From IMG/VR virus record IMGVR_UViG_3300032232_000301, positions 1 through 63,577 of that record: a stretch of 63,577 nt of DNA; one strand, 5' to 3'. Each line of letters opens with the position of its first letter. Within the stretch, counting starts at the first letter, position 1. Shown here in pieces: positions 1 to 63,577 of the stretch. The notes under the pieces were generated by a model. The model made no database searches and had not been told where the DNA came from. It saw only the letters and a program-made list of their open reading frames with translations. This DNA is from a virus. Lineage: Duplodnaviria; Caudoviricetes. The translations under genes and the position numbers were made by a program.

Positions 1-2
1 AA

Positions 3-122
3 AGTTTTGCTGGCGATTATTTTAGTAATACGCCGACTATTCCGGGTGAAGGAATACGTGCAAATACATCGGTATATGCAGAAATTTCCAATATGGATTC
101 AATACAAATTTATTATGGCTAA
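3..122 (+). CDS. 3' end of a small virion-region protein (partial, cut by window start)
   Basis: Open frame SFAGDYFSNTPTIPGEGIRANTSVYAEISNMDSIQIYYG ends at TAA 120-122 and overlaps the next ATG at 115. Confidence 0.6.
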   Translation, partial: SFAGDYFSNTPTIPGEGIRANTSVYAEISNMDSIQIYYG

Positions 123-360
123 GTCACCAGCATGGCAGAGGAAAGAAGGCAAGTCCGAGAAGGGCGGCTTGAACGCCAAGGGTCGGGCCTCCGCGAAAGC
201 GCAAGGTATGAACTTGAAGGCTCCCCAGCCCGAAGGCGGCTCCCGGCGCGACTCTTTCTGTGCGAGGATGGGCGGCATGAAAAAGAAGCTAACGAGTGCA
301 AAGACAGCCAACGATCCGGATTCACGGATCAATAAAGCATTGAGGGCTTGGAATTGTTAG
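115..360 (+). CDS. Conserved small basic phage protein (DUF6321-like)
   Basis: MAKSPAWQRKEGK...RRDSFCARM...ALRAWNC; start moved to the ATG overlapping the upstream stop; family name from recall. Confidence 0.75.
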   Translation: MAKSPAWQRKEGKSEKGGLNAKGRASAKAQGMNLKAPQPEGGSRRDSFCARMGGMKKKLTSAKTANDPDSRINKALRAWNC

Positions 361-593
361 ATCTAAATACAGTTTGGTCATCAATCCTATCCTTAGTGAT
401 CGGATTGTTTGCTTACATGATGAATGAAAAGTTCAGGGAACTGACTCGTATCACGATCCTGTTGAACAAAACACGCGAGGAGGTTGCCCGTGATAACGTT
501 ACTCAAGCAGAAATTGACCGCATTACAAACCACATTGACCAACGCTTTAACAAACTTGAAGCGAAAATTGACCAGCTTATTCAAAAAGGATAA
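348..593 (+). CDS. Small protein with N-terminal transmembrane helix and coiled coil
   Basis: Hydrophobic N-terminus followed by heptad-like C-terminus; lies within the operon. Confidence 0.7.
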   Translation: MELLDLNTVWSSILSLVIGLFAYMMNEKFRELTRITILLNKTREEVARDNVTQAEIDRITNHIDQRFNKLEAKIDQLIQKG

Positions 594-599
594 CTAATC

Positions 600-869
600 A
601 TGTCAAATGGGAATCCTGCACCGCCACCACCACCGCCCAGAAGCGAGGGTTCCCCAAATTTTGAGGGGGGATCTTCATCACTTGGTAAAAGCCTTCGTGA
701 TGCTGTAAGCGTTCCAATTGGCGGCGGTACGCTAGAACCCGCCAAAGTTGGCAAAGGATATGGCGTTCGTTGGAGTAAAAGTTTTAATAAAGGCGGTAAA
801 GTTGGTTCCGCTTCTAAACGCGCCGATGGCATAGCCCAACGTGGTAAAACTAAGGGCCGGGTGCTGTAA
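600..869 (+). CDS. Small basic protein with GG and ADG tags
   Basis: FNKGG motif and C-terminal RADGIAQRGKTKGRVL; AAGGA Shine-Dalgarno. Confidence 0.75.
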   Translation: MSNGNPAPPPPPPRSEGSPNFEGGSSSLGKSLRDAVSVPIGGGTLEPAKVGKGYGVRWSKSFNKGGKVGSASKRADGIAQRGKTKGRVL

Positions 870-1387
870 TGCCAAGCACTAGCAAGAAACAACACAATTT
901 TATGGCGGCTGTGGCTAATAACCCAGCGTTTGCTAAGAAAGCAGGCGTCCCACAATCCGTGGGTAAAGAGTTCAACAATGCCGATAAAGGCAAAACTTTT
1001 AAACAAGGTGGCAACATGAAGAAAATGAATATGGGCGGATACGCAGACGGTGGCATGACCATGGTCAACAAGGGTGGCAAAATGGTTCCTGACTTTGCTG
1101 CTGACGGCATAGGCAAAATGAATAAAGGCGGCATGGCTAAAGCAGACATGAAGCAAGACAAATCAATGATGCAAAAAGCCGTGAACAAACACGAAGGCCG
1201 TTTGCACAAAGGCGAGTCCATGACCAAGCTGGCTAAAGGCGGCTCAGCAAAGTACATGTCATTTGATTCAAGTGGCAAACCTTCTGGAATGAAGGCAGTT
1301 AAAACCTCTCCTACCCGTGATGGTGTTGCCACTAAAGGTAAAACCAAGGGCAAGATGATTACAATGAAAAATGGCGGAAAGTGCTAA
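869..1387 (+). CDS. Lys/Met/Gly-rich basic protein with seven x-x-x-GG repeats
   Basis: TAATG coupling to the previous gene; FKQGG, MNMGG, YADGG, VNKGG, MNKGG, LAKGG, MKNGG. Confidence 0.8.
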   Translation: MPSTSKKQHNFMAAVANNPAFAKKAGVPQSVGKEFNNADKGKTFKQGGNMKKMNMGGYADGGMTMVNKGGKMVPDFAADGIGKMNKGGMAKADMKQDKSMMQKAVNKHEGRLHKGESMTKLAKGGSAKYMSFDSSGKPSGMKAVKTSPTRDGVATKGKTKGKMITMKNGGKC

Positions 1388-1396
1388 GGAGCAATC

Positions 1397-2479
1397 ATGG
1401 CTAGAAAACCTATGAAATTTAAACGCTACGAAGAAGGCGGAGACGTTGAAGAGTCAAAAGCCAAGCAACGTGGTTTAGAGATGTCCAACAAAGAAGCGCC
1501 TGTTGGGTTTTTTGAACGTTTCCGCATGGGCAATATAGACGATCCAAGCTCCGAAGCATACAAACGTTTTGGTGCAGGTCGTGGACGCTCGGAAGCTCCT
1601 GCCAAACAGGAAGAATCAGCACCGGCGCCTGTGGCTAGGCCTTCAATGAAGCCCCGTCCAATAGAACGTGCCTTATCAGATGATATGTATTCTGATACAG
1701 GTTCTAAAACTGGATTTGGTTCGGCTGGCACAAAATACAACGTTGCTGCAAGTTCTTCTCGCCCTTCTGATGCTATTGATTTACCATCATTACCGGCTAT
1801 GACTAAGTTTCCAGAAACTAAAAACAAGCCTTCAACACCTAAACCTACTGCATCTAAGCCTACCGCATCTAAACCGGCTGCATCCAAGCCTAGTGATTCT
1901 GGCGCAAGTTCCTCTACCAAGTCTGATGCGTCTCAGATTCCCGGCTCATCTGTTAAAGCTCCTGAAGGGGGAGAGAAGATTGATTCCTCAGAAACAGAAC
2001 GCAACATCAATGCTGCATTAACCGCAACAGGGTTAGGCGGTGCTGCGGCTGGCGCATACAAACTTAAAAAAATGTACGACGCGTCGAAAGCAGCTAAACA
2101 AGCACTATCCAGTACTAAAAGACTTGAGCGTCCCGGAACAGTGGCCGGTAAAGACTTTGTTGTTCGTGACTACGAAGGCGCAGCAAAAACTGCGTCTAAA
2201 GGAGTCCCTAAGAAACAATTAAGCTATAAAAAAGATTCTGACGTAACTGATGTAACTCCTAAAAAATCAAGCTACCGGAGTGAGACTAACCCTACCAAAC
2301 GTGAAGATGCTAGGGCCGATGAAGCTCGTGATAGCTTGGAAAAATGGTTAAAACGTGGCTACGAAATGAAAAAAGGCGGCGCAGTTAAGAAGTATGCTTC
2401 CGGCGGATCGGTTTCATCTGCATCTAGTCGTGCCGACGGTATTGCCTCTAAAGGCAAGACTCGTGGTAGGATTTGCTAA
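1397..2479 (+). CDS. Low-complexity basic protein, probable internal virion protein
   Basis: AAGGAG RBS; KPTAS repeats; YEEGG, MKKGG, YASGG and terminal RADGIASKGKTRGRIC. Confidence 0.8.
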   Translation: MARKPMKFKRYEEGGDVEESKAKQRGLEMSNKEAPVGFFERFRMGNIDDPSSEAYKRFGAGRGRSEAPAKQEESAPAPVARPSMKPRPIERALSDDMYSDTGSKTGFGSAGTKYNVAASSSRPSDAIDLPSLPAMTKFPETKNKPSTPKPTASKPTASKPAASKPSDSGASSSTKSDASQIPGSSVKAPEGGEKIDSSETERNINAALTATGLGGAAAGAYKLKKMYDASKAAKQALSSTKRLERPGTVAGKDFVVRDYEGAAKTASKGVPKKQLSYKKDSDVTDVTPKKSSYRSETNPTKREDARADEARDSLEKWLKRGYEMKKGGAVKKYASGGSVSSASSRADGIASKGKTRGRIC

Positions 2480-2488
2480 GGAAGCATT

Positions 2489-2764
2489 ATGAAAAAATAC
2501 GCTGAAGGCGGTATTTACACTGCAGAAATGGGTCAACCACCCATGGACCCTGAAGGTGCGCCAGCGTCTAAAAAACCCGCTGCTAAAACACCACCTCCTA
2601 AGAAAACTGCGCCCCCAAAAGACACAGTGTTTCGCGAAGGCATGCCAGTGCCACAAGATGTTGACGGTGGCTCTGTCCCCCGTAAGAAAAAAATGGCTAG
2701 TGGTGGCGTAACCCGTGCAGACGGTATTGCTCAGCGTGGTAAGACACGCGGAAAGATGTGCTAA
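2489..2764 (+). CDS. Small basic protein with GG and ADG tags
   Basis: MKKYAEGG...KKMASGGVTRADGIAQRGKTRGKMC. Confidence 0.8.
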   Translation: MKKYAEGGIYTAEMGQPPMDPEGAPASKKPAAKTPPPKKTAPPKDTVFREGMPVPQDVDGGSVPRKKKMASGGVTRADGIAQRGKTRGKMC

Positions 2765-2767
2765 ATC

Positions 2768-3052
2768 ATGATGGCAAGCCGTGGAATGGGAGCAATGTCC
2801 CCCTCTAAAATGCCCGGTGGGAAGAAGAAAGCCCGCCGTGACGACACTGACTTTACGCAGTATAAAGAGGGTGGTAAAGTAAAGTCTAAGGTAAATGAAT
2901 CTGGCAACTACACCAAGCCTGAGCTACGCAAACGGATTTTTAACAGTGTTAAAGCCGCCGCAGTGCAAGGCACTGGTGCAGGTCAGTGGTCAGCTCGTAA
3001 AGCCCAGTTAATGGCTAAACGCTACAAAGCAGCAGGTGGTGGCTATAAATGA
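2768..3052 (+). CDS. Basic protein, DUF5872-like N-terminal half
   Basis: NYTKPELRKRI...GQWSARKAQLMAKRYKAAGGGY; family from recall. Confidence 0.7.
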   Translation: MMASRGMGAMSPSKMPGGKKKARRDDTDFTQYKEGGKVKSKVNESGNYTKPELRKRIFNSVKAAAVQGTGAGQWSARKAQLMAKRYKAAGGGYK

Positions 3053-3282
3053 AAGCACCTCAGAAATCGCTTAAGGATTGGGGTGACCAGAAGTGGCGCA
3101 CTAAGTCTGGTAAACCGTCAAGCAAGACGGGAGAGCGGTATTTGCCTGAAGCAGCCATTAAGTCTTTGTCTCCCCAAGAGTATGCGGCTACAACCAAAGC
3201 CAAACGTGCTGGTAAAGCATCTGGCAAACAGTTTGTAGCCCAACCTAAAACAATTGCAAAGAAAACGGCAGGATTTAGATGA
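3049..3282 (+). CDS. Basic protein, DUF5872-like C-terminal half
   Basis: QKSLKDW...ERYLPEAAIKSLS...KQFVAQPK; ATGA overlaps at both ends. Confidence 0.7.
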   Translation: MKAPQKSLKDWGDQKWRTKSGKPSSKTGERYLPEAAIKSLSPQEYAATTKAKRAGKASGKQFVAQPKTIAKKTAGFR

Positions 3283-4208
3283 CCACTACCGGCTCAACCC
3301 TATTCAATATGGACTTCACGGAGATTGCCGAGGAAGCTTGGGAGCGGGCTGGTCGTGAAATGCGTTCTGGCTATGACCTGCGTACAGCACGCCGGTCGAT
3401 GAATCTGATGACTATCGAGTGGCAGTCTAAAGGCATCAACATGTGGACGATGGAGCAGGGAATTATCAACCTGACCCCGGGGCTTGCCACGTACGCGTTA
3501 CCAACCGACACAATTGATTTGTTAGAACATGTCATTCGTACTGGGTCCAATACTGCATCAACGCAGGCGGACTTAACAATTTCACGCATTAGCGTTTCTA
3601 CTTATGCAACTATTCCAAACAAGCTTAGCCAAGCTCGCCCAATTCAAGTCTGGATTCAAAGACTTTCTGGCGAAACTAACCCAACCAGTTCGGTCTTGGT
3701 GGGCGCAATTACGTCGACAGACACCACAATAACGCTTAACACAGTAGTTGGGCTGGCCGGATCAGGATTTATCCGCCTTGATTCAGAAGTAATTTATTAC
3801 ACATACGTCACGGGTAATGTGCTTGGTGGCGTATTCCGTGGGCAAAATAACACAACGGCAGCCTCTCATACCAACAGCACTGCGGTATTTGTACCACAGC
3901 TACCAGCGGTCACAGTCTGGCCAACCCCAGACAATAGCGTGCCTTACCAATTTGTCTACTACCGGCTTAGGCGCGTTCAAGATGCTGGCGCGGGTGTTGA
4001 GACAGCCGATATGAACTTCCGCTTCCTGCCCTGTTTGGTAGCGGGCTTGGCATACCATATCGCCATTAAAGTACCTGAGCTGATGCCCCGCATCCAAATG
4101 CTTAAACAGATTTACGATGAAACGTTTGAAATTGCGGCAGGCGAGGACCGGGAGAAGGCTCCGGTTAGGTTTGTTCCAAGACAACAATACATTGGTGGCA
4201 GTTACTAA
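3279..4208 (+). CDS. Probable head-tail adaptor/connector protein
   Basis: EEAWERAG...ARRSMNLMTIEW N-terminus and LVAGLAYHIA C-terminal helix are typical of podovirus adaptors; position in operon. Confidence 0.6.
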   Translation: MTTTGSTLFNMDFTEIAEEAWERAGREMRSGYDLRTARRSMNLMTIEWQSKGINMWTMEQGIINLTPGLATYALPTDTIDLLEHVIRTGSNTASTQADLTISRISVSTYATIPNKLSQARPIQVWIQRLSGETNPTSSVLVGAITSTDTTITLNTVVGLAGSGFIRLDSEVIYYTYVTGNVLGGVFRGQNNTTAASHTNSTAVFVPQLPAVTVWPTPDNSVPYQFVYYRLRRVQDAGAGVETADMNFRFLPCLVAGLAYHIAIKVPELMPRIQMLKQIYDETFEIAAGEDREKAPVRFVPRQQYIGGSY

Positions 4209-4591
4209 TGGGCAATAGATTCGCATCCGGCAAGATAGCGATTGCTGAATGTGATCGCTGTGGCCAGCAGTTCAAACTCAAGCAGCTTAAGACTGAGATC
4301 ATTAAGCAGCGTAAGTATGAGTTATTGGTATGCCCCGCATGTTGGGATCCGGATCAGCCGCAGTTGATGTTAGGTACGTTTCCTGTAGATGATCCGCAGG
4401 CTTTGCGTAACCCACGCAAGGACACAACGTATGTGACTTCGGGTGTGAATGCAAACGGTAACTTGTCTGGTGGTTCACGGGACATTCAGTGGGGCTGGGC
4501 ACCTGTAGGCGGGGCCAGTTTTAATGATGCAGGTTTGACACCAAACTACTTGATAGCAACCACGTTTGTGGGTACAGTTAGCATAACTTAA
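4208..4591 (+). CDS. Zinc-ribbon-containing virion-region protein
   Basis: CDRC...CPAC followed by WDPDQPQL. Confidence 0.7.
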   Translation: MGNRFASGKIAIAECDRCGQQFKLKQLKTEIIKQRKYELLVCPACWDPDQPQLMLGTFPVDDPQALRNPRKDTTYVTSGVNANGNLSGGSRDIQWGWAPVGGASFNDAGLTPNYLIATTFVGTVSIT

Positions 4592-4601
4592 GGAGCTTAA
4601 A

Positions 4602-4790
4602 ATGGCATTTACAAAATCAGCAGACGGCATTGCTAAAAAAGGCAAGACCGAAGGTAAAAACTACGGCGATAGCGGTCCTGTTGCTAAAATGATGCACGGC
4701 GGTATGGGTAAAGGCAAAGGCAAAACCAACGCCGACATGAAGTCAATGGGTCGTGGTTTGGCTAAAATTGCTAATCAAAAGCGAGGTTAA
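4602..4790 (+). CDS. Small basic protein with N-terminal ADG tag
   Basis: SADGIAKKGKTEGK and MMHGG; AAGGAG RBS. Confidence 0.75.
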   Translation: MAFTKSADGIAKKGKTEGKNYGDSGPVAKMMHGGMGKGKGKTNADMKSMGRGLAKIANQKRG

Positions 4791-4792
4791 TC

Positions 4793-5056
4793 ATGGCTAC
4801 ATTCAGCAAGAAATTAATGGGTAAAGAAGTTGGCGATGCCAAAGTCTATGCCACCCCCCACACCATGACTGGTAAGGTTGTTAAAGCTACCGACAATCCC
4901 GGTTCTGGCCCTGACCACAGCGATGCCAATACAGTCAATATGTCTGTTGGCAACATTAGTCGCCGTGCACAGCCAGCAACTAAGACAACTGGTATCAAAG
5001 TACGCGGTACTGGCGCAGCCACTAAAGGCTTGATGGCACGAGGCCCGATGGCATGA
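4793..5056 (+). CDS. Small basic protein
   Basis: Tight coupling; GIKVRGTGAATKG motif near C-terminus. Confidence 0.7.
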   Translation: MATFSKKLMGKEVGDAKVYATPHTMTGKVVKATDNPGSGPDHSDANTVNMSVGNISRRAQPATKTTGIKVRGTGAATKGLMARGPMA

Positions 5057-5718
5057 ACTACTCCCAGCTTGTCACGCAGGTAAGCGATTACTGCGAGAAC
5101 TCTTTCCCAACTGACAATATGAATACGTTCATTCGTCAGGCGGAGCAGCGCATCTATAACACTGCGCAGCCAGCCAATTTAAGAAAGAACGTGACAGGTA
5201 GCATCACTTCGGTCAACAAGTATTTGTCAGCACCGGATGATTTTCTATCGGTATATTCACTTGCGGTATACCCAACAGCTGGCGGTGACTTTCTATATTT
5301 GCTGAACAAAGATGTGAACTTCATGCGTGAAGCATATCCAAACCCAGCAAGCACAGGTAAGCCAAAACATTACGCTATTTTTGGTCCGACTGTAACGTCT
5401 GTGGGCGTAGTAACTAACGAGTTGTCGTTTATTGTTGGCCCAACACCAGACGCAGCATACAACGTTGAGCTGCACTATTACTACTACCCAGAATCTATTG
5501 TTACTGCAAGCACCACATGGCTGGGCGATAACTTTGACTCTGTGTTGTTGTATGGCACTATCTGTGAAGCCCTCGTTTACATGAAGGGTGACCAAGGCAT
5601 GTTAACTGTCGCTCAAGAGCGTTATGTTCAGGCTATTGCTCTGTATAAAAACTTGTCAGATGGCAAACAACGCGCCGATGCGTATCGTGATGGACAAGTT
5701 AGGGTTGCTGTTTCATGA
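5053..5718 (+). CDS. Probable second adaptor-like structural protein
   Basis: FIRQAEQRI...GKPKHYA...WLGDNFDSVLLYG pattern; ATGA coupling. Confidence 0.55.
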   Translation: MNYSQLVTQVSDYCENSFPTDNMNTFIRQAEQRIYNTAQPANLRKNVTGSITSVNKYLSAPDDFLSVYSLAVYPTAGGDFLYLLNKDVNFMREAYPNPASTGKPKHYAIFGPTVTSVGVVTNELSFIVGPTPDAAYNVELHYYYYPESIVTASTTWLGDNFDSVLLYGTICEALVYMKGDQGMLTVAQERYVQAIALYKNLSDGKQRADAYRDGQVRVAVS

Positions 5719-6131
5719 GCTCGATTGTCCAAACACAAACCACCAGCTTCAAAACGGAGCTGTATACAGCCATTCACAATTTGTCTACTGACACATTGAA
5801 GATTGCTCTGTATACGGCCAACGCTAATTTAAACGAAGCAACCACTGTTTACTCAACAACTAGCGAAGTGACTGGCGGTGGTTATACGGCGGGCGGTGTT
5901 GTGTTGACGGGCGTGACGATTAGCTCTGACGGTTACACAGCTTATGTGAACTTTAACAACGCATCATTTAGTGCAGCAGTGACAGCTAGGTGTGCATTAA
6001 TTTACAATGCAAGCAAGGCTAACCGTTCAATCGCTGTGCTGGATTTTGGATCTGATAAAACATCAAGTAGTTTCACCATCACAATGCCAGCTAACACGGC
6101 GACATCAGCGTTAATTCGCTCTTCTAATTAA
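5715..6131 (+). CDS. Virion structural protein (tail-associated)
   Basis: LKIALYT...GYTAGG...VLDFG; Thr/Ser/Ala-rich. Confidence 0.6.
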   Translation: MSSIVQTQTTSFKTELYTAIHNLSTDTLKIALYTANANLNEATTVYSTTSEVTGGGYTAGGVVLTGVTISSDGYTAYVNFNNASFSAAVTARCALIYNASKANRSIAVLDFGSDKTSSSFTITMPANTATSALIRSSN

Positions 6132-6140
6132 GAGGTAATC

Positions 6141-6746
6141 ATGACTAAAGAATTCTCTAGCTTTGGCGACAACGCGCAGATCAGTATGCAATCTAACGTT
6201 GCTGGCACTGAGACTGTCGGTATTGAGGGCGTTTACCACGTAGTCTGCCGTGATGCTGAAGGCAATGTGAAGTGGGAAGATCAATTCCCTAACCTTGTGA
6301 ACGCCGTTGGTAAGCAGTTGATGCTTGACACTTTGTTGTCTGGCGCAGCTTATACAACCGTTGGCCCATACCTTGGTTTGATCTCAGGTGCTAGCCCCAC
6401 ATTTGCGGCTGCTGACACTATGGCTTCACACGCTGGTTGGACTGAGTTCATCAACTACACAGTTGGCGGCTCCGCTGTTCGTGGCACGGCAGTGTTTACG
6501 TCGGCCACATCTACTGGCACAACTCCTACCAACGTAACTACTAAAGCTGCTGCGGCTATCACCTACACCATCACCGGTGCGGGCGGTACAGTGGGCGGTT
6601 GCTTCTTGGTGACAGGTTCTGGCGCTTCGTCTACTCAAAGCAATACTTCCGGTACGTTGTACAGCGCTGGCGCATTTGCTACAGCCAAGGTTACAACTGC
6701 TGGCGATACTGTTTCAGTTACATACAGCACCACTGCAACATCTTAA
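6141..6746 (+). CDS. Virion structural protein (tail-associated)
   Basis: Beta-rich Thr/Gly/Ala protein immediately before the tail fibre; GAGG RBS. Confidence 0.6.
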   Translation: MTKEFSSFGDNAQISMQSNVAGTETVGIEGVYHVVCRDAEGNVKWEDQFPNLVNAVGKQLMLDTLLSGAAYTTVGPYLGLISGASPTFAAADTMASHAGWTEFINYTVGGSAVRGTAVFTSATSTGTTPTNVTTKAAAAITYTITGAGGTVGGCFLVTGSGASSTQSNTSGTLYSAGAFATAKVTTAGDTVSVTYSTTATS

Positions 6747-6761
6747 TAAGGGGTCGTTTAA

Positions 6762-9700
6762 ATGGCTCTGGCACTCTTTGATCGTGTCCAAGAGACAACG
6801 ACAACAACAGGCACTGGCTCAGTAACGCTGGCCGGTGCTGTCCCCGGCTTTCAGACGTTTGCTGTCGTTGGCAATGGAAACACTTGTTACTACACCATCG
6901 TAGACGGTTCTACATGGGAGGTGGGTGTTGGCACGTACTCAACTACTGGCCCTACGCTTGCGCGTACAACTATCCTGTCTAACTCCAGTGGCAACCTTTC
7001 GCCAATCACACTGACGGCTGGAGTCAAGAGCGTATTCTTGACATACCCTGCGGGGAAGTCCGTCAATCTAAACGAGAGCGGCAACGTCAGTCCTCTGGGT
7101 ACAGTGTCTTCTGGTGTGTGGCAAGGCTCAACCGTTGGCGTGGCTTATGGTGGCACAGGCGTAACCGCATCTTCTGGCGCTAACAGCGTAATGCTTAGGG
7201 ATGCCAACCAGAACGTGAATGTCAACCGACTTAATCAAGCAAACACTGATACTGCCGCTGCTGGTGGAACGACAACTTTAACTGCGGCCTCAACCTACTC
7301 CCAAACGTTGACTGGTACAGGTTCACAAACCTTTACAATGCCTGACGCTACCACCCTAACAACGGGTGTGGCTTTTGTGTTTAACAACAACGCAACGGGT
7401 ACGTTAACCTTAGCAAATTATGCGGCTACCACTATAGGAGTTATTCCTTCTGGCGGGGCAGTTGCATTAATTTTGCTTGCCAACGGCACTACTGGCGGCA
7501 CATGGAACTATCATGGTTTTGCTCCAGAAAATATTCAATGGGGAACAAATTCTTTATATCTAGCTAATGATGTTATCACTGGCGGCACATGGAACGGCGG
7601 AACAATTGGCACGGCCTACGGCGGCACGGGCCTCACAAGCTACACAAGCGGCGGCGCAGTTTACGCTAACAGCTCCTCAACGCTGACATCGGGCACTTTG
7701 CCTGTCACGGCTGGTGGTACGGGTGCAACCACTGCGGCGGGTGCGCAGTCTAGTTTAAATGTCCCATCGACAACAGGTTCAGGCGCAAGCGGGACTTGGG
7801 GTATTAGTATTACAGGCTCTGCTTCAGGCAGTGCAGGCTCTGTGGCTAACGCAGCCACGTTCAATAGCGGTGGTGCTGGTGACGCATCGGGCACAACCTT
7901 TAACGGTTCTGCTGCGCGAACAATTTCATACAACACCATTGGTGCACCAAGCACAACAGGCACAAATGCTTCAGGTACATGGGGCATTAACGTAACTGGA
8001 ACTTCTGGATCAATCTCTGGGTTTAACAACCCCACCACTGCACCCACTGCAAATACTATTGCGTACCGTACTGCTGATGGGGATATAGCGGCTAGAGAAA
8101 TTATTTTAAGTTCTGGATTGCAAAGTGTTACTCCTACGGTGCTTGTTGGGATGTACCCAACTACAAACCAACTGGTTCGGATGACTCCCGCAGCTGTAGC
8201 GGCTGCAATTCAAACCGGAGCGACTGGTACTTGGGCAATTAATATTAGCGGAAATGCGGCTACGGCTACAACAGCAGCTAACTACTTACCGTTAACAGGC
8301 GGCACACTTTCTGGCGACTTGCTGTTTAGTAACAGCGGCCTAACCAAGCGCGGTATTATGGGTACCGTTGGCGATAACGACTATTGGTTTGTTGGCGGCG
8401 GAGCAACCGCGTCTAATACAGGCTTCATGGAAATTGCTACAGGCGATGATGGCCAAACTGCGGGCACGTATGAACCAATTTATGCTTCTCAGTATGGCCC
8501 CGGCAATCCTCTGACTGGAACACTAGTACGGCGTGCTTCGTTGCTGGATGCAAACGGGAACACTACTTTCCCGGGTTCTGTTGGCATTAATGTTGATCCT
8601 GCTGCTAGACTTCATGTAAGGCAATCAACCCCAACAGGCCTTGGCGGTGTGCCAGCTGGCGTGACGATGATTAGTGACTCGTCAACCAACAACTATTTGT
8701 TGTTTAGAAACACTGCTGATAATGGAACTTATGCAGGACTTGCATTTCAAGATAACAACATGGGCGGATATGTTGTATTTGGCAATTCTGGCGCAACTCC
8801 TAGCGATCAATTGGCTATTGCTGGGTACAGCGGGGGTATTCTTCAGTATGGCACGTCAGATTCAATTAACCCTGCCGCAAGAACCACAGCTGCGTCTTGG
8901 AACAGCACGGGTCTCCAAGTTAATAACGGTGATATGCGTGCGCCAATTTATTACGATAGCAACAACACTGCGTATTACGTAGACCCGGCAAGCACATCTA
9001 TTCTTAATACCATAGGCTTTAACGGCACTAGCGCAAATGCTTTTGGTAATTATTGGGCTGGCGCTGTAGGGTATCCCGCATATCAATTTACTGGTGGTAA
9101 TAGCCGTTTTGGTTTCAGTAGTACTTCTGGTTACGTTGATGTTTACACAGATGGCAACTACTATGGCGGTATAGATTTATATGGTGCAAGTCGATTAGTT
9201 CCATTGTTTGATGCTAACCAAGGTGGTGGCGCGTTGTACTCAAGCATTATTTACGACAGCAACAACACTGCTTTTTATTTAGACCCTAACGGTACATCCG
9301 TTTTAAATATTTTAGACGCACCCGCGCTAAACGATTCCAGACTGTATTTACGCACTAGAGGCGACACTAATCACTACTTGTGGAACGCAGGCGATGATTG
9401 GGAAGAATTAGTTGCTTATTCAGGTACGGGCTTTAGGGTTGCCAACAGTACTGGTGTTGGCGCAATTTTAACTTGCTTTGGTTCAGACAATGGTAACTAT
9501 GTGCAAGCAAGAGGGTCAATGCGCGCGCCCATTTTCTACGACAGTGATAACACAGGCTACTATGCCGATTTTTCAAGCACCGCAGGCGATTGCGCAAGGT
9601 TTGCGGGCGGTATTGTTGTATCCCAAGGCAACGTAACGGGCAACGGTATTATTTTGGCCGACGACGGCGACATCGTTGACTTGAATGATGGCTACTGCTC

Positions 9701-10133
9701 AATGCGTTTTAGCTTCGGCGTTCGTATTTTCTCTGCTAATCGCGGTGGTTCTGCCCAAGTTGCGCTGACTTACCAAGGCAACGTGATCGCCGCAGGTAAC
9801 GTGACTGCCTACGGCTCGCCATCTGACATCAGACTCAAAGAAAACATCCAACCACTGACAGGCGCTTTGAATAAGGTCATGCAACTGCAAGGCTGTACAT
9901 TTGACTGGAAAGAAGAATCAGAAGAATATAAAATGGTTGGACTGCGTGAAGACATTGGTTTTATCGCAGATGCTGTACAAGACGTTGTTCCGACTATGGT
10001 GCGCGAAGGTAAAGACGGATACCTTTCATTGCGTGATCGTGGGTTCTCCGCCCTTTTGGTTGAAGCCATGAAAGAACAACAGGCACAAATTGCAGCTTTG
10101 CGTGCAGAAATTAACGCTCTGAGAGCAAATTAA
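6762..10133 (+). CDS. Tail fibre 1 with C-terminal intramolecular chaperone (peptidase S74-like)
   Basis: DRVQETTTTTGTG N-terminus, GGTG repeats, three YDSNNT modules, SDIRLKENI...GFIADAV...coiled coil. Confidence 0.9.
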   Translation: MALALFDRVQETTTTTGTGSVTLAGAVPGFQTFAVVGNGNTCYYTIVDGSTWEVGVGTYSTTGPTLARTTILSNSSGNLSPITLTAGVKSVFLTYPAGKSVNLNESGNVSPLGTVSSGVWQGSTVGVAYGGTGVTASSGANSVMLRDANQNVNVNRLNQANTDTAAAGGTTTLTAASTYSQTLTGTGSQTFTMPDATTLTTGVAFVFNNNATGTLTLANYAATTIGVIPSGGAVALILLANGTTGGTWNYHGFAPENIQWGTNSLYLANDVITGGTWNGGTIGTAYGGTGLTSYTSGGAVYANSSSTLTSGTLPVTAGGTGATTAAGAQSSLNVPSTTGSGASGTWGISITGSASGSAGSVANAATFNSGGAGDASGTTFNGSAARTISYNTIGAPSTTGTNASGTWGINVTGTSGSISGFNNPTTAPTANTIAYRTADGDIAAREIILSSGLQSVTPTVLVGMYPTTNQLVRMTPAAVAAAIQTGATGTWAINISGNAATATTAANYLPLTGGTLSGDLLFSNSGLTKRGIMGTVGDNDYWFVGGGATASNTGFMEIATGDDGQTAGTYEPIYASQYGPGNPLTGTLVRRASLLDANGNTTFPGSVGINVDPAARLHVRQSTPTGLGGVPAGVTMISDSSTNNYLLFRNTADNGTYAGLAFQDNNMGGYVVFGNSGATPSDQLAIAGYSGGILQYGTSDSINPAARTTAASWNSTGLQVNNGDMRAPIYYDSNNTAYYVDPASTSILNTIGFNGTSANAFGNYWAGAVGYPAYQFTGGNSRFGFSSTSGYVDVYTDGNYYGGIDLYGASRLVPLFDANQGGGALYSSIIYDSNNTAFYLDPNGTSVLNILDAPALNDSRLYLRTRGDTNHYLWNAGDDWEELVAYSGTGFRVANSTGVGAILTCFGSDNGNYVQARGSMRAPIFYDSDNTGYYADFSSTAGDCARFAGGIVVSQGNVTGNGIILADDGDIVDLNDGYCSMRFSFGVRIFSANRGGSAQVALTYQGNVIAAGNVTAYGSPSDIRLKENIQPLTGALNKVMQLQGCTFDWKEESEEYKMVGLREDIGFIADAVQDVVPTMVREGKDGYLSLRDRGFSALLVEAMKEQQAQIAALRAEINALRAN

Positions 10134-10144
10134 AGGAGTCAGAA

Positions 10145-10501
10145 ATGGCAATCACATACACATGGGCCGTCACAGGCATGAAAGTTACAATGGTTGGCAC
10201 TGAAGCCGACTACGTTATTCAGACATACTGGACTAAAACCGGCACGGATGAAAACGGCAACACTGGCATGTTTAGCGGCGCTACACCTCTGGACCCCAAC
10301 CCAGATCAGGTTGATTTCATTCCTTACGATCAACTGACACAAGAAATTGTTCTTGGCTGGATTCAACCTGTCGTTACTGGCGACTACGAAACCCATGTCA
10401 ATGACGCAATTGCGGCCCAAATTGCGGCTAAGATTGACCCCGTAACGGAGCCTGCATTACCTTGGGCACCGCCTACACCCCCAACCCCACCAACCCCATA
10501 A
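10145..10501 (+). CDS. Tail-fibre-associated protein, paralog of 13402-13737
   Basis: TYTW...FIPYDQLTQEIVLGWIQ...LPW. Confidence 0.7.
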   Translation: MAITYTWAVTGMKVTMVGTEADYVIQTYWTKTGTDENGNTGMFSGATPLDPNPDQVDFIPYDQLTQEIVLGWIQPVVTGDYETHVNDAIAAQIAAKIDPVTEPALPWAPPTPPTPPTP

Positions 10502-10510
10502 GAGGAAAGC

Positions 10511-10702
10511 ATGAACGATAAGATCAATATTGGAGAAGTAACTGTTGCAGAGTTCAACGTCATCATGAAGCAGCTGGCCGCTGGTCAACTGGGTGAGTGT
10601 CTTGACCTGTTCATGAAGTTAAGCAAGATTGGCCAAGATTTTCAAATGGCCCAGCAAAACGGCATCCGCCCCGGTCCTCCAGCAGCCGCTGACCTGAAAT
10701 AA
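10511..10702 (+). CDS. Small hypothetical protein
   Basis: GAGGA RBS; lies within the operon. Confidence 0.6.
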   Translation: MNDKINIGEVTVAEFNVIMKQLAAGQLGECLDLFMKLSKIGQDFQMAQQNGIRPGPPAAADLK

Positions 10703-10763
10703 GGCTGACATGGCATACCCTTTTCTTTGGTTTAACGGCCCAAGATTCCGATAGGGGCTTGCC

Positions 10764-11729
10764 ATGTTTGGCTTCGCAAGCTTTTCCCAAGTACCGTTCG
10801 CGTCCCTAGCAGGGACCGCGTTCCTGTTTGACATTACGGAAGGGTTTGCGTCTGACGACGCTAGCTCACAGCTTTCGGCTTTCCTGCAAAGCATCTCAGA
10901 AGACAGCGTAATTGATGACATTGACGCAACCTCTGGGGACTTCTTTGCGCTAGTTTATGAAGATACCGGCATGGCCGACTTCAGTACCGAGCAGTACGCC
11001 TATTCGTTCTCCATAGCCGAGGACTCCCAACTAGCTGACAGCGCCGCAATCCAAGCAGATTTCGCCTCGTCTGTAACCGAAAACTCCGCCCTAGCCGACA
11101 GCCAAGAGGTGTACACAGAGTTTTTAAGCAGTATTCTGGAGCCGATTGACAACGTCGCCGACTCCTCTACCCAGCAGTCAAACTTTGGCCAAACCATCAC
11201 AGAGCCGTTCTCGGTAGCCTCAATAGAAGTCATTACTGCGCAGTTTGCTCAGGCCGTCACAGAAGCCGTAGATATGGCCGATGTGATAAATATTGCCGCG
11301 CAGTTTGTTTCTTCCATTTCTGAGAACTCTACGCTGGCTGACGAGCCGGTTGTTGTTTTAAACATTTTCTTCTCTATTACAGAGAATTTGGACTCTGCTG
11401 ACAGCAATACGGCGTCTCAGGGTTTTTACTTTGCGATTGACGAGAATGTCACTCTGCAAGACCTCCGAGTCATACGCGCAGACTTTCAAACATTTATTGA
11501 CGAAAACATTGCAATGGCGCAAAATATCGTCGTTGTTGGATGGTTCAAAATTGTGAATAATATGGATGCAGATTGGGCGTCAATTAACGACACGCAAACA
11601 CCCAATTGGAATATGGTCGGTACACCGCAAAGCGCTAGTTGGGCGGACGTACAAACCACGCAGTCTTCTGGATGGGTGCTGATAGAAACGCCACAAAACC
11701 CGTCGTGGGACGACATCAACAACAGTTAG
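10764..11729 (+). CDS. Very acidic repeat protein, probable fibre/tail component
   Basis: MFGFASFSQVPFASL N-terminus, roughly 19-aa E/D repeats, C-terminal Trp repeats. Confidence 0.7.
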   Translation: MFGFASFSQVPFASLAGTAFLFDITEGFASDDASSQLSAFLQSISEDSVIDDIDATSGDFFALVYEDTGMADFSTEQYAYSFSIAEDSQLADSAAIQADFASSVTENSALADSQEVYTEFLSSILEPIDNVADSSTQQSNFGQTITEPFSVASIEVITAQFAQAVTEAVDMADVINIAAQFVSSISENSTLADEPVVVLNIFFSITENLDSADSNTASQGFYFAIDENVTLQDLRVIRADFQTFIDENIAMAQNIVVVGWFKIVNNMDADWASINDTQTPNWNMVGTPQSASWADVQTTQSSGWVLIETPQNPSWDDINNS

Positions 11730-11749
11730 TTATTCCAAAGGAATGAAAC

Positions 11750-13405
11750 ATGTCAAGTACCTTTTCCAATCTTAAGTTTGAGCTAATCACCACGGGCGAG
11801 CAGTCCGGTACGTGGGGTTCAACAACCAATACAAACCTTGGTACAGCAGTTGAGCAGGCTATTGTTGGCATGGCAACACTTACTTCGGCAAACTTTACAA
11901 CAAACATAGCAACGCTTACGCTGACCAACACCAACACAGCCCAGAACGCCCGGGCACTGTGTTTAAACATTGCAGCTGGCGCAGTTTCCGCTGCGGGAAC
12001 CATCAACGTTCCGGCCATTGAAAAGCCTTACCTGATTATTAACGGCAGTAGCTTTACTGTAACCGTCAAAGTGTCTGGCCTAACTGGTGTCGCAGTCCCT
12101 GCTGGCAAGCGCACAGTGGTGTACAACAACGGCACTGACGTTGGCAATCAAATTGATTACTTGTCTACACTGGCTCTTGGCACTGCGCTTCCTGTTACAT
12201 CTGGCGGCACTGGCACAACTACCCCTGCGATAGTAGCAGGCACAAACGTTACTGTATCCGGAACGTGGCCTAATCAAACAATTAACGCAACCGGTGGCGG
12301 AACAGTCACTTCGGTAGCTGGCACGGGTACTGTAAACGGGCTTACCCTAACTGGGACTGTTACAAGTACAGGTAGTTTGACACTTGGCGGTTCACTTACA
12401 GGTGTTAACTTGGCCTCGCAAGTGAGTGGACTTCTTCCCGTTGCAAATGGCGGAACAGCGACGGCTACCCCCTCCTTAGTTGCGGGATCTAACATTACCA
12501 TCACAGGGACATGGCCAAATCAAACAGTGACTGCAGCTGGCGGCGGAAGCGGCACAGTCACCAGCGTATCTGGTACAGCGCCTGTAGTTTCCAGTGGGGG
12601 TACAACGCCAGCTATTAGCATGGCTGCGGCTTCCACATCAGTCAACGGATACCTGACTTCAACAGATTGGAATACTTTCAACAATAAACAAGCTGCTGGA
12701 TCATACGTAACCGTTGGCGGGGCGTTAGGCACTCCATCTTCTGGAACATTGACAAACTGCACGTTTCCCACACTTAACCAGAACACTACGGGCACTGCGG
12801 CTGGTTTATCTGCAACTTTGGCTGTGGCCTCTGGCGGAACAGGCGTTACAAGTTCTACCGGATCTGGTTCGGTGGTTCTTTCTACCTCCCCATCATTAAC
12901 AACTCCAGCGTTAGGTACACCATCATCTGGTAATTTAACCAACTGTACGTTTCCAACTTTAAATCAGAACACAACAGGATCATCCGCTTCATGCACAGGT
13001 AATTCTGCAACAGCAACCACTGCAACCAACCTTTCTGGCGGTACGGTAGCGGCTACAACCATTACGGCTACCGGCGACATCACTGCTTACTTTGTTTCAG
13101 ACATTAAATTTAAAGAAAATATCAGAGTCATCCCAGATGCGCTGGCAAAGGTAAATGCAATTGGTGGCAAACTTTATGATTGGACTGATGAATACATTGC
13201 AAATCGAGGCGGCGCTGACGGTTACTTTGTGAGCAAAGAAGACTTTGGTGTGGTGGCCCAAGATGTATTAGCAGTTTTTCCACTAGCGGTTCGTACTCGT
13301 TCCGACGGTTCATTGGCTGTTGACTACATCAAATTGGCAGCGTTGTCTTTTGCTGCTTTAAATGAATTGACAAAACGAATTGAAACTTTGGAGTCCAAAT
13401 CATGA
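11750..13405 (+). CDS. Tail fibre 2 with C-terminal S74-like chaperone
   Basis: GEQSGTWGSTTNTN N-terminus, GGTG repeats, SDIKFKENI...GVVAQDV. Confidence 0.88.
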   Translation: MSSTFSNLKFELITTGEQSGTWGSTTNTNLGTAVEQAIVGMATLTSANFTTNIATLTLTNTNTAQNARALCLNIAAGAVSAAGTINVPAIEKPYLIINGSSFTVTVKVSGLTGVAVPAGKRTVVYNNGTDVGNQIDYLSTLALGTALPVTSGGTGTTTPAIVAGTNVTVSGTWPNQTINATGGGTVTSVAGTGTVNGLTLTGTVTSTGSLTLGGSLTGVNLASQVSGLLPVANGGTATATPSLVAGSNITITGTWPNQTVTAAGGGSGTVTSVSGTAPVVSSGGTTPAISMAAASTSVNGYLTSTDWNTFNNKQAAGSYVTVGGALGTPSSGTLTNCTFPTLNQNTTGTAAGLSATLAVASGGTGVTSSTGSGSVVLSTSPSLTTPALGTPSSGNLTNCTFPTLNQNTTGSSASCTGNSATATTATNLSGGTVAATTITATGDITAYFVSDIKFKENIRVIPDALAKVNAIGGKLYDWTDEYIANRGGADGYFVSKEDFGVVAQDVLAVFPLAVRTRSDGSLAVDYIKLAALSFAALNELTKRIETLESKS

Positions 13406-13737
13406 GTGCTACTTTCACTTGGTCAATCGACCGTATGAGAACACTGCAAGCTCCACAGCCTAACTATGTTGTAGAAGTTGGGTGGACTGTGGTTGGATTA
13501 GACGGCCCGTACGTGGTTTCTTGCAGTAACACGCAAACGCTTAACGTAGTGCAGTCTGAAACGTTCGTGCCTTATGCTGATTTAACTGAAGCAATTGTTC
13601 TTGGTTGGGTTCAAGGTGCATTAGGTGAGAGTGGTGTCGCAGCTGCTGAAGCGCAGGCTCAAGCGTACATTGACCGACAAATGCACCCGCCTTCTGAAAT
13701 GCCACAAAATACACCATTGCCTTGGGTACAGGAGTAA
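13402..13737 (+). CDS. Tail-fibre-associated protein, paralog of 10145-10501
   Basis: TFTW...FVPYADLTEAIVLGWVQ...LPW. Confidence 0.7.
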   Translation: MSATFTWSIDRMRTLQAPQPNYVVEVGWTVVGLDGPYVVSCSNTQTLNVVQSETFVPYADLTEAIVLGWVQGALGESGVAAAEAQAQAYIDRQMHPPSEMPQNTPLPWVQE

Positions 13738-13740
13738 AAA

Positions 13741-14337
13741 ATGGCAGGATACCTTCCAGCGTCGGGCAACTCCCTTTCAATGTCGCAGATTAATTCTGTC
13801 TTTGACAGTCGCGGCAATAACTTAAATGCATATCGTGGCACAACGTGGTACACAGCTGCTGGAGGCTCCGGCACGTTTTCATCTGGCACAATCTCTTTCA
13901 GCGATTTTTATGACAAAGGGCCGAGCGCCGCTCGCACATTCTCTTTAGCATCACTACTTGAAATTTTTGGCGAGGCCAATTCGGGTGGTACTGCTTATGC
14001 TGAATATTCGTTTGGTACTGATGGGTCAATTGTTGGAGCTAGTAGCCAATCAGGAAGCTTCGCAGTGGGTAACTGGACAACACCTATTACTGCTGGCATC
14101 GGTTCAAGTTATTGGATTAGAGCTACTCAAACTTCTAGTTCCGGACCTAGCACCGAATACGGCGCTTCCAGAGGTGTTTGGCTACAATTAAACTCTCAAC
14201 GAACTTTTGGCGTTTCAAAAACAGCAAATGGTTTAAGTGCCCGTGTGTACACTTTTCAAATTGCTTCTGATAGTGGTGGTTCTAACATTGTTGCAACCGC
14301 AACTGGTATCCAATACAGCATTGAAATTATTTTCTAA
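13741..14337 (+). CDS. Probable receptor-binding tip (adhesin-like) protein
   Basis: LPASGNSLSMSQIN...ISFSDFY attachment-like N-terminus directly after the fibre genes. Confidence 0.55.
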   Translation: MAGYLPASGNSLSMSQINSVFDSRGNNLNAYRGTTWYTAAGGSGTFSSGTISFSDFYDKGPSAARTFSLASLLEIFGEANSGGTAYAEYSFGTDGSIVGASSQSGSFAVGNWTTPITAGIGSSYWIRATQTSSSGPSTEYGASRGVWLQLNSQRTFGVSKTANGLSARVYTFQIASDSGGSNIVATATGIQYSIEIIF

Positions 14338-14343
14338 AAATGA

Positions 14344-14628
14344 ATGCGCTGGATTGTCTTAATACTGTTGCTGTCACTGGCGGGGGCGGCCTCAAAACCG
14401 CCATGCATAGTGACGGACTTTTACGGGCTGAGTTGGATTAACGACCCGACGATGCGCCACATGGAGTTGTCTAGGTGGCTGACGACAAACGGGGACAACT
14501 GCAGTTCGGCGCAGTTAGTAGGAATTTGGAACAACCTTGCGCTCTGGGCGGGGGCTGCGGATAGCGCGGAGTTAAGAAGCAAGGTGTTGTATTACTACGC
14601 AAGGGCGGTGGAAAGGGAAAAGAAATGA
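14344..14628 (+). CDS. Exported or membrane-anchored hypothetical protein
   Basis: Signal-peptide-like N-terminus and two Cys. Confidence 0.65.
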   Translation: MRWIVLILLLSLAGAASKPPCIVTDFYGLSWINDPTMRHMELSRWLTTNGDNCSSAQLVGIWNNLALWAGAADSAELRSKVLYYYARAVEREKK

Positions 14629-14861
14629 TTGAAACCATCAGACTATTTCCAACAATCCAAGCGTCAGGGTATCCTGACAAGCACGACCTTGCCCAAGCAA
14701 AGCTAGAAAAACAACAAGACGTTAACAAGACAGTTGAAGTGGCCAAGCAAAAGCAAACGGAACTCCAAGACATTGGCTTTGAGATTTACTGCAAGAAGGT
14801 AGTTCAAGAGCGGATCCGCATGGAGATTTTTACCAACCGTAAGCTGGACATTTATGTATGA
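14625..14861 (+). CDS. Hypothetical protein
   Basis: ATGA overlaps at both ends. Confidence 0.65.
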   Translation: MIETIRLFPTIQASGYPDKHDLAQAKLEKQQDVNKTVEVAKQKQTELQDIGFEIYCKKVVQERIRMEIFTNRKLDIYV

Positions 14862-15115
14862 CCAAGAAGCCAATACCAAAGCCGCAAATGGAAACAAAAG
14901 AAAAACTGACGCTGTGGGTCACATTGATGGTCAGCACAACCTTGTGCATCTCGGTGCTGGCCATGGTCACGGCCTTTCTCCTTGGTTTGTGGGCCAAGGA
15001 AGTAGACAACGCAGAGATTTTCAAAATGATTTCACCCGCTTTTTCTACTCTTATCGGCGGCATGATTGGGTTCCTGAGTGGTATCAAACTCATGCAGAAT
15101 GAGGATAAAAAATGA
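14858..15115 (+). CDS. Two-TM membrane protein in the lysis region
   Basis: Two hydrophobic helices; ATGA coupling. Confidence 0.7.
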   Translation: MTKKPIPKPQMETKEKLTLWVTLMVSTTLCISVLAMVTAFLLGLWAKEVDNAEIFKMISPAFSTLIGGMIGFLSGIKLMQNEDKK

Positions 15116-15213
15116 CTGACATATTAATTGGCATGACAATTGGGGCTTTGTTTATGGCCTTGCTGTCATTTCTGCACGGCTTTATTTCAGCTTGGATAAA
15201 GGACACAAAATGA
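15112..15213 (+). CDS. 33-aa single-TM peptide (absent from the ORF track)
   Basis: MTDILIGMTIGALFMALLSFLHGFISAWIKDTK; ATGA overlaps at both ends. Confidence 0.6.
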   Translation: MTDILIGMTIGALFMALLSFLHGFISAWIKDTK

Positions 15214-15617
15214 TTGGACTAGACGCAATTCTTAACATCGGCGGTAAGCTCATCGACAAGCTTATCCCTGACCCAGAAGCCAAGGCCAAGGCGCAACTGG
15301 AACTAACCAAGATGGCGCAGGACGGTGAGCTGGCTAAGATGGCCAACGAAACCAAACTGTATGAGGTAGAACAGAATAATCTGACGCAACGTATGCAGGC
15401 CGACATGGGGTCTGACTCTTGGCTGTCTAAGAACATTCGCCCCATGACGCTAATCTTCTTGTTGGTTGCCTATTCCGGCTTTGCAATTGCCTCAATATTT
15501 GAGTACGAAACCCGTGGCGCTTACGTTGAATTGTTGGGACAATGGGGCATGCTCGTGATGTCGTTCTACTTTGGTGGACGCACTATGGAAAAGATTGCAG
15601 ATAGGATTAAGAAATGA
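15210..15617 (+). CDS. Holin (GTA 3TM holin-like)
   Basis: GGKLIDKLIPDPEAKAKAQLEL...WLSKNIRP...FYFGGRTMEK; adjacent to the endolysin. Confidence 0.8.
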   Translation: MIGLDAILNIGGKLIDKLIPDPEAKAKAQLELTKMAQDGELAKMANETKLYEVEQNNLTQRMQADMGSDSWLSKNIRPMTLIFLLVAYSGFAIASIFEYETRGAYVELLGQWGMLVMSFYFGGRTMEKIADRIKK

Positions 15618-16042
15618 ATCTGACCGACCACTTTACACTTGAAGAACTGACTCACACAGATCACCGCCTATTGGACAACACGCCAAATGAAGCCGAACTG
15701 GAAAACCTCAAACGACTTGCAGCCTTCCTTGAAGAAGTCAAATCTGCATTGGGAGGAAGACCTGTTATGGTTAACTCGGCTTTTAGAAGCAAGCAGGTCA
15801 ATGATGCTGTGGGCAGTAAAGATACTAGCCAGCATCGCCTTGGTTGTGCTGTGGACATCCGAGTACCTCAACTAACCCCTGATGAAGTTGTAAAGACTAT
15901 CATTGCTTCTGGTTTACCCTATGACCAAGTGATCCGTGAGTTTGACCGTTGGACGCACGTTAGTATCCCTAACACCCCAGAAACTGCGCCACGCAGACAA
16001 GCGTTAATCATCGACAAAACTGGCACTCGGCTTTATGCTTGA
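15614..16042 (+). CDS. Endolysin, peptidase M15A family
   Basis: HFTLEEL...SAFRS...SQHRLGCAVD...WTHVS zinc-ligand pattern. Confidence 0.85.
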   Translation: MNLTDHFTLEELTHTDHRLLDNTPNEAELENLKRLAAFLEEVKSALGGRPVMVNSAFRSKQVNDAVGSKDTSQHRLGCAVDIRVPQLTPDEVVKTIIASGLPYDQVIREFDRWTHVSIPNTPETAPRRQALIIDKTGTRLYA

Positions 16043-16072
16043 TGCGCACCCAAATTGATGGGAAAATAAGCC

Positions 16073-17947
16073 ATGCCATTAAAGAAACTTGCCCTAAAAG
16101 CTGGTGTAAACAGGGAAAACACCCGCTACACCAACGAGAACGGATACTACGTATCTGATAATGTACGGTTTCGTCAGGGCACTCCCGAGAAGATTGGCGG
16201 TTGGACTCGCCTGTCAGCTAATTATTTCTTGGGAGTTTGCCGTTCTTTGTGGAACTGGGTGACGTTAGGCGGCGCTAACTTGGTAGGGGTTGGCACAAAT
16301 CTAAAGTTTTACCTTGAGTATGGTGGCGCTTATTACGACATCACACCCCTTCGCGTAGTTCCGGCTCCAACTATCAACAACAACCCATTTGCTGGGGACG
16401 GCACAACGACGGTAACTGTTACCGATACGGCCCACGGTGGAACTACTGGCGACTTTGTTACCTTTAGCGGCGCTACGGGCACTTACGACACTATCTTTAA
16501 TGCTGAATACCAAATCACTGTTGTAACGGCCAATACCTACACAATCACAACGCCTTCCGTTATTGCGGCGGGAAGCTATGGCGGCGCAGCTGTAGTGGCG
16601 GCGTATCAGATTAGTATTGGTGCGGCTTATGCTTCCCCGATTGTGGGGTGGGGCGCAGGCGCTTGGGGTATTGGAACTTGGGGTAATGGTGGCGGCTCTT
16701 CTACCATCCCAATCCGGTTATGGGCGCAGTCTAACTTTGGTGAAAACCTTGTGTTTGGCTACCGTGGCGGCGCTCTGTATTACTGGGATAACACCACCGG
16801 AATTAACACCCGTGGCGTCCTAGTATCCAGTTTGGCTGGCGCTTCCGACGTTCCATTGATACAGAACTACTTAATGGTTTCCGCTATCAGCCGTTTTGTA
16901 TTTTGCTTTGGTGTTAACGATTACGGAACCGCTACACAAAACCCAATGTTACTGCGTTGGTCGGATCAAGAAGATATTACGATGTGGACACCGGCGGCAA
17001 CCAATCAGGCCGGTAGTTTGCTGCTTTCTCACGGCTCTAAAATTGTGACAGCCATCCAGACCCGTCAAGAGATTGTGGTGTTTACGGATTCCGCTTTGTA
17101 CTCCCTCCAATACCAAGGACCGCCTGTGGTTTGGAGCTCTCAGTTGCTGGGCGATAACATTTCTATTGTTAGTTCCAATGCTGTGGCAATTGGCTCGGGC
17201 GTAATCTACTGGATGGGTGTAGACAAGTTTTATAAATACGACGGTCGCCTGCAGACTCTGCGCTGTGACTTACTTAAATACATTTTTGAAGACATTAACC
17301 TTGACCAACAGGATCAGTTCTTTGCAAGCACCAATGAAGGTTTTACTGAAATCTGGTTCTTCTATTGTTCGGCAGGGGCCACAGAAATTAATCGCTATGC
17401 GATTTATAACTATACTGAAAACAACGGCGCAGGCGTATGGTATTACGGTGCAATGGCTAGAACCGCATGGCTTGACTCAGGCTTGCGAAACAACCCAATG
17501 GCCGCGACTGTAGTCAATAACATTGTTTACCATGAAGAAGGTAACGATGACAACACTACCGAAACATCCTTGCCAATCGCGTCTGTGATTGAAACGACTG
17601 AATTTGACATTGACGATGGCGATCACTTTGGTTTTGTGTGGCGCATGTTGCCCGATATAACGTTTGTAGGATCTGATGCTGCGTCTCCACAAGTCACTAT
17701 GACTTTGATCCCAATGCAAAACTCTGGATCAGGCTACAACGACCCCATCTCTGTGGGCGGGAATAGTGACGCAACCGTTGTGCGTACTGCAACTGTTCCT
17801 ATTGAAGAGTTTACCGGCCAAGTCTATGTCAGGGTGCGTGGCCGACAAATGATTTTAAAGATTGAGAACAATCAGCTGGGTTGCGCATGGCAACTTGGTA
17901 GCCCCCGTATTGACATCAAACAAGACGGTCGCAGAGGTAACTCATGA
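16073..17947 (+). CDS. Tail nozzle/stabilisation protein (P22 gp10-like)
   Basis: 624-aa beta-propeller-like protein (LRWSDQED, EIWFFY, RTAWLD) before the ejection genes. Confidence 0.65.
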   Translation: MPLKKLALKAGVNRENTRYTNENGYYVSDNVRFRQGTPEKIGGWTRLSANYFLGVCRSLWNWVTLGGANLVGVGTNLKFYLEYGGAYYDITPLRVVPAPTINNNPFAGDGTTTVTVTDTAHGGTTGDFVTFSGATGTYDTIFNAEYQITVVTANTYTITTPSVIAAGSYGGAAVVAAYQISIGAAYASPIVGWGAGAWGIGTWGNGGGSSTIPIRLWAQSNFGENLVFGYRGGALYYWDNTTGINTRGVLVSSLAGASDVPLIQNYLMVSAISRFVFCFGVNDYGTATQNPMLLRWSDQEDITMWTPAATNQAGSLLLSHGSKIVTAIQTRQEIVVFTDSALYSLQYQGPPVVWSSQLLGDNISIVSSNAVAIGSGVIYWMGVDKFYKYDGRLQTLRCDLLKYIFEDINLDQQDQFFASTNEGFTEIWFFYCSAGATEINRYAIYNYTENNGAGVWYYGAMARTAWLDSGLRNNPMAATVVNNIVYHEEGNDDNTTETSLPIASVIETTEFDIDDGDHFGFVWRMLPDITFVGSDAASPQVTMTLIPMQNSGSGYNDPISVGGNSDATVVRTATVPIEEFTGQVYVRVRGRQMILKIENNQLGCAWQLGSPRIDIKQDGRRGNS

Positions 17948-18576
17948 CATTGATTGTTACATCAGAGTTTGAGCTTAATCAGGTAGCCGCACCTAACTTG
18001 CCGCTGGCTACAGAGGAATACTCTCGGCTGTATCAAGATCAATTAAACAACGTGTTGCGTCTTTACTTTAACCGTTTAGATGCAATTATTGACCAGTTAA
18101 AAACTTTCTCAGTTCCGTATGGCGCGTTTTCTAGCGATCAGGATCAGACAGCAGTAGCCAATACAGCCACACTGATGACGCTTAACACCACGGATTTTGC
18201 AAATGGTATCAGCATTGCAACTTCTAAAATCACGGTAGCCACTGCGGGCATTTACAATCTTCAGTTCAGCACACAGTTTGCAAACACAAACAGTAACGTC
18301 CAAGATGTCTATATTTGGTTGCGTCAAAACGGGGTAGACATACCGGGTTCAACTGGCTTTGTATCTATTCCGGGTAGCCACGGAGGCACGGATGGGCATT
18401 CAATTGTTGGTTGGAACTATTTTTTAAGTATGACGGCAGGTCAGTACATAGAAATCTATTGGTCTGTGCCTAATACTGCTGTGAGCATTCAGCATCTTGC
18501 CGCTTCCGGTACACCCACTAAGCCCTCTACGCAATCGGTGGTAGCTACCATGTCGTTTGTTTCAGCTTTGCCTTAA
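17944..18576 (+). CDS. Virion protein with N-terminal helix and C-terminal beta-sandwich (tail needle-like)
   Basis: APNLP...QLNNVLRLYFNRLD followed by AGIYNLQFS. Confidence 0.55.
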   Translation: MTLIVTSEFELNQVAAPNLPLATEEYSRLYQDQLNNVLRLYFNRLDAIIDQLKTFSVPYGAFSSDQDQTAVANTATLMTLNTTDFANGISIATSKITVATAGIYNLQFSTQFANTNSNVQDVYIWLRQNGVDIPGSTGFVSIPGSHGGTDGHSIVGWNYFLSMTAGQYIEIYWSVPNTAVSIQHLAASGTPTKPSTQSVVATMSFVSALP

Positions 18577-18585
18577 GGTTTAAAC

Positions 18586-20376
18586 ATGTCAGCACAAGAT
18601 GATTTGATTAAGCAAATACTTGCGTCAAGCAATACGTCCAAATGGAGTGGTCAGGGCTATGGCTCAGCCGAAAAGAATGCAGCTGATATGGCCAGAATTC
18701 TGGCTGGCATTGGTATTACCGACATTAAACAGTTTGGCAAAGTTCCACAGTATGCACCCGCACGGGAGGCTTACAAAACTTACAACGGGCAACCTGTTAG
18801 AGATGTTGTTGATGAAGAGACGGGTGTTGCTAAAAGATTTATTGTAGAGCCTGATGGTGGAGTTGACGAAGAAGGCTACCCAACAAGCAGAGTTGTTGAC
18901 ATTCCCAAAGATGCAAAACTTCAATCCGTGTATACAGTGGATGTTGGTCTTGATGAGACTAAAGAAGTTGACGAATCAAAAGTTAAAACCGTAGATGGGA
19001 AGTTGGTAGCCGATACCGGGCAAACAACCTTTGGTAACAAAGAAACAGGTCAAGTAGTTCCAAACACCTATACCGAACGTCAAACAGGTAACTTCTTTGG
19101 TGGAACTTATGAGGGTAAGGGAAACACCGGGTACGGTGTTCAGTTTGATGCTAAAGGCAATCCTATCTTCTACACGCAGGGTGCATCTAGTAGTGACATA
19201 GGGCAGCTTGCGCCGTTATTGACAATGGCATCATTTATTCCCGGCCTTCAGCCTTTTGCTATGGCCGCTAACGCAGCTATTGCTGCAAAGCAAGGTAACC
19301 CGCTTGGTGTGATCACTAACCTTGCGGGCATGGGCGGCCTTGCAGGTATTAGTGGCATGTCTGATATTGCCAATGCAGCTAAATATGCAAACGTTTTAAA
19401 GAGTGGCGATCCTCTTGCTATTTTGATGGCTGGTGCTAATGCAAGTGGAGTAACTGACGTTGGTGGGTTTGACCTTAAAGACATATCTAAAACTATTGGC
19501 GGAGTTAAAGCACTTCAAAGTGGCGACCCATTAGCCATCCTGCGTTACGGCATGAGCGCATTTCCACAGTCTGGTGACGTTTCTTCTGCTTCAGGTACCC
19601 AAAAAGACTTCTTTGATGCTGAAAAAGCGCGTTTAACAACTGCTGGGTATACATCAGACCAGATTAAAGATTACTTTAGAAACTTAGAAAATCTTACCGA
19701 AGATTTAGATTTTGAACCAGAAGTGCCGCCTGTAGATAACGCGCCACCTCCACCTACGCGCTCTTTGGTTGATGATCCAATTAAATCTTTGGAAGAATCA
19801 GGGCTTAAATATCTGCCTACAGACGATGACTTTGTACCTACAATTGAAGACCCTAACAATTTAGTTATTACTGGAGGCCGAGATAAAACGTCTACCTATT
19901 CACCCATAGACGACTACTTCACACCCACCCCTAAAAAACTACAAGAAATAGAAATTGTTGGTAATCTAGATAAAACAAAAGAGCATGTATTTGATCCAAC
20001 GTTTGGCGGGACAATGCCACTTCCCAGTACGGACCCTAATGAACTGGTTATTACGGGTAACAAAGAACCTAAGTATTTGCCAACGGACGATGACTTTCCT
20101 GCTACGCCCATGCCTGCGCCAACTACACCGGGTGCAACCTCAACACCTAAAGCACCCGCAATGCCCAAAGCACCGACCGCGCCTAGATCAGCAGCACCGG
20201 CAGCTTCTTCCAGTATGGACTTAAATGGTTTGTTGGGACTTTTAAGCGGGCAGCAACAACCCGCACAACCAGCCCCTATGCAAGACCCTTATGCCCATAT
20301 AAAATTAATGGAAAATTTGTTTGGGTCAGACATTGATTTAACACCCGCTGGTGGAAACACCCCACAAAGGAAATAA
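18586..20376 (+). CDS. Probable ejection/internal virion protein 1
   Basis: Position; Gly/Ala hydrophobic helices (three G[ND]PL repeats); Pro-rich acidic C-terminus. Confidence 0.6.
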   Translation: MSAQDDLIKQILASSNTSKWSGQGYGSAEKNAADMARILAGIGITDIKQFGKVPQYAPAREAYKTYNGQPVRDVVDEETGVAKRFIVEPDGGVDEEGYPTSRVVDIPKDAKLQSVYTVDVGLDETKEVDESKVKTVDGKLVADTGQTTFGNKETGQVVPNTYTERQTGNFFGGTYEGKGNTGYGVQFDAKGNPIFYTQGASSSDIGQLAPLLTMASFIPGLQPFAMAANAAIAAKQGNPLGVITNLAGMGGLAGISGMSDIANAAKYANVLKSGDPLAILMAGANASGVTDVGGFDLKDISKTIGGVKALQSGDPLAILRYGMSAFPQSGDVSSASGTQKDFFDAEKARLTTAGYTSDQIKDYFRNLENLTEDLDFEPEVPPVDNAPPPPTRSLVDDPIKSLEESGLKYLPTDDDFVPTIEDPNNLVITGGRDKTSTYSPIDDYFTPTPKKLQEIEIVGNLDKTKEHVFDPTFGGTMPLPSTDPNELVITGNKEPKYLPTDDDFPATPMPAPTTPGATSTPKAPAMPKAPTAPRSAAPAASSSMDLNGLLGLLSGQQQPAQPAPMQDPYAHIKLMENLFGSDIDLTPAGGNTPQRK

Positions 20377-20378
20377 TT

Positions 20379-22499
20379 ATGGATGAAATTAATTGGGACG
20401 ACACGGGCTGGGATAGCAATGCCCGAACTCAACTTAATGACTATCTTGGAGGTAGTACAGGTAACACAAATTACGGTGACGTTGATCCTCCTTCAACCGG
20501 TATAGGTGGTCCCGGCACGTCTTACACACAGAACCCTGATGGTACGGTAACCGTCAACCCTGACACTGGCGGTGGGTATGACACTACGCCTACAAGCGGC
20601 CTTCCAAGCGGGCTAGGAAATATTCTTGGTTCTTTGTTTGGTGATGGTAAAGGCGGCCTAGACCTTCTTAAACTGGGCGCTATGGGCGGCGGTTTGGCGG
20701 GCCTGCTTGGTGGAAACAAGTCTTCATCCACACCTTCTGGATATCAAGGCAGCATCCCTAAATACACTGCAACACGCAACATGGTTACTGCGCCCGAAGC
20801 AGGTCGTCGGCCCGGTGCTGGTGGCACTCGTTACGGTGGTGATGTAACGTTTGCACCCAAAGGCTCAGTGCCTACCGGCGGCGGTATTGCTTCTTTAATA
20901 GGTAGTAATCCTGTTGGTGGTAGCGTTGCTTCTTTGATAGGTAGTGGTCTTGTTGGCGGTGCTGCTCCAGTAGCCTCAAACCCCGTAGCGCCACAAACCC
21001 CCGGGCAAAGGGTGGCTCAGGACGATCCATTCTATCAATCGCCTGAGTTCAAAGCGTACCAAAACGATCAAGGAGGCGCACTGCATACTATGGATATGTA
21101 TATGTCCCCATACTTTGGGTCGGTTAGCTCTGGTTCGGCAGGCCGCGCTATGGATAGAGCGTACGAACAATACAAAAATAAAACCGGTGGTGGCGCTCCT
21201 ACGCGGTCAATTAGTCAGCAATATGCTGATGTTTCTGCGCCAATGAACGAGAATCAAACTTTTGCAGAAGGCGGTTCAACTGGTCGTTATTTACAAGGCG
21301 AGACTGACGGCATGGCCGACGAAATCCCAGCGCAAATTGGTGAAGACCAACCAGCGGCGCTTAGTCACGGTGAGTTTGTTATCCCTGCCGATGTGGTGTC
21401 CCATCTAGGCAATGGCAACTCTGATGCAGGCGCACAAAGGTTATACGACATGATGGACAAAATTCGCGAAGCTCGTACTGGTACAAAAAAGCAGGGTAAA
21501 GAAATTAACCCCGACAGCTTTATGCCCGGTGGTTTGGCCAAGGCTTACGCCGCTGGTGGCGAAGTTAAAAAATTCAACACTGGTGGTGTATCTGGTCTTG
21601 GCACTGCGGCCAATGCAGGTGTGACTGGCACTGAGTCTAATCTATCTAATTGGGTTGGCCCCTATGTGACTGACATGCTTGGCAAAGGTCAGGCTCTGTC
21701 TGAGATGCCGTACCAAGAATATGGTGGCCCTTTGACCGCTGGCGCATCTGGTCTGCAAAATAAAGTGTTTGGTGGGTTACAGAACACAAACTTCCCCGGA
21801 AATTTAGGCCAAAGCTTTAGCTCCACTGGCGCATACCAACCACCTCAAATGAGCATGGATGCGTACAAAACAACGCCTATTGGAACTGGTTCACAGCCCG
21901 GCGCTACTCCGCCTGCTGGTATTACAGGCGCATCTATTGCCCCTACGCCCGCCCAACCACAAGGTATTGCATCGCAGTATATGAACCCGTACTTGCAGTC
22001 TGTGCTGCAGCCCCAGATGGAAGAGTTGCGTCGTCAAGCTCAAATTAACAACATGAGCGGCATGGGCGCATTAACCAAATCCGGCGCGTTTGGCGGTGGT
22101 CGTCAGGCCATTATGGAATCCGAAGCGGGCCGTAACTTATTGCAAGAACAGAACAAAACAATTGGCCAAGGGTACGCAAACGCGTACGACAAAGGTATGC
22201 AACAGTTTAATACTGAGCAAGGTCAAGGCATGGGTTTGGCTAACCTTATGGCTGGTCAAGGCGCGGTTGAACGTGGCATTGAATCTGAAGGCATTGCTGC
22301 TGACAAAGAAGCGTTTGAAGAAGCTAGGGCAAACCCTTATAAGATGGTTCAATACCAACAATCGTTACTTAGCGGTTTACCATTAGCGTCGCAGAACATT
22401 AATACTGCTCAACCTAGTACGTTTCAACAAGTGTTGGGTGGCGCGGGTAGCGTAGCTAGTCTGTTGAACACTCTGGGCTTGGGCCCTAAAAAAGGTTAA
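20379..22499 (+). CDS. Probable ejection/pilot protein 2 with FAxGG...GEFV domain
   Basis: YMNPY...GAFGGGR pilot-protein-like region; FAEGG...ADEIPA...LSHGEFVIPADVV. Confidence 0.65.
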   Translation: MDEINWDDTGWDSNARTQLNDYLGGSTGNTNYGDVDPPSTGIGGPGTSYTQNPDGTVTVNPDTGGGYDTTPTSGLPSGLGNILGSLFGDGKGGLDLLKLGAMGGGLAGLLGGNKSSSTPSGYQGSIPKYTATRNMVTAPEAGRRPGAGGTRYGGDVTFAPKGSVPTGGGIASLIGSNPVGGSVASLIGSGLVGGAAPVASNPVAPQTPGQRVAQDDPFYQSPEFKAYQNDQGGALHTMDMYMSPYFGSVSSGSAGRAMDRAYEQYKNKTGGGAPTRSISQQYADVSAPMNENQTFAEGGSTGRYLQGETDGMADEIPAQIGEDQPAALSHGEFVIPADVVSHLGNGNSDAGAQRLYDMMDKIREARTGTKKQGKEINPDSFMPGGLAKAYAAGGEVKKFNTGGVSGLGTAANAGVTGTESNLSNWVGPYVTDMLGKGQALSEMPYQEYGGPLTAGASGLQNKVFGGLQNTNFPGNLGQSFSSTGAYQPPQMSMDAYKTTPIGTGSQPGATPPAGITGASIAPTPAQPQGIASQYMNPYLQSVLQPQMEELRRQAQINNMSGMGALTKSGAFGGGRQAIMESEAGRNLLQEQNKTIGQGYANAYDKGMQQFNTEQGQGMGLANLMAGQGAVERGIESEGIAADKEAFEEARANPYKMVQYQQSLLSGLPLASQNINTAQPSTFQQVLGGAGSVASLLNTLGLGPKKG

Positions 22500-22508
22500 G
22501 GAATTACT

Positions 22509-24101
22509 ATGAACGGCGGAATTGACCAACTCGTAGATACCTATAAGGTTAACCCCCAACCCTTACAGGCCAAAGTGGAAAAGGCCCAACAAGGACAGCC
22601 ACCGGGTGAGATTCCCGCTGACTTGGAAGAAGCATTAGCGCTTCAAGAAATTGCCGAACTACGTAATAGTGCGCAAGGTCAACAAGCCATGCAAGTGGGC
22701 GGCGCTCAACAGTCCGTTGTAGACAAGCTGCGTCAAATGCTGGGCGGTATGCAGCAGCAAGCTCAAATGCAAGGCCAACCCGTCATGGCGGCTAGTGGTG
22801 GTAGTCTTGATCAACTTATGTCTAACCTTGGCCAATATTATGCTGGCGGCGGTATTGTTGCGTTTACCAGTGGCGGTAGCATGCCCTTATCAGGAGAATT
22901 TAGCGGTTTTGGTGGGGAAACTCCGGAGCAAGAAGCTAGAACCGAAGTTCGGGGCGCAGAAGAAAAGCGTGCTAAAGAGATAGATGCCTTAGAAAGAAAA
23001 GTAGCTTTCTTAGAGTCTGCTGATGCTAAACAAGCCCCAGAAGCACGAGCGCAGTTGGAAGCACTAAAGGGCGGTACGAAACCAAAGCCGCCTCCAGCTC
23101 AACCTGACACGAGTACAACCAAAGCTCCAGCCGCACCTGCCGCTAAAGTACCACCTACTGCAAATATTAATCCGCCCGCTGCTCCAGCTAAACCCGTTGC
23201 AGAACCAATGGATCCTATGGAGAAAGTTATTCGCGATAGCATTATGAAAACCATGGCGCAGGACCCAGATGCGGTGCGCAGAAAAGCCATTGACGCTAAC
23301 AGACAAGACATGGGCTTAGATGCGTTGCTGAAACCTATGCAAGACCGCGTCGCTACTCGCGAAGCAAGGATTAAAGAAATCCAAGACAGCCGTCAGCCGC
23401 TGTGGATCGATGCGTTGATGTCTGCTAGTAAGCCCGCTAAAGGCGGCATTGCTGGTGTTCTTCAGAACATGGCCGTAGGCGCTATCTCTGGAAAGCAGAA
23501 CTACGAAGTTGAAGACCTTAAGTTCCTTGATGAACTTAACAAGCTCAGCTCTGAGATTGACAAAGCCAAAATTGAAGGTCGCTACAAAGATGTGGCTGCT
23601 GGTAAAGAGGCTGTTAAAGACCTTATTGCTGATAAGAAACAAGCGGAAGTTTCGGGTACTAGCTTGCTCAATACCAAAGAGAACGTACGAAGCCGTGAAC
23701 AAATTGCAAGAGATGCCGCCGCTGGTCGTGCCCAAACTGCTTCTGCGCAAGCTCAAAATGTAGCGCTCGCCCGAGAAGAAAGAATACGGCAGTTTAATGA
23801 ATCTGAGTTGCGTAAGATACGCGAGAAGGATGTTGATCGCGCTAATAAGATTGAGGCAGCAATTGCCAAACGTACGGCCATGATCGACATGTCATTACAG
23901 TCGCCTAAGCTTAAACCCGAAGACGAAGCCGCGTTACTGGAGCGAAGAAACGCTATTGTCAAACAGGTCCGGGCGGAGTATCCTCCTATTAAACCTGAGA
24001 AGCCTTCAGAAAGTCAGTTTCTTACAGCGGCCCGCGCAGCCAACCCCGGCGTAAGCGATGCAGATTTGAAGGCGTACTACAAACAAAACTACGGATCCTA
24101 A
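22509..24101 (+). CDS. Probable ejection protein 3
   Basis: Helical/coiled-coil protein with AASGG, YAGGG, FTSGG. Confidence 0.6.
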   Translation: MNGGIDQLVDTYKVNPQPLQAKVEKAQQGQPPGEIPADLEEALALQEIAELRNSAQGQQAMQVGGAQQSVVDKLRQMLGGMQQQAQMQGQPVMAASGGSLDQLMSNLGQYYAGGGIVAFTSGGSMPLSGEFSGFGGETPEQEARTEVRGAEEKRAKEIDALERKVAFLESADAKQAPEARAQLEALKGGTKPKPPPAQPDTSTTKAPAAPAAKVPPTANINPPAAPAKPVAEPMDPMEKVIRDSIMKTMAQDPDAVRRKAIDANRQDMGLDALLKPMQDRVATREARIKEIQDSRQPLWIDALMSASKPAKGGIAGVLQNMAVGAISGKQNYEVEDLKFLDELNKLSSEIDKAKIEGRYKDVAAGKEAVKDLIADKKQAEVSGTSLLNTKENVRSREQIARDAAAGRAQTASAQAQNVALAREERIRQFNESELRKIREKDVDRANKIEAAIAKRTAMIDMSLQSPKLKPEDEAALLERRNAIVKQVRAEYPPIKPEKPSESQFLTAARAANPGVSDADLKAYYKQNYGS

Positions 24102-24104
24102 TTT

Positions 24105-27100
24105 ATGGCCATTGTTGACCCTTTCAGAAGCCAACAAGCAGGCGGGATCATTGATCCGTTTAAAGTACGAGAAGAACGCGAAGAGCCCGCTGAATCCGAG
24201 GTAGAGAGAGCTTTAAGGAAATCCACAATCGGTAGTGAACTAGTTCGCGGTGGCAAGCAAGCATTCTCATCCGGACGTACTGGTCTTGAAAGTATTTTTT
24301 CTCCCGAAGAGGCTGCTAAAGCGGGCGTTGCCCGCAGTGAGGCTATTGCTAAAGAAGCTGGCGAGGGTGTTAGCTTTGACGCAGTTAAGAAAGCGTATCA
24401 AGACAAGGGCCTGCTATCTGCAGCGGGCGAAGTCGCATCGCAGATCCCCCGTGCATTGGCTGGGCAGGGCGCTAACCTAGCAACCATGGCAGGTGGTGCC
24501 CGCCTTGGCGCTATGGCAGGTTCCCCGCTTGGCCCAATGGGTGCAATTGGCGGCGGTATTCTTGGCGCTGGCGCTACCCTACTGCCGCAATTTATGGGCG
24601 CTAACGTTGAGCGTCAAGCTGCTGAGCAAATGGGAGCCGGTCAAGACGTTAGTATTGATCGCACAAAAGCCTACACAGGCGCTGCCGCACAAGCCGCAGT
24701 AGAAAGTGCCGGTACTGCGCTCGTACTGGGTAAACGAGTTGTTAAAGGTGTTCTCGGTATTGCAGATGACGCCGCTCTTCAAACTGCTAAATCTCAAGCT
24801 GAGTTAGTTAAAACTGCTGGACGCTCATTAGCTGCCGCTACAGGTCGGGGCGCTGTTGGTGGTGTGGTTGAAATACCTGTTGAAATAAGCCAGCAAATTA
24901 TTGAACGCTACCAAGCTGGGTTGGACTTAATGTCCCCAGAAGCGTTCAAAGAATACGGTGAGTCTGCGTACCAAGCTATTTTAGTTGGCACTCCGTTAGG
25001 CGGTGCTGGTGGGGCTTTTGGGCGTGGCTCAGCCCGTAGGCAACTTGAAGCACAGCAACAACCCAAGGAAAGTTTAGAACGTGAGACACCGAGCTGGGTC
25101 AAGAAGGATCTTGAAGGAGAGACAGATGTTGTACCACCTATCACAGAACCAAGTGGAGAAAGCACTAGCGTGGTTAGCGAGCCCGGTGCAGGAGTCCCCA
25201 CCGAGGGAGTTGGAGGCACTGAATCAAGTAGAGTGGTTTCTACTGGGCAGGATGTTGACGGCGCTGCAACAGGAGCGCCAGCAAGCCCCGGTGCATTAAG
25301 TAACCTTGCGGAGTCGTATAAAAATCTTCGCGACGAACTTGTGCCTTTGTTAGGTGGTGGTATCCAGACATCTGACAAGACAGCACAGATTAAAGCGGGT
25401 ATGCGCGACCTCAACCGAATGGTTGATGAGCACGCTGCATTGATCAATGATAAAAATCTGATCAAGCAGCTTAAAAACCCAATGTTTGACGGTACTAACA
25501 TTCTTGCTGCGCTAGCATCACAAGAACAAGTTAGTCAGCCCCTTGCCATGCAGGGTAACTTGTTTGGGAAATTCCTTAACGGTTCTCGTGCCGCACAGCT
25601 TGCGGTTTCGTATACAGGTAGCCCACAAGCGGCCATCAAGTTTCTTCAAGATAGAAAGCAAAAACTTCTTGATGACCTAGCAAGCGGTAAGCTTGACGCA
25701 GCTTGGGCGCAGGGTATCGGTGCCCGCTACGGCATGACTCAAGGTGAGTCCGTTCAAAACTACCAGAAGGTTGCTGAGCTGTACACACAAAGCGCTGTTG
25801 CTGAAGTGGACGAGGCGCTTGATCAAGTGTCTAAACAGGTTGATGCGCCCAAGGCTATGCAGAGTAATCTGTTTGGTGAGGGCCAGTCTAAGGATGAGGA
25901 AGTTAAACCAATTGCTTCTGATGCTGAAACCACCGACATGTTTGGAGTTGATAAAACGCCCGACATTGGCAACCGTGACGAGAACCTGACCTTTGAGAAC
26001 CAAGCCCAGTTTGATGCTTATCAAGCAAGACTAAAAAGATCAGCCGCAGCTGAAAAACGTAACAAAGCACAGGCTGGTGTTGTATCCCCAACGATGACGC
26101 CGCAGGAGCGTCTGGACGTATTGACTGCTAGGGAAGCCGAGCTTGCACGCAGCCTACAAAAATCAACCGAAGAATACAACAGCCTAAACGACTTAGCAGC
26201 TAGACCCGTTGAGGAAAGAATTCAGCGCCCAACTCCTGAAGCTCGTCAAAAAGCCTACGACATTGCTAAAAGCTACGAGCGCAATTTGGCATCTGTGCGT
26301 AAAGATATGGAAGCCGCCCAAGTTGAAGCGGCAGCCGTTAAACCAGCGCCAGCAGCCCCTGCTACAAAAGTAGCACCAGAGCAAGTGGACATGTTTGGTA
26401 AGTCAGTCGAAACCGCTGCGCCCGTTGAGGAAAAGCCTAAGAAGGCTGAGAAGTCTCAGAAGCAGGAAAGAAAAGAAGCCAAGCGAGTCGCAGACGAAAT
26501 GCTGGCCGAAGAAAGAGAACGCAAAGCTGAAGAAACTTCGTTGCTTGAAGACGCGGAAGAGTTTGCAGCCGAGCAAAAAGACGAGTCACGTCTTACTGAC
26601 GCAGAGGTTGCACAGCAAGCCGCAATGGATGAGCAACGCCGAGAAGTCAAAGAAACAATTAAGGCCCCCAAAGAAGATACTGAGCACGTCTTTGAAACCA
26701 AAGAAGCTAAACTTATTAAACGGTTCTTGGATTTTATTAAGCCCGCAACAAAGCCCGGCAGTGAAGAAGCGCAGAAGCACACTTCATTAAAAGACGTCAT
26801 CTACAAGATGCTAGCGGGCTTTGATATCGTGAAGCCCGGTGAGACCACGACCGCCGGAATGCAAGGTATCCTTGGCTACCTGCAAGATACGGCTGGCGGC
26901 AAAGCCAACTTTGAGAAGTTAGTAGACTACTTAGAGACCGCCGAGTCTGCAGCGCAGTCTGATGTGCTGAAGGAATCTGGGTTCCCTGATCTCACAACCC
27001 GCCGTGGTATGGAGACTTTTAGCAAGGACGTCAAACGCTTTATTAACTCCTTGGGTGCTGAGAAACTGGGTGGCCAAGGCGTCAAGATCCCCTTTGCCAA

Positions 27101-30100
27101 ACTGCCATACGAGACTGAAGTCACAGGCACGACCAAGAAAGCCGTAACTCCGCCCGTCACGCCCAAGGGTGAGTTGCGCAGACCCTCGATGAAGCAAGAG
27201 GGTAAACCTTATAAGATCAGCGATACCAAACTGCGCGGTGCTTGGACTACTCTGAAGCAGATGTTCGAGAGCCGCTCAGATGTTAGCCCTGAGATGGAAG
27301 CCGCCAGAAACTACATCACAAACCCATCGCGTAAATCGTTTGGCTTTGTGCTTGCAGATTTGGCCCATGACATTGCAAACTGGGATGCGTTCTTAGAAGC
27401 CAAGTACGGTATGCGTGCTGCGGATGTTAAGGAGATGACGCCCGCTGAACGTAACAAGTTACCGCAGACCGAAGCACAGGCAAAGATGAAGACTGACTTT
27501 GGCCGGAACGCTACGTTCTACGGCGAAGGCGGCGTGTATTCTGAGAACTTCCAACGTTGGATCGAGCAGAATCTAGATGCCAAAACTGTTGCTGCACTTA
27601 ACAACATGGTTGCTGATGAACGTGCAAACTTGGAAGAGGAATCTAAGTTTGATCAAGCAGTAACTGCTTATAGGGCAGAGATCAAACGTCGGCAGGCCGC
27701 TAGCGCTGAAGCAAAGATCAAGAAAGCAGAAACTACTTCCGGTGTAAAGATCCCCCGTGCACCAAAACAAAAGCGTACTCGCAGTGAGGTGGTCTTTGAT
27801 ATGGAGACCCAAGGTGATGAAGCAATCACTGAAACCCCAGTCGATCTACGCAACATCCCTACAAAAGCAAAACTGCACCCGTCAGTTGTAAGGGCGCTCA
27901 AAGGTGGCGACCTCAAGGGTGCGCTTGAGATTCTTGCAAACACCAAGGCCGAGGGCTTCTACAAACATCTAGCTCAACGTCTGTTGGATGCCAAGCTTAC
28001 CGCCAAGGTCAAAGTTGTTCCTAAAGACAGCATTCAGTCTTTAAGTAATGACCCAAAGATCAAAGAAACACTGGAAGCCCAGATTCGTGCGTTGGACGAG
28101 ATGGTACGCGCAAGCTTGCCTGAGTCACAACAAGATGAGTTAATTACTGGTCTGCGGTCTAAAAATCTGTACGACGTCGCTGCTGCAGTTGAAGAGTTAC
28201 AGACTGCATTCACCAACCCATCTCAGCAGCAAATTGTTGCCGATACTGTGCAGTTGATGAACGAAGAGTTTAGCTGGTTTGGTAAGTATGATCCTGCAAC
28301 AGACACTATCACTTTGCGTGAGGGTTCGCTAGATAACAACGTCCTGTTGCATGAAGCCCTGCATGCGGCTACGTCACATCTGATTGATAACCCAGATAAG
28401 CTGCAAGGCGTTCGCAAAGAAGCTTACAACCAGCTGTTGGATTTGTACAACCACTCCAAAGGTATTTTGTCTAACTCACAGTTAGGCATCAAGCACATCT
28501 ACGGTTTAAATAACTTGCACGAGTTTGTATCCGAAGCGATGACAAACCCAGAGTTCCAAGCCATGCTGCGGGCGATACGCTACAAGGCCGCTCCGTACTC
28601 ATTGTGGAACGAGTTTACGACTGCTATTAAGAAGCTGTTTAAGGTAGAGTCCGACGTAGACAGCGATGTATTAGTTGAAGTCATGAAGGCTACCGATGCT
28701 ATGGTTGCGGGCCCCATGTCCATCGACAGCATGAGTGTTAAGTCAACGCCAAAGGCAATGGCAAAACAGATGGTCAAGGCTGTGCCTATTGGCGCGGTCA
28801 ACACACCTGCGGCTATCAATAAGTTGATGACATCTAGGTCATGGAACGAAGTCAGGAGTACGTTCCCAATTGCGTTTAGCAGTGCAGCCGCGAGTGCCAG
28901 ACCCGCTATGCTTGGTGCATTGACCTTACGTCAGATTAGCGACCTTGTACGCAACCGCATTCCGCAGGTGCAGAGTTTCATCCGGAAGGCCGAGGATTTC
29001 CTTGCCCGCAAAAACGGCATCCTGCAAGAGTCCGGCGATATTGCCAAGCGCTGGGAGCGTATACAAGCAAGAGACCCAGAGACGTCTAGAACAATTGCAC
29101 GGGTTATGCATGGGGCTACGATCTTGGAGATTGATCCAGACAAAACACCGATTTCAAAACTCAAGGCATTAAACCCTGAACTGGCGGCGGATTGGATTAA
29201 GCTCGACCCAACGGCTAAGCAAATCTACAGAGACGTGCGTGATTTCTACGACCGCCGCTACAGTGAGTACAAACAGTTAATGAACAAGCGCATCATCATG
29301 ATGCGTAACTTAGGTGTATCCGAAGCAACTATCCTTGAAATTCGCAATGAGTTTGAGAAGAACAAACGCAAGGGGCCTTACTTCCCGCTGATGCGTCATG
29401 GCCGTTTCTGGTATCAGATTGGCGAGGGTAAGAAACGTGAATACTACATGTTTGAAACCCAAGGCCAGAAAGAAATGCACATGGCCGAGCGGGTTGCGAA
29501 GAACCCAGAGCTCGAGGATTCAATTAAGCAAGGTTCAGAGTACGCCTCACAAATGGACTTACATGCTAAACAGTCTTTGTTCTTAAAGAACGCGTTTGAA
29601 GCTATTGACAGCGCCACTTTTGCGGGTAAGCCGATTGATATCGATTTGCAAAAGCAAGAACTAAAAGACAGCATCTATCAGAATTTCTTGGCCAACCAGC
29701 CAGAGCATAGCTTCCGTAGTCAGTTCATGCACCGTAACAACGTGGCAGGTTATTCTGAAGACGCGCTGCGTAACTTCTCATCCTCGTCGTTCCATATGGC
29801 GTACCAGCTGGCACGCTTTGAGTACGCGCCCGAGCTGTTTAGTAGCGTGCAGGCCGCTCGTGCGCAAATTAAAGATCGTTTTGATGCTGGCGCAAAAGCC
29901 GATGTCAAACTGTCTCGTGAAAACACAGAACTCAGTGACTATGTGACTGAGATGGATCGTCGCTTGAAGTTAATGCTAAACCCAACAAACGTTGGTACGC
30001 TCCCATCACTGCTGTCCAACATTGGTTTCGTTTGGTATCTGACTGCCCCTGCATCTGCTATCGTCAACGTGTTGGGCGGCATGATCATCGGCCTACCCAC

Positions 30101-31604
30101 ACTAGTCGGTATGAATGTACGCATGAACCCCGGCATGTCCTATACGCAAGCAACGCTTAGCGCTCTAGGAAGCATGAAGCAGACAGCGGGGCAGATCATC
30201 TCCACAGGCTTTGGCATAGAGCGTGGCGAACGGCTGCGTGATAATCGCGTTCTGTTCCCAACACTTAGCCGTTATGACGGTCTGAGTAAGGTGGATGAGC
30301 AAGCATACAACCGCTTTGTTGCTGATGGTGTGATCGACATCACCGCTGCCTACGACCAATCAGGTTTGGCCGCAGCGCCAACTGAAAGCTACGGCGGCAT
30401 ACGCAACCGTAGCATGGAGGTATTAACCTCGCTGTTCCACAACGCTGAACGTTTTAACCGTGAGATCATGGCGATGTCTGCGTTCCGTACGGCCATGGAC
30501 AAACGCAAGGATTACAAGAACCGCGAAGACGCATTCAACGAATCTATTGCTGAAGCAAAGGATGTAACTAACCGCTCAATGTTTGATTACTCAGCTACAA
30601 ACAAGCCGCGTTATTTCCAGCACCCAATAGCCAGTGTGATCTTGCAGTTCAAGCAGTTCCCACAGCAGATGACATTCTTCCTTGCGCACAATGCGTACAA
30701 CATGTTTAAGGGTCTGACCCCAACAGAACGACGCGAAGCTCGCGCACGGTTTGTTGGAACCATGGGCATGGCGGGCATCTTCTCTGGGGTAACTGGCCTC
30801 TGGGGTTTCTCAACTGTGGCCAGTATCATGAACGCCGTGTTTAATGGGCTAGGCGATGACGACGAAGAACCGTTTGACTTTGAGCTTGAGTTCATGCGCT
30901 GGGCAACCGATACATTCGGCAAGAACCTTGGCACATTGCTGACACGGGGCGTAGGTAATGCCGCCGGTATTGACCTTGCCAGCCGCACCAAACTTGATGA
31001 GATGTGGTTCCGCGATAGCCGCAAGAACCAAGACGAAGTAGAGGCACTGCAATCGTTCTTGGTTGACCTCCTTGGCCCTACCGTTGGCCTGACAGTCAAT
31101 GTTGCGCAAGCTTCAAAGCTGCTTAGTGAAGGCCATGCAGATCGTGCGCTTGAAATGATTTCGCCTGCGTTTATTAAGAACCCATTGGTCGCTGCCCGCT
31201 ATGCTAACGAAGGCGTTAACACACTGCGTGGCGATCCATTGATGGAAGAGATGGGACCGTTCTACTTGCTTATGCAATCGATTGGCTTACGCTCATCGGA
31301 TCTGGCAGAGCGTCAGTGGTACAACATCCAGATAAAAGGACAAGAGCAAGAAGTACTTAAACAGCGTCAGAACTTGCTCAACCTGTACGGCATCTCGTTC
31401 ATGTCTAATGACTCAGATACTTTTGAAAAATCATTGGAAAAGATATTTGAGTTCAACGCAAATAACCCAAGTGTTGCAATCCCTGCCGAGTCTTTGAACA
31501 AATCAATCAAAGAGCGCTTTACAAAGTCCGCTCAAACACAGCACGGTTTGTTTATTGACAAGCGGATGCGTGGGCTGCTTGCAGGTGACAGCTACTTAGA
31601 CTGA
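24105..31604 (+). CDS. Large polyvalent ejection protein with zincin-like metallopeptidase domain
   Basis: 2499 aa; LLHEALHAAT followed by HEFVSEAMTNPEFQ; hydrophobic C-terminal region FDYS...KPR...QFKQFP typical of large polyvalent proteins. Confidence 0.75.
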   Translation: MAIVDPFRSQQAGGIIDPFKVREEREEPAESEVERALRKSTIGSELVRGGKQAFSSGRTGLESIFSPEEAAKAGVARSEAIAKEAGEGVSFDAVKKAYQDKGLLSAAGEVASQIPRALAGQGANLATMAGGARLGAMAGSPLGPMGAIGGGILGAGATLLPQFMGANVERQAAEQMGAGQDVSIDRTKAYTGAAAQAAVESAGTALVLGKRVVKGVLGIADDAALQTAKSQAELVKTAGRSLAAATGRGAVGGVVEIPVEISQQIIERYQAGLDLMSPEAFKEYGESAYQAILVGTPLGGAGGAFGRGSARRQLEAQQQPKESLERETPSWVKKDLEGETDVVPPITEPSGESTSVVSEPGAGVPTEGVGGTESSRVVSTGQDVDGAATGAPASPGALSNLAESYKNLRDELVPLLGGGIQTSDKTAQIKAGMRDLNRMVDEHAALINDKNLIKQLKNPMFDGTNILAALASQEQVSQPLAMQGNLFGKFLNGSRAAQLAVSYTGSPQAAIKFLQDRKQKLLDDLASGKLDAAWAQGIGARYGMTQGESVQNYQKVAELYTQSAVAEVDEALDQVSKQVDAPKAMQSNLFGEGQSKDEEVKPIASDAETTDMFGVDKTPDIGNRDENLTFENQAQFDAYQARLKRSAAAEKRNKAQAGVVSPTMTPQERLDVLTAREAELARSLQKSTEEYNSLNDLAARPVEERIQRPTPEARQKAYDIAKSYERNLASVRKDMEAAQVEAAAVKPAPAAPATKVAPEQVDMFGKSVETAAPVEEKPKKAEKSQKQERKEAKRVADEMLAEERERKAEETSLLEDAEEFAAEQKDESRLTDAEVAQQAAMDEQRREVKETIKAPKEDTEHVFETKEAKLIKRFLDFIKPATKPGSEEAQKHTSLKDVIYKMLAGFDIVKPGETTTAGMQGILGYLQDTAGGKANFEKLVDYLETAESAAQSDVLKESGFPDLTTRRGMETFSKDVKRFINSLGAEKLGGQGVKIPFAKLPYETEVTGTTKKAVTPPVTPKGELRRPSMKQEGKPYKISDTKLRGAWTTLKQMFESRSDVSPEMEAARNYITNPSRKSFGFVLADLAHDIANWDAFLEAKYGMRAADVKEMTPAERNKLPQTEAQAKMKTDFGRNATFYGEGGVYSENFQRWIEQNLDAKTVAALNNMVADERANLEEESKFDQAVTAYRAEIKRRQAASAEAKIKKAETTSGVKIPRAPKQKRTRSEVVFDMETQGDEAITETPVDLRNIPTKAKLHPSVVRALKGGDLKGALEILANTKAEGFYKHLAQRLLDAKLTAKVKVVPKDSIQSLSNDPKIKETLEAQIRALDEMVRASLPESQQDELITGLRSKNLYDVAAAVEELQTAFTNPSQQQIVADTVQLMNEEFSWFGKYDPATDTITLREGSLDNNVLLHEALHAATSHLIDNPDKLQGVRKEAYNQLLDLYNHSKGILSNSQLGIKHIYGLNNLHEFVSEAMTNPEFQAMLRAIRYKAAPYSLWNEFTTAIKKLFKVESDVDSDVLVEVMKATDAMVAGPMSIDSMSVKSTPKAMAKQMVKAVPIGAVNTPAAINKLMTSRSWNEVRSTFPIAFSSAAASARPAMLGALTLRQISDLVRNRIPQVQSFIRKAEDFLARKNGILQESGDIAKRWERIQARDPETSRTIARVMHGATILEIDPDKTPISKLKALNPELAADWIKLDPTAKQIYRDVRDFYDRRYSEYKQLMNKRIIMMRNLGVSEATILEIRNEFEKNKRKGPYFPLMRHGRFWYQIGEGKKREYYMFETQGQKEMHMAERVAKNPELEDSIKQGSEYASQMDLHAKQSLFLKNAFEAIDSATFAGKPIDIDLQKQELKDSIYQNFLANQPEHSFRSQFMHRNNVAGYSEDALRNFSSSSFHMAYQLARFEYAPELFSSVQAARAQIKDRFDAGAKADVKLSRENTELSDYVTEMDRRLKLMLNPTNVGTLPSLLSNIGFVWYLTAPASAIVNVLGGMIIGLPTLVGMNVRMNPGMSYTQATLSALGSMKQTAGQIISTGFGIERGERLRDNRVLFPTLSRYDGLSKVDEQAYNRFVADGVIDITAAYDQSGLAAAPTESYGGIRNRSMEVLTSLFHNAERFNREIMAMSAFRTAMDKRKDYKNREDAFNESIAEAKDVTNRSMFDYSATNKPRYFQHPIASVILQFKQFPQQMTFFLAHNAYNMFKGLTPTERREARARFVGTMGMAGIFSGVTGLWGFSTVASIMNAVFNGLGDDDEEPFDFELEFMRWATDTFGKNLGTLLTRGVGNAAGIDLASRTKLDEMWFRDSRKNQDEVEALQSFLVDLLGPTVGLTVNVAQASKLLSEGHADRALEMISPAFIKNPLVAARYANEGVNTLRGDPLMEEMGPFYLLMQSIGLRSSDLAERQWYNIQIKGQEQEVLKQRQNLLNLYGISFMSNDSDTFEKSLEKIFEFNANNPSVAIPAESLNKSIKERFTKSAQTQHGLFIDKRMRGLLAGDSYLD

Positions 31605-31636
31605 AAAAAACCCCGCCGGGTTTCCCTAGCGGGGTT
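31604..31636 (-). terminator. Intrinsic terminator at the convergence of the two arms
   Basis: AACCCCGC/GCGGGGTT stem with A7 on the + strand (U-tract on -). Confidence 0.7.
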
Positions 31637-31692
31637 AAAAGGAGAGTAGGAATCAAGTCAAGCAACATCCAACCAAGGGTGTTGGTGCAAGT

Positions 31693-31893
31693 TTAATGCT
31701 TTTTCCTCCAGACCCGCAAGCCTTTTACGTCACTTTCAACAACTATTTTTACAATGACCGCATATCCAAGGCGGCGCATCTTGTTCTCAACAAGTTGTTT
31801 TCCAGCAACAGTGCCCACACAGGGGATAAAAAACGAACTGCCAACACGGAACTCCTTCCAGTCAAGCTCGTATGTAACTCCGTCAATCTTCAT
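31693..31893 (-). CDS. Small conserved hypothetical protein
   Basis: WKEFRVGSSFFIPC...GLRVWR; overlaps the primase-helicase stop. Confidence 0.7.
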   Translation of the reverse strand: MKIDGVTYELDWKEFRVGSSFFIPCVGTVAGKQLVENKMRRLGYAVIVKIVVESDVKGLRVWRKKH

Positions 31894-34720
31894 TGCCCGC
31901 TACAGGGATAACCCCTAGTTTATCCGCATCAAACACTAGCACCTCCACAGGTGGGGCGTGCATGTCCGTGCCTGTATCAATACGTGCACGGGATGAACTC
32001 AGAAAAGATCCTTCTTTGTGCAAGTTATCAAGCAAGTCAGAGAACGTAATCTGGCGCTCAACACAGAAAGTTTTGAGAGCTGACCGCAAAATCTGGATGG
32101 TCTTGGTATCAGGTTCGTAACGCACAATGATCGCGCTCCGTGGCTGAACAATCGGAGTAGCGGCAATCCCAGACTTTGATGTACTGTACCGGTTGATGAT
32201 CAGGGTGTTGATGTTGTGCTTAAGTAAGAACTCACCAACAACTGCGGCGTAATCATCGATATCAACCTTGGAATCTTCCTGCATGTTGCTAATCTCGTTG
32301 ACCGACCAGTCAAAGACTCGCTTCGTATTGAGGTCCCAAAGCCCAAGGTTTCTTGCAATGACAGCGCCTGTTAAATTAGCGGCAGCCGTAGCGGACCAGA
32401 ATCGTTGGGGTGTATCAATCTTGGCGACTCTATCAAACACCACCTGTGTTTGCATACAGCTGTCTATAACTTCTTCTAAATTCTGCACGATGTACTGGCC
32501 GTAGATGCCGCCAGCCAAACCGTAGTTGTTTTGCAAACCACCGAAGATATGCTTAGCTTCGGACTTATCAAGGTTGCCGGTTGGTTCAATCTTATACTGC
32601 ATCAAACGCATCAGCTCGCCCTCAGAGGAAGACTTTAACGCCTGTAGTTTGTCAGTCATGCTGGAGTTAGATGTAGTAACCATGATGGTGGCCCAGAACC
32701 CTTGAGACTCACGCTCTTCGTCGGAAGATGCCTTCATACGACGACGTGGCGCACCTTGGGTTACGCTGTACGCTAGATCAGAGAAGTCGTCACCCGACAT
32801 CTTAGTCACCTCGTCAACACCCAGCGGCAGATTGTTCATCACAGCCATGCGGTGCAGTTTGACTGCCAACGTGTCTTTCCACTGGAGCATCAGGTGGTTG
32901 GGGTGACCCCACACGCTGTTCATCACTTGCAGGATAGTGGACTTACCTGTACCAGAGCGGTTGTTAAGCAGGTTAATTACACTACCGTTAACGCCCATGA
33001 ACTTAAGTAGGGGTGCGCCAAAGGCAGATGCCACAGCAAACGCATGTGGTTCAAAACCGGGCATGTCGTACACGTTGATGATGCGCTTCCATTCCTCCAA
33101 GTCACCCATTGGGTGCAGGTAAGGGGCTACCTTAGACGTAGCCCGCGATGGGGGGCTGTAGCGCACGTAGCTAGGACCGATCTCTCGTGAACCTAGAATA
33201 AATCTGGAGTTGTCTTCTGTCCAACCGAACTGTAGTCTCATTGTTTCCACCTCTTGTGATACTTGCATTTCTCGAGCGCAATCAATAACGTAGTTTAGGA
33301 TGTTGGCCATCTGGCCCGGCTTAGCCAACACACCATGGAAAGACACCTTCTTGCGAAACTCGTCTTTGCTAAGTAAGTCTTCCGTGGATATCGTAAATTC
33401 TTTTGAGCCATCACGGGGTAGTGACAAGCGCAACAGGATTGTTTCGCCCGCTCCGGGGTCAAACATACGCTTCATAACGAATAGGTCATACTCGTATACG
33501 CAAACAATCTTGTCCTCATCACCGTCTTCTGTATCAGCGTCGGCTTCACCTTTCTTTACGGCGCGGTAGATACCACCATTGCGGCCTCTAAAGTACAGCG
33601 AAGGAATAGACGGGATAACAAACTCTTCAGTGATACCATCAGCGCCAACCACTGCTATTGGTTCATCGGGTTCAGCTCTTGCAATCTCATGGCCCAGTGT
33701 GATGGGTGATTTGAACTTGCCCCAGTGCGGGCATGATGTACAAACGCCGGGCCGGAAGTCATTAAACGTTTCGCACGTATAGGGCCCCTTGATGTTCTGC
33801 GCTTTCTTCTCGGTAGCCGCAGAGCTGTAGCTTGGGTGTTGCTTAGAGATAATGTGGATGGCCTTGTCACCATCAACGCAGTGCTTGGCGATGGACAGCC
33901 CCGCCCGCCATAGTGGTTCCTCAACAGCGTCTTGGTTCTCAGCAATGTACTCGATCTGTGCACAACCTTCGCCACGCATCGTCAGATCAATGATTGTCCT
34001 AAACCGTGACTGCCGGTTGCCAAGCATCGCCTTAGTAAAGTCATCCAACTGCTTGGGCATGTGTACAGGCTTAGTGGGTACAAGCGGCCCCATCAGCGCG
34101 GCAAAGTCATCAAACTCAATAGGCTTGGCGGTGTGCATGAGCACGACGTCTAGCGCTGGGTCATCTTTAAAATTCTTGGTGTTGGGTATGCGCAACACCC
34201 GCACTGGGTCTGCTGGGACTGCAGTATCAATGATGATGTTGGCCTCAACGCAACGGGCCTTAAAAGTCTGCGCTACGGGCAACCACTTCTCTACCTCTAC
34301 GGGCTGGGTAAGGGGCCAATACACATGCCAACCACGCCCCGAGTCCACAACAGTTGGGCGGGGCAGTTTAAGAATCTTGCACAGATCCATGACCGCTTGC
34401 AGGCCAGTGGTCTGATCGATGTAGCCTTGGATGCGCCCGTGCTTATCCGGTGTGGCCTTAGAGGGGCCGCAGTCAATATCAAGGAAGAAGGCTTGCATCC
34501 ACCCGACGTTCTCTGCCTTGCGGTTGTCGTCGGTTTTAAATTTACCCAGCGCAAAGAACGCATTGCGCTCATGTTCAACATTTAATTCGGCTTGCGCCTG
34601 CACTTCTTCGAGTGTTCTATGGAAAGTTTGTTTAACTTTCTCTTGCTTATCAATACCTACGACACAGTACCAGCCTTCAACACTGGGCACTACGCTACGC
34701 AGTAGTTCAATATCCGCCAT
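31883..34720 (-). CDS. Primase-helicase (AEP/RepB-like primase, Zn module, DUF927 SF3-like helicase)
   Basis: FFLDIDCG and VDSGRGWHVYW primase motifs; CETF...CTSC; SGTGKST Walker A and GVDE. Confidence 0.8.
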   Translation of the reverse strand: MADIELLRSVVPSVEGWYCVVGIDKQEKVKQTFHRTLEEVQAQAELNVEHERNAFFALGKFKTDDNRKAENVGWMQAFFLDIDCGPSKATPDKHGRIQGYIDQTTGLQAVMDLCKILKLPRPTVVDSGRGWHVYWPLTQPVEVEKWLPVAQTFKARCVEANIIIDTAVPADPVRVLRIPNTKNFKDDPALDVVLMHTAKPIEFDDFAALMGPLVPTKPVHMPKQLDDFTKAMLGNRQSRFRTIIDLTMRGEGCAQIEYIAENQDAVEEPLWRAGLSIAKHCVDGDKAIHIISKQHPSYSSAATEKKAQNIKGPYTCETFNDFRPGVCTSCPHWGKFKSPITLGHEIARAEPDEPIAVVGADGITEEFVIPSIPSLYFRGRNGGIYRAVKKGEADADTEDGDEDKIVCVYEYDLFVMKRMFDPGAGETILLRLSLPRDGSKEFTISTEDLLSKDEFRKKVSFHGVLAKPGQMANILNYVIDCAREMQVSQEVETMRLQFGWTEDNSRFILGSREIGPSYVRYSPPSRATSKVAPYLHPMGDLEEWKRIINVYDMPGFEPHAFAVASAFGAPLLKFMGVNGSVINLLNNRSGTGKSTILQVMNSVWGHPNHLMLQWKDTLAVKLHRMAVMNNLPLGVDEVTKMSGDDFSDLAYSVTQGAPRRRMKASSDEERESQGFWATIMVTTSNSSMTDKLQALKSSSEGELMRLMQYKIEPTGNLDKSEAKHIFGGLQNNYGLAGGIYGQYIVQNLEEVIDSCMQTQVVFDRVAKIDTPQRFWSATAAANLTGAVIARNLGLWDLNTKRVFDWSVNEISNMQEDSKVDIDDYAAVVGEFLLKHNINTLIINRYSTSKSGIAATPIVQPRSAIIVRYEPDTKTIQILRSALKTFCVERQITFSDLLDNLHKEGSFLSSSRARIDTGTDMHAPPVEVLVFDADKLGVIPVAGNED

Positions 34721-34740
34721 TTTGAATCCATTCACACGTC

Positions 34741-34804
34741 AAAAGAGAGGGGGCGACGAGGGGTTGACGGAATCCCCGTTCGCTCCGTCGAGCTAGCCGC
34801 CCCC
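34741..34804 (-). ncRNA. Candidate pseudoknotted cis-regulatory RNA in the primase-helicase leader
   Basis: 9-bp outer stem encloses crossing 7-bp and 4-bp helices; G-U pairs work only on the - strand. Confidence 0.5.
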
Positions 34805-34810
34805 TAAACC

Positions 34811-35038
34811 TTACTTAGCGCGTCTTAAATACTCAGTAATCGCTTCGGAGAAAAGCTTGTTCGGCTCGTGTCTCCCAATGAACCAGTTGTAGACACATTG
34901 TTTAGATACGCCAAAGAAGTCCATCACATCGGTTACAGGTATTTCACGGGCGATACAGAACCGCCCTAACTTCACGCCAGTATTTCGGCCATCGGCATCC
35001 CGATTAGCGCGAACAATCTGCTGTGAATAGCCGATCAC
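34811..35038 (-). CDS. Small HTH (Cro/XRE-like) DNA-binding protein
   Basis: VTDVMDFFGVSKQCVYNWFIGRHEP. Confidence 0.7.
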   Translation of the reverse strand: MIGYSQQIVRANRDADGRNTGVKLGRFCIAREIPVTDVMDFFGVSKQCVYNWFIGRHEPNKLFSEAITEYLRRAK

Positions 35039-35916
35039 TTTTCATCTCCCCACTCGTCCATCATGTTGGCTAAGCCCGCTTTGGGTTTAGGAGCGGCTTC
35101 CTTTGGCTTCTCGGCACGTTTAACAGGAGGGGCCACCTCTACACTGGGCGCGGCCAACTTAGCGGCGGCGGAGCCAGCTGGTGCAACCATACGTGGCAGT
35201 TGTGGCTCTGCCTTCTTGGTGAAGTTCAAACGACCTGCGTTCACAGCGATGGGTGACTCGCCTTGCTCGACGGCTTCCTGATAAGCATCGCTGTCCAAGA
35301 ACTCAGCATTGCTAAACACCAGCTTAGGGAAGTCACTGTCGGTGTCAAATGTCAGGCGGGTAGCCAACATGTTCAGGTTGTAGCCTGACTGTGCAACGTA
35401 CTTAGCGTACTGCAAGAACGGCATGTGATCGACATCGCCCTGACCAAACAAAGATTTCTGTGGCAGGATGAGTTGATAAATGTCACCACCAACGTTGTTG
35501 CGGAGCACAACAGCAAGGCGCATAGAGTAACGGCATGCGGCACGGCCTGTACCGGCTGAACCCTTGATTGCTTGTGGGCACTCTTTGCAACGTGCAGACT
35601 GTGGGTCAGCTACATCAGCATCGGGGCGCTCGCCATCGCTAGACCAGCAGTCAGGCACGCTTGTCTCATCAGGGTTGTACTCACCTGCGTACCAAGTTTT
35701 CTGCACAGTGCGGCTACCGTTAACGACCACAACATCCATGTGGGGGTCAGTGTTCTTGGCGATCTCTTTGCCGCCATCAACCAGACGGAAGACACGCCCG
35801 CGCAGTGTGATGCGCTTGGTGCTACCACCGGAGGCAGAGAAGGCTTTAGTGAAATCATCCAGCTTGACGTTTTGCAAGTGGGCGGGGAGGTCTTTAAGAG
35901 TTGTGAGGTTGCTCAT
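35035..35916 (-). CDS. Probable ssDNA-binding protein
   Basis: PDCWSSDG...CKECPQ...ACR Zn motif, acidic/aromatic C-terminal tip (DEWGDEK), replication context. Confidence 0.5.
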   Translation of the reverse strand: MSNLTTLKDLPAHLQNVKLDDFTKAFSASGGSTKRITLRGRVFRLVDGGKEIAKNTDPHMDVVVVNGSRTVQKTWYAGEYNPDETSVPDCWSSDGERPDADVADPQSARCKECPQAIKGSAGTGRAACRYSMRLAVVLRNNVGGDIYQLILPQKSLFGQGDVDHMPFLQYAKYVAQSGYNLNMLATRLTFDTDSDFPKLVFSNAEFLDSDAYQEAVEQGESPIAVNAGRLNFTKKAEPQLPRMVAPAGSAAAKLAAPSVEVAPPVKRAEKPKEAAPKPKAGLANMMDEWGDEK

Positions 35917-35925
35917 GATGTTTCC

Positions 35926-36327
35926 TTAGATTGTTGACTTACGGCGTACTACCACTTGGTAGCTTCTATCTACATTCAGACCAGCTGGATACTCGTCAGG
36001 ATGTTCTTCGAGGAACTGTCGCATGTTGGTGTCATGTACACGTTTGTGCAATACACCAAATGCTTTATGTCTAGCGATCATCTCGTAGACAGCGTCCCAG
36101 TTTGAGGGGTTGTAACGGCTGGTTATCTTGCGCATAACCACTGCGTTAGCTGTTGAAATACTACTTGCATCCGCGCTGTTCATGATCTCAAGCATCTTAC
36201 TCTCGATCTCAGCCATACGCTCTTCAAACTTAGCGTCTTCTGCTTCGTAGTTGTGTTTTAAATGTTCGCGCTCAGTGCGAATTTCTAGGTATTTAGCGGA
36301 CAGATCGTCCATGGAGTTATCGGCCAT
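35926..36327 (-). CDS. Conserved replication-region protein
   Basis: N-terminal coiled coil and PAGLNVD motif; own promoter and RBS. Confidence 0.7.
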   Translation of the reverse strand: MADNSMDDLSAKYLEIRTEREHLKHNYEAEDAKFEERMAEIESKMLEIMNSADASSISTANAVVMRKITSRYNPSNWDAVYEMIARHKAFGVLHKRVHDTNMRQFLEEHPDEYPAGLNVDRSYQVVVRRKSTI

Positions 36328-36350
36328 ATTGTTCCTTGGTTGGTGTTTGT

Positions 36351-36378
36351 ATTATATGAGTTTACTAGACTTTGTCAA
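36351..36378 (-). promoter_or_regulatory. Sigma70-type promoter
   Basis: TTGACA-16 bp-TATAAT on the - strand. Confidence 0.75.
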
Positions 36379-37760
36379 GTCTCAGCCAACTCTTTTTTGT
36401 ACAAATCAATAACTTTTTCGTGGTTAGTGATGTTGTTCTGCAACATGTGGTAAAGCCTACGTTCAACTGGGCTCCCCTCAATGTGCACTACGGTCATTGG
36501 GTTGCGTTGACCGGGCCTGTCAATACGTGCGTTGGCTTGCAAGTATGTTTCAGTAGATGTAACTGGAGCGTACCAGATGATTGTGTCTGCCGCAGTTAGG
36601 GTAACTCCGTGTGCCGCCGCTTGTGGTTGGATGATAAGCACTTTTAAATCTGGGCCTTCTTGGAATCGTTTAAAAATTGCTGTACGGTTACGCACTTGCA
36701 CATCACCGTTAATTACCTCGCACTTGATACCGGCTTTTGTTAGGTAATCATTAAGCAGAGTAATTGTGTGGCGAAACGGTACGAACACCAACACTTTGTG
36801 GCTTGATTCATTGATGACTTCTTCAACAATGGCAAGGCGGTTACCGACATCAAAATCAACCACTGCGCCACTATCTGTGTACACGGAACCACAAGAGATT
36901 TGAAGCAGCTTGTTCATCTTAGCGGCAGCATTGATCGAACTGATCTCTTCGCCCGCCGCCTCCATGAGCATCTGATCTTTAAGCTCCTTGTAATACTTAC
37001 GCTGTTGTGCCGTAAGCGGGGCTTCACGATTGACAAACGTCACGTCAGGCAGATCAAGACACTGGGACTTCTCAAACCGAATGGCTGGCTGAAGCATGTC
37101 AAACACAATCTGCTGAGCGTTTGGGCGGGGTATCCAACGAAACGGCCCCAACGGTTGCATAACTGAGTCGCGGTAGTCACCAAAGAATCGGGGCGCACGT
37201 TGTGGTACGCACATCTTACCAAGCCCGTAAGCATCAACCGGAGACTGCGCGGCTGGTGTGCCAGTGAGCATCCACAACCAAGTGTCAGGATTGACCAGCT
37301 TACGCATAAGCTTCCAACGCTTTGTCTGTACGTTCTTGTAAGCATTTGCCTCGTCGATCACAATCAGATCAAACATCTTGCTATTAATCGCTGACTCAGC
37401 AATAGCAGGGATGCCGTCGTAGTTGATGATTACAAACTCAGCCTTGCTGTTTGCAATCTTGTTGCGCTTCTCAGCATTTCCGTAGGCAACATCCACTGTG
37501 CGGTGTACAGCAAACTTGAACAAATCATTCTGCCAAGCCGACTGCATGATAGACAAGGGGCACACAACCAAGACACGCTTGATCATGCCCGCTGTCATAA
37601 GGTAATCTGCCGCCCAGATAACGGACGCGGTCTTACCTGTACCTTGTTCGTTAAAACAGAATGCGCGAGAGTTATCAGTTAAAAAGTTAGCTGTCTCACG
37701 CTGGTGGTCAAATGGTGTAAAGCCCATGGGCCTCGGCCATTTGTATGTATCTTTGATCAT
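36375..37760 (-). CDS. SNF2-family (SF2) helicase
   Basis: EQGTGKT, VIDEA, LTGTP, QANARIDRPGQ. Confidence 0.9.
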   Translation of the reverse strand: MIKDTYKWPRPMGFTPFDHQRETANFLTDNSRAFCFNEQGTGKTASVIWAADYLMTAGMIKRVLVVCPLSIMQSAWQNDLFKFAVHRTVDVAYGNAEKRNKIANSKAEFVIINYDGIPAIAESAINSKMFDLIVIDEANAYKNVQTKRWKLMRKLVNPDTWLWMLTGTPAAQSPVDAYGLGKMCVPQRAPRFFGDYRDSVMQPLGPFRWIPRPNAQQIVFDMLQPAIRFEKSQCLDLPDVTFVNREAPLTAQQRKYYKELKDQMLMEAAGEEISSINAAAKMNKLLQISCGSVYTDSGAVVDFDVGNRLAIVEEVINESSHKVLVFVPFRHTITLLNDYLTKAGIKCEVINGDVQVRNRTAIFKRFQEGPDLKVLIIQPQAAAHGVTLTAADTIIWYAPVTSTETYLQANARIDRPGQRNPMTVVHIEGSPVERRLYHMLQNNITNHEKVIDLYKKELAET

Positions 37761-38032
37761 CTTTTCGGTTTGTTTGTTTTGACCGTGTGGTCTGAGTTTC
37801 TACTGAACGAACGATTAGCACTGGGTGACTTGAGTTTCAAATTACTTGGTGCATTAGTCCCGCCCTTGGATAAAGGTACGACATGGTCTATGTCTTTACC
37901 GGTACGGTCGACACCGTCGGCATCCATAGCCCGCCTAGCCTTCTGACGCTCCATTCGCTTGGGGTGTTCGCCACGCTCTTTCTGTTGTTCGTATTCTTTC
38001 TTGTACGGACGGGGTTTGTTTACATAGGGCAT
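37757..38032 (-). CDS. HNH endonuclease
   Basis: DIDHVVPLSKGGTNAPSNL...N. Confidence 0.8.
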   Translation of the reverse strand: MPYVNKPRPYKKEYEQQKERGEHPKRMERQKARRAMDADGVDRTGKDIDHVVPLSKGGTNAPSNLKLKSPSANRSFSRNSDHTVKTNKPKR

Positions 38033-38213
38033 TTGTTTCTCCAGTTAAAGGATCTAAAAACACATCATAATATTTTTTTGGCATTAGGGCTTTTTTGTCT
38101 AGTGTTTCTCTTAGCCATTCAGCTCCGCCTAGTTGTTTAAATATCAACCACTCTCTATCGGACAAACGTACGTATCGTGCCTTTAGGGGTTCGGGGGGCT
38201 TTGGTCTTGGCAT
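37935..38213 (-). CDS. Small DNA-binding-like protein
   Basis: MPRPKPPEPL...VRLSDREW...LGGAEWLR resembles ribbon-helix-helix proteins; 3' end overlaps the HNH gene. Confidence 0.5.
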   Translation of the reverse strand: MPRPKPPEPLKARYVRLSDREWLIFKQLGGAEWLRETLDKKALMPKKYYDVFLDPLTGETNALCKQTPSVQERIRTTERAWRTPQANGASEG

Positions 38214-38412
38214 TCTCCAATGTTCCTTCGTGTTTGTTTGGTTGTCTCTCTTTGGCTCGCGTGAATGTGCCGAATTGTTTGTAGCCTAAGCCTTCCTCAT
38301 TCTTGATCGTGCCGGTGCTTTGTTTGGCGCGAAAGTACGCGTCTTTTAAGAAAATGCTTGGGCGGTCAACTTGCGCTAACTCTTCCCACGGGCTCAGTGC
38401 TTTTGTTTTCAT
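38155..38412 (-). CDS. Hypothetical protein
   Basis: ATGA coupling to the upstream gene. Confidence 0.5.
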   Translation of the reverse strand: MKTKALSPWEELAQVDRPSIFLKDAYFRAKQSTGTIKNEEGLGYKQFGTFTRAKERQPNKHEGTLENAKTKAPRTPKGTIRTFVR

Positions 38413-38936
38413 GTAGTGGCTCCAATAAGTTTGCCAAGGGGCATCGGGGCGCGTTTTGCGTCTTGCATATTGCCGTTCAGTGCAGGGCGTAAGGTGTGGA
38501 TATACAAAGATTCAAGACTATCAAGAATTTTCTTGTCGCAGGGTATAAACGCAAAACTATCGAACACCTTGTCGTGATGACTGGCAATCCTTGCATACAC
38601 ATTGACTGACTGTCCAACGTAAACAACTTTACCGCTATCAATCAAGAAGTAAACGCCTGTTGCTAGCTCCCAAGTGTTTGCCGCGCTAACGATCTCTTCT
38701 TCGCGGAGTAATGTTTTACCGGTCAATGTCAGGGCAGTTTTATTGACATGTTCAAGTTTCCCCAAACTGTCAAGCTCGGCTTTTAATTTTTTGATCTCAC
38801 ACTTCAAACTGTCTCGTTGTTCAATATCCACAAGTCTTTGGGCTTCACGTTCGCGTATGTTTTTTTGGCGTGTGGCTACCGATTTGGCGGCAATAGCTTT
38901 GCGTTCTTCGGGCGTTCTACTTTGCATCCAATTCAT
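38409..38936 (-). CDS. GIY-YIG domain protein
   Basis: GVYFL...VYVGQS...RI...LESLYI...PALN. Confidence 0.75.
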   Translation of the reverse strand: MNWMQSRTPEERKAIAAKSVATRQKNIREREAQRLVDIEQRDSLKCEIKKLKAELDSLGKLEHVNKTALTLTGKTLLREEEIVSAANTWELATGVYFLIDSGKVVYVGQSVNVYARIASHHDKVFDSFAFIPCDKKILDSLESLYIHTLRPALNGNMQDAKRAPMPLGKLIGATT

Positions 38937-39142
38937 TTCTTCATACTCCTGATGTAAGCGGAAAAACTACCTATCGTATCTGGCCCAAATGCTTTGAACT
39001 TCTCGATCTCTTTTGCAACTTCTTCTAATACTGTATTACGCTGTGATGGGGATACATAAACATCGTAGTGATAGGGTTGCCCTTTCATGGCGTTCTCACG
39101 ATCAATGCGCTCGAACTCATCGTCTTCTTCGGTGTGAATCAT
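38933..39142 (-). CDS. Hypothetical protein
   Basis: ATGA-coupled; RNTVLEEVAKEIEK motif. Confidence 0.7.
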   Translation of the reverse strand: MIHTEEDDEFERIDRENAMKGQPYHYDVYVSPSQRNTVLEEVAKEIEKFKAFGPDTIGSFSAYIRSMKK

Positions 39143-39366
39143 GTGTTCTTCTCCTTGAGTTTGGCGGGGTCGGTTGAAAACTTAGCGTCACCTGTAGCAA
39201 CCCAATAGCCTTCACGATAGCCCTCGTAGTGAGCCAGCCATCTGCCGTTTAATTCTTTCTCACTCATGTGGTCAGCTTCTCCTAGATTCATGGCCTCGAT
39301 GTAAGCGGTCTTGCGGTTAGTTGCATACCTTGCGGCATCTGTATGTAGTAGTTCTGCGGGTGTCAT
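39139..39366 (-). CDS. Hypothetical protein ending AKLKEKNT
   Basis: ATGA-coupled. Confidence 0.7.
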   Translation of the reverse strand: MTPAELLHTDAARYATNRKTAYIEAMNLGEADHMSEKELNGRWLAHYEGYREGYWVATGDAKFSTDPAKLKEKNT

Positions 39367-39584
39367 GTGTTGCGCTCCTTTAATGCTTTTTCAATGGCTT
39401 TGATAAGAGACTTAAGATCGCCTCCGTCCCAATCAATTTCATCTTCATCCGTCAGCCCTACCCATGTGCGCTGTTGTTGTAAAGCCTCCATCATTTGTGG
39501 CGTAATACCGCACATCCAACCGTTATCAGAAGGCCAAAAGCGCAAGACGTAACCACCAATCAAAATTTCTTTAAATGCGGTCAT
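39363..39584 (-). CDS. Hypothetical protein with WVGLTDE...ALKERNT module
   Basis: Start at ATG 39584 overlapping the upstream stop. Confidence 0.65.
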   Translation of the reverse strand: MTAFKEILIGGYVLRFWPSDNGWMCGITPQMMEALQQQRTWVGLTDEDEIDWDGGDLKSLIKAIEKALKERNT

Positions 39585-39670
39585 TTGTTGCCCCAAAATA
39601 TAAAAACCAAATAATTTACAAACAATTGAATTGCTATACCCAACATAATTAAAGCAAAATCACGAATCAT
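39581..39670 (-). CDS. 29-aa single-TM peptide
   Basis: MIRDFALIIVGIAIQLFVNYLVFIFWGNK; ATGA overlaps at both ends. Confidence 0.55.
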   Translation of the reverse strand: MIRDFALIMLGIAIQLFVNYLVFIFWGNK

Positions 39671-39822
39671 GTATTCTTCTCCTTGAGTTTGGCTTCAATG
39701 GCTTCGGCAAATTCAAAACGATCTGCATACGGCATCGTATTGCTAAGCGCAAACACCTCTTCCTTAGTCAGCCCCCTCCAAGGGCGAACGTAGTCTTGAA
39801 TGTCATCGTCATCTTGTGTCAT
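39667..39822 (-). CDS. 51-aa protein with WRGLT...EAKLKEKNT module
   Basis: Read from sequence; ATGA overlaps at both ends. Confidence 0.65.
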   Translation of the reverse strand: MTQDDDDIQDYVRPWRGLTKEEVFALSNTMPYADRFEFAEAIEAKLKEKNT

Positions 39823-39998
39823 ACCTTCTCCTCATCAAGTTTGGTTTCAATCTTCCGCTTGACTTGAAATGCGTAATACATTTCGTCGCACACCTTGACC
39901 CACGCCTCACGCTCATGCTCAATAGCCACCTTTACCGCTTGATAATGATCTGAGGCTTTAATCCACAATTCACCATCGAGTTCTTTTGCTTCAATCAT
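39819..39998 (-). CDS. 59-aa hypothetical protein
   Basis: MIEAKELDGELW...EREAWVKVCD; ATGA overlaps at both ends. Confidence 0.6.
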   Translation of the reverse strand: MIEAKELDGELWIKASDHYQAVKVAIEHEREAWVKVCDEMYYAFQVKRKIETKLDEEKV

Positions 39999-40333
39999 GC
40001 TTGCCCCCTTGCTCGGATGGCTACGGCACAGGCTTCAGCCAAGTTGTACGGCGTCCCATCATTTGTCTGCTCACAAACCTTTGCACACGCCTCACGCTCG
40101 GCTAGGATTGCGTCATCAAGACGCTGTTTAAACGCTCCAAGAACCCAGTCAACAAATACCTTGCCGCTCTCAGAGAGTTCGCCTTCAAAGTGCATCTTGC
40201 CTTCGTTAAAGTCAAACGAGCCAACTTCTTTGCCTTCTTTGTGAAAGTGCAACATATAGTTTGGGTGTGTATTTCCAACCAACAAACCAACTTTACTTGT
40301 TGGGTAGTTAATTTCAGTAGATTCTTGTGTCAT
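39995..40333 (-). CDS. Hypothetical protein with EREACAKVCE...AIRARG module
   Basis: ATGA-coupled. Confidence 0.7.
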   Translation of the reverse strand: MTQESTEINYPTSKVGLLVGNTHPNYMLHFHKEGKEVGSFDFNEGKMHFEGELSESGKVFVDWVLGAFKQRLDDAILAEREACAKVCEQTNDGTPYNLAEACAVAIRARGQA

Positions 40334-40428
40334 CTCGGTGCATCCTCGTAGTTGTCAGGGTTGAACTTCGGCTCTCGCTTGTCGTTCTTGTCCTTCGGGT
40401 TTGGGAACGGGGGGAACGGCCATGTCAT
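40330..40428 (-). CDS. 32-aa peptide
   Basis: MTWPFPPFPNPKDK...EDAPR; ATGA overlaps at both ends. Confidence 0.55.
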   Translation of the reverse strand: MTWPFPPFPNPKDKNDKREPKFNPDNYEDAPR

Positions 40429-40619
40429 TCTCCAAGCTCCGCAAATATTTCGTTAAGGATTGTTTTGACTTGGCTGACCATTTCGGCTTTGGGTGCGGGC
40501 GCTGACATGACCATCTTGATACTTGCCAGCGCCTTGTACATAGCCTGACCCTTCAATGCAAACAATAACTTGTCCTCATCGTCGGGGTAGTCAAACTCCA
40601 GTACGGCTTTTGATTTCAT
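40425..40619 (-). CDS. Hypothetical protein
   Basis: MKSKAVLEFDYPDD; coupled to neighbours. Confidence 0.7.
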   Translation of the reverse strand: MKSKAVLEFDYPDDEDKLLFALKGQAMYKALASIKMVMSAPAPKAEMVSQVKTILNEIFAELGE

Positions 40620-41152
40620 TGAGCGCCAATCTCACGCTTGAGATACCACAACGCCTTCTCTAAGTCTTGCGTACGGTTGCCCTTTAGGTCTGCACGGGTG
40701 ATGTACTTCACGACGTTGCCCAAGTTATAACCCAGCTTCTTGGCTTCAATGAAATCAATCGTCTCAATACCGCCCGCTTTGTAATGAGCAGGGTGGTTCA
40801 CTGGGTCTGCGGGTGGCTCGATCTCCATGATAGCCGGACGACCCCTTGTCAACTCAAACGTAATCTCAGCTAAACGCTTGGGCGTTACATGCTCAACTGA
40901 ATCTTCGTACACGGGGATGTGCGGTGCAATGTGCTCCATGATAGATTTGTTGGTCGTAAACATTTTTGTTGCCCACGCAGATTTTTTAACCGCTTTTGGA
41001 ATCGCAACGCCTTTCTTTTTGAGGTTCCATTTGAGAGACGACACATAGCCGCTCTTTACCCCAAACTTTTTAGCGACTTCGCCAGAGGGGGCGGTTGGGT
41101 TAGACTCAATGTACGCATTGATCTGCGCTGTTTTACTTAGCTTTTTAGCCAT
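40616..41152 (-). CDS. HTH plus DUF3310 (SaV/T7 gp1.7-like) domain protein
   Basis: DPVNHPAHY...ETIDFI...GNVVKYITRA...QDLEKALWYL; N-terminal EVAKKFGVK. Confidence 0.8.
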   Translation of the reverse strand: MAKKLSKTAQINAYIESNPTAPSGEVAKKFGVKSGYVSSLKWNLKKKGVAIPKAVKKSAWATKMFTTNKSIMEHIAPHIPVYEDSVEHVTPKRLAEITFELTRGRPAIMEIEPPADPVNHPAHYKAGGIETIDFIEAKKLGYNLGNVVKYITRADLKGNRTQDLEKALWYLKREIGAQ

Positions 41153-41819
41153 TTTTGCTTCCTTGGTTGTGAACACATGATGTGACTGGACACCAGCCAC
41201 GGCAAGTAAAGTTGGGTTTCGCGTTCCATACATCGTTCTCGATAGAGGATTGCAGCTGCCCAACCTCTGATATCCACGGAGTCCAAGCTTCGTCTTGGTT
41301 ATCCTGTGAATAGTCAGCCTTTACAAAGTCATCAGCGAACAGGAACAACAAGCCCGCTTTGACTTTCTTAACTTGTGGAAAGTGCTTGAAGATCGCAAGC
41401 GACAGCACTTCTAATTGTTTGAGGTCAGCGTACTGACTCTTCTTGCCCGTCTTGTAGTCGATGGTCAGGGCACGATCACCTTGCAAGATAATGATGTCAG
41501 CGATGCCACGCCACCACACTTTCTTGTCGAAGAACCCGCAAGGCTCAAGGTTAGCCGTTAACCCAAGCTTGTTCTCGCACAGCTTCTCGCCTTCCATGTT
41601 GCGGATAGACTCAAGCGCTGGCTCAATCTCTTTGTATTGCGCTGGAATAGGTACACCCTTACCAACGTATTCTTCAGCAATCTTATGAATGGTGTTGCCA
41701 AACACAATCGCCTCGCCCAATGGCTCTTTGATATCCTTGGCTACCTTGAGGTGGTAGTACTTCTTGGGACATTGTTGGTACAGCGATAAGCTACTGTACG
41801 ACCATGTGATATTTGCCAT
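41145..41819 (-). CDS. Cas4-like PD-(D/E)XK exonuclease
   Basis: WSYSSL...QCPKKY, GIAD, IDYKTG, C-terminal CRGWCPVTSC Fe-S ligands. Confidence 0.85.
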   Translation of the reverse strand: MANITWSYSSLSLYQQCPKKYYHLKVAKDIKEPLGEAIVFGNTIHKIAEEYVGKGVPIPAQYKEIEPALESIRNMEGEKLCENKLGLTANLEPCGFFDKKVWWRGIADIIILQGDRALTIDYKTGKKSQYADLKQLEVLSLAIFKHFPQVKKVKAGLLFLFADDFVKADYSQDNQDEAWTPWISEVGQLQSSIENDVWNAKPNFTCRGWCPVTSCVHNQGSKNG

Positions 41820-43645
41820 TAGCAATCTCCATAATTTTGAGCCATGCCTGACTCACAGTCCAGAGGCAATCCCTGCGCCCATGCAGGGGGAGTCCTCATA
41901 CATTCTTCGATATACGCCCGCGCCTCGAGAGCCTCGTCTTCGAGTACAACGCAAGCGATCGCATCATGCACAGTCAGCACTGCGCGATAACGCTTCTCGA
42001 TCTCGATCATCTGTGCGCCAATGATGCAACGGGCAACGGCTTGGCAAAGGTTCTCTGCTACCTTGCCGCCATAAATCTTGTTCGGCCCCATGCGTGTCTG
42101 ATAGGTGTAATCGCCATTGCTGTGGCGGGCTAACTCGGGGTAGTTCTGCATCAATCCATTCGGTAAACTAATACCTGTAAACGGCTCAAGCGTCATCAAT
42201 CCCTGCCTGTCCACCTCGGACGGCTTGTTGTGCAACATGAACTCAAGCACTTGGGTCAGATGGTTCCACCATCCTGCGATCGCTGGGTTGGCAAGGCGAT
42301 ACTGCTTAATGATGAACTTGCACATGTCAAGGTCTAGGTTCTTGCCCATCGTAGACAGTTGGGCTTGGAACTTAACACCGCCCATGCCGTAACCCGCGCC
42401 AAGCACAGTGGTCTTACCAATGAAGCGTTGCTCAGGGGTAACGTTGTCTATGTCAAAAACACCAAAGATGCTAGCCGCCATATGGCGATACACGTCTTGT
42501 TTCGTAGCGAACAGTTTCAAAACATTGGTCTGCCCCGCCAGCCACGCCAACACCCGCGCCTCAATCTGCGACGAGTCACAGTCGATGATGACATGCCCGC
42601 GAGGTGCAACGATACAGCGCTTGAGCTTGCCGCCCTCTGTGCCACGGCTAGGCAGGTTCTGCAGGTTCACCTTGTCCGAGCCACCCCACCGACCCGTGTG
42701 GGCCGCATAGTATTTCAACGGAATAGGCAGACGACGAAGAGCTCCGCCGATATGCCCGCGACGAGCGATACTGATAAAGCGCTCTGTACGTGTCTCTTCA
42801 AGCGTAGACTTAGCGCCAACCCGTGCGGCAACAAGGGCTTGCACGGCCTCATTCGGATGCTCAAGCAGTGCCATAAACTCAGCGTCACTCTTGGCAAAGG
42901 CGTAGGTGTCCTTGCCCGTAGCCGGACTGATCTTCATGGGTGGGCGCACATTGTTAGCTTCCAACAATTCTGCAAACTTGGCGCTACTGTTAAGGACTTC
43001 CTTCGTGATCTTGGCTTCGACGAACAGCTTCTCTTTGCGTTCCTTCACCTCAACCAAGTGCGATTCGAGTTTGTCCACATCGAGTTCAAGCAACGGGTCG
43101 CTGAACATACGAATCGTAATGTCGATCAACCGCTTCTCTATCGTAGGGAAGCTAGACATCTCGTTGTACAGTTTGTAGGTCAGCTCCACGTCGTTCTTAC
43201 AATACTCTCCGTATTGCGTAAGTTGGTCAACGGGAAAGTCTTCACGACGCAAGCCCCGTGCATCATGCACCTCTAAACCTTTTACGCCAAGGCCAAAGTG
43301 CTCAACCAACTTGGCAAGGCTTCCGCCCACAGTCGTACCAAACATTGCTCTAGCCATAGACAGGGTATCAAGCCACGCTTTGGGTTTCTGCCCAAACACC
43401 CACGTCAAAATTGCCGCATCAAAGATTGCGTTATGGGCTAGCACGAAGTGATTGCCCCAATCAAACTGCGCCAACCACTCAGCCGTTTCTTGCAGATCAC
43501 CGGAAAACCACTGGGCAGGTTCGGAATTAACCTTGACCGCTACACCGATCACCTGAAACTGCGGGTCACGCACATATTCCTCCGTCGTCAGACGGGTTAA
43601 AGAATACTCGCGACTATAAAAAGTCTCGAAGTCGATCGTGATCAT
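41819..43645 (-). CDS. polA: Family A DNA polymerase with 3'-5' exonuclease
   Basis: IDFET, AHNAIFD, YCKNDV; DSSQIEAR (motif A), KTTVLGAGYG (motif B), TVHDA (motif C). Confidence 0.92.
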   Translation of the reverse strand: MITIDFETFYSREYSLTRLTTEEYVRDPQFQVIGVAVKVNSEPAQWFSGDLQETAEWLAQFDWGNHFVLAHNAIFDAAILTWVFGQKPKAWLDTLSMARAMFGTTVGGSLAKLVEHFGLGVKGLEVHDARGLRREDFPVDQLTQYGEYCKNDVELTYKLYNEMSSFPTIEKRLIDITIRMFSDPLLELDVDKLESHLVEVKERKEKLFVEAKITKEVLNSSAKFAELLEANNVRPPMKISPATGKDTYAFAKSDAEFMALLEHPNEAVQALVAARVGAKSTLEETRTERFISIARRGHIGGALRRLPIPLKYYAAHTGRWGGSDKVNLQNLPSRGTEGGKLKRCIVAPRGHVIIDCDSSQIEARVLAWLAGQTNVLKLFATKQDVYRHMAASIFGVFDIDNVTPEQRFIGKTTVLGAGYGMGGVKFQAQLSTMGKNLDLDMCKFIIKQYRLANPAIAGWWNHLTQVLEFMLHNKPSEVDRQGLMTLEPFTGISLPNGLMQNYPELARHSNGDYTYQTRMGPNKIYGGKVAENLCQAVARCIIGAQMIEIEKRYRAVLTVHDAIACVVLEDEALEARAYIEECMRTPPAWAQGLPLDCESGMAQNYGDC

Positions 43646-43998
43646 GCGGTTGTGGCTCGGGGTTTGACGACTACGCGCTTGCCCTGTGAGGCGGTGATGG
43701 TTGTTCCGGCCATACCGTTGTCTATTGCCGCCCGCAACTTGGCGTTGATGTCCGTGTTGATGTTGTACTGACCTTGCTCAATGATGATCTCTTCCATGAT
43801 GCGGTTCAAGTCACTTACACGCCTAACCCGTTTATAAACGCGACCGATCACATAACGCTCAAAACGCGAAAGCTTCAGTTCGCTAAGCACATCCCCGATC
43901 TTTCTCAGGGAACGGGCATCAATTTCTTGTGTCTCTAGTTTTTCCATCAGCGCCTTGAGTTGATCACAGACAAAGGGGCGTAGTAGTTTGTCAATCAT
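43642..43998 (-). CDS. Hypothetical protein
   Basis: ATGA overlaps at both ends. Confidence 0.7.
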   Translation of the reverse strand: MIDKLLRPFVCDQLKALMEKLETQEIDARSLRKIGDVLSELKLSRFERYVIGRVYKRVRRVSDLNRIMEEIIIEQGQYNINTDINAKLRAAIDNGMAGTTITASQGKRVVVKPRATTA

Positions 43999-44300
43999 GG
44001 TTGGGCTTCCTTTAGTTGTTGTAGTACTGCTTCTACTTGTTCAATGTTTGTTTCGTTGATCACAAGCGCGTAGCCACCCGCGCTCTCAATGGCGCTAAGT
44101 TCTCTGCGTTGCAATGCTGTTGTGATATTCTTGCCCGCCTTGCATTCGATAGCTATGAACTGCCCGCGATAGCATGCAATGATATCGGGTATTCCAGCTC
44201 GACCGAAGCCGTTACTAGCGGGGAAAAAGAAGTATGCCTCATACTTTCTAAGTATGTCTGATACTTTGCGTTTTACTCTGGTTTCGGGTGTAAGTGCCAT
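43995..44300 (-). CDS. VRR-NUC / Holliday-junction-resolvase-like nuclease
   Basis: TPETRVK...GIPDII...AIECKAG...LQ; start set to MALTPE. Confidence 0.85.
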   Translation of the reverse strand: MALTPETRVKRKVSDILRKYEAYFFFPASNGFGRAGIPDIIACYRGQFIAIECKAGKNITTALQRRELSAIESAGGYALVINETNIEQVEAVLQQLKEAQP

Positions 44301-44306
44301 ACCTCT

Positions 44307-44334
44307 AATGTATAGCATTACTGGACTATGTCAA
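44307..44334 (-). promoter_or_regulatory. Sigma70-type promoter of the replication operon
   Basis: TTGACA-16 bp-TACATT. Confidence 0.55.
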
Positions 44335-44380
44335 GTCTTTTATGAGATTTATTTGCTAGGTGTTAACACTTAGTAACAAG

Positions 44381-44409
44381 GGAATCATCGACAACTTGTC
44401 GACTATTCC
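44381..44409. repeat. 29-bp dyad, copy 1
   Basis: GGAA tca TCGACA act TGTCGA cta TTCC. Confidence 0.9.
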
Positions 44410-44415
44410 ATAGGC

Positions 44416-44441
44416 AAAAAAAGACCCGCACTAGGCGGGTC
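44416..44441 (-). terminator. Intrinsic terminator of the early operon
   Basis: GACCCGC/GCGGGTC stem with U7 on the - strand. Confidence 0.8.
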
Positions 44442-44459
44442 AATTTGTTTAGTTAACTA

Positions 44460-45314
44460 CTACTTCTCTAGTATCAGGAAGTTAGTATCGTTGAGGCGAT
44501 AGCCTACGTCATCTACAAGTTCACCATCTTCCATCAGTTGTAGTACACCGATAGAGTTCTGCATGTACTCGGGTAGTTCATCAAACGCTTTGTACTCCAT
44601 CTCGCCCGTGTGGGGTCTGATAAGAAACGCATTGTTGTGATGCACTACTGCCTTGTACTTCAGCTTCTCCATCTTCTCAGCAAGCATACACTCGGACATC
44701 GCCTTGTGATACTTGTCAGATGTGAAGTGTTGCCGTATGACATCCGCGCCCGCTGGGTCTGTCTCACCATTCATGATCTGATACAAGAACTTCTGCATCA
44801 GTGTCTGATTAGGCCCCATCTGGTTGTTATGAATAGGGCGGAGTAGATCACGCAAAGAGTGAAAGAGCCCATGCTGTAACTCAGAGTGCGCCTTATCCAT
44901 GATCTCTGTCATGTTCTGCGGTACGAAATGTTTCTTCGCAAGTCGAGCCGCGCCCGTTATCTTGTTAGTAGATGACGTGTTGGTAGAACCGCGTTGGTTC
45001 TCAATACGCCACGACTTAATACAGTACACAACATCGCTGTTCCTATTGCGGTATCTCCTATCCAAGTATAGTTCACCGAGTAGTTCTGGGCCCTTGTACA
45101 CCTTCAGCTTGCTAAGAAACTGAGAGCCCTCCGGTGCGGTAATACCCCGATCGCATATAGAAGTTTTAGCTGAGGCGTAGTTCAGATCATTAGGCGCTAT
45201 ACCCTTGGTGGTAAAGGTAAAGGCTGGCATGTCTAACGCGAGCTTGTTCACAAGTTCCACGAGCATAGGCTCGAGCACGAGGTTGGGTGGTAGTTGAATG
45301 TTTGCAAATGCCAT
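44460..45314 (-). CDS. Hypothetical early protein
   Basis: 284-aa ORF with ELPE...IGVLQL...DVGYR C-terminus. Confidence 0.75.
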   Translation of the reverse strand: MAFANIQLPPNLVLEPMLVELVNKLALDMPAFTFTTKGIAPNDLNYASAKTSICDRGITAPEGSQFLSKLKVYKGPELLGELYLDRRYRNRNSDVVYCIKSWRIENQRGSTNTSSTNKITGAARLAKKHFVPQNMTEIMDKAHSELQHGLFHSLRDLLRPIHNNQMGPNQTLMQKFLYQIMNGETDPAGADVIRQHFTSDKYHKAMSECMLAEKMEKLKYKAVVHHNNAFLIRPHTGEMEYKAFDELPEYMQNSIGVLQLMEDGELVDDVGYRLNDTNFLILEK

Positions 45315-45319
45315 GTTGA

Positions 45320-46204
45320 TTACCAGTTAAATTTGTTGATGATCTCTTCGACGCTAGCCTTGAGTTCGATACGGGAACTCTCGTCAGCGCGTAGGTCCTT
45401 GATGTCTATCGTCGTCACCGCCTGCTCTAGCATACGACGAGCCTTCTCCAGCTCAGGGTCTTTGGTGACATTGAGTCGGGTCAACAGGTCGCACAGTTCC
45501 ACAGCGTTCTCTAGCAAGGAGTCACGGAAGATCTTGCGCTCCCCATCTTTCTCATCAGTTAGTCGCTCGCTCATACGGATGAGCATGGCGTGTAACCTAT
45601 CCCATGGGTCACGCATAGCTTCTTGCAGTTTGTCTTGGAACATCTTGTCGTACTGTTCTTGCAGATCAGCCTTGACACGAGCCTCGCAGTTGATGCGGAA
45701 GTCACCGCTCTCAGGCACAGGCAAGAAGTTGTACTCAAACTTGAAGCGACGAGGCAAGGTCTCTACATCGGGAAACTCATCCGCACGATAGTACTTGCCT
45801 AGCTTGAACGCTTGGTCGTTCTTGATCTGCGGGTACGCAATGATGAAGTCACTGACCAGTGCATAGAAGTTAGCTTCCATCGTACCGAGTTGCTCGCGGT
45901 ACTTAAAGAAGTTCTCCATAGGCAAGAGCCCGACACCCTTCATCCAAGGCAATGTCTGCGTTGAGTTCCAACCCCTGCACTTGGCGGCATACTTCTCAAT
46001 CTTCTTGAGGTGATCACTGCCCGCCATGAGGTACTTGTATACCGAGCCCGCATCTTGGTCAGCTTCCTTGGATGTGTTGACATCCATAGTTGTCTCGTTG
46101 TCACGCTTACGCGCAGTCCATGTACTGATGCGTAGTTCCACAAGCATAGCCATGGATGATAGGGAGACCACGGGGCCCGTGATCGTCAATGTATTCTCTG
46201 TCAT
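45320..46204 (-). CDS. DUF3150-like protein
   Basis: LVELRISTWTARKRD...TLPW...FRDSL; GGAG RBS; family from recall. Confidence 0.65.
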   Translation of the reverse strand: MTENTLTITGPVVSLSSMAMLVELRISTWTARKRDNETTMDVNTSKEADQDAGSVYKYLMAGSDHLKKIEKYAAKCRGWNSTQTLPWMKGVGLLPMENFFKYREQLGTMEANFYALVSDFIIAYPQIKNDQAFKLGKYYRADEFPDVETLPRRFKFEYNFLPVPESGDFRINCEARVKADLQEQYDKMFQDKLQEAMRDPWDRLHAMLIRMSERLTDEKDGERKIFRDSLLENAVELCDLLTRLNVTKDPELEKARRMLEQAVTTIDIKDLRADESSRIELKASVEEIINKFNW

Positions 46205-46225
46205 AGTATTCTCCTGTTTAAAAAG

Positions 46226-47275
46226 TTAAATGGAACTATCGACAACTTGTCGAAGTTTCCGTGGTACGCACTCAAGATCATGAAAGAACTTGCTGTTTGT
46301 CAGCGTAGACTTAACGCCTTTGGGCAGACGCTCAAGTCGGAACGCCTCATCCCTGTGCAGATAGGTGACGAGTTGTGTGATGTACTCGACAGCCTTTTCA
46401 GCATCTAGCTTCCTGTGATTCTGTGTGCTGACCCAGTGGTATTGGCCCGCACGATAAGCAACGACATGAAGTACTCGCACCCAATCATCGGGGTCTCCCC
46501 CCACAATCATCTCTTGCATGCGAAGGCATGCTTGCCTGTGAAAGCCTATCTGCCTGTTGTAACGACCAGTACCAAATGGTATGGCGTCTCGTGCGTATCG
46601 TTCTTCCCAATAGTCCTCACGCTCATCGGGCGATAGACTAGTAAAGTTGCTAGACATAGCCCTGTACTCCTCATTGGATGTAAACCCTAGCGATGTGGCA
46701 TAGCCCTCATACGATGGTTCTAACTCCGTCATGAGAAAGCTAGGCGCTACCGCAAGTACGACCTGCACCCACGATAAGAACGCCTCATACTGTGGCATCA
46801 GCTTCTTCACAACGCCTCGATTGGTGCGTATGTTGTACGCGACCGGTGCGTTAAGCAAGAATGATTTGCCATCCACCAACTGGAAGTCGAGTCGCCCGCC
46901 ACCACGGGGCAAGTGATACATCTCCTTGCGTGAACTGTCGGTGCAGTAGAACAAGCGACCCCTGTCCCATTGGAAGTGTTGCCCGCTAAGTGGTAGATAG
47001 TTCTCGATGTTGTCCGGTGTGTACGCAGAGTAATACTTCGGTGCAAACACAGAATAGGTATTGTCTGAGCGCCACTCGACAAGCGTAGTATCGTAGAACT
47101 TCAAGCGCACAGTGTTCGCATCAGGCATCTCAATGCTCGCCATGCAATGATGACGACGGCTACCCAATGGGCGGACATTGTCCTTGTTACCACGGATAGG
47201 TTTAGTTCTATCATGCCATAGCTTCGCGGCTTCAAAGCTCGCAAGCCTGTGCACATTTGCTGTATTCCAGCCCAT
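46226..47275 (-). CDS. Hypothetical early protein
   Basis: 349-aa ORF with RBS. Confidence 0.75.
   Translation of the reverse strand: MGWNTANVHRLASFEAAKLWHDRTKPIRGNKDNVRPLGSRRHHCMASIEMPDANTVRLKFYDTTLVEWRSDNTYSVFAPKYYSAYTPDNIENYLPLSGQHFQWDRGRLFYCTDSSRKEMYHLPRGGGRLDFQLVDGKSFLLNAPVAYNIRTNRGVVKKLMPQYEAFLSWVQVVLAVAPSFLMTELEPSYEGYATSLGFTSNEEYRAMSSNFTSLSPDEREDYWEERYARDAIPFGTGRYNRQIGFHRQACLRMQEMIVGGDPDDWVRVLHVVAYRAGQYHWVSTQNHRKLDAEKAVEYITQLVTYLHRDEAFRLERLPKGVKSTLTNSKFFHDLECVPRKLRQVVDSSI
46232..46260. repeat. 29-bp dyad, copy 2
   Basis: GGAA cta TCGACA act TGTCGA agt TTCC. Confidence 0.9.
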
Positions 47276-47276
47276 A

Positions 47277-47453
47277 TCATTTCCCCTTCAATAAAGAATG
47301 TTGAATAAAAGACATACTCTTGGAGAGCATGTGGATATCAAGCAACCGTTTCTGTTGCTCTAGTACTTGGTTGTCGTGTACACGACTACCTATATGGGGC
47401 GTATCGCCCTTCTTATAAACTACCTGTCCTTTAGCTAATACAACTAGTGGCAT
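47277..47453 (-). CDS. 58-aa hypothetical protein
   Basis: MPLVVLAKGQVVYKKGD...; fills the gap between genes. Confidence 0.45.
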   Translation of the reverse strand: MPLVVLAKGQVVYKKGDTPHIGSRVHDNQVLEQQKRLLDIHMLSKSMSFIQHSLLKGK

Positions 47454-47461
47454 ATGGTTTC

Positions 47462-47490
47462 GGAATAGTCGACACGATGTCGATTACTCC
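47462..47490. repeat. 29-bp dyad, copy 3
   Basis: GGAA tag TCGACA cga TGTCGA tta CTCC. Confidence 0.9.
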
Positions 47491-47645
47491 GCCTCCCCGT
47501 TGTAAAACGCAATCAGATGTTTGACCACCTGACCATTGGTTGGTTGAAAGCCTAGCTTAGACACGAGACCTTCCCTTACCTCTTGCAGTAACTCAAAGGT
47601 TTCTTGGTTAAGGGTGACCACAAAGTTTTGTACAGTTGGTTTCAT
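47484..47645 (-). CDS. 53-aa protein, possibly ribbon-helix-helix-like
   Basis: MKPTVQNFVVTLNQETFELLQEVREGLVSKLGFQPTNGQVVKHLI; ATGA coupling. Confidence 0.55.
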   Translation of the reverse strand: MKPTVQNFVVTLNQETFELLQEVREGLVSKLGFQPTNGQVVKHLIAFYNGEAE

Positions 47646-47884
47646 CGTCTCTGCTCCGCCTTGAGTTTCATGTTGGTCTCCACCTCAAGCTTGGTAATAG
47701 CTGTGATGGGTGTGACGTATGCCGCCTTGATATCAGGCGGACAGAACATCAACGCCTGACTGTTGTTGGAATCAATCCACTCTCGGCTAAGACGAGTGCA
47801 CGCATTGAGTGTGTCGCATACAGACAACGCCTCAGAGATACCCATGATGAACTGCTTATCACCTATGTGCAGAATAACTTCCAT
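47642..47884 (-). CDS. Hypothetical protein
   Basis: GGAGG RBS; coupled. Confidence 0.7.
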   Translation of the reverse strand: MEVILHIGDKQFIMGISEALSVCDTLNACTRLSREWIDSNNSQALMFCPPDIKAAYVTPITAITKLEVETNMKLKAEQRR

Positions 47885-47885
47885 T

Positions 47886-49154
47886 TCAAACCTCCTTAAT
47901 GTTTACGATCTGACCTTTGGGCGGTGTGTAGTCAGCGTTACCGATCACGCACCACAAGATAGGAACATTCAACGATGCCCACCCCGGCGGATTGCTATGC
48001 ATATACCCATCCGTTAGAACCACAAGAGCATCTGGCCTAATGCTATGTTCTTGCATAAACACAGGTATGCAGTCAGGGTTAGTACCACCACCACCTCGTG
48101 GGTTTGTTCTACTGATAATGTTTTTGATATCAGATGTGTAGGTCTCATGCCCATCCACACGAGTGTCCCAATACATAACATCCACACGATCAGGCATAAC
48201 ATCCAGTATCAGCTTATTGAACTCCGACATGAACGCATCAAGCAACGGACCTTGGATAGAGCCCGATGTATCAAATGCTACCGCGAGGTGCTTCATCTTC
48301 TTACCGATGATCGCAGGCAGGATAACGTCTTGCCACAAGTAGTTCTTGTGAGCCTTGCGCCACGATGGTGCGTCACGCCCGCGCAGATTCGTCTTGACGA
48401 ACCGCTTGAGTACTTCACGCCAATCAATCTTCGGTGCGAGAAGTTCACCAATCTCTCTGGACATGTTGCCGCCTACCTTGCCCGCATAGATCGCGCCTTG
48501 GCGCAGCGCATGATCGATGTCCTGTTCTAACTGTTTCTTTTCCTCTTCAGACAGACCATCCTGTGCGCCTTGCCAGTCGTGCTCGTCAAGGGAATTACCG
48601 ACATCTTGTCGATCGTTCCCGCGATGCCCGTTTCCACCCTCGTCATCACCATCATCACATGGGCGACCACGAGGTGGTGGCTCAGGTTGTTCTTCACGCA
48701 AGATATCAAACACCTGCTTGGCATCCATACCACGGAAGCGCGTGTCAAAGCAACCCATCGGCTTACCCGTCTGGGGGTCACGAGGATGAGACAAGACACT
48801 CTCGCTTGGGTCCATATCGTACAACTGGATGTTGATCACATGGTCGCACGCCATGTTAGCGAGTTGATGGTCGACCTCGTGCAACCCCTTCCACGTTGTT
48901 AGGTGGCGGTAGCACTTGTGCATGTTCTCGTGCATCACAAGAAACGCAAGCTCTTTGTCAGCCAAGCTATCGACAAAGCCACGCCCGTACTCAGCATCTC
49001 TGCCGTTGGTGCGCGCAGTCGGTACAAGATCAGACACACTTGTGCGACCGACCATGAACAGACCAGCAAACAATGCGAACTGTGGGTTACGCATCAGGCT
49101 AACGTGAACAAGCTCGATGCGTTGTTCAGCTTTGAGTTTTGGTTTGAGTATCAT
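47886..49154 (-). CDS. DUF2201-like metallopeptidase plus VWA domain protein
   Basis: MHENMH (HExxH), FDTSGS (MIDAS), GGGT, LTDG. Confidence 0.85.
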   Translation of the reverse strand: MILKPKLKAEQRIELVHVSLMRNPQFALFAGLFMVGRTSVSDLVPTARTNGRDAEYGRGFVDSLADKELAFLVMHENMHKCYRHLTTWKGLHEVDHQLANMACDHVINIQLYDMDPSESVLSHPRDPQTGKPMGCFDTRFRGMDAKQVFDILREEQPEPPPRGRPCDDGDDEGGNGHRGNDRQDVGNSLDEHDWQGAQDGLSEEEKKQLEQDIDHALRQGAIYAGKVGGNMSREIGELLAPKIDWREVLKRFVKTNLRGRDAPSWRKAHKNYLWQDVILPAIIGKKMKHLAVAFDTSGSIQGPLLDAFMSEFNKLILDVMPDRVDVMYWDTRVDGHETYTSDIKNIISRTNPRGGGGTNPDCIPVFMQEHSIRPDALVVLTDGYMHSNPPGWASLNVPILWCVIGNADYTPPKGQIVNIKEV

Positions 49155-49290
49155 TTTCTAATTCCTCTTTCATTCTTAAAGTCATTACTTCAATGTAATG
49201 GGCTAGGTCATGTTCTCCAAGGAGTCGCAGTTGTGCCGCGAACCCCATGCCCGAACGGTAAAAGTTATTTAGTTGTGTCTTGTCAATCAT
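49126..49290 (-). CDS. 54-aa hypothetical protein
   Basis: MIDKTQLNNFYRSGMGF...; fills the gap. Confidence 0.45.
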   Translation of the reverse strand: MIDKTQLNNFYRSGMGFAAQLRLLGEHDLAHYIEVMTLRMKEELENDTQTKTQS

Positions 49291-49474
49291 CGTACCCCCC
49301 TGCTTTCAACATCTCATCGGCAAAGTAGTACGACTCCTTCGCAAGCTCAGGGATAGCATCGCTAATCCAATCCTCTAGCGTACCGTCCATAAACATGGCG
49401 CGATACTGTGGCACTAGACTTTGCATAGCCAAGCCCGCAAAGTGATCTCTTAGTTCTCTAATAGTCATAGTCAT
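49283..49474 (-). CDS. Hypothetical protein of the LRDxFAxxAM type
   Basis: LRDHFAGLAMQ...YYFADEMLKA. Confidence 0.7.
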   Translation of the reverse strand: MTMTIRELRDHFAGLAMQSLVPQYRAMFMDGTLEDWISDAIPELAKESYYFADEMLKAGGYDD

Positions 49475-49731
49475 TGCACCACCTTCGCTTTCACATCGAT
49501 AACGACCGTCGTATCCTCAAGCTTTCTCAGCTTCTTCTTAGCGAGCGGGGCGGATGAGTCAAACTCGGTGGAGAGACGAGACCATACAGTCGCGTTCCAT
49601 TTAGCCAGTCGCTGACTGGCAATGTGTATCCATCGCCCGCTAGTCTTGTCAACAACATCAAAGCCCTCATTAACTGGCACGATGAAACAGTTGCGGTAGC
49701 TGACGGGGACGCCTATCTTAGTAGTTTTCAT
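49471..49731 (-). CDS. Hypothetical protein
   Basis: AAGGA RBS; ATGA coupling. Confidence 0.65.
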   Translation of the reverse strand: MKTTKIGVPVSYRNCFIVPVNEGFDVVDKTSGRWIHIASQRLAKWNATVWSRLSTEFDSSAPLAKKKLRKLEDTTVVIDVKAKVVQ

Positions 49732-49750
49732 TTAAGTTCCTTAGTTGGTT

Positions 49751-49779
49751 GGAATGTTCGACAGAATGTCGATTTATCC
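49751..49779. repeat. 29-bp dyad, copy 4
   Basis: GGAA tgt TCGACA gaa TGTCGA ttt ATCC. Confidence 0.9.
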
Positions 49780-50850
49780 CTTGAGTCCGGCAAACATGTA
49801 CTGGTTCTCACGAGCCCATGTCACGAACGCAGGGTGTGCAATAGCCCAATTCTTCTTGGCTTTAACTTCAAGTAAGCTGTTGATGAAGAGTGCTTGTGCT
49901 TCTTTAGGCATACGCTTGACGAAGCGCATCCATGTTCCGAATGTTTCACGAGTGCATGTGGACACACCCTTGAACATTAAAATACATTGAGCCGCTGGGC
50001 TTGTGGGCAAAGTCACAGAGTCAGGGTTGGTCTCGATCGCCTCACGGGTCGGGAGTTGATCAGCCATGGCGATGTATGCTTGCAAGTCACGCGAGCCTGA
50101 GAAACCCAGAGTGCCGTCAAGTGCTGTGATCAATGCGTTCTCTGTGATGCGGTCACGCACAGTTACCCAATGCGATGCTTTAAACAAGGAACGAGGCGAG
50201 ACAAACGCAATCTGCGAGGCATCACTTGGGTTGAAGATGTACGGATTCTCTTTCTGCCCGCCATCGGTATACGACGCCATGCAATGCGGATACTCTCGCA
50301 CCCATGCTTGCACCTCGGGTGCTACACCGTTATTGATAGCCCAAGCTAGCCACTCGTCAGCACTGGGCTTCATGTACGGGGCCCATGTCTGACGGTTGCG
50401 GGTATGCGCCTTGGCTGAATCACCGACACCATCACCATCGTTGTTACCGGTAGTAAAGACAATAGAGTCAGGGTGCAAGTTGAAGTTACCCATCCGACGC
50501 TCGTGCAGTAGCGGGTGCAGAGTGTTACGCACATAGTCATCGGTCTTGGTCCACTCGTCGATCATGATCACGCATGGTTCGTTGAGATGAAGCTTGAAAC
50601 TCTCAGCGGGATAGAAGTCCAAGGTGCGTGTCGTGTGGTTAGGGATGGGCATGCCCGCCTGACCCACATCGGTGTTCGGACCATCGATGTACACCTTGTG
50701 ATATCCGGTGCGCTCGACGATGACATCTTGGATCGCGGTCTTACCAACACCGGGTTCGCCAGTAAGGTGTACTGAGTTATGCCCGCTATGGAGAAGCAGA
50801 TCAACGGCCTCTGCGAAGTTGATACGACGGCTGAATTTAATATCTGACAT
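49774..50850 (-). CDS. AAA+ ATPase (MoxR/dynein-related type)
   Basis: GEPGVGKT, MIDE, TTGN, SPRS. Confidence 0.85.
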   Translation of the reverse strand: MSDIKFSRRINFAEAVDLLLHSGHNSVHLTGEPGVGKTAIQDVIVERTGYHKVYIDGPNTDVGQAGMPIPNHTTRTLDFYPAESFKLHLNEPCVIMIDEWTKTDDYVRNTLHPLLHERRMGNFNLHPDSIVFTTGNNDGDGVGDSAKAHTRNRQTWAPYMKPSADEWLAWAINNGVAPEVQAWVREYPHCMASYTDGGQKENPYIFNPSDASQIAFVSPRSLFKASHWVTVRDRITENALITALDGTLGFSGSRDLQAYIAMADQLPTREAIETNPDSVTLPTSPAAQCILMFKGVSTCTRETFGTWMRFVKRMPKEAQALFINSLLEVKAKKNWAIAHPAFVTWARENQYMFAGLKG

Positions 50851-50879
50851 TTTGGTTTCCTAATAAAAGAAGAGAGAAA

Positions 50880-50908
50880 GGAACGATCGACACCATGTCG
50901 ACAATTCC
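50880..50908. repeat. 29-bp dyad, copy 5
   Basis: GGAA cga TCGACA cca TGTCGA caa TTCC. Confidence 0.9.
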
Positions 50909-50912
50909 GAGG

Positions 50913-51188
50913 TTACGAGCGTGGGTACTTTTGGTTGGTATCTAGAAGTGTCTTGGGTGCAGACGCCTCAGTTACCAACATGTAAGGACCTTTGCCGTAG
51001 GGTTGCACCACACACCAAGACTGGCGTGCGGAGATCGCGGCTTGATTACCGCAATGCATGCACGAGTGATAGCCTAAAGACCAACGCTCGTGGTGGACGT
51101 CATCCCCGCAATGGACACAGGCGTACCAGTCGTAGGTACGTCTCGGCGGGTGATGATCGTCATCGTATTCTGTAGTATGGTGTGTCAT
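50913..51188 (-). CDS. C4 zinc-finger protein (DksA/TraR-like finger)
   Basis: CVHCGDDVHHERWSLGYHSCMHCG. Confidence 0.6.
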   Translation of the reverse strand: MTHHTTEYDDDHHPPRRTYDWYACVHCGDDVHHERWSLGYHSCMHCGNQAAISARQSWCVVQPYGKGPYMLVTEASAPKTLLDTNQKYPRS

Positions 51189-51343
51189 GGATTGATCTCC
51201 CAATAAGTTAAGACAAGCTCATCCGTTTCGGGATGACGGTAGAAATGAATCTCGGTGTAGTCACGCCCCTCTGCAACGCATCGGTCGAGGGCTTGCAACC
51301 AACTGAGGGCAATCGCCTTGTGGCGAATGGGTCTGCGCCACAT
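51185..51343 (-). CDS. 52-aa hypothetical protein
   Basis: MWRRPIRHKAIALSW...; coupled at both ends. Confidence 0.55.
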   Translation of the reverse strand: MWRRPIRHKAIALSWLQALDRCVAEGRDYTEIHFYRHPETDELVLTYWEINP

Positions 51344-51432
51344 CACGGTCTCCAATAGAAGAGGTCGAGGACAAGCACAATGAGTGCAAGGGCAATGATG
51401 AAGCGCTGAAAGCGCTCGAAGTCAGTAAACAT
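51343..51432 (-). CDS. 29-aa single-TM peptide
   Basis: MFTDFERFQRFIIALALIVLVLDLFYWRP; GGAG RBS. Confidence 0.65.
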   Translation of the reverse strand: MFTDFERFQRFIIALALIVLVLDLFYWRP

Positions 51433-51468
51433 AAGGCATCTCCAATATAAGAAATAACACAAGAGGAA

Positions 51469-51497
51469 GGAATAGTCGACAAGCTGTCGATAAGTCC
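51469..51497. repeat. 29-bp dyad, copy 6
   Basis: GGAA tag TCGACA agc TGTCGA taa GTCC. Confidence 0.9.
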
Positions 51498-51548
51498 GAC
51501 CACGGAAGGAAGTACATAAGAAGTTCTACTAGCTAATGTACTTCGTAC

Positions 51549-51577
51549 ATTATACCATACATTCTAGACAAAGTCAA
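51549..51577 (-). promoter_or_regulatory. Strong sigma70-type early promoter
   Basis: TTGACT-17 bp-TATAAT with extended -10 TG. Confidence 0.8.
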
Positions 51578-51608
51578 GACCCCCTCCGTGTTTCAGGCAC
51601 TCATTCCG

Positions 51609-52379
51609 TTAGTTGGCAGGTAAGTCCCAGTCTTGCATGGATTTCTGTAATAGGCGCTTCTTTCGTTCCTCGATCTGCTTGAAGATGTTGTTCTCGCCAA
51701 AGAAGTCCTCCGCCTCTTGGTTTAGCTGAGCTTTTTGGGCGGCTTCCTCTGCGGGCGTGACGGGTGGTTTATAGATCATGCTCTTCATACGCAACACGGG
51801 TTTGAAGTCGGTATCGCTAGGCGCGGGCGGAGTGTTATGGGCGTTCGGGATGATCTTGTCTTGGCGTAGATTAGCGGGAAGTCCCTTGGCATCATGGCCC
51901 GCTTGCATCGCGCTCTCTTGGAGTAGCTTTAGAACACCAAGTTCAACAGGCTGGAGTTCGTCGATGAGTTCACGCGAGGGCAACACATGGCGTATCTTTT
52001 CTTGAGCGGGGGTGAGATCGGTGAAGAACCTGCCCGCCTTGCCCTCTATGGAGGACAGCTCCCAACGCAGTTGCACCATCTTGGTGGTTTCGGTGTGGTG
52101 GTATGGGTTGACGCATGACGGGGTCGTGCACCATTTCACCAGACGCTTGGAGGCGGGCACATACCTGCAAAGGGTGAACAGGATGCGGGCCACCGAGTTG
52201 GTGTTAAGTTTCATCGTGAGGTGTGAAGCAGGGGAAAGGACAGGTGGGGGAGGGTTGTGGGCGGACTCTTCGCCATACGGCCAAACAAAGCAAAGGTCGG
52301 AGCCTTGGATGAGACAGTTGTTGATGAGGTCATCAGCGTTCTTGTACTTGGGGGTGCGGGTGCGTTTAGGTTCAGTCAT
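51609..52379 (-). CDS. Degenerate His-Me finger (HNH-like) protein
   Basis: CFVW...VARILF...KWCTTPSCVNPYH; start set to MTEPK with AAGGA RBS. Confidence 0.6.
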   Translation of the reverse strand: MTEPKRTRTPKYKNADDLINNCLIQGSDLCFVWPYGEESAHNPPPPVLSPASHLTMKLNTNSVARILFTLCRYVPASKRLVKWCTTPSCVNPYHHTETTKMVQLRWELSSIEGKAGRFFTDLTPAQEKIRHVLPSRELIDELQPVELGVLKLLQESAMQAGHDAKGLPANLRQDKIIPNAHNTPPAPSDTDFKPVLRMKSMIYKPPVTPAEEAAQKAQLNQEAEDFFGENNIFKQIEERKKRLLQKSMQDWDLPAN

Positions 52380-52394
52380 GGGGTTCCTTTGGAT

Positions 52395-52769
52395 AGTCAA
52401 GTTCGATAAGAGTGGAATAACAAGCCTTATCTTATCTCTTACTTTGGGGAATGTCAAGCATTTTCAAGGGGTTGCGTGGTAAATGTAAGAGATAATAAAC
52501 CTCTTCGCGGTTTTAGGAAAATTGAGAGAAGAAAAGTTTTTGGGGGGAGCCATGCCCGCGAGGGGCGATCGGGAAGCTAAGAAAATTTCCGGCGCCTCTC
52601 AATTTTCTGGAAACCGCGAAGAGTTCTTATTATTTATTATTTTTAAAGATAGATAGAGAGAGAAGCTAGGAAAATCAAGGACTTGCGAAAGCGCTCGAAA
52701 ACTAAATGTAAGATTGCGGATATGCTAAATTCGTGTTATCGAACTTGACTTTGGGGGTTAAATGTAAGA
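52395..52769. repeat. Nested inverted and direct repeat region (origin-like)
   Basis: 15-bp perfect IR 52395-52409/52736-52750; 28-bp IR 52501-52528/52596-52623; three TAAATGTAAGA; AT tract 52624-52647. Confidence 0.75.
52429..52457 (-). promoter_or_regulatory. Sigma70-type promoter
   Basis: TTGACA-17 bp-TAAGAT. Confidence 0.7.
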
Positions 52770-52899
52770 CATAAGATACGGATGGTGGTGTTAACACCTA
52801 CTAATAAGAGCGAATCAGGAAAAGAACATCTTGCCAGGGAGTTGGTGTGCGAGTCTTGACGCGAGCATCACTGGGCGGGCGTCGCTTCGTAGCGGGCGC

Positions 52900-52928
52900 G
52901 GAAAGATCGACGAAATGTCGTTAATTCC
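52900..52928. repeat. 29-bp dyad, copy 7 (degenerate)
   Basis: GGAA aga TCGACG aaa TGTCGT taa TTCC. Confidence 0.8.
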
Positions 52929-53111
52929 CAACAACCCTAAGCCGTTCGTTAGGGGACTGGTATCTATAGCGGGCGTCGATACCACGCCAACGTCGCCCGC
53001 GATGCATAGGACTAGCCCGTTGCTCAACACCATGCCCCTAGGACTACTCCGTTGCTCTGCACGGAACGGGTCTCGCGGGCGCGGCAAAATTTGCCGCCCA
53101 GAAAAAAGGCG

Positions 53112-53149
53112 AAAAAAAACGCCCGCCACGCTAAAAAGCATGACGGGCG
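53112..53149 (-). terminator. Intrinsic terminator (duplicated hairpin, copy A)
   Basis: CGCCCG/CGGGCG stem followed by U8 on the - strand. Confidence 0.7.
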
Positions 53150-53157
53150 CGGGGGGA

Positions 53158-53367
53158 TTAAAGCATCTCCCTGAAACTAAACTCAGCGATAGCCAAGGGC
53201 GCAATGCGCTCATTGCGGGCTTTGAAAGCCTCGAAATTTTCGTCGCAAGCAGAACGACGGCAGTGCATTGTTGCCAGAGTGACACGCTTGTCACGGAAGC
53301 GATCTTCACCCATCGGCAAAGTCACGAACATAAAAACGGTCAACTGACCAAAAACATCGTTAGACAT
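53158..53367 (-). CDS. 69-aa early hypothetical protein
   Basis: MSNDVFGQL...; GGAG RBS; followed by a terminator. Confidence 0.6.
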   Translation of the reverse strand: MSNDVFGQLTVFMFVTLPMGEDRFRDKRVTLATMHCRRSACDENFEAFKARNERIAPLAIAEFSFREML

Positions 53368-53434
53368 ATAGTCTCCAATAAAGGTTAGGGAAGAAACGCC
53401 CGCCATGCACAATTACATAGCGGGCGCGGTGGGA

Positions 53435-54112
53435 TTAACCCAAGAGCAATGCGACTTGAGCGAGCAAGTCCATTGAGTCATCGGTGCCAGCTTTCGCTAG
53501 CTCTTTCACGCGGGCAATGATTTTGTCCGCCGTCGCTTTGACCAACGCTTTTTCAGCATCAATAGAATCAGCCTCACGACGCTTGATCTCTTTGCGAAGC
53601 TTGTCAGCCTCACGATTAGATGCATCAGTATCCTGAGCCCGCAATGCTTGCCGCTTTTCTTCTAACTCAGCAGTGCTGATGTCAGCCAGTTTAGCGATCT
53701 CTTTTGCTTTCGCCTCGGCTTTGCGAACGGCATCCTTCGACTCTGACTTAGGGCGCGTAAAGGGAACACTTTCACCCTTTTCATTTTTCACAGTAAACCC
53801 AGAACTAATCCGGTTTACTTGTCTCTCCCATCGCTTTTGAGCCGCATCAACCGAATCGAGTAGATCGACCGCGCCCGCAATGTGAAACTCGCGCACCTTC
53901 ATGAACTCGACATAAGACAGGTCTTTGACGATCTCAAACAGGTTCGCATCGAGTACATCGAGCGCCTCTTTGCCGCGAGCCATGAGGCGCTCGGCTTGGA
54001 GTGTCTCCGTACCCAACTGAAACAGAGTCTCGCGGGCAGAGTCAATAGAATCGAAACCGGTAATGGTTTCAACAGCGACAGCAGATGTCGCAACAGTAGC
54101 AGTAGTTGCCAT
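53435..54112 (-). CDS. 225-aa helical protein, probably the first early gene
   Basis: MATTATVATS...; GGAG RBS; charged coiled-coil C-terminus. Confidence 0.75.
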   Translation of the reverse strand: MATTATVATSAVAVETITGFDSIDSARETLFQLGTETLQAERLMARGKEALDVLDANLFEIVKDLSYVEFMKVREFHIAGAVDLLDSVDAAQKRWERQVNRISSGFTVKNEKGESVPFTRPKSESKDAVRKAEAKAKEIAKLADISTAELEEKRQALRAQDTDASNREADKLRKEIKRREADSIDAEKALVKATADKIIARVKELAKAGTDDSMDLLAQVALLLG

Positions 54113-54152
54113 GATGTATTCTCCGTAATAAAAGGAAGGCATGATTGCCACC

Positions 54153-54181
54153 GGAATAATCGACATCGTGTCGAACATTCC
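54153..54181. repeat. 29-bp dyad, copy 8
   Basis: GGAA taa TCGACA tcg TGTCGA aca TTCC. Confidence 0.9.
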
Positions 54182-54542
54182 GTATCGCCAGACCATCAAT
54201 CTGTCGATGATGTATATTAACCAATGGGTAGAAAAAGGGGTGAAACTCCACACAGGAACGCCATGCTAAAGAATGGAAAAATCCCGAAAAAAAAATCGCC
54301 TTGTCTCCGGCTAGACCTCGTGAATCGAAAAAAAATCGCCCTCCGGAGAGACCTATGTAAATCAAAAAAGACTCTGGCGTTGACCCACTGGGTGGGCACC
54401 CCCAAGATTGGAGAACACCTCCTGCCCCAGGACATACACAGTGTGCTGCACAGTGGGGGAGCAAAAATTAAAATTTCTGGGATTGCAGACCCCACCCCCT
54501 CGCTATAGGAAGACCCCCCGGTAAGGGGACCCAAAAATAAAT

Positions 54543-54572
54543 TTGCATAGGGTGTATTTTTTCTGCTACAGT
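54543..54572 (+). promoter_or_regulatory. Possible promoter of the packaging/head operon
   Basis: TTGCAT-18 bp-TACAGT with extended -10 TG. Confidence 0.45.
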
Positions 54573-54624
54573 TCGCGGGCGAGGCGGGCAAGGCTCGCAT
54601 TAACCATGGAGCGCTCTTTCCTCT

Positions 54625-55305
54625 ATGACCATCAGAATAGAACCGGACAAAACGATCCCGTTTCCAGACAATCTGGACTCGGAAGAACCAACGACACTGC
54701 GTGAGAACATGCAGTTAGCCGCTAATACAGCTGCCTTCATCAAGGGGCTAGGCGCAGTCGTCGAAGAAACGCCAGAGACCGAAGGTCAAGCGGGCGAAGT
54801 ATTCCAAGAATTCTCTGAGATAGCTAAGCAGCAGTTTGAAGATGCTATGACAGAAAAGCCCAAACGCGGCAGACCCCGTATACACCCCGAAAAAGTTCAG
54901 CATACTGTATCCACGAAACTACAGTCCATGCCTGTTGCTCAGCGCATAGGTACGATGCTCAAAGAGTACAACAATCCGATTGTTGCGGATGCTGCAGAAT
55001 TGCGGTTAGTAGTTACTAACAAACTGCTTGATTTGGCAGGGTGCGGGGATCCTAGAATCGAGATTAAAGCTACGGAAATGCTGGGCAAAATCAGTGACGT
55101 AGGTTTGTTCTCAGAGAAGACAGAGATTACGGTGACGTACAACAATGTGTCGGATATTGACGAGGCCATCAAGGACAAGATTCGCAAGATGATGAAGTTG
55201 AATGCGATCGACGTGCCATCTGTGGACTTAGATATGAGAAGAGAGTTTGAAGATCCTGAAGTTATTGAGGATGTGACTCCTGAAGAAGGCGAGTCGGATG
55301 TCTGA
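54625..55305 (+). CDS. Probable terminase small subunit
   Basis: Directly upstream of and overlapping terL; IKATEMLGKISDVGLFSEKTE. Confidence 0.65.
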   Translation: MTIRIEPDKTIPFPDNLDSEEPTTLRENMQLAANTAAFIKGLGAVVEETPETEGQAGEVFQEFSEIAKQQFEDAMTEKPKRGRPRIHPEKVQHTVSTKLQSMPVAQRIGTMLKEYNNPIVADAAELRLVVTNKLLDLAGCGDPRIEIKATEMLGKISDVGLFSEKTEITVTYNNVSDIDEAIKDKIRKMMKLNAIDVPSVDLDMRREFEDPEVIEDVTPEEGESDV

Positions 55306-56833
55306 CGAACTTGAAGATATTGAAAAGCTGGACCCAGAGCTTAAGGCGCTGCTGGCTAATCTTCACCTGTTAACAGAGAACCAGAAAAATATCATTCTTG
55401 CGGACTTAGCCCGCAAAGAGTCAATGCTAGAGAAGCAGCTTGCGCAAGATACGTTCATGGGCTTTGTGAATAAGTGTTGGCCGACCTTTATTTCGGGCAG
55501 ACACCACAAGATTATGGCTAGAGCGTTTGAGCGGGTGGCTAGTGGGGAGTGCAAAAGGTTGATTATCAACATGCCGCCGCGCCATACAAAGTCAGAATTT
55601 GCAAGTTACCTGCTTCCAGCGTGGTTTCTAGGTAAATACCCGCATAAAAAGATCATTCAGAGCTCAAATACGGGCGAATTAGCGGTCGGTTTTGGTCGAA
55701 AAGTGCGAAATTTGGTCGATTCTGAGGTTTACAAGGCAATTTTCCCTAATTTTGAGCTTCAACAGGACTCAAAAGCCGCCGGAAGGTGGAATACCAACAA
55801 GGGTGGTGACTATTTTGCGATCGGTGTGGGTGGTACGGTGACTGGTAAGGGTGCCGATATTCTTATTATTGACGATCCGCACTCAGAACAAGAAGCTGCA
55901 ATGGCAGCTACGAACCCAGATGTGTTTGACAAGGTGACTGAGTGGTATACGTCAGGTCCGCGTCAGCGTTTACAGCCGGGCGGGGCAATCGTAGTCGTGA
56001 TGACTCGTTGGGCGCAGCGAGATTTGACGGGTCAGGTGCTGAAAGCCGCAGCAGCAAGGGGTGGCGAGCAGTGGGAAGTGATTGAGTTCCCTGCCATCAT
56101 GCCCTCGGGTTTACCCTTATGGCCTGAGTTCTGGTCTTTGGGCGAGTTGGAAGCTCTGCGGGAGGAGCTGCCTAATAGTAAGTGGCAAGCGCAGTATCAG
56201 CAGAACCCAGTGGGTAACGAGTCGGCCATTATTAAGCGGGACTGGTGGAAATGGTGGGAAGATGAAAAACCACCGACATGTGACTACATTTTGCAGACAT
56301 GGGATACGGCGTTTGAGAAAAACAATCGGGCCGACTATTCAGCGGGCACGACGTGGGGGGTGTTTACCAATGACGAGGACAACTCTACGGCCAACATTAT
56401 TTTGCTAGATGTGTACAAGAAACGTGTCGAGTGGGTGGAGTTAAAGAGGGATGTGTTTGCCACCTACAACGAGTGGGAACCTGACGGGATGCTCATTGAG
56501 AAAAAAGCGACAGGTGCGCCTCTCATATATGAGTTACGTGCAATGGGTATCCCTGTGCAGGAGTACACGCCCAGTAAGGGCCAAGACAAAATTGCCCGCT
56601 TGAACTCAGTATCAGACATAATTGCATCGGGAAAAGTGTGGATACCGCGTACTCGTTGGGCTGAGGAATTGGTCGATGAGATTGCGGCGTTTCCGTCGGG
56701 CGAGCATGACGACTTAGTTGACGCGACGACACTTGCGTTAATGCGTTTTCGCCAAGGTGGGTTCCTCCGGTTGCCAAGTGATGAACCCGATGAACCAAGA
56801 TATTTCCGCAGCAAGAAAGCTGCGTACTACTAA
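55298..56833 (+). CDS. terL: Terminase large subunit
   Basis: MPPRHTKS Walker A, LIIDDP, WDTA, HDDLVDA. Confidence 0.95.
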   Translation: MSDELEDIEKLDPELKALLANLHLLTENQKNIILADLARKESMLEKQLAQDTFMGFVNKCWPTFISGRHHKIMARAFERVASGECKRLIINMPPRHTKSEFASYLLPAWFLGKYPHKKIIQSSNTGELAVGFGRKVRNLVDSEVYKAIFPNFELQQDSKAAGRWNTNKGGDYFAIGVGGTVTGKGADILIIDDPHSEQEAAMAATNPDVFDKVTEWYTSGPRQRLQPGGAIVVVMTRWAQRDLTGQVLKAAAARGGEQWEVIEFPAIMPSGLPLWPEFWSLGELEALREELPNSKWQAQYQQNPVGNESAIIKRDWWKWWEDEKPPTCDYILQTWDTAFEKNNRADYSAGTTWGVFTNDEDNSTANIILLDVYKKRVEWVELKRDVFATYNEWEPDGMLIEKKATGAPLIYELRAMGIPVQEYTPSKGQDKIARLNSVSDIIASGKVWIPRTRWAEELVDEIAAFPSGEHDDLVDATTLALMRFRQGGFLRLPSDEPDEPRYFRSKKAAYY

Positions 56834-56841
56834 GGATAGAT

Positions 56842-59391
56842 ATGGCTACGAATATGGTTCCCTCATTGTCACAAGCTCCACTGGGCTTGAGTGCATTAGA
56901 AGATATGGGCGACATGCCCGCGATTGAGATCGAGATTGAAGATCCAGAAGGTGTTCGCATCGGGCTTGACGGTATGGAGATTGATCTGATGCCCGAAGAA
57001 GAGGCGGAGGACTTTGATGCCAACCTTGCAGAAGAGATGGATGCAAGCGAGCTACAGAAAGTAGCTAGTGACATCGTAGAGATGGTGGACGCTGACATTA
57101 ACTCACGTAAAGAGTGGGTGGATATGTATGTAAAAGGTCTTGATGTTTTGGGGATGAAATATGAGGAAAGAACAGAACCTTGGCTTGGAGCCTGTGGAGT
57201 TTTCTCTACGGTACTTACTGAAGCAGCGGTCAGGTTTCAGAGTGAAACGATTATTGAAACGTTTCCAGCGCAGGGCCCGGTCAAGACTGAGATTATTGGT
57301 GCAATTGATAAGCTTAAAGAAGAAGCAGCCGAACGTGTAAGAGATGATATGAACTATCAGCTCACCGAGGTGATGCAAGAGTATCGCCCTGAGCATGAGC
57401 GCATGTTGTACAACTTAGGTCTCGCGGGCGCGGCGTTCAAGAAAGTTTATTTTGATCCCTCGCTTGATCGTCAGGTGGCGATGTTCATCCCTGCTGAAGA
57501 CATCATTATTCCCTACGGCGCGTCAAGCGCGGCTACTGCTGAGCGACTCACACATGTGATGCGTAAGACCAAGAATGACTTGAAGAAATTACAAGTTGCT
57601 GGGTTCTACATTGATGAGGAGTTGGGTGAGCCCGTTGCAATACACACAGACGTAGAGAAGAAGAAAGCCGATGACCAAGGTTACTCACTAACGGATGATG
57701 ATCGCTATCAGATTCTTGAAGTGCACATTGATTACGACCTGCCCGGTTATGAAGATGAAGATGGTATTGCACTGCCGTATATCATCACGATTGAGCGCGG
57801 TACTAATACAGTGTTGGCCATTCGCCGTAACTGGGAAGAAGAAGACAAGCGCAAGTTAAAACGTCAGCACTTTGTGCAGTACACATACGTCCCCGGCTTC
57901 GGTGCTTATGGTCTGGGATTGATTCATTTGATTGGTGGTTACGCCCGCGCAGGTACTTCCATCATTCGCCAGTTGATTGACTGCGGTACGTTGTCTAACT
58001 TGCCCGGTGGCTTGAAAACCCGTGGCTTGCGTATCAAGGATGACGATACCCCGATTAATCCCGGTGAGTTCCGTGACGTTGATGTACCAAGCGGTTCAGT
58101 GCGTGACAACATCATGGCGCTGCCATACAAAGAACCATCACAGGTTCTTGCGGGTCTCTTAGACAAAGTGACCGAAGAAGGTCGTCGTCTAGGCTCAATT
58201 GCTGATATGAACATCAGTGATATGTCTGCTAATGCGCCAGTGGGTACAACGCTTGCATTGCTTGAGAGACAACTCAAGACAATGTCTGCGGTTCAAGCCC
58301 GCGTGCACTATTCGATGAAGCAAGAGTTCCAGTTGCTGCGTGACATCATTCGTGATCACACACCACCTGAGTACAGTTTTGATCCGGTTGAGGGTGACCG
58401 CAAAGCAAAGCAAGCTGACTACGACATGGTGTCGGTCATACCAGTAAGCGATCCCAACAGTGCAACGATGGCTCAGCGCATCATGCAGTATCAAGCTGTG
58501 ATCCAGTTGGCTCAAGGTGCTCCGCAGATTTATGACCTGCCACAGTTGCACAGACAAATGATTGAAGTGCTTGGCATCAAGAACGCGGATAAGTTAGTGC
58601 CGATAGATGAGGATCAGACACCACGCGATCCTGTGTCTGAGAACATGTCGTTCCTCACTGGTAAACCCACAAAGGCGTTTATTCATCAGGACCATGATGC
58701 ACACATCGCTGTTCATACCAGCATGATGCAGGACCCCATGATCATGGGTCAGATTGGTCAGAGTCCCATGGCTCAACAGATGCAGGGCGCAATCATGGCT
58801 CACGTTGCGGAACACTTGGCGTTCCAGTACCGTCAGAAAGTTCAGGAGCAACTGGGCGCAACATTGCCAGCACCTGATGCGAAGCTCGACAACAACGTTG
58901 AAGTGCAGGTTTCTAAACTTGTGGCTCAAGCTGCGGCGCAACTTCTGCAGATGGATAAAGCCAAGGCAGCTCAGCAGCAAGCGATGCAGCAGGCTCAAGA
59001 TCCGATCATTCAGATGCAACAAGCTGAATTGCAGATCAAGAAACAGGAAGCTGACATCAAGGCGTTTAAAGCCAAGAGCGACGTGCAGCTCAAGGCTGAA
59101 GAGTTGTCACTCAAGGCGCAAGAGAGCGCAGCCCGTAGTGGAGAAGATCCACAGATGGCTGCGATGCGACTACAGCAAGAAATTGCACAAGCGCAAGAGT
59201 TGCATGGCCTAGAGATGGCAGCTAAACGGATGGAGTTGCAGCAGGCGCAGGCTCAGCAACAACAACAGATGCAGATGCAACAAGCTCAAACTCAACAGAA
59301 GATGGCTCACGGCGGGCAAGTCCATGAGCAGAAAATGAAGCATGCTGATCTAGACAGAATTCAACGGTTATTACAGGGTAATAAGGAGTAA
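56842..59391 (+). CDS. Portal protein with long Gln-rich C-terminal barrel
   Basis: Follows terL; AFKKVYFD, GAYGLGL, APVGTTLAL; P22-like size. Confidence 0.85.
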   Translation: MATNMVPSLSQAPLGLSALEDMGDMPAIEIEIEDPEGVRIGLDGMEIDLMPEEEAEDFDANLAEEMDASELQKVASDIVEMVDADINSRKEWVDMYVKGLDVLGMKYEERTEPWLGACGVFSTVLTEAAVRFQSETIIETFPAQGPVKTEIIGAIDKLKEEAAERVRDDMNYQLTEVMQEYRPEHERMLYNLGLAGAAFKKVYFDPSLDRQVAMFIPAEDIIIPYGASSAATAERLTHVMRKTKNDLKKLQVAGFYIDEELGEPVAIHTDVEKKKADDQGYSLTDDDRYQILEVHIDYDLPGYEDEDGIALPYIITIERGTNTVLAIRRNWEEEDKRKLKRQHFVQYTYVPGFGAYGLGLIHLIGGYARAGTSIIRQLIDCGTLSNLPGGLKTRGLRIKDDDTPINPGEFRDVDVPSGSVRDNIMALPYKEPSQVLAGLLDKVTEEGRRLGSIADMNISDMSANAPVGTTLALLERQLKTMSAVQARVHYSMKQEFQLLRDIIRDHTPPEYSFDPVEGDRKAKQADYDMVSVIPVSDPNSATMAQRIMQYQAVIQLAQGAPQIYDLPQLHRQMIEVLGIKNADKLVPIDEDQTPRDPVSENMSFLTGKPTKAFIHQDHDAHIAVHTSMMQDPMIMGQIGQSPMAQQMQGAIMAHVAEHLAFQYRQKVQEQLGATLPAPDAKLDNNVEVQVSKLVAQAAAQLLQMDKAKAAQQQAMQQAQDPIIQMQQAELQIKKQEADIKAFKAKSDVQLKAEELSLKAQESAARSGEDPQMAAMRLQQEIAQAQELHGLEMAAKRMELQQAQAQQQQQMQMQQAQTQQKMAHGGQVHEQKMKHADLDRIQRLLQGNKE

Positions 59392-59393
59392 TC

Positions 59394-59588
59394 ATGGCCA
59401 CGATGCTTGAAGTGTTGAACGGGAAGCTTGAGGAACACGTCAAGCAGTTGGTCGATGTTGTCAGTGCTGGTGGAGCTAAATCCCACGACCACTACAAAGA
59501 ACTGTGCGGGACTATCCGAGGTCTGCAAACCGCTCAGTATGAACTTGCTGACCTCGTGCGAAAAACTAAGGAATATGACGATGACTGA
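59394..59588 (+). CDS. Small head-operon protein
   Basis: YKELCGTIRGL; GGAG RBS. Confidence 0.75.
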   Translation: MATMLEVLNGKLEEHVKQLVDVVSAGGAKSHDHYKELCGTIRGLQTAQYELADLVRKTKEYDDD

Positions 59589-59985
59589 ATTTGATCTCAG
59601 TGCGGTTGATCTAAGTGGGGTGCTCAATACCTCCGCTGAAGAGAAAGCCAAACAAGTGCCGGACCCAGCGACGTATCACATCTTGTGTATGTTGCCCAAG
59701 GCAGAAGAAGAGTTTAGCGAGACTGGCATTTTGAAGTCGGCTACTGCGATGTATCACGAGGAGCTTCTATCCCCCGTGTTGTTTGTTGCAAAGATTGGCC
59801 CCGATGCGTTCAAAGACGCGACCAGATTCCCGTCTGGTCCAAGCTGCAAAGTTGGTGACTTTGTGTTAGTACGTCCTAACACGGGAACCCGCATGAAGAT
59901 TCATGGTACAGAGTGGAGACTCATCAACGATGACTCTATTCAGGCTGTTGTGCAAGACCCTCGCGGTATCCAGCGCCCTAACTAA
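59581..59985 (+). CDS. GroES-like co-chaperonin
   Basis: P..YHIL...GIL...VAKIGP...KVGDFVL...GTRMKIHG.EWRLINDDSIQAVV. Confidence 0.8.
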   Translation: MTEFDLSAVDLSGVLNTSAEEKAKQVPDPATYHILCMLPKAEEEFSETGILKSATAMYHEELLSPVLFVAKIGPDAFKDATRFPSGPSCKVGDFVLVRPNTGTRMKIHGTEWRLINDDSIQAVVQDPRGIQRPN

Positions 59986-59995
59986 GGAGTAAACC

Positions 59996-60949
59996 ATGGC
60001 TACAGAAGAATTTAAGTTCCCCGATGAAGTCGGAAGCAAAAATGCTAAGGCTGAGGAAAAAGTCGACTTTGAAGTCGAAGGCGAAAGTGAGCCTGAGATT
60101 GAAGTTATAGACGATACCCCAGAAGAAGATCGTGGGCGCAAGCCTATGACTGAACCCCCTAGAGAGTTTGCTGAAGATGAGCTGACAAAGTACGATGAGG
60201 GTGTACAGAAGCGCATTAAGCACTTTACTAAGGGTTATCACGAAGAGCGTCGCGCAAAAGAGACAGCTGAACGTGAGAAAAACGAAGCTATTCGTTTAGC
60301 GCACTCCGTGCTTGAGGAGAACAAGAAACTCAAGGGTTCTGTTAACCAGAACCAGACGGCTCTTCTCGAACAGGCTAAGCGTGTGGTCTCTAACGAGGTC
60401 GAAGCTGCTAAGCGTATGTACAAAGAAGCTTACGAATCTGGTGATTCTGATAGGTTAGTTGAGGCGCAGGAAGCCCTCACTACCGCAAAGATTCGCGCAG
60501 ATAAGGTAAATAATTTCAAACCAACCCCTTTACAGGAAGAAGAAACTCCTGTACAAATCGCTCAACAGCCCACCAGAGCTGCTCCTGTTGATGAAAAACT
60601 ACTTGCATGGCAAGACCAAAATCAGTGGTTTGGAAGCAACAAACGCATGACAGCCTATGCTCTAGGCTTACATGAAGATTTGGTAGGTGAAGGAATACCA
60701 AGTGGCAGCGACGAATACTATCGACGTATTAACGCTGACATTAGGGAAAGATTCTCGGATCAGTTTGGAGCCGAAGAGTCCGTTGATGCGAAACCTCAAC
60801 GCACTAAATCCAACGTTGTTGCACCTGCAACCCGTAGCACAGCGCCTAAAAAGATCGTGCTTACACAGACACAGGTGAATCTCGCCAAGCGGTTGGGAGT
60901 TCCATTGGAACTGTACGCCCGTAAGGTTGCTGAAGAAATGAGGAAATGA
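59996..60949 (+). CDS. Scaffolding protein
   Basis: Acidic, coiled coil (VQKRI), C-terminal AKRLGVPLELYA; between portal and capsid. Confidence 0.75.
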   Translation: MATEEFKFPDEVGSKNAKAEEKVDFEVEGESEPEIEVIDDTPEEDRGRKPMTEPPREFAEDELTKYDEGVQKRIKHFTKGYHEERRAKETAEREKNEAIRLAHSVLEENKKLKGSVNQNQTALLEQAKRVVSNEVEAAKRMYKEAYESGDSDRLVEAQEALTTAKIRADKVNNFKPTPLQEEETPVQIAQQPTRAAPVDEKLLAWQDQNQWFGSNKRMTAYALGLHEDLVGEGIPSGSDEYYRRINADIRERFSDQFGAEESVDAKPQRTKSNVVAPATRSTAPKKIVLTQTQVNLAKRLGVPLELYARKVAEEMRK

Positions 60950-61407
60950 AAATGGAAAAAACTAACCGTTTGACACGCGAACTTGATACACGCGAAACGC
61001 TGGAGCGCCCAAAACATTGGATGCCCCCGCAACTTCTGCCAGATCCTAAACCGGAAGCTGGTTATGCATATCGCTGGGTCAGGATCGCATCGTTAGGTAA
61101 AGACGACGCCACTAACATTTCTGGAAAGTTACGCGAAGGCTGGGAACCTGTTAAGGCTTCTGACCACCCTGAGATTCGTTTATTTGGTTCTGACAGCAAT
61201 GCCAAGTTTCCAGATTGCGTTGAAGTGGGCGGTTTGTTGCTTTGTAAAACACCTGTGGAATTTACTGAACAACGCAATGCGTACTATCGCAATCAAGCGG
61301 AAGCACAAATGCAGTCAGTAGACAACACTTACATGCGCGAGAATGATCCGAGGATGCCTATGTTTAAAGAACGTAAGTCCACGGTCACTTTCGGAAAAGG
61401 TAATTAA
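60946..61407 (+). CDS. Conserved head-operon protein
   Basis: YRWVR...REGWEPV...GGLLLCK. Confidence 0.75.
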   Translation: MKMEKTNRLTRELDTRETLERPKHWMPPQLLPDPKPEAGYAYRWVRIASLGKDDATNISGKLREGWEPVKASDHPEIRLFGSDSNAKFPDCVEVGGLLLCKTPVEFTEQRNAYYRNQAEAQMQSVDNTYMRENDPRMPMFKERKSTVTFGKGN

Positions 61408-61424
61408 TTTTTTTGGAGTTTTAA

Positions 61425-62027
61425 ATGGCACTAACTGCTGCACCCTATGGGCTACGCCCCATTAATCGTATTGACGGCATGCCCTATGCTGGCGCTACGA
61501 GTCAGTTCTTGATCGACCCTGCTGGCGAAGGTACTAACTTGTTCTACGGACAAGTTGTTATCATCGGCGCTGACGGTTATATTGCTCTGTCTACCGCTAC
61601 CGGCGCAGACATCACTACCAATAACCTTGGTGGCGCTAACGTAGGTGCAATCGGCGTTTTCGTCGGCTGCTCTTACATCAACGCACAAGGTCAACAGATT
61701 TACGGCCAGTACTATCCCTCCGGCACAACCGGCGTGGTGACTGCATACGTAATTACTGACCCGTTTGTTACTTTCCAAGCTCAGCTTGACGGTTCTGCCG
61801 CTCAGTCTGCTTTGGGTAGCAACACCTTCTTTGCCGCTGTACAGAGCACTAGCACTGGTTCAACCCAGACTGGTAACTCAACCAGCGCTTTGGAGTCTAC
61901 TGTGGTTCAAACTGCTGCGGCCTTCCGAATTGTGGGCTTTGCTTCCACTCCCGGCGATGCGTATACTGATGTGTTGGTTAAATTCAACCCCAGTGCCCAT
62001 TCGTTCTTAAACAACGTTGGCCTGTAA
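61425..62027 (+). CDS. Capsid decoration/cement-like protein
   Basis: APYGLRP...GVFVGCSY; immediately before the capsid gene. Confidence 0.6.
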   Translation: MALTAAPYGLRPINRIDGMPYAGATSQFLIDPAGEGTNLFYGQVVIIGADGYIALSTATGADITTNNLGGANVGAIGVFVGCSYINAQGQQIYGQYYPSGTTGVVTAYVITDPFVTFQAQLDGSAAQSALGSNTFFAAVQSTSTGSTQTGNSTSALESTVVQTAAAFRIVGFASTPGDAYTDVLVKFNPSAHSFLNNVGL

Positions 62028-62040
62028 GGAGTAAATTACC

Positions 62041-62949
62041 ATGGCAATTTCACGCGCACAACTACTTAAAGAACTTCTCCCCGGCTTAAACGCTTTGTTT
62101 GGTCTGGAGTACGCTAAATATGGTGAGGAACATAAAGAAATTTATGAAACCGAATCTTCTGAGCGTTCTTTTGAAGAAGAGACAAAGCTGTCTGGCTTCG
62201 GTCAAGCACCAGTCAAAAACGAGGGTTCTGCCATCGCTTATGACAATGCACAGGAAGCCTTCACTGCACGTTACACACACGAAACCATTGCGATGGGCTT
62301 TGCCATCACAGAGGAAGCTGTGGAAGATAACTTGTATGACAGCCTGTCTTCACGTTACACCAAGGCTCTGGCCCGTGGTATGGCTTACACCAAGCAAGTT
62401 AAGGCCGCTTACGTCCTAAACAACGCTTTTACTGGTGGCCCTACATACGGTGACGGCGTGGTTTTGTGCTCAACAGCACACCCCTTGGTGTCTGGTGGTA
62501 CTAACAGCAACACTCCTTCCACTGCTGCCGATTTGAACGAGACTTCTCTTGAGAATGCCGTTATTCAGATCGCTGCTTGGACAGATGAGCGTAGCTTGTT
62601 GATCGCCGCTAAGCCTAAGAAGTTGGTGATTCCACCTGCTCTGCAATTCGTTGCCACTCGTCTGCTTGAAACCGAACTTCGTGTTTCTACTGCTGACAAT
62701 GACATCAACGCGTTGAAGAACAATGGCTCCATCCCTGAAGGCTATTGCATCAACCACTACTTGACAGACACCAACGCTTGGTTCCTGTTGACTGATGTGC
62801 CTAACGGTTTGAAGCACTTCGTTCGTACCCCCATGTCTACCGGCATGGACGGTGACTTTGACACAGGTAACGTTCGTTACAAAGCCCGTGAGCGTTACAG
62901 CTTTGGCGTGTCTGACCCACTGGGTATCTTCGGTTCACCCGGAGCCTAA
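62041..62949 (+). CDS. Major capsid protein
   Basis: MAISRAQLLKELLPGLNALFG...PKKLVIPP...YKARERYSFG; followed by a strong terminator. Confidence 0.9.
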   Translation: MAISRAQLLKELLPGLNALFGLEYAKYGEEHKEIYETESSERSFEEETKLSGFGQAPVKNEGSAIAYDNAQEAFTARYTHETIAMGFAITEEAVEDNLYDSLSSRYTKALARGMAYTKQVKAAYVLNNAFTGGPTYGDGVVLCSTAHPLVSGGTNSNTPSTAADLNETSLENAVIQIAAWTDERSLLIAAKPKKLVIPPALQFVATRLLETELRVSTADNDINALKNNGSIPEGYCINHYLTDTNAWFLLTDVPNGLKHFVRTPMSTGMDGDFDTGNVRYKARERYSFGVSDPLGIFGSPGA

Positions 62950-62968
62950 TATTTCTTCGGAAATATTT

Positions 62969-62998
62969 GAAGGGGGGCCTTGTGCCCCCTTTTCTTTT
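62969..62998 (+). terminator. Intrinsic terminator after the capsid gene
   Basis: G-rich/C-rich stem plus U-tract; preceded by a C(UUCG)G hairpin at 62948-62967. Confidence 0.8.
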
Positions 62999-63017
62999 GT
63001 TGTATATTGCTTTTAAT

Positions 63018-63091
63018 CCGGGCTTATCCGGTGCATTAGACAGTCCCGGCTGACGACATACAGACTGATGCACTTAACTTGTATGTAAGGA
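63018..63091 (+). ncRNA. Candidate double-pseudoknot leader RNA
   Basis: Crossing helices 63031-39/63065-73, 63056-62/63080-86, 63018-22/63045-49; ends at the SD. Confidence 0.55.
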
Positions 63092-63099
63092 CACATATC

Positions 63100-63577
63100 A
63101 TGGCACGTACCACGTTTCAAGGCCCAGTTCGTTCATTGGGCGGCATTTATCAACAAGGCCCAGCGGCTGTTGTTGACATCACAACAAGCACCACATTAAG
63201 CCCTGAAGCTCATGGCGGTCGTATCATTTCTGTTGGTGGCTCTTTAGCCGCTGCACTAACATTGACACTGCCTGCGATCAATGTTTCAACTAACTCTACA
63301 ACGTCTGGCCCCGGCCAAGACCCAAGCACAGCCAACAACGAAGGCGTTGTTTACACAATCTGGGTTCCTACTACCATCTCTACAAGCTCTTTGAAGATTG
63401 GTACAACTTCTGGTTCCAGCGATTTGTACGTTGGCGCTGTAATGTCTATTGACTCAGACACGTCTGGCGCTGTGGTTGCCTTCTCTGCTAACGGTTCTTC
63501 CAATGATTTCATCAACTTGAACGGTACAACTACCGGCGGTGTTGCTGGCACATGGATTCAAATTGTGGCGATTGCTG
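63100..63577 (+). CDS. Virion structural protein (partial, runs off the window)
   Basis: MARTTFQGPVRSLGG... open to the window end; AAGGA RBS. Confidence 0.75.
   Translation, partial: MARTTFQGPVRSLGGIYQQGPAAVVDITTSTTLSPEAHGGRIISVGGSLAAALTLTLPAINVSTNSTTSGPGQDPSTANNEGVVYTIWVPTTISTSSLKIGTTSGSSDLYVGAVMSIDSDTSGAVVAFSANGSSNDFINLNGTTTGGVAGTWIQIVAIA

What the first reader, a model, noticed from the sequence alone, without database searches (positions are those of the whole stretch)
600..4790. Shared hydrophobic-x-x-GG tag across many unrelated virion-region proteins
Seen: about 22 instances, often preceded by Lys/Arg: FNKGG (ORF 600); FKQGG, MNMGG, YADGG, VNKGG, MNKGG, LAKGG, MKNGG (869); YEEGG, MKKGG, YASGG (1397); YAEGG, MASGG (2489); YKEGG (2768); MMHGG (4602); and outside this span FAEGG, YAAGG, FNTGG (20379), AASGG, YAGGG, FTSGG (22509) and MAHGG near the portal C-terminus (59302). 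Apart from the tags the proteins share little, and the tags tend to separate modules or flank disordered cargo. Established: T4 internal proteins use a short capsid-targeting sequence, and several protease families cut after Gly-Gly. Inference: a genome-wide peptide address or cleavage code for capsid loading, maturation or ejection. I recognised no prohead protease in the head operon.
Basis: partly seen in the sequence, partly recalled or inferred. Interest (0 to 1): 0.8.

Follow-up and report, generated by a model that had tools for sequence, protein, structure and literature searches.

The report
Shared C-terminal tag on phage proteins
A short "hydrophobic-x-x-Gly-Gly" motif is real, but it is the front half of a longer, undescribed tail peptide that one abundant lineage of aquatic phages attaches to many unrelated small basic proteins, most likely to load them into the virus head.

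Summary
All 22 listed pentapeptides are present. Enrichment is strong only in six small basic ORFs (600, 869, 1397, 2489, 2768, 4602): 13 [FMY]xxGG observed against 1.6 expected, 0 of 300 shuffles. It is marginal in other virion proteins and absent from the replication block.

The pentapeptide is the first half of a roughly 27-residue, strictly C-terminal module: Phi-x-x-G-G-x-V-x-SAS-[KR]-R-[AG]-DGIA-x-[RK]-GKT-[KR]-G-[KR]-Phi-[CVLI]-COOH. A profile of it finds 8,404 protein clusters. In 141 of the top 150 it ends 3 residues before the C-terminus, and the N-terminal parts fall into 101 families.

The module is virus-specific. Every locus examined belongs to one roughly 60-kb podovirus lineage, where 1-6 tag genes sit in a variable cassette between the capsid and adaptor genes. 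Conserved copies of the half-motif also flank the "GEFV" region of ejection protein 20379 and mark the only conserved island of 22509. The portal copy is not conserved.

The proteins are predicted disordered, and no prohead protease was found. The best reading (about 0.4) is an uncleaved loading or docking tag for polymorphic internal proteins, analogous to the T4 CTS and the encapsulin loading peptide. A cleavage code is unsupported. Nothing here is tested experimentally.

The parts
600..869 (+). Tag protein 1 (89 aa). Pro-rich, poorly conserved N-terminal part. The C-terminal module starts at FNKGG (nt 783-866) and ends in L.
   Evidence: GG is present in 18 of 18 orthologues; the hydrophobic position is F7, M7, Y3, W1.
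869..1387 (+). Tag protein 2 (172 aa). A conserved 42-aa N-terminal domain is followed by a run of seven Phi-x-x-GG copies and then a variant module (RDGVATKGKTKG...MKNGGKC-COOH).
   Evidence: Orthologues carry 2-7 copies of the motif. The N-terminal domain is shared with jumbo phages.
1397..2479 (+). Tag protein 3 (360 aa). N-terminal YEEGG at aa 11-15, a long poorly conserved Ser/Pro/Lys-rich middle part, and a C-terminal MKKGG-YASGG module (nt 2393-2476).
   Evidence: Mean column identity is 0.42, but the module is near-invariant.
2489..2764 (+). Tag protein 4 (91 aa). N-terminal MKKYAEGG, two highly conserved Gly/Pro-rich linear motifs, and a C-terminal module (nt 2693-2761) ending in an invariant Cys.
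   Evidence: 745 homologues. Invariant columns are listed. AlphaFold2 gives pLDDT 55 with no secondary structure.
2768..3052 (+). Small basic protein (94 aa) with a conserved YKEGG at aa 32-36. It has no C-terminal module. Its N-terminal part is found fused to the body of ORF 2489 in P0090, joined exactly at the motif.
   Evidence: Hydrophobic position Y26, M1, F1; GG in 28 of 28.
4602..4790 (+). Small basic protein (62 aa) with the second half of the module (ADGIAKKGKTEGK) at its N-terminus and a GG at aa 33-34. The preceding hydrophobic residue is not conserved.
109..360 (+). DUF6321 small basic protein (83 aa), first gene of the cassette. In one relative (L064) it is fused directly to the tag module.
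   Evidence: (PF19846, E 7e-18).
21261..21587 (+). Conserved 'GEFV' region of putative ejection protein 20379-22499. One Phi-A-x-GG lies on its N side and three (FMPGG, YAAGG, FNTGG) on its C side.
   Evidence: At least 7,797 homologues. All four GG pairs are invariant in 40 sequences and at least 90% conserved in 121. As a monomer it does not fold confidently (pLDDT 50).
22836..22877 (+). YYAGGGIVAFTSGG island in putative ejection protein 22509-24101.
   Evidence: This is the only stretch of the 530-aa protein that matched in any of 5 related records (query 98-124). The relative reads YANGGIVAF there.
59302..59316 (+). MAHGG near the portal C-terminus. Most likely a chance instance.
   Evidence: Not present in the Pag-Yong1 or HTVC023P portal tails, nor in the portal ORFs of L088, L089, L092, L093, L096, L097 and L099.
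62041..62949 (+). HK97-type major capsid protein. It co-occurs with the tag and is the most conserved neighbouring protein, which makes it a candidate receptor (inference only).
   Evidence: It is 81-96% identical in 33 tag-bearing loci, against 32-92% for the adaptor.
3279..4208 (+). SU10-type head-tail adaptor; downstream boundary of the main cassette.
   Evidence: (PF24175).

Best explanation
Phi-x-x-GG is the first half of a conserved C-terminal peptide of about 27 residues: Phi-x-x-G-G-x-V-x-S-A-S-[KR]-R-[AG]-D-G-I-A-x-[RK]-G-K-T-[KR]-G-[KR]-Phi-[C/V/L/I]-COOH.

What it sits on. One lineage of roughly 60-kb aquatic podoviruses attaches this peptide to a polymorphic set of small, mostly basic, disordered proteins. 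Their genes form a hypervariable cassette between the capsid genes and the head-tail adaptor.

Proposed mechanism (inferred, not shown). The intact tail, probably as a Gly-Gly beta-hairpin plus a basic segment with a free hydrophobic C-terminus, docks on a conserved component of the procapsid. That component could be the capsid-protein interior, the scaffold or the portal/core. Variable polycationic 'cargo' would thereby be loaded before DNA packaging, lie with the DNA, and leave with it at infection. Extra copies of the half-motif (at N-termini, in tandem in ORF 869, and flanking conserved regions of ejection proteins 20379 and 22509) would be additional docking sites of the same kind. No proteolysis is required.

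Shown: the motif, the module, its strict C-terminal position, its conservation, its restriction to viruses and to this lineage, the diversity of what it is attached to, and the predicted disorder.

Inferred: virion location, the receptor, and loading.
For: 1. The module is real and conserved. In 40 diverse C-termini GG, D, G, A, G, K and T are invariant. In orthologue sets the GG pairs are invariant or nearly so, and the hydrophobic position stays F/M/Y/L while the surroundings vary.
2. Its position is fixed. 141 of the 150 best profile hits, and 118 of 232 module-bearing ORFs in related loci, have exactly 3 residues after the module. Most of the rest are the ORF 869 and ORF 4602 types.
3. It is one tag on many cargoes. 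8,404 clusters score E<=1e-3 and 1,977 score <=1e-10. The N-terminal parts of 142 of the top 150 fall into 101 BLAST families, 84 of them singletons. They have a median length of 90 aa, 67% have pI>9, and only 21% of residues are hydrophobic.
4. The cassette is hypervariable within a fixed frame. There are 1-6 tag genes per locus, with gains, losses, read-through fusions and a module swap at the motif, between conserved capsid and adaptor genes.
5. It is specific to viruses and to this lineage. Only 15 loci turned up in 185,579 prokaryote genomes. The 10 loci long enough to show neighbours carry the same phage gene order, 8 of them with a capsid protein 82-92% identical; 4 short fragments show only cassette genes, and L101 matched no window protein. 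All 80 viral loci retrieved with the tag alone carry at least one anchor gene of the lineage.
6. The context fits. The genes sit in the late/virion block, tightly packed. The half-motif is also conserved in two large proteins upstream of a 2,499-aa DarB-like polyvalent protein, which is the usual place for ejection proteins.
7. ORF 2489 is predicted disordered yet 78% conserved per column, as expected for a peptide that binds a partner.
8. There is a precedent. [quoted passage not shown]
Against: - No result places any of these proteins in a virion.
- The cultured relatives I found carry no annotation for them. Two literature searches for proteomic data found nothing: one on Pag-Yong1, and one combined term search for podovirus virion proteomes with small basic ejected proteins.
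- Known phage targeting signals are N-terminal and are cleaved (T4). This one is C-terminal.
- The tag is itself strongly basic (pI about 11), so it could be the working part (DNA or membrane binding) rather than an address.
- In HTVC023P the related small proteins lie beside lysis genes, not capsid genes.
- The cargo is mostly featureless and disordered, which fits 'bulk polycation' as well as it fits 'diverse effectors'.
Confidence: 0.4

Rival explanations
1. The module is itself the effector. It would be a polycation/'sticker' peptide (aromatic or Met plus GG, then RGKTRGK) that binds and condenses nucleic acid. The proteins would then be protamine-like DNA counter-ions or condensers, and the variable part would be spacer. 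This overlaps with the best explanation, because such proteins would still have to enter the head before the DNA does.
For: - The tag has pI about 11, and 67% of the N-terminal parts are basic, Ala/Lys/Gly/Ser/Pro-rich and poor in hydrophobic residues.
- There are several tag genes per genome, 1-6.
- The number of half-motif copies expands and contracts between 2 and 11, as in multivalent low-complexity proteins.
- Extreme conservation of the basic core would fit a universal ligand such as DNA.
- T4 internal-protein lysines contact DNA phosphates (PMC3012670).
Against: - A generic DNA binder would not need a fixed 3-residue distance to a free hydrophobic or Cys C-terminus.
- It would not need invariant Asp, Ala and Thr.
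- It would not be expected to be confined to one capsid lineage.
- About 11% of cargoes are acidic.
Confidence: 0.25
2. These are not virion components. The tag proteins would be late cytoplasmic or envelope-directed factors, for example cationic membrane- or outer-membrane-disrupting lysis helpers, or host-takeover peptides. The conserved tail would then be the active or localising part.
For: - ORF 348-593 inside the cassette is a predicted membrane/coiled-coil protein with weak holin/lipoprotein-type PHROG hits.
- In Pag-Yong1 the DUF6321 gene lies next to a holin gene. In HTVC023P related small proteins follow the M15 peptidase.
- The tails are short, cationic and end in a hydrophobic residue.
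Against: - In the window and in all 80+80+15 related loci the tag genes lie between capsid and adaptor genes, while holin and endolysin are 10 kb away.
- The same half-motif is conserved in large ejection-type proteins.
- There are no hydrophobic or amphipathic helices; AlphaFold2 finds no secondary structure in ORF 2489.
Confidence: 0.15
3. Cleavage code. A protease would cut after GG, releasing a conserved cationic peptide of about 20 aa from several precursors and trimming the N-terminal MKK-Phi-x-x-GG leaders, as adenovirus protease does with core-protein precursors.
For: - GG is invariant.
- The motif lies at module boundaries and at 56 of 247 N-termini.
- Several precursors per genome end in the same peptide.
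- An intact HExxH putative metallopeptidase-VWA protein (47886-49154) sits next to a MoxR-type AAA ATPase.
- From memory: GG-directed maturation proteases exist, such as adenain and C39.
Against: - No prohead-protease family was found. 47 proteins were scanned with Pfam and 39 with PHROGs, out of 79 predicted ORFs. The only peptidase hits were the M15 endolysin and DUF2201_N.
- DUF2201 homologues occur in 734 phage records, mostly N4-like, rV5-like and jumbo phages where I saw no tag, and the gene lies in the replication block.
- The hydrophobic residue is at P5, and P4 is Ala/Lys/Ser/Asn.
- The P' side is also biased.
- The exact spacing to the C-terminus argues for an intact tail.
- Scaffold-using podoviruses commonly lack a maturation protease (recalled).
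Confidence: 0.08
4. Chance or compositional artefact of Gly/Lys-rich low-complexity sequence, or a DNA-level signal (such as internal ribosome-binding sites) rather than a protein motif.
For: - The six proteins are 13% Gly and 20% Lys+Arg.
- The portal and some 22509 instances look like chance.
Against: - 0 of 300 composition-preserving shuffles reach the observed count.
- The positions are conserved across hundreds of homologues.
- Gly codons in the motif follow general usage (GGC 30, GGT 17, GGA 4, GGG 1). The flanking codons differ between copies and are not Shine-Dalgarno-like.
Confidence: 0.02

Closest known systems
T4 internal proteins (IPI-III and relatives) with their capsid targeting sequence
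   Same: A hypervariable set of small, often basic proteins shares only a short conserved peptide, which directs them into the prohead. They lie with the DNA and are ejected (PMC3012670, passages read). The tag cassette here has the same logic: one peptide on many unrelated sequences, with gene content varying between close relatives.
   Different: From memory, the T4 signal is N-terminal, about 10 aa, and is removed by the prohead protease. Here the peptide is C-terminal, about 27 aa, shows no sequence likeness, and no protease was found. Virion location is not shown here.
Encapsulin cargo-loading (targeting) peptides
   Same: A short conserved peptide at the extreme C-terminus of otherwise unrelated cargo, after a flexible linker, binds the inside of an HK97-fold shell without cleavage (abstracts of PMC8346489 and PMC11866011 seen in the listing; details recalled). 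The tag here is also C-terminal, follows disordered sequence, and co-occurs with one highly conserved HK97-type capsid protein.
   Different: There is no sequence similarity to the encapsulin consensus as I recall it. Here there are several cargo genes per genome, the cargo is disordered and basic rather than an enzyme, and binding to the capsid protein is not shown.
T7 gp6.7 and gp7.3 (small basic virion proteins that are ejected)
   Same: Small, basic, Gly-rich proteins encoded within the virion block of a podovirus (recalled; no call).
   Different: I know of no shared conserved tail or gene family in T7. No homology was tested or found here.
Adenovirus core-protein precursors cut by adenain at (M/L/I)-x-G-G; double-glycine leaders cut by C39 peptidases
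   Same: A hydrophobic residue followed by Gly-Gly in small basic or precursor proteins (recalled).
   Different: In those systems the hydrophobic residue is at P4, whereas here it is at P5. No clan CE or C39 family was found in the proteins scanned. The conserved part here is downstream of GG and reaches the C-terminus.
Beta-hairpin of PQQ-type propeller blades (designed 'Bagel' proteins 8prj, 8pra)
   Same: This was the only match of the module profile among solved structures. K-Phi-x-x-G-G-x-V-x-S aligns with the blade motif there, which suggests the half-motif can form a strand - GG turn - strand hairpin.
   Different: Each repeat matches at chance level by itself (i-E-value 200-500), and only 13 residues align. 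This is a structural hint, not homology.

Membership tests
T4-type capsid-targeting-sequence internal proteins | Many unrelated proteins share only the short targeting peptide, in a variable gene cassette | tested here: met
   101 cargo families among 142 tagged proteins. There are 1-6 tag genes per locus, with varying content.
T4-type capsid-targeting-sequence internal proteins | The signal is N-terminal and is removed by a prohead protease | tested here: not met
   The module ends 3 residues before the C-terminus in 141 of 150. No prohead-protease family was found in 47 Pfam and 39 PHROG scans.
T4-type capsid-targeting-sequence internal proteins | The proteins are packaged in the head and ejected | not testable with these tools
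   Needs virion proteomics. Two searches, one on Pag-Yong1 and one on podovirus virion proteomes with small basic ejected proteins, found none.
Encapsulin cargo-loading peptide | A conserved peptide at the extreme C-terminus of diverse cargo, after a flexible linker | tested here: met
   ORF 2489 is predicted disordered.
Encapsulin cargo-loading peptide | Binds the luminal face of the HK97-fold shell protein | not testable with these tools
   Only co-occurrence with a capsid protein 81-96% identical is shown. It needs binding or structural data.
Double-glycine / clan CE type cleavage site | Hydrophobic residue at P4 (Phi-x-G-G), with conservation confined to the P side | tested here: not met
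   The hydrophobic residue is at P5. P4 is A 40%, K 24%, S 11%, N 10%. The +2 position is V 27%, A 21%. The downstream 20 aa are the most conserved part.
Double-glycine / clan CE type cleavage site | A cognate C39, adenain-like or other maturation protease is encoded | tested here: not met
   None found. The only peptidase hits were the M15 endolysin and DUF2201_N, a putative metallopeptidase in the replication block. 32 of the 79 predicted ORFs, mostly under 100 aa, were not scanned with Pfam.
Pfam KGG stress-protein repeat (PF10685) and other described families | Match to the family model | tested here: not met
   ORFs 600, 869, 1397, 2489 and 4602 have no credible match in Pfam, PHROGs or NCBIfam, and none covering the module. 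Hits seen: ORF 869's N-terminal domain in PHROGs; chance-level hits for 1397 and 2489.
DUF6321 (PF19846) | Match above the gathering score | tested here: met
   ORF 109-360 scores 65.4 bits against a cut-off of 28.5. This is a neighbour of the tag proteins, not the tag itself.

The most novel reading that the evidence does not exclude
The module is an uncleaved, C-terminal capsid-loading peptide of a tailed phage, that is, a phage counterpart of the encapsulin targeting peptide. Its aromatic/Met-GG 'stickers' plus RGKTRGK segment would let a rapidly diversifying set of disordered polycations enter the procapsid, co-condense with the genome, and be delivered into the host with the DNA. If so, any protein given this roughly 27-residue tail might be loaded into the heads of one of the most abundant freshwater and marine podovirus lineages.
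Probability: 0.3. Interest if true: 0.8.

Novelty: new variant of a known kind. Interest (0 to 1): 0.62.

Why it matters
Internal and ejected phage proteins are poorly understood and are rarely recognisable from sequence. This work defines a simple sequence signature (8,404 clusters at 50% identity) that is absent from Pfam, PHROGs and NCBIfam and from the literature I could search.

The signature marks a large, fast-evolving set of small proteins in an abundant, mostly uncultured aquatic phage lineage. If it is a loading tag, three things follow:
- It would be the first C-terminal, protease-independent capsid-targeting signal in a tailed phage.
- It would give a handle for finding delivered effectors, such as possible anti-defence proteins.
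- It would offer a way to load cargo into capsids.

If it is instead a DNA-condensing peptide, it bears on how about 63 kb of DNA is neutralised inside the head. Either way the claim can be tested directly with a cultured relative.

Tried and rejected
- Complex prediction of the capsid protein (alignment A4) with the tag (alignment A3) returned 'no answer' (score 0.00, controls not run). It says nothing for or against binding.
- AlphaFold2 of ORF 2489 (22-row alignment) and of the GEFV region with its flanking motifs (40 rows) gave pLDDT 55 and 50, so there was nothing to use for fold search.
- tblastn of ORF 2489 against 50,697 phage records found no match. ORF 869 matched only through its N-terminal 42-aa domain, in jumbo phages.
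- The ESM Atlas search with ORF 869 returned only unnamed viral clusters.
- PDB sequence searches with the capsid protein and with ORF 60946 found no hits.
- The idea that the motif reflects internal Shine-Dalgarno-like DNA was rejected from codon usage.
- The lanthipeptide/RiPP idea (GG leader, Ser-rich core, terminal Cys) was rejected. Only 65 of 150 tails end in Cys, and the conserved part is the 'core' rather than the leader.
- The DUF2201 metallopeptidase as a dedicated tag protease is weak, because it is widespread in phages where I saw no tag.
- Literature searches on DUF6321, Pag-Yong1, podovirus virion proteomes and literal motif strings returned nothing relevant. The HTVC023P-type genome paper mentions only a 13-gene core including GroES. 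Its supplementary tables could not be seen and may list these genes.
- Earlier findings of this scan were not open.

Full report
WHAT THE WINDOW IS

The 63,577-base window is a complete, circularly permuted phage genome. The ORF that starts at 63079 runs across the join and stops near base 107. The record is rated 100% complete.

The + strand block 54625-63577 plus 1-31604 holds, in order:
- large terminase and portal;
- a GroES-like protein and a scaffold-like acidic coiled-coil protein;
- two conserved unknowns;
- an HK97-type major capsid protein (62041-62949) and a minor capsid protein;
- a run of small ORFs;
- two SU10-type adaptor proteins, tail fibres, holin and an M15 endolysin;
- a virion protein, three large unknown proteins, and a 2,499-aa DarB-like polyvalent protein.

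The - strand block holds replication genes.

The capsid protein is 74% identical to those of Planktothrix phage Pag-Yong1 and Synechococcus phage MinM2, and 65% identical to that of Pelagibacter phage HTVC023P.

I shuffled residues within each protein as a chance test:
None of 300 shuffles reaches 13.
- With a preceding Lys/Arg the count is 14 against 0.65 (0 of 300).
- The remaining 36 + strand proteins hold 17 against 10.5 (10 of 300). Eight of these lie in 20379 and 22509.
- The 37 - strand proteins hold 3 against 2.5.

The motif is therefore real, but it is concentrated rather than genome-wide.

It is a protein signal, not a DNA signal. The Gly codons follow general usage, and the flanking codons differ from copy to copy.

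THE PENTAPEPTIDE IS HALF OF A LARGER MODULE

ORFs 600, 869, 1397 and 2489 end in the same roughly 27 residues, and ORF 4602 begins with the second half of it.

An alignment of 40 diverse C-termini from the window and related contigs gives this pattern: Phi-x-x-G-G-x-V-x-S-A-S-[KR]-R-[AG]-D-G-I-A-x-[RK]-G-K-T-[KR]-G-[KR]-Phi-[C/V/L/I]-COOH. GG, D, G, A, G, K and T are invariant.

Where modules occur in tandem, each unit starts with Phi-x-x-GG.

CONSERVATION

- ORF 2489 has 745 homologues of similar length. In 22 of them both GG pairs, ADG, GKT-G and the terminal Cys are invariant.
- Across orthologue sets drawn from 80 related viral contigs, the GG pairs of the main instances are invariant or nearly so, the hydrophobic position stays F/M/Y/L, and the flanks drift.
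- The central run of copies in ORF 869 varies from 2 to 7 between orthologues. One relative has 11 in 119 aa.
- In 247 distinct family members, 411 of 694 GG have F/M/Y at -3, against 42 of 406 in 282 neighbouring proteins. In 56 of the 247 the motif lies within the first 20 residues.

HOW WIDE, AND ON WHAT?

A profile of the module was searched against 1.84 billion representative proteins. It found 8,404 clusters at E<=1e-3 and 1,977 at <=1e-10.

Among the best 150 hits:
- 141 have exactly three residues after the module.
- The last residue is C in 65, V in 49, L in 17 and I in 8.
- 142 have an N-terminal part of at least 25 aa, and these parts fall into 101 BLAST families, 84 of them singletons.
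- The N-terminal parts have a median length of 90 aa. 67% have pI above 9 and only 21% of residues are hydrophobic.

None of the tag proteins has a credible match in Pfam, PHROGs or NCBIfam. The exceptions are the unrelated N-terminal domain of ORF 869 and chance-level hits for ORFs 1397 and 2489. Searches for literal motif strings in the paper library found nothing relevant.

WHERE IT OCCURS

A scan of one genome from each of 185,579 prokaryote species found only 15 loci, all on MAG contigs binned to many different phyla. The 10 loci long enough to show neighbours carry this phage's gene order, and 8 of them carry a capsid protein 82-92% identical. Four short fragments show only cassette genes, and L101 matched no window protein. 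These contigs are most likely mis-binned phage.

All 80 loci kept carry at least one anchor gene of the same lineage. The capsid protein is 81-96% identical in 33 of them, while the adaptor ranges from 32% to 92%.

Each locus has 1-6 tag genes, most often 3. They always lie in a cassette framed as follows: minor capsid, DUF6321, a small membrane protein, the tag genes, the 2768 and 3049 homologues, then the adaptor.

Gene content differs even between close relatives. There are read-through fusions (869+2489). One protein (P0090) has the N-terminus of ORF 2768 joined to the body of ORF 2489 exactly at Y-x-E-G-G.

COPIES OUTSIDE THE CASSETTE

In 20379 a very widespread region is flanked by one Phi-A-x-GG on its N side and three on its C side. 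All the flanking GG pairs are invariant in 40 sequences. Pag-Yong1 has the same arrangement.

The 530-aa protein 22509 is so divergent that only residues 98-124, the YYAGGGIVAFTSGG island, matched in any of five related records. The relative reads YANGGIVAF there.

The portal copy is not conserved, and I treat it as chance.

STRUCTURE

AlphaFold2 predicts ORF 2489 to be fully disordered (pLDDT 55, no secondary structure) although its columns are 78% conserved. The GEFV region does not fold as a monomer either (pLDDT 50).

Among solved structures, the module profile's only resemblance is to the strand-GG-strand hairpin of PQQ-type propeller blades. Each repeat matches only at chance level. That is a hint that the half-motif can form a beta-hairpin, and no more than a hint.

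PROTEASE

I found no prohead-protease family in 47 proteins scanned with Pfam and 39 with PHROGs, out of 79 predicted ORFs. 32 ORFs, mostly short, were not scanned with Pfam.

The peptidase-type hits were:
- the M15 endolysin;
- a DUF2201_N-VWA protein with an intact HExxH motif, next to a MoxR-type ATPase in the replication block.

Homologues of the DUF2201 protein occur in 734 phage records, mainly N4-like, rV5-like and jumbo phages. It is therefore not specifically linked to the tag.

INTERPRETATION

The data show one conserved, strictly C-terminal peptide on a large and fast-changing set of small, basic, disordered proteins. These are encoded inside the virion block of a single capsid lineage, and the same half-motif is conserved in ejection-type proteins.

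[quoted passage not shown] The encapsulin C-terminal cargo-loading peptide, which binds an HK97-fold shell, is also close (abstracts; details recalled).

My best explanation (0.4) is an uncleaved docking or loading tag for polymorphic internal proteins. The rivals are:
- the tag is itself a DNA-condensing peptide (0.25; this overlaps with the best explanation);
- a late function outside the virion, such as envelope disruption (0.15);
- a cleavage code (0.08);
- an artefact (0.02).

The arguments against cleavage are these:
- The hydrophobic residue is at P5, not P4.
- The P' side is also biased.
- The most conserved residues lie downstream of GG.
- The distance to the free C-terminus is fixed.
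- No dedicated protease was found.

None of these readings has experimental support here. Virion location in particular is inferred only from gene position.

VERDICT

The 'address' reading is plausible, and the 'cleavage' reading is not supported. The object is an undescribed, very abundant, lineage-specific C-terminal module, which I class as a new variant of the known idea of capsid-targeting tags.

Noticed in passing
window 63079-63577 joined to 1-107: The window is a whole, circularly permuted genome. A roughly 206-aa minor-capsid-like ORF reads smoothly across the join.
   Followed up: partly
window 47886-49154 (-) and 49774-50850 (-): A DUF2201_N putative metallopeptidase with an intact HExxH and a VWA domain (DxSGS) lies near a MoxR-type AAA ATPase in the replication block. 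Homologues occur in 734 phage records, mostly N4-like, rV5-like and jumbo phages, and are often mislabelled 'HNH endonuclease'.
   Followed up: partly
window 59428-59985 (+): A GroES/Cpn10-like protein is encoded between portal and scaffold. It is conserved in all relatives seen and is reported as a core gene of HTVC023P-type phages (PMC9599517). Its role in head assembly is unknown.
   Followed up: no
window 24105-31604 (+): A 2,499-aa polyvalent protein with an LPD39 domain and a DarB-like C-terminal half. Its N-terminal roughly 1,590 aa match nothing.
   Followed up: no
window 109-360 (+); L064:195-509: The DUF6321 small basic protein is shared with T4-like cyanophages, where PHROG profiles place the domain at the C-terminus of much larger proteins. 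In one relative it is fused directly to the tag module. It ends in a conserved Cys, as many tag tails do.
   Followed up: partly
window 869-1000 (+): The first 42 aa of ORF 869 form a small domain that is 54-79% identical to stand-alone or N-terminal domains in phiKZ-like and other jumbo phages (for example PHIKZ165.1, and 121Q genes annotated as virion structural).
   Followed up: partly
L087-L101 (genome contigs): Fifteen 'bacterial' MAG contigs carry the tag. They are binned to Nanopelagicales, Microbacteriaceae, Methylopumilus, Cyanobium, Flavobacteriales, Saccharimonadales, Clostridia and others. Ten show this phage lineage's gene order and are most likely mis-binned virus. Bin taxonomy therefore gives no host.
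   Followed up: partly
window 3279-4208 and 5053-5718 (+): Two genes match the SU10 adaptor family. The first carries an inserted tail-fibre-like segment that is missing in some relatives (233-237 aa forms).
   Followed up: no
window 6762-10133, 11750-13405; 10145-10501, 13402-13737 (+): Two tail-fibre paralogues share a C-terminal domain. Each is followed by a small phrog_7802 paralogue, possibly a fibre-plus-chaperone pair that has been duplicated.
   Followed up: no
window 2768-3282 (+): ORFs 2768 and 3049 are the only part of the region with DNA-level similarity to HMO-2011-type and CRP roseophages (66-72%). This suggests these two small basic genes move between phage lineages.
   Followed up: no

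Follow-up and report, generated by a model that had tools for sequence, protein, structure and literature searches.

A clustered four-box dyad in the early arm of a freshwater phage family as a probable target of a phage-specific regulator

In the temperate actinophage phiC31, the repressor binds conserved inverted repeats that form multiple dyads in the early region. Hairpins located after promoters or between cistrons of early transcripts serve as the lambda-type N/boxB and T7 RNase III sites; they are read via their loops or overall structure, and in the case of N/boxB the hairpin and the protein co-vary between lineages. The stoperators of Cluster A mycobacteriophages (L5, Bxb1) are described as many copies of a single repressor site, located in short intergenic gaps and mostly outside promoters, at which binding blocks elongation; the consensus differs between lineages, each of which has a repressor to match, and the sites are 13 bp long, asymmetric, oriented with transcription, bound by a monomeric repressor, and spread genome-wide with up to about 30 per temperate genome (PMC6550527, PMC9283540). 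In T4-type phages, PeSL motifs are described as short conserved regulatory repeats between early genes that adjoin variable genes (PMC4122927, PMC2839356), being composite terminator/promoter sequences and points of homologous exchange (PMC4122927).

The element analyzed here, GGAA-N3-TCGACA-N3-TGTCGA-N3-TTCC, resembles stoperators in being repeated between genes with lineage-specific sequences, and a block to elongation is proposed for it as well. It differs from them as a 29-bp four-box dyad that is present in 5 to 10 copies on a single 10-kb arm, one copy being intragenic, and no integrase or immunity repressor was recognized among the proteins scanned in the dyad phage. The likeness to phiC31 lies in the multiple early-region dyads, which in that phage are bound by a single phage repressor. 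Unlike PeSLs, the dyad is not a sigma70-like promoter or a terminator, and it is too interrupted for homologous exchange; unlike the N/boxB and RNase III sites, it has a free loop and a fixed stem sequence and occurs in nine copies rather than two, one of them beyond a terminator.

Nine dyads within one arm of the genome

The window, i.e., the whole stretch of DNA that was analyzed (63,577 bp), is a complete 63.6-kb phage genome and an entire record, belonging to an uncultured freshwater phage family. With up to 3 mismatches allowed, the 29-bp motif had nine matches, all within 44381-54181, compared to a mean of 0.00 in 100 dinucleotide shuffles. The inner core TCGACA-N3-TGTCGA (at most 1 mismatch) had eight matches, all in the same interval, versus 0.12 expected. 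An earlier note on this DNA had reported eight copies and none outside these 10 kb; its eight coordinates were all correct on rescanning, but a ninth copy (48591-48619) had been overlooked, and the absence of copies elsewhere holds for the whole genome because the window is the whole record. The clustering is real and stronger than first stated. The arm genes in 44381-54181 lie on the minus strand, and the sites, which have no strand assigned, are spaced 0.4 to 2.4 kb apart on this arm only.

Site A, 54153..54181: 0 mismatches; ends 40 nt short of the ATG of g1, which opens the leftward arm
Site B, 52900..52928: 2 mismatches, degenerate; between g2 and the g3 promoter, where 700 bp are non-coding
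Site C, 51469..51497: in the leader of the strongest sigma70-like promoter, at about +46 from the inferred start
Site D, 50880..50908: 4 nt past the g5 stop codon and 29 nt ahead of the ATG of the AAA ATPase gene
Site E, 49751..49779: overlaps the ATPase stop codon (GGA TAA)
Site F, 48591..48619: 1 mismatch; within the acidic hypervariable linker of g10; the copy absent from the earlier note
Site G, 47462..47490: overlaps the stop codon of the 53-aa gene g12
Site H, 46232..46260: in the last 35 nt of a 349-aa gene; 27 nt separate its end from the DUF3150-like gene's ATG
Site I, 44381..44409: last copy; about 6 nt past a terminator T-run; the -35 of the replication-module promoter follows after 46 nt

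Transcription starts were inferred from consensus scans only, and sigma70-like consensus matches in the region showed no excess (10 versus 11.1 in shuffles). The transcription signals referred to below are as follows.

51549..51577, minus strand: sigma70-like promoter upstream of Site C; TG-extended, with 11 of 12 consensus positions matched; predicted from the consensus only
52429..52457, minus strand: sigma70-like promoter upstream of g3; 10 of 12 consensus positions
44307..44334, minus strand: sigma70-like promoter downstream of Site I; 10 of 12 consensus positions, with counterparts in relatives
44416..44441, minus strand: hairpin plus T-run resembling an intrinsic terminator, immediately upstream of Site I, from a sequence scan

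Small hairpins neighboring the dyads show true covariation, i.e., the leaders are structured.

Orthologous positions and five motif types

IMG/VR contained the exact motif in 38 stretches, belonging to 30 contigs, and 37 of the 38 stretches encode relatives of the arm proteins; dyads occupied orthologous positions in genomes whose proteins are 28 to 90% identical. A copy of the window type (type 1) was missing at up to 4 mismatches from 29 of the 43 loci examined, which carried instead four other sequence versions (types 2 to 5). These sister-lineage versions have a common 4-N3-6-N3-6-N3-4 frame, number 5 to 10 per genome, and are confined to about 10 kb. When each of 12 related whole records was scanned with the pattern of its own type, 5 to 10 copies were found, restricted to 9 to 11 kb, and the reversed-pattern control gave 0 everywhere. 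In the backbone tree, types 1, 3, and 4 form one clade each and type 2 is paraphyletic. The inner box xCRACA is common to types 1 to 3 and is not present in type 4 or 5; in type 5, the inner stem is down to 4 fixed pairs around a 7-nt centre, and 9 of 18 possible inner pairs form (own count). All type switches preserve complementarity. Since all copies within a lineage have changed in concert, a lineage-specific reader is implied.

Positions were compared across 14 loci from all five types. A counterpart of Site B lay between g1/g2 and g3 in every locus, the g5/g6 junction (Site D) was occupied in 12, and the g14/g15 junction (Site H, the in-coding copy of the earlier note, with the peptide RKLRQVVDSSI) was occupied in 13. 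All 5 related type-1 genomes have an orthologue of Site A, which has decayed in one of them. The earlier note had set the sites apart from the sigma70 promoters, and indeed none overlaps a sigma70-like promoter, yet they stand at fixed distances from them. Site C begins 80 nt past the start of the -35 in the window, and this distance was 80 to 85 nt in 6 of 6 type-1 genomes and 66 to 108 nt in 11 of the 14 loci, with all types represented. The counterpart of Site I had a T-run just upstream in 14 of 14 loci and a sigma70-like -35 located 13 to 46 nt downstream in 12 of 14.

The intragenic copy, Site F, is kept within g10 (47886-49154, 422 aa, DUF2201 metallopeptidase-like and VWA-like), 722 to 746 nt before the gene end, in 14 of 14 loci and all five types. 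It is read in at least two frames in different phages, the encoded peptide shifts with the motif type, and synonymous positions are fixed though the linker is hypervariable. Such comparisons indicate that selection acts on the nucleotides of the dyad themselves.

Duplex DNA site or RNA hairpin

Inner-pair covariation and positional preferences were counted in 98 distinct type-1 copies. The boxes were invariant and the centre and spacers varied, but not freely, as the earlier note had supposed: spacers prefer T-W-R, the centre prefers C/A...G/T, and the spacers of types 2 to 4 consist almost entirely of A/T (no spacer position has more than 5 G/C in 75). Preferences at degenerate positions were dyad symmetric (r of 0.81 versus -0.12 for the reversed control). 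The description of the outer N3 blocks as not complementary was correct and even understated, because Watson-Crick spacer pairs were rarer than independence predicts (e.g., 16 versus 29.6 and 20 versus 29.5). Likewise, compensatory change was absent from the six inner pairs in all but 1 of the 98 copies, and the spacing was invariant except for one decayed relative copy with a 2-nt centre. A symmetric protein on duplex DNA is favored over an RNA hairpin since the boxes are fixed while the centre and the A/T-rich spacers vary, since the degenerate positions have dyad-symmetric preferences and the spacers pair less than chance, and since Site I follows the terminator T-run in all 14 loci. The preference of the earlier note for a dimer on duplex DNA stands, then, as regards a sequence-specific site rather than a merely structural hairpin, and DNA over RNA is favored only.

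The competing explanation is an RNA hairpin in early transcripts, in which a 3x3 internal loop separates a 6-bp upper stem from a 4-bp lower one and which is read by a sequence-specific RNA-binding protein or nuclease with which its sequence co-evolves and resulting in processing, stabilization, or antitermination, as in the N/boxB logic. We consider this unlikely, although much is compatible with it. Sense transcription probably runs through all sites except I, the sites lie about +30 to +50 past promoters and at cistron junctions, and as RNA the nine copies have predicted folds of -7 to -13 kcal/mol (z from -2.1 to -4.4). Complementarity is kept through every type switch, covarying small hairpins occur nearby, and a pairing-preserving double change to GGAG...CTCC was found in 5 distinct copies from related genomes versus 0.9 expected. 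Variants of the G-U type in the sense RNA exceeded A-C variants (79 versus 31 in type 1 and about 30 versus 14 in type 2; own tallies), an excess that could equally stem from a strand-biased mutation spectrum. However, RNA-binding proteins usually read loop and internal-loop bases, and it is these that vary here while the stem sequences do not; moreover, the would-be unpaired positions carry symmetric preferences, the inner pairs do not covary within a type, and the inner stem of type 5 is reduced. In addition, the last copy lies beyond the terminator, and the mRNA of g10, with a copy in its coding linker, would itself be subject to the reader.

It appears improbable that the sites are loading or anchoring points, whether for a co-ejected virion protein on the first-entering DNA or for a ParB-like spreader or bridger needing a site per 1 to 2 kb. 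The spacing over a single arm and the retention of a site inside the sole 1.3-kb gene without an intergenic gap would suit this role, as would a 2499-aa polyvalent protein of the virion module in this genome, which has LPD39 and DarB-like parts. However, no ParB-like or partition protein was present among the proteins scanned (part of the ORFs), no fixed first-entering end is evident since complete relatives differ in where their contigs end, and the fixed promoter and terminator distances would be unexplained.

The early promoters of phage N4 have a 6-bp stem with a 3-nt loop, a geometry that the dyad matches, and most early genes are preceded by sites. Even so, we regard as very improbable that the palindromes are extruded as single-strand or cruciform hairpins to act as N4-like promoters for an injected RNA polymerase or as priming or replication signals. 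No RNA polymerase was present among the proteins scanned (the first 1590 residues of the 2499-aa protein are without assignment), both halves are about equally conserved (30 versus 39 deviations; own tally, type-1 copies) whereas a promoter would be directional, the arm already has good sigma70-like promoters, and the spacers avoid pairing.

Finally, that the repeats are chiefly recombination points shuffling gene cassettes, as PeSLs are described to be (PMC4122927), is hardly credible: the variable-content slots g2, g4, g7-g9, and g13 and the fast-evolving g1 and g14 do adjoin sites, as the earlier note had envisaged, but so do the best-conserved genes (ATPase and DUF3150-like), one site is intragenic, copies share no uninterrupted identity longer than 6 bp, and 20 positions are strictly conserved over deep divergence, needing a reader, so that cassette boundaries would be a side effect at most.

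A candidate reader and the proposed role

53435..54112, minus strand: g1, 225 aa; first gene of the arm and tentative candidate reader

No Pfam or PHROG family matched g1. Its model has a helix at 67-83, a helix at 88-105, and then a beta hairpin at 107-117. The homodimer prediction scored 0.69, versus 0.00 for the best control; the runs share at least 83% of contacts with a partner pLDDT of at least 78, and among proteins of solved structure, the mark used was attained by 20 of 30 homomers and 1 of 23 single chains. Across 27 distinct proteins of types 1 to 3, 24 columns were at least 90% conserved, and 4 of these change in both type 4 and type 5 (1.75 expected; P of about 0.04 by our own hypergeometric arithmetic, with two independent switches only). 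Among the four are R97 and R101, which lie four residues apart on helix 88-105, outside the predicted homodimer interface, and which are replaced only in types 4 and 5, the two whose inner box differs most; the exception is the type-1 phage L139, with N at 97. Independently of phylogeny, no g1 residue was found to distinguish types 1, 2, and 3 from one another, and neither overall identity nor an N-terminal insertion tracks the motif type. Fold searches gave no significant match (Foldseek, 0 rows at E of ≤0.001; best VIA Z of 6.1, on the C-terminal helices). An atlas lead to the phiC31 repressor-c family (score of 0.75) was not supported by a Pfam scan of 6 g1 proteins.

The earlier note had named the protein at 53435 among several possible binders, and the predicted homodimer together with the replacements at R97 and R101 lends this tentative support. 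The RHH-like 53-aa protein (47484) was rejected as the reader, there was no sign in favor of the HNH-like protein (51609), and for the HTH protein at 34811 there was nothing either way. Tentatively, g1 is the best candidate for the reader.

Taken together, we assign a probability of roughly 0.45 to the reading that the 29-bp element is a four-box dyad operator on duplex DNA, recognized by a phage-encoded two-fold protein, with g1 as that reader and early shut-off as the function. A two-fold symmetric protein whose specificity differs by lineage, putatively g1 as a homodimer with its helix-turn-helix-plus-hairpin unit, would occupy about nine copies, which hold fixed positions across the first-expressed 10 kb. 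These would serve in the leaders of host-type early promoters, in short intergenic gaps, inside the one long gene without a gap, and between the last terminator of the arm and the replication-module promoter. As it accumulated, the reader would act as a repressor of its own gene and as a roadblock to host RNA polymerase throughout the arm.

Most likely, then, judging from sequence comparison, the dyad is the target of a phage-specific reader, a DNA-binding regulator. Of the three roles put forward in the earlier note, stoperator-like roadblocks fit best, and the likeliest function of the sites is that of stoperator-like operators closing down the early arm; they may also mark the boundary to the next module.

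Dyad copies along the leftward early arm

Nine matches to the 29-bp dyad (GGAA-N3-TCGACA-N3-TGTCGA-N3-TTCC) were found in the 63,577-bp window, itself a complete viral record, at up to 3 mismatches, and none in 100 dinucleotide shuffles; the eight copies counted in the earlier note are all among them, but the copy at 48591 had been overlooked. When the inner core alone was searched with at most 1 mismatch, 8 matches were obtained against 0.12 expected, all inside the dyad stretch. The copies belong to a leftward arm, read on the minus strand, that extends from about 54150 down to 31883; the structural genes, among them small and large terminase, a portal, tail fibres and a polyvalent protein of 2499 aa, are encoded rightward, starting at 54625 and continuing round to 31604.

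Dyad copies of the window (sites A to I in transcription order; arm genes are numbered g1 to g18)
Site A, start 54153: ends 40 nt ahead of the ATG of g1 (53435-54112), the first gene of the arm
Site B, start 52900: within a 700-bp non-coding stretch (52458-53110)
Site C, start 51469: begins 80 nt past the first base of the -35 in the best sigma70-like promoter (11/12 positions)
Site D, start 50880: 4 nt past the stop of a zinc-finger protein and 29 nt ahead of the ATG of an AAA ATPase
Site E, start 49751: overlaps the ATPase stop
Site F, start 48591: within g10 (DUF2201_N plus a VWA-like domain)
Site G, start 47462: overlaps the stop of g12, which encodes a 53-aa protein
Site H, start 46232: in the final 35 nt of a 349-aa gene, 27 nt ahead of the DUF3150-like gene
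Site I, start 44381: about 6 nt past a terminator T-run and 46 nt ahead of a -35

Given its distance from the -35, site C lies at about +46. The promoter after site I leads into the nuclease, PolA and the remaining replication genes. As the first reading had held, no copy (0/9) overlaps a sigma70-like promoter, these promoters being consensus matches only, with a regional total no higher than in shuffles (10 versus 11.1). Rfam and tRNA scans gave no match at the dyad sites.

The exact dyad pattern was recovered in 38 stretches on 30 IMG/VR contigs; 37 of the 38 encode relatives of the arm proteins, and together they contain 116 copies at up to 3 mismatches. Five related records that were scanned whole held 8, 7, 8, 8 and 9 copies, each set within 9-10 kb, and the reversed-pattern control gave 0. 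The arms of these five relatives are syntenic with that of the window at 28-90% protein identity, and the dyads lie at the same gene junctions. Confinement to about 10 kb of the arm, which had been claimed for the window, extends to relatives at orthologous junctions, and whole-record scans of the window and 12 related records agree. Site C comes 80-85 nt past the -35 in 6/6 genomes. One public RNA library contains relatives, as contigs bridging several genes and sites. Even the closest deposited phages are remote: TerL shares about 55% identity with that of a lake phage and pelagiphages, PolA about 33% with those of Rhizobium and Pseudomonas podophages, and Megablast of the arm against deposited phages returned no match.

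Several other features of the window were noted. The divergent, non-coding stretch that separates g1 from the small-terminase gene (54182-54624) contains G-runs and iteron-like repeats, two to three in number (GGTCT..CCGGAG.. and then a T-run), with counterparts in 5/5 related genomes carrying the window's own dyad version (type 1); this stretch is possibly a pac or origin region. In 6/6 genomes, site A and a -10-like hexamer are a constant 32-34 nt apart. The 700-bp non-coding stretch contains three copies of CTTACATTTA (about 52759-52768, 52703-52712 and 52479-52488) and a long inverted repeat (arms, about 52596-52623 and 52501-52528), and a CGGCAAGTGC-like word about 35 nt past site B is conserved in relatives. 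Both g1 and the 69-aa second gene end in an intrinsic-terminator-like hairpin of their own (53395-53430 and 53107-53150, minus strand) with the same GCGCCCG...CGGGCG stem. The ribosome-binding context CCTTTATTGGAG, 6-9 nt ahead of the ATG, is common to many early genes of the window and relatives (for example, 53370-53390 and 51437-51450); it occurs downstream of many sites and also without a preceding dyad. Two CxxC pairs, as in small zinc-finger proteins, are encoded by g5 (50913-51203, minus strand), and g17 (43995-44318, minus strand) has a PHROG endonuclease family match and a PD...E-x-K-like motif. An int-alpA RNA family match (34736-34803, minus strand; 39.3 bits versus an Rfam gathering score of 35.8) has a weak-HTH gene of 75 aa on one side and the primase/helicase gene on the other. 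The 2499-aa protein at the end of the virion module (24105-31604, plus strand) has LPD39 at residues 1594-1732 and DarB-like matches over 1600-2489; residues 1-1590 gave no match in Pfam or PHROGs.

Concerted re-coding of the dyad on a fixed frame

Alignment of the well-conserved DUF3150-like protein identified 45 related loci, 43 of which were scanned for the dyad. The window's motif was present in 14 loci and absent from 29, even at 4 mismatches. Those 29 loci carry other dyads on the same frame of boxes and spacers (4-N3-6-N3-6-N3-4), one of them with too few sites to class.

Dyad types other than the window's own (type 1)
Type 2: outer box GAAC, inner box CCGACA; 15 loci
Type 3: outer box GAAC, inner box CCAACA; 8 loci
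Type 4: outer box GAAC, inner box TCGAA(T); 4 loci
Type 5: outer box GGAA, inner box CCCT with a 7-nt centre; 1 locus, one genome only

Whole-record scans of the other types gave 5-10 copies within 9-11 kb and 0 for the controls. Placement was likewise retained across the types. The last site is preceded by a T-run in 14/14 loci, with a sigma70-like -35 13-46 nt beyond it in 12/14, and a site lies 66-108 nt past a -35 in 11/14 loci of all types. The copy within g10 was found in 14/14 loci of all types, 722-746 nt ahead of the gene end. It occupies an acidic, glycine-rich linker whose flanks are free in length and sequence; ten codons across site F are conserved, synonymous positions included. 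In these 14 loci the linker site is read in at least two frames, and the peptide tracks the motif type. Selection here acts on the nucleotide sequence.

A 33-row tree built from a concatenation of four conserved proteins groups type 1 as a single clade and leaves type 2 paraphyletic in three places; type 4 nests next to one phage of type 2, and a different type-2 group has type 3 as its sister. On at least four occasions every copy in a genome was re-coded along with the others, with their positions unchanged. This concerted re-coding at fixed positions therefore points to a reader whose specificity changed along with the sites, and it speaks against both a conserved host factor and a purely structural element. 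The dyad is a real element, under selection and family-wide, and an unusual record of concerted re-coding. We put the probability of a sequence-specific recognition element whose reader co-evolves with it at about 85%. Some type-2 and type-4 phages (L062, L069, L073 and L082) have a second promoter-plus-dyad module between g3 and g5, where extra genes are present and the distance from the -35 to the site is a constant 66-67 nt.

Duplex DNA or RNA as the target

The dyad is probably read as duplex DNA by a symmetric protein. Among 98 distinct type-1 copies, 20 positions are 79-100% conserved, and the six inner pairs show a single compensatory case. The nine degenerate positions have dyad-symmetric preferences without pairing (r = 0.81 versus -0.12 for the reversed control), and positions 14/16 form 21 Watson-Crick pairs versus 28.1 expected. 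The spacers of types 2-4 are almost purely A/T, and spacer positions pair below independence (pair 7-23, 16 versus 29.6 expected in type 2; pair 6-24, 20 versus 29.5 in type 1 and 2 versus 6.4 in type 3), with nominal P values that are inflated because the counts include orthologous copies. The first reading, that the outer spacers are not complementary, is borne out by these pairs. The two halves of the dyad deviate about equally often (30 versus 39, own tally).

The less probable alternative is that the dyad works as an RNA hairpin in early transcripts. The copies have predicted folds of -7 to -13 kcal/mol, and most lie in leaders or between cistrons; moreover, G-U-compatible variants on the sense strand exceed A-C ones in type 1 (79 versus 31, own tally), and GGAG/CTCC double changes in related genomes number 5 versus 0.9 expected. 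The G-U strand bias could have its source in a transcription-linked mutation bias. Against an RNA hairpin stand the placement of site I beyond a terminator, the near absence of compensatory change in the inner pairs and the spacer pairing below chance. The preference for a dimer on duplex DNA expressed in the earlier note therefore keeps its support from the symmetric preferences and under-paired spacers, although some features do fit RNA. In type 5, known from one genome only, 9 of 18 possible inner pairs form. Downstream of site B, no convincing consensus fold of a structured RNA was found (covariation term, +1.2; 1 pair with a double change).

A small hairpin directly after site A (54113-54152 and relatives) keeps its structure while both stem sides change between phages (GAGC/GCTC, GGGC/GCCC and TGCC/GGCA), which is true covariation, unlike the dyad. 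Similar small hairpins are found ahead of sites that come after g1.

N/boxB, T7 RNase III sites, N4 hairpin promoters and phiC31 inverted repeats were among the known elements taken for comparison. The dyad does not behave as an RNase III-type site, in which structure is kept by compensatory changes as sequence drifts. An N4-type hairpin promoter is a directional element with its start site downstream, for a virion RNA polymerase; dyad conservation, in contrast, is symmetric. Neither a virion RNA polymerase nor a ParB-family protein was found among about 50 proteins scanned, residues 1-1590 of the 2499-aa protein having no match.

Candidate readers and the control they may exert

The protein at 53435 (g1), one of the candidate binders suggested earlier, is a possible reader of the dyads, with odds of about one in three. 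It is encoded by the first gene of the arm, with site A ahead of it and, in many relatives, a further site just after it. Overall identity of g1 is uninformative because short and long forms of its N-terminal part are mixed across types. Single columns were compared in a set of 36 proteins (types 1-3, 27 distinct; type 4, four; type 5, one). Of 24 columns at least 90% conserved in types 1-3, four are altered in both type 4 and type 5 (D55, V73 [to I], R97 and R101), versus 1.75 expected (P about 0.04, own arithmetic). R97 and R101 are four residues apart on helix 88-105 of the g1 model, a helix placed between helix 67-83 and a beta hairpin at 107-117 (pLDDT near 90). The inner box xCRACA is common to types 1-3 and is not found in types 4 and 5. 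Of the four derived types, two have both arginines of g1 replaced. The homodimer prediction scored 0.69 versus 0.00 for the best control, a mark reached by 20/30 solved homomers and by 1/23 proteins whose solved structures are single chains; the runs agreed on at least 83% of contacts, with partner pLDDT of at least 78. The model supports, and does not show, that g1 pairs with itself, and R97 and R101 lie outside the predicted interface.

Against g1, only two independent switches stand behind its case, one type-1 phage has N at position 97, and no residue separates types 1-3 among the g1 proteins compared. No significant match came from fold searches; several winged-helix proteins are among the weak Foldseek rows (E above 1), and the VIA rows fall mostly on residues 128-210. 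A lead from the atlas to the phiC31 repressor-c family (score, 0.75) failed a Pfam check.

The 53-aa protein g12 (47484-47645), proposed earlier as a ribbon-helix-helix-like binder, was rejected as the reader because it is unchanged while the site type changes: the proteins of type-2 (L069) and type-4 (L070, L073 and L090) phages are the same from the N-terminal strand on, bar one K/R and the tail. Its likeness to ribbon-helix-helix proteins is by eye only. It had no Pfam, PHROG or PDB sequence match; its model has an N-terminal coil and two helices, and Foldseek returned 0 rows at E up to 0.001, with a NikR chain at rank 33 (TMq, 0.61). The HNH-like protein at 51609 (g3), another earlier suggestion, gave no sign of being the reader; alignments of g3, g5 (zinc-finger) and g11 had no type-linked pattern by eye. 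The ratio of within-type to between-type identity is highest for g1 (1.43) and also high for g14, g16 and g18, which evolve fast irrespective of type. Diagnostic columns for the full set of derived types were found in none of the early-arm proteins, and in an ortholog table of 12 records no gene has a similarity that follows type against phylogeny. Separately, g16, g14 and g18 (44460-45314, 46226-47275 and 43642-43998, minus strand) evolve far faster than neighboring genes; their identity is 43-52% between phages in which PolA and the DUF3150-like protein reach 83-97%, regardless of motif type.

In the mechanism that we propose, a symmetric phage protein, possibly a g1 dimer, would bind the four-box dyads, each half being read via its 6-bp inner and 4-bp outer boxes, with an A/T spacer between them. 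Roadblocks would form at the sites in promoter leaders, at gene junctions and in one long gene, and would shut off the early arm, the protein's own gene included, once the protein has built up; site I would serve as the boundary with the replication module. This full operator and roadblock reading is tentative, at slightly under even odds: the sites, where they lie, the selection on their nucleotides and their concerted re-coding are shown, and the duplex target, the repression and which protein is the reader are inferred.

The nearest known logic is that of the stoperators of Cluster A mycobacteriophages, which two reports describe as many non-promoter repressor sites that block elongation, with a lineage-specific consensus matched by the repressors (PMC6550527; PMC9283540). 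As with stoperators, many copies of one putative protein-binding site lie outside promoters (nine, with 0 on a sigma70-like promoter). Stoperators are, however, asymmetric, oriented with transcription and genome-wide, whereas the dyad is symmetric, with halves that deviate equally (30 versus 39), and is held within about 10 kb in the window and 12 related records. On both counts the dyad is not a stoperator but a dyad-symmetric, arm-restricted variant in phages without recognised lysogeny genes. PeSL motifs occur in a like setting, but they are composites of promoter and terminator (PMC4122927). Literature searches on the motif words and on intergenic palindromic repeats in phage early regions turned up no account of the dyad (supplements aside).

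It is also conceivable, if unlikely, that the five types are immunity-like specificity classes in apparently lytic phages, in which g1, as the earliest protein made, would coat its own dyads, time the early-to-replication switch and silence the early arm of a later phage of the same type, so that competition in co-infection would drive the concerted re-coding.

The dyads provide a natural experiment in protein-site co-evolution, with five versions of a 29-bp frame, each in 5-10 orthologous copies, in phages known only from metagenomes, and they yield a testable candidate reader with two candidate specificity residues. They include a putative regulatory site that is kept inside a protein-coding linker across reading frames and dictates the peptide. 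If the roadblock reading is true, stoperator-type control would extend beyond temperate actinophages in a dyad-symmetric, one-arm form; if the immunity-like reading is true, a heteroimmunity arms race without lysogeny would be recorded even in a coding linker. The site types could mark functional, possibly mutually excluding, phage groups.
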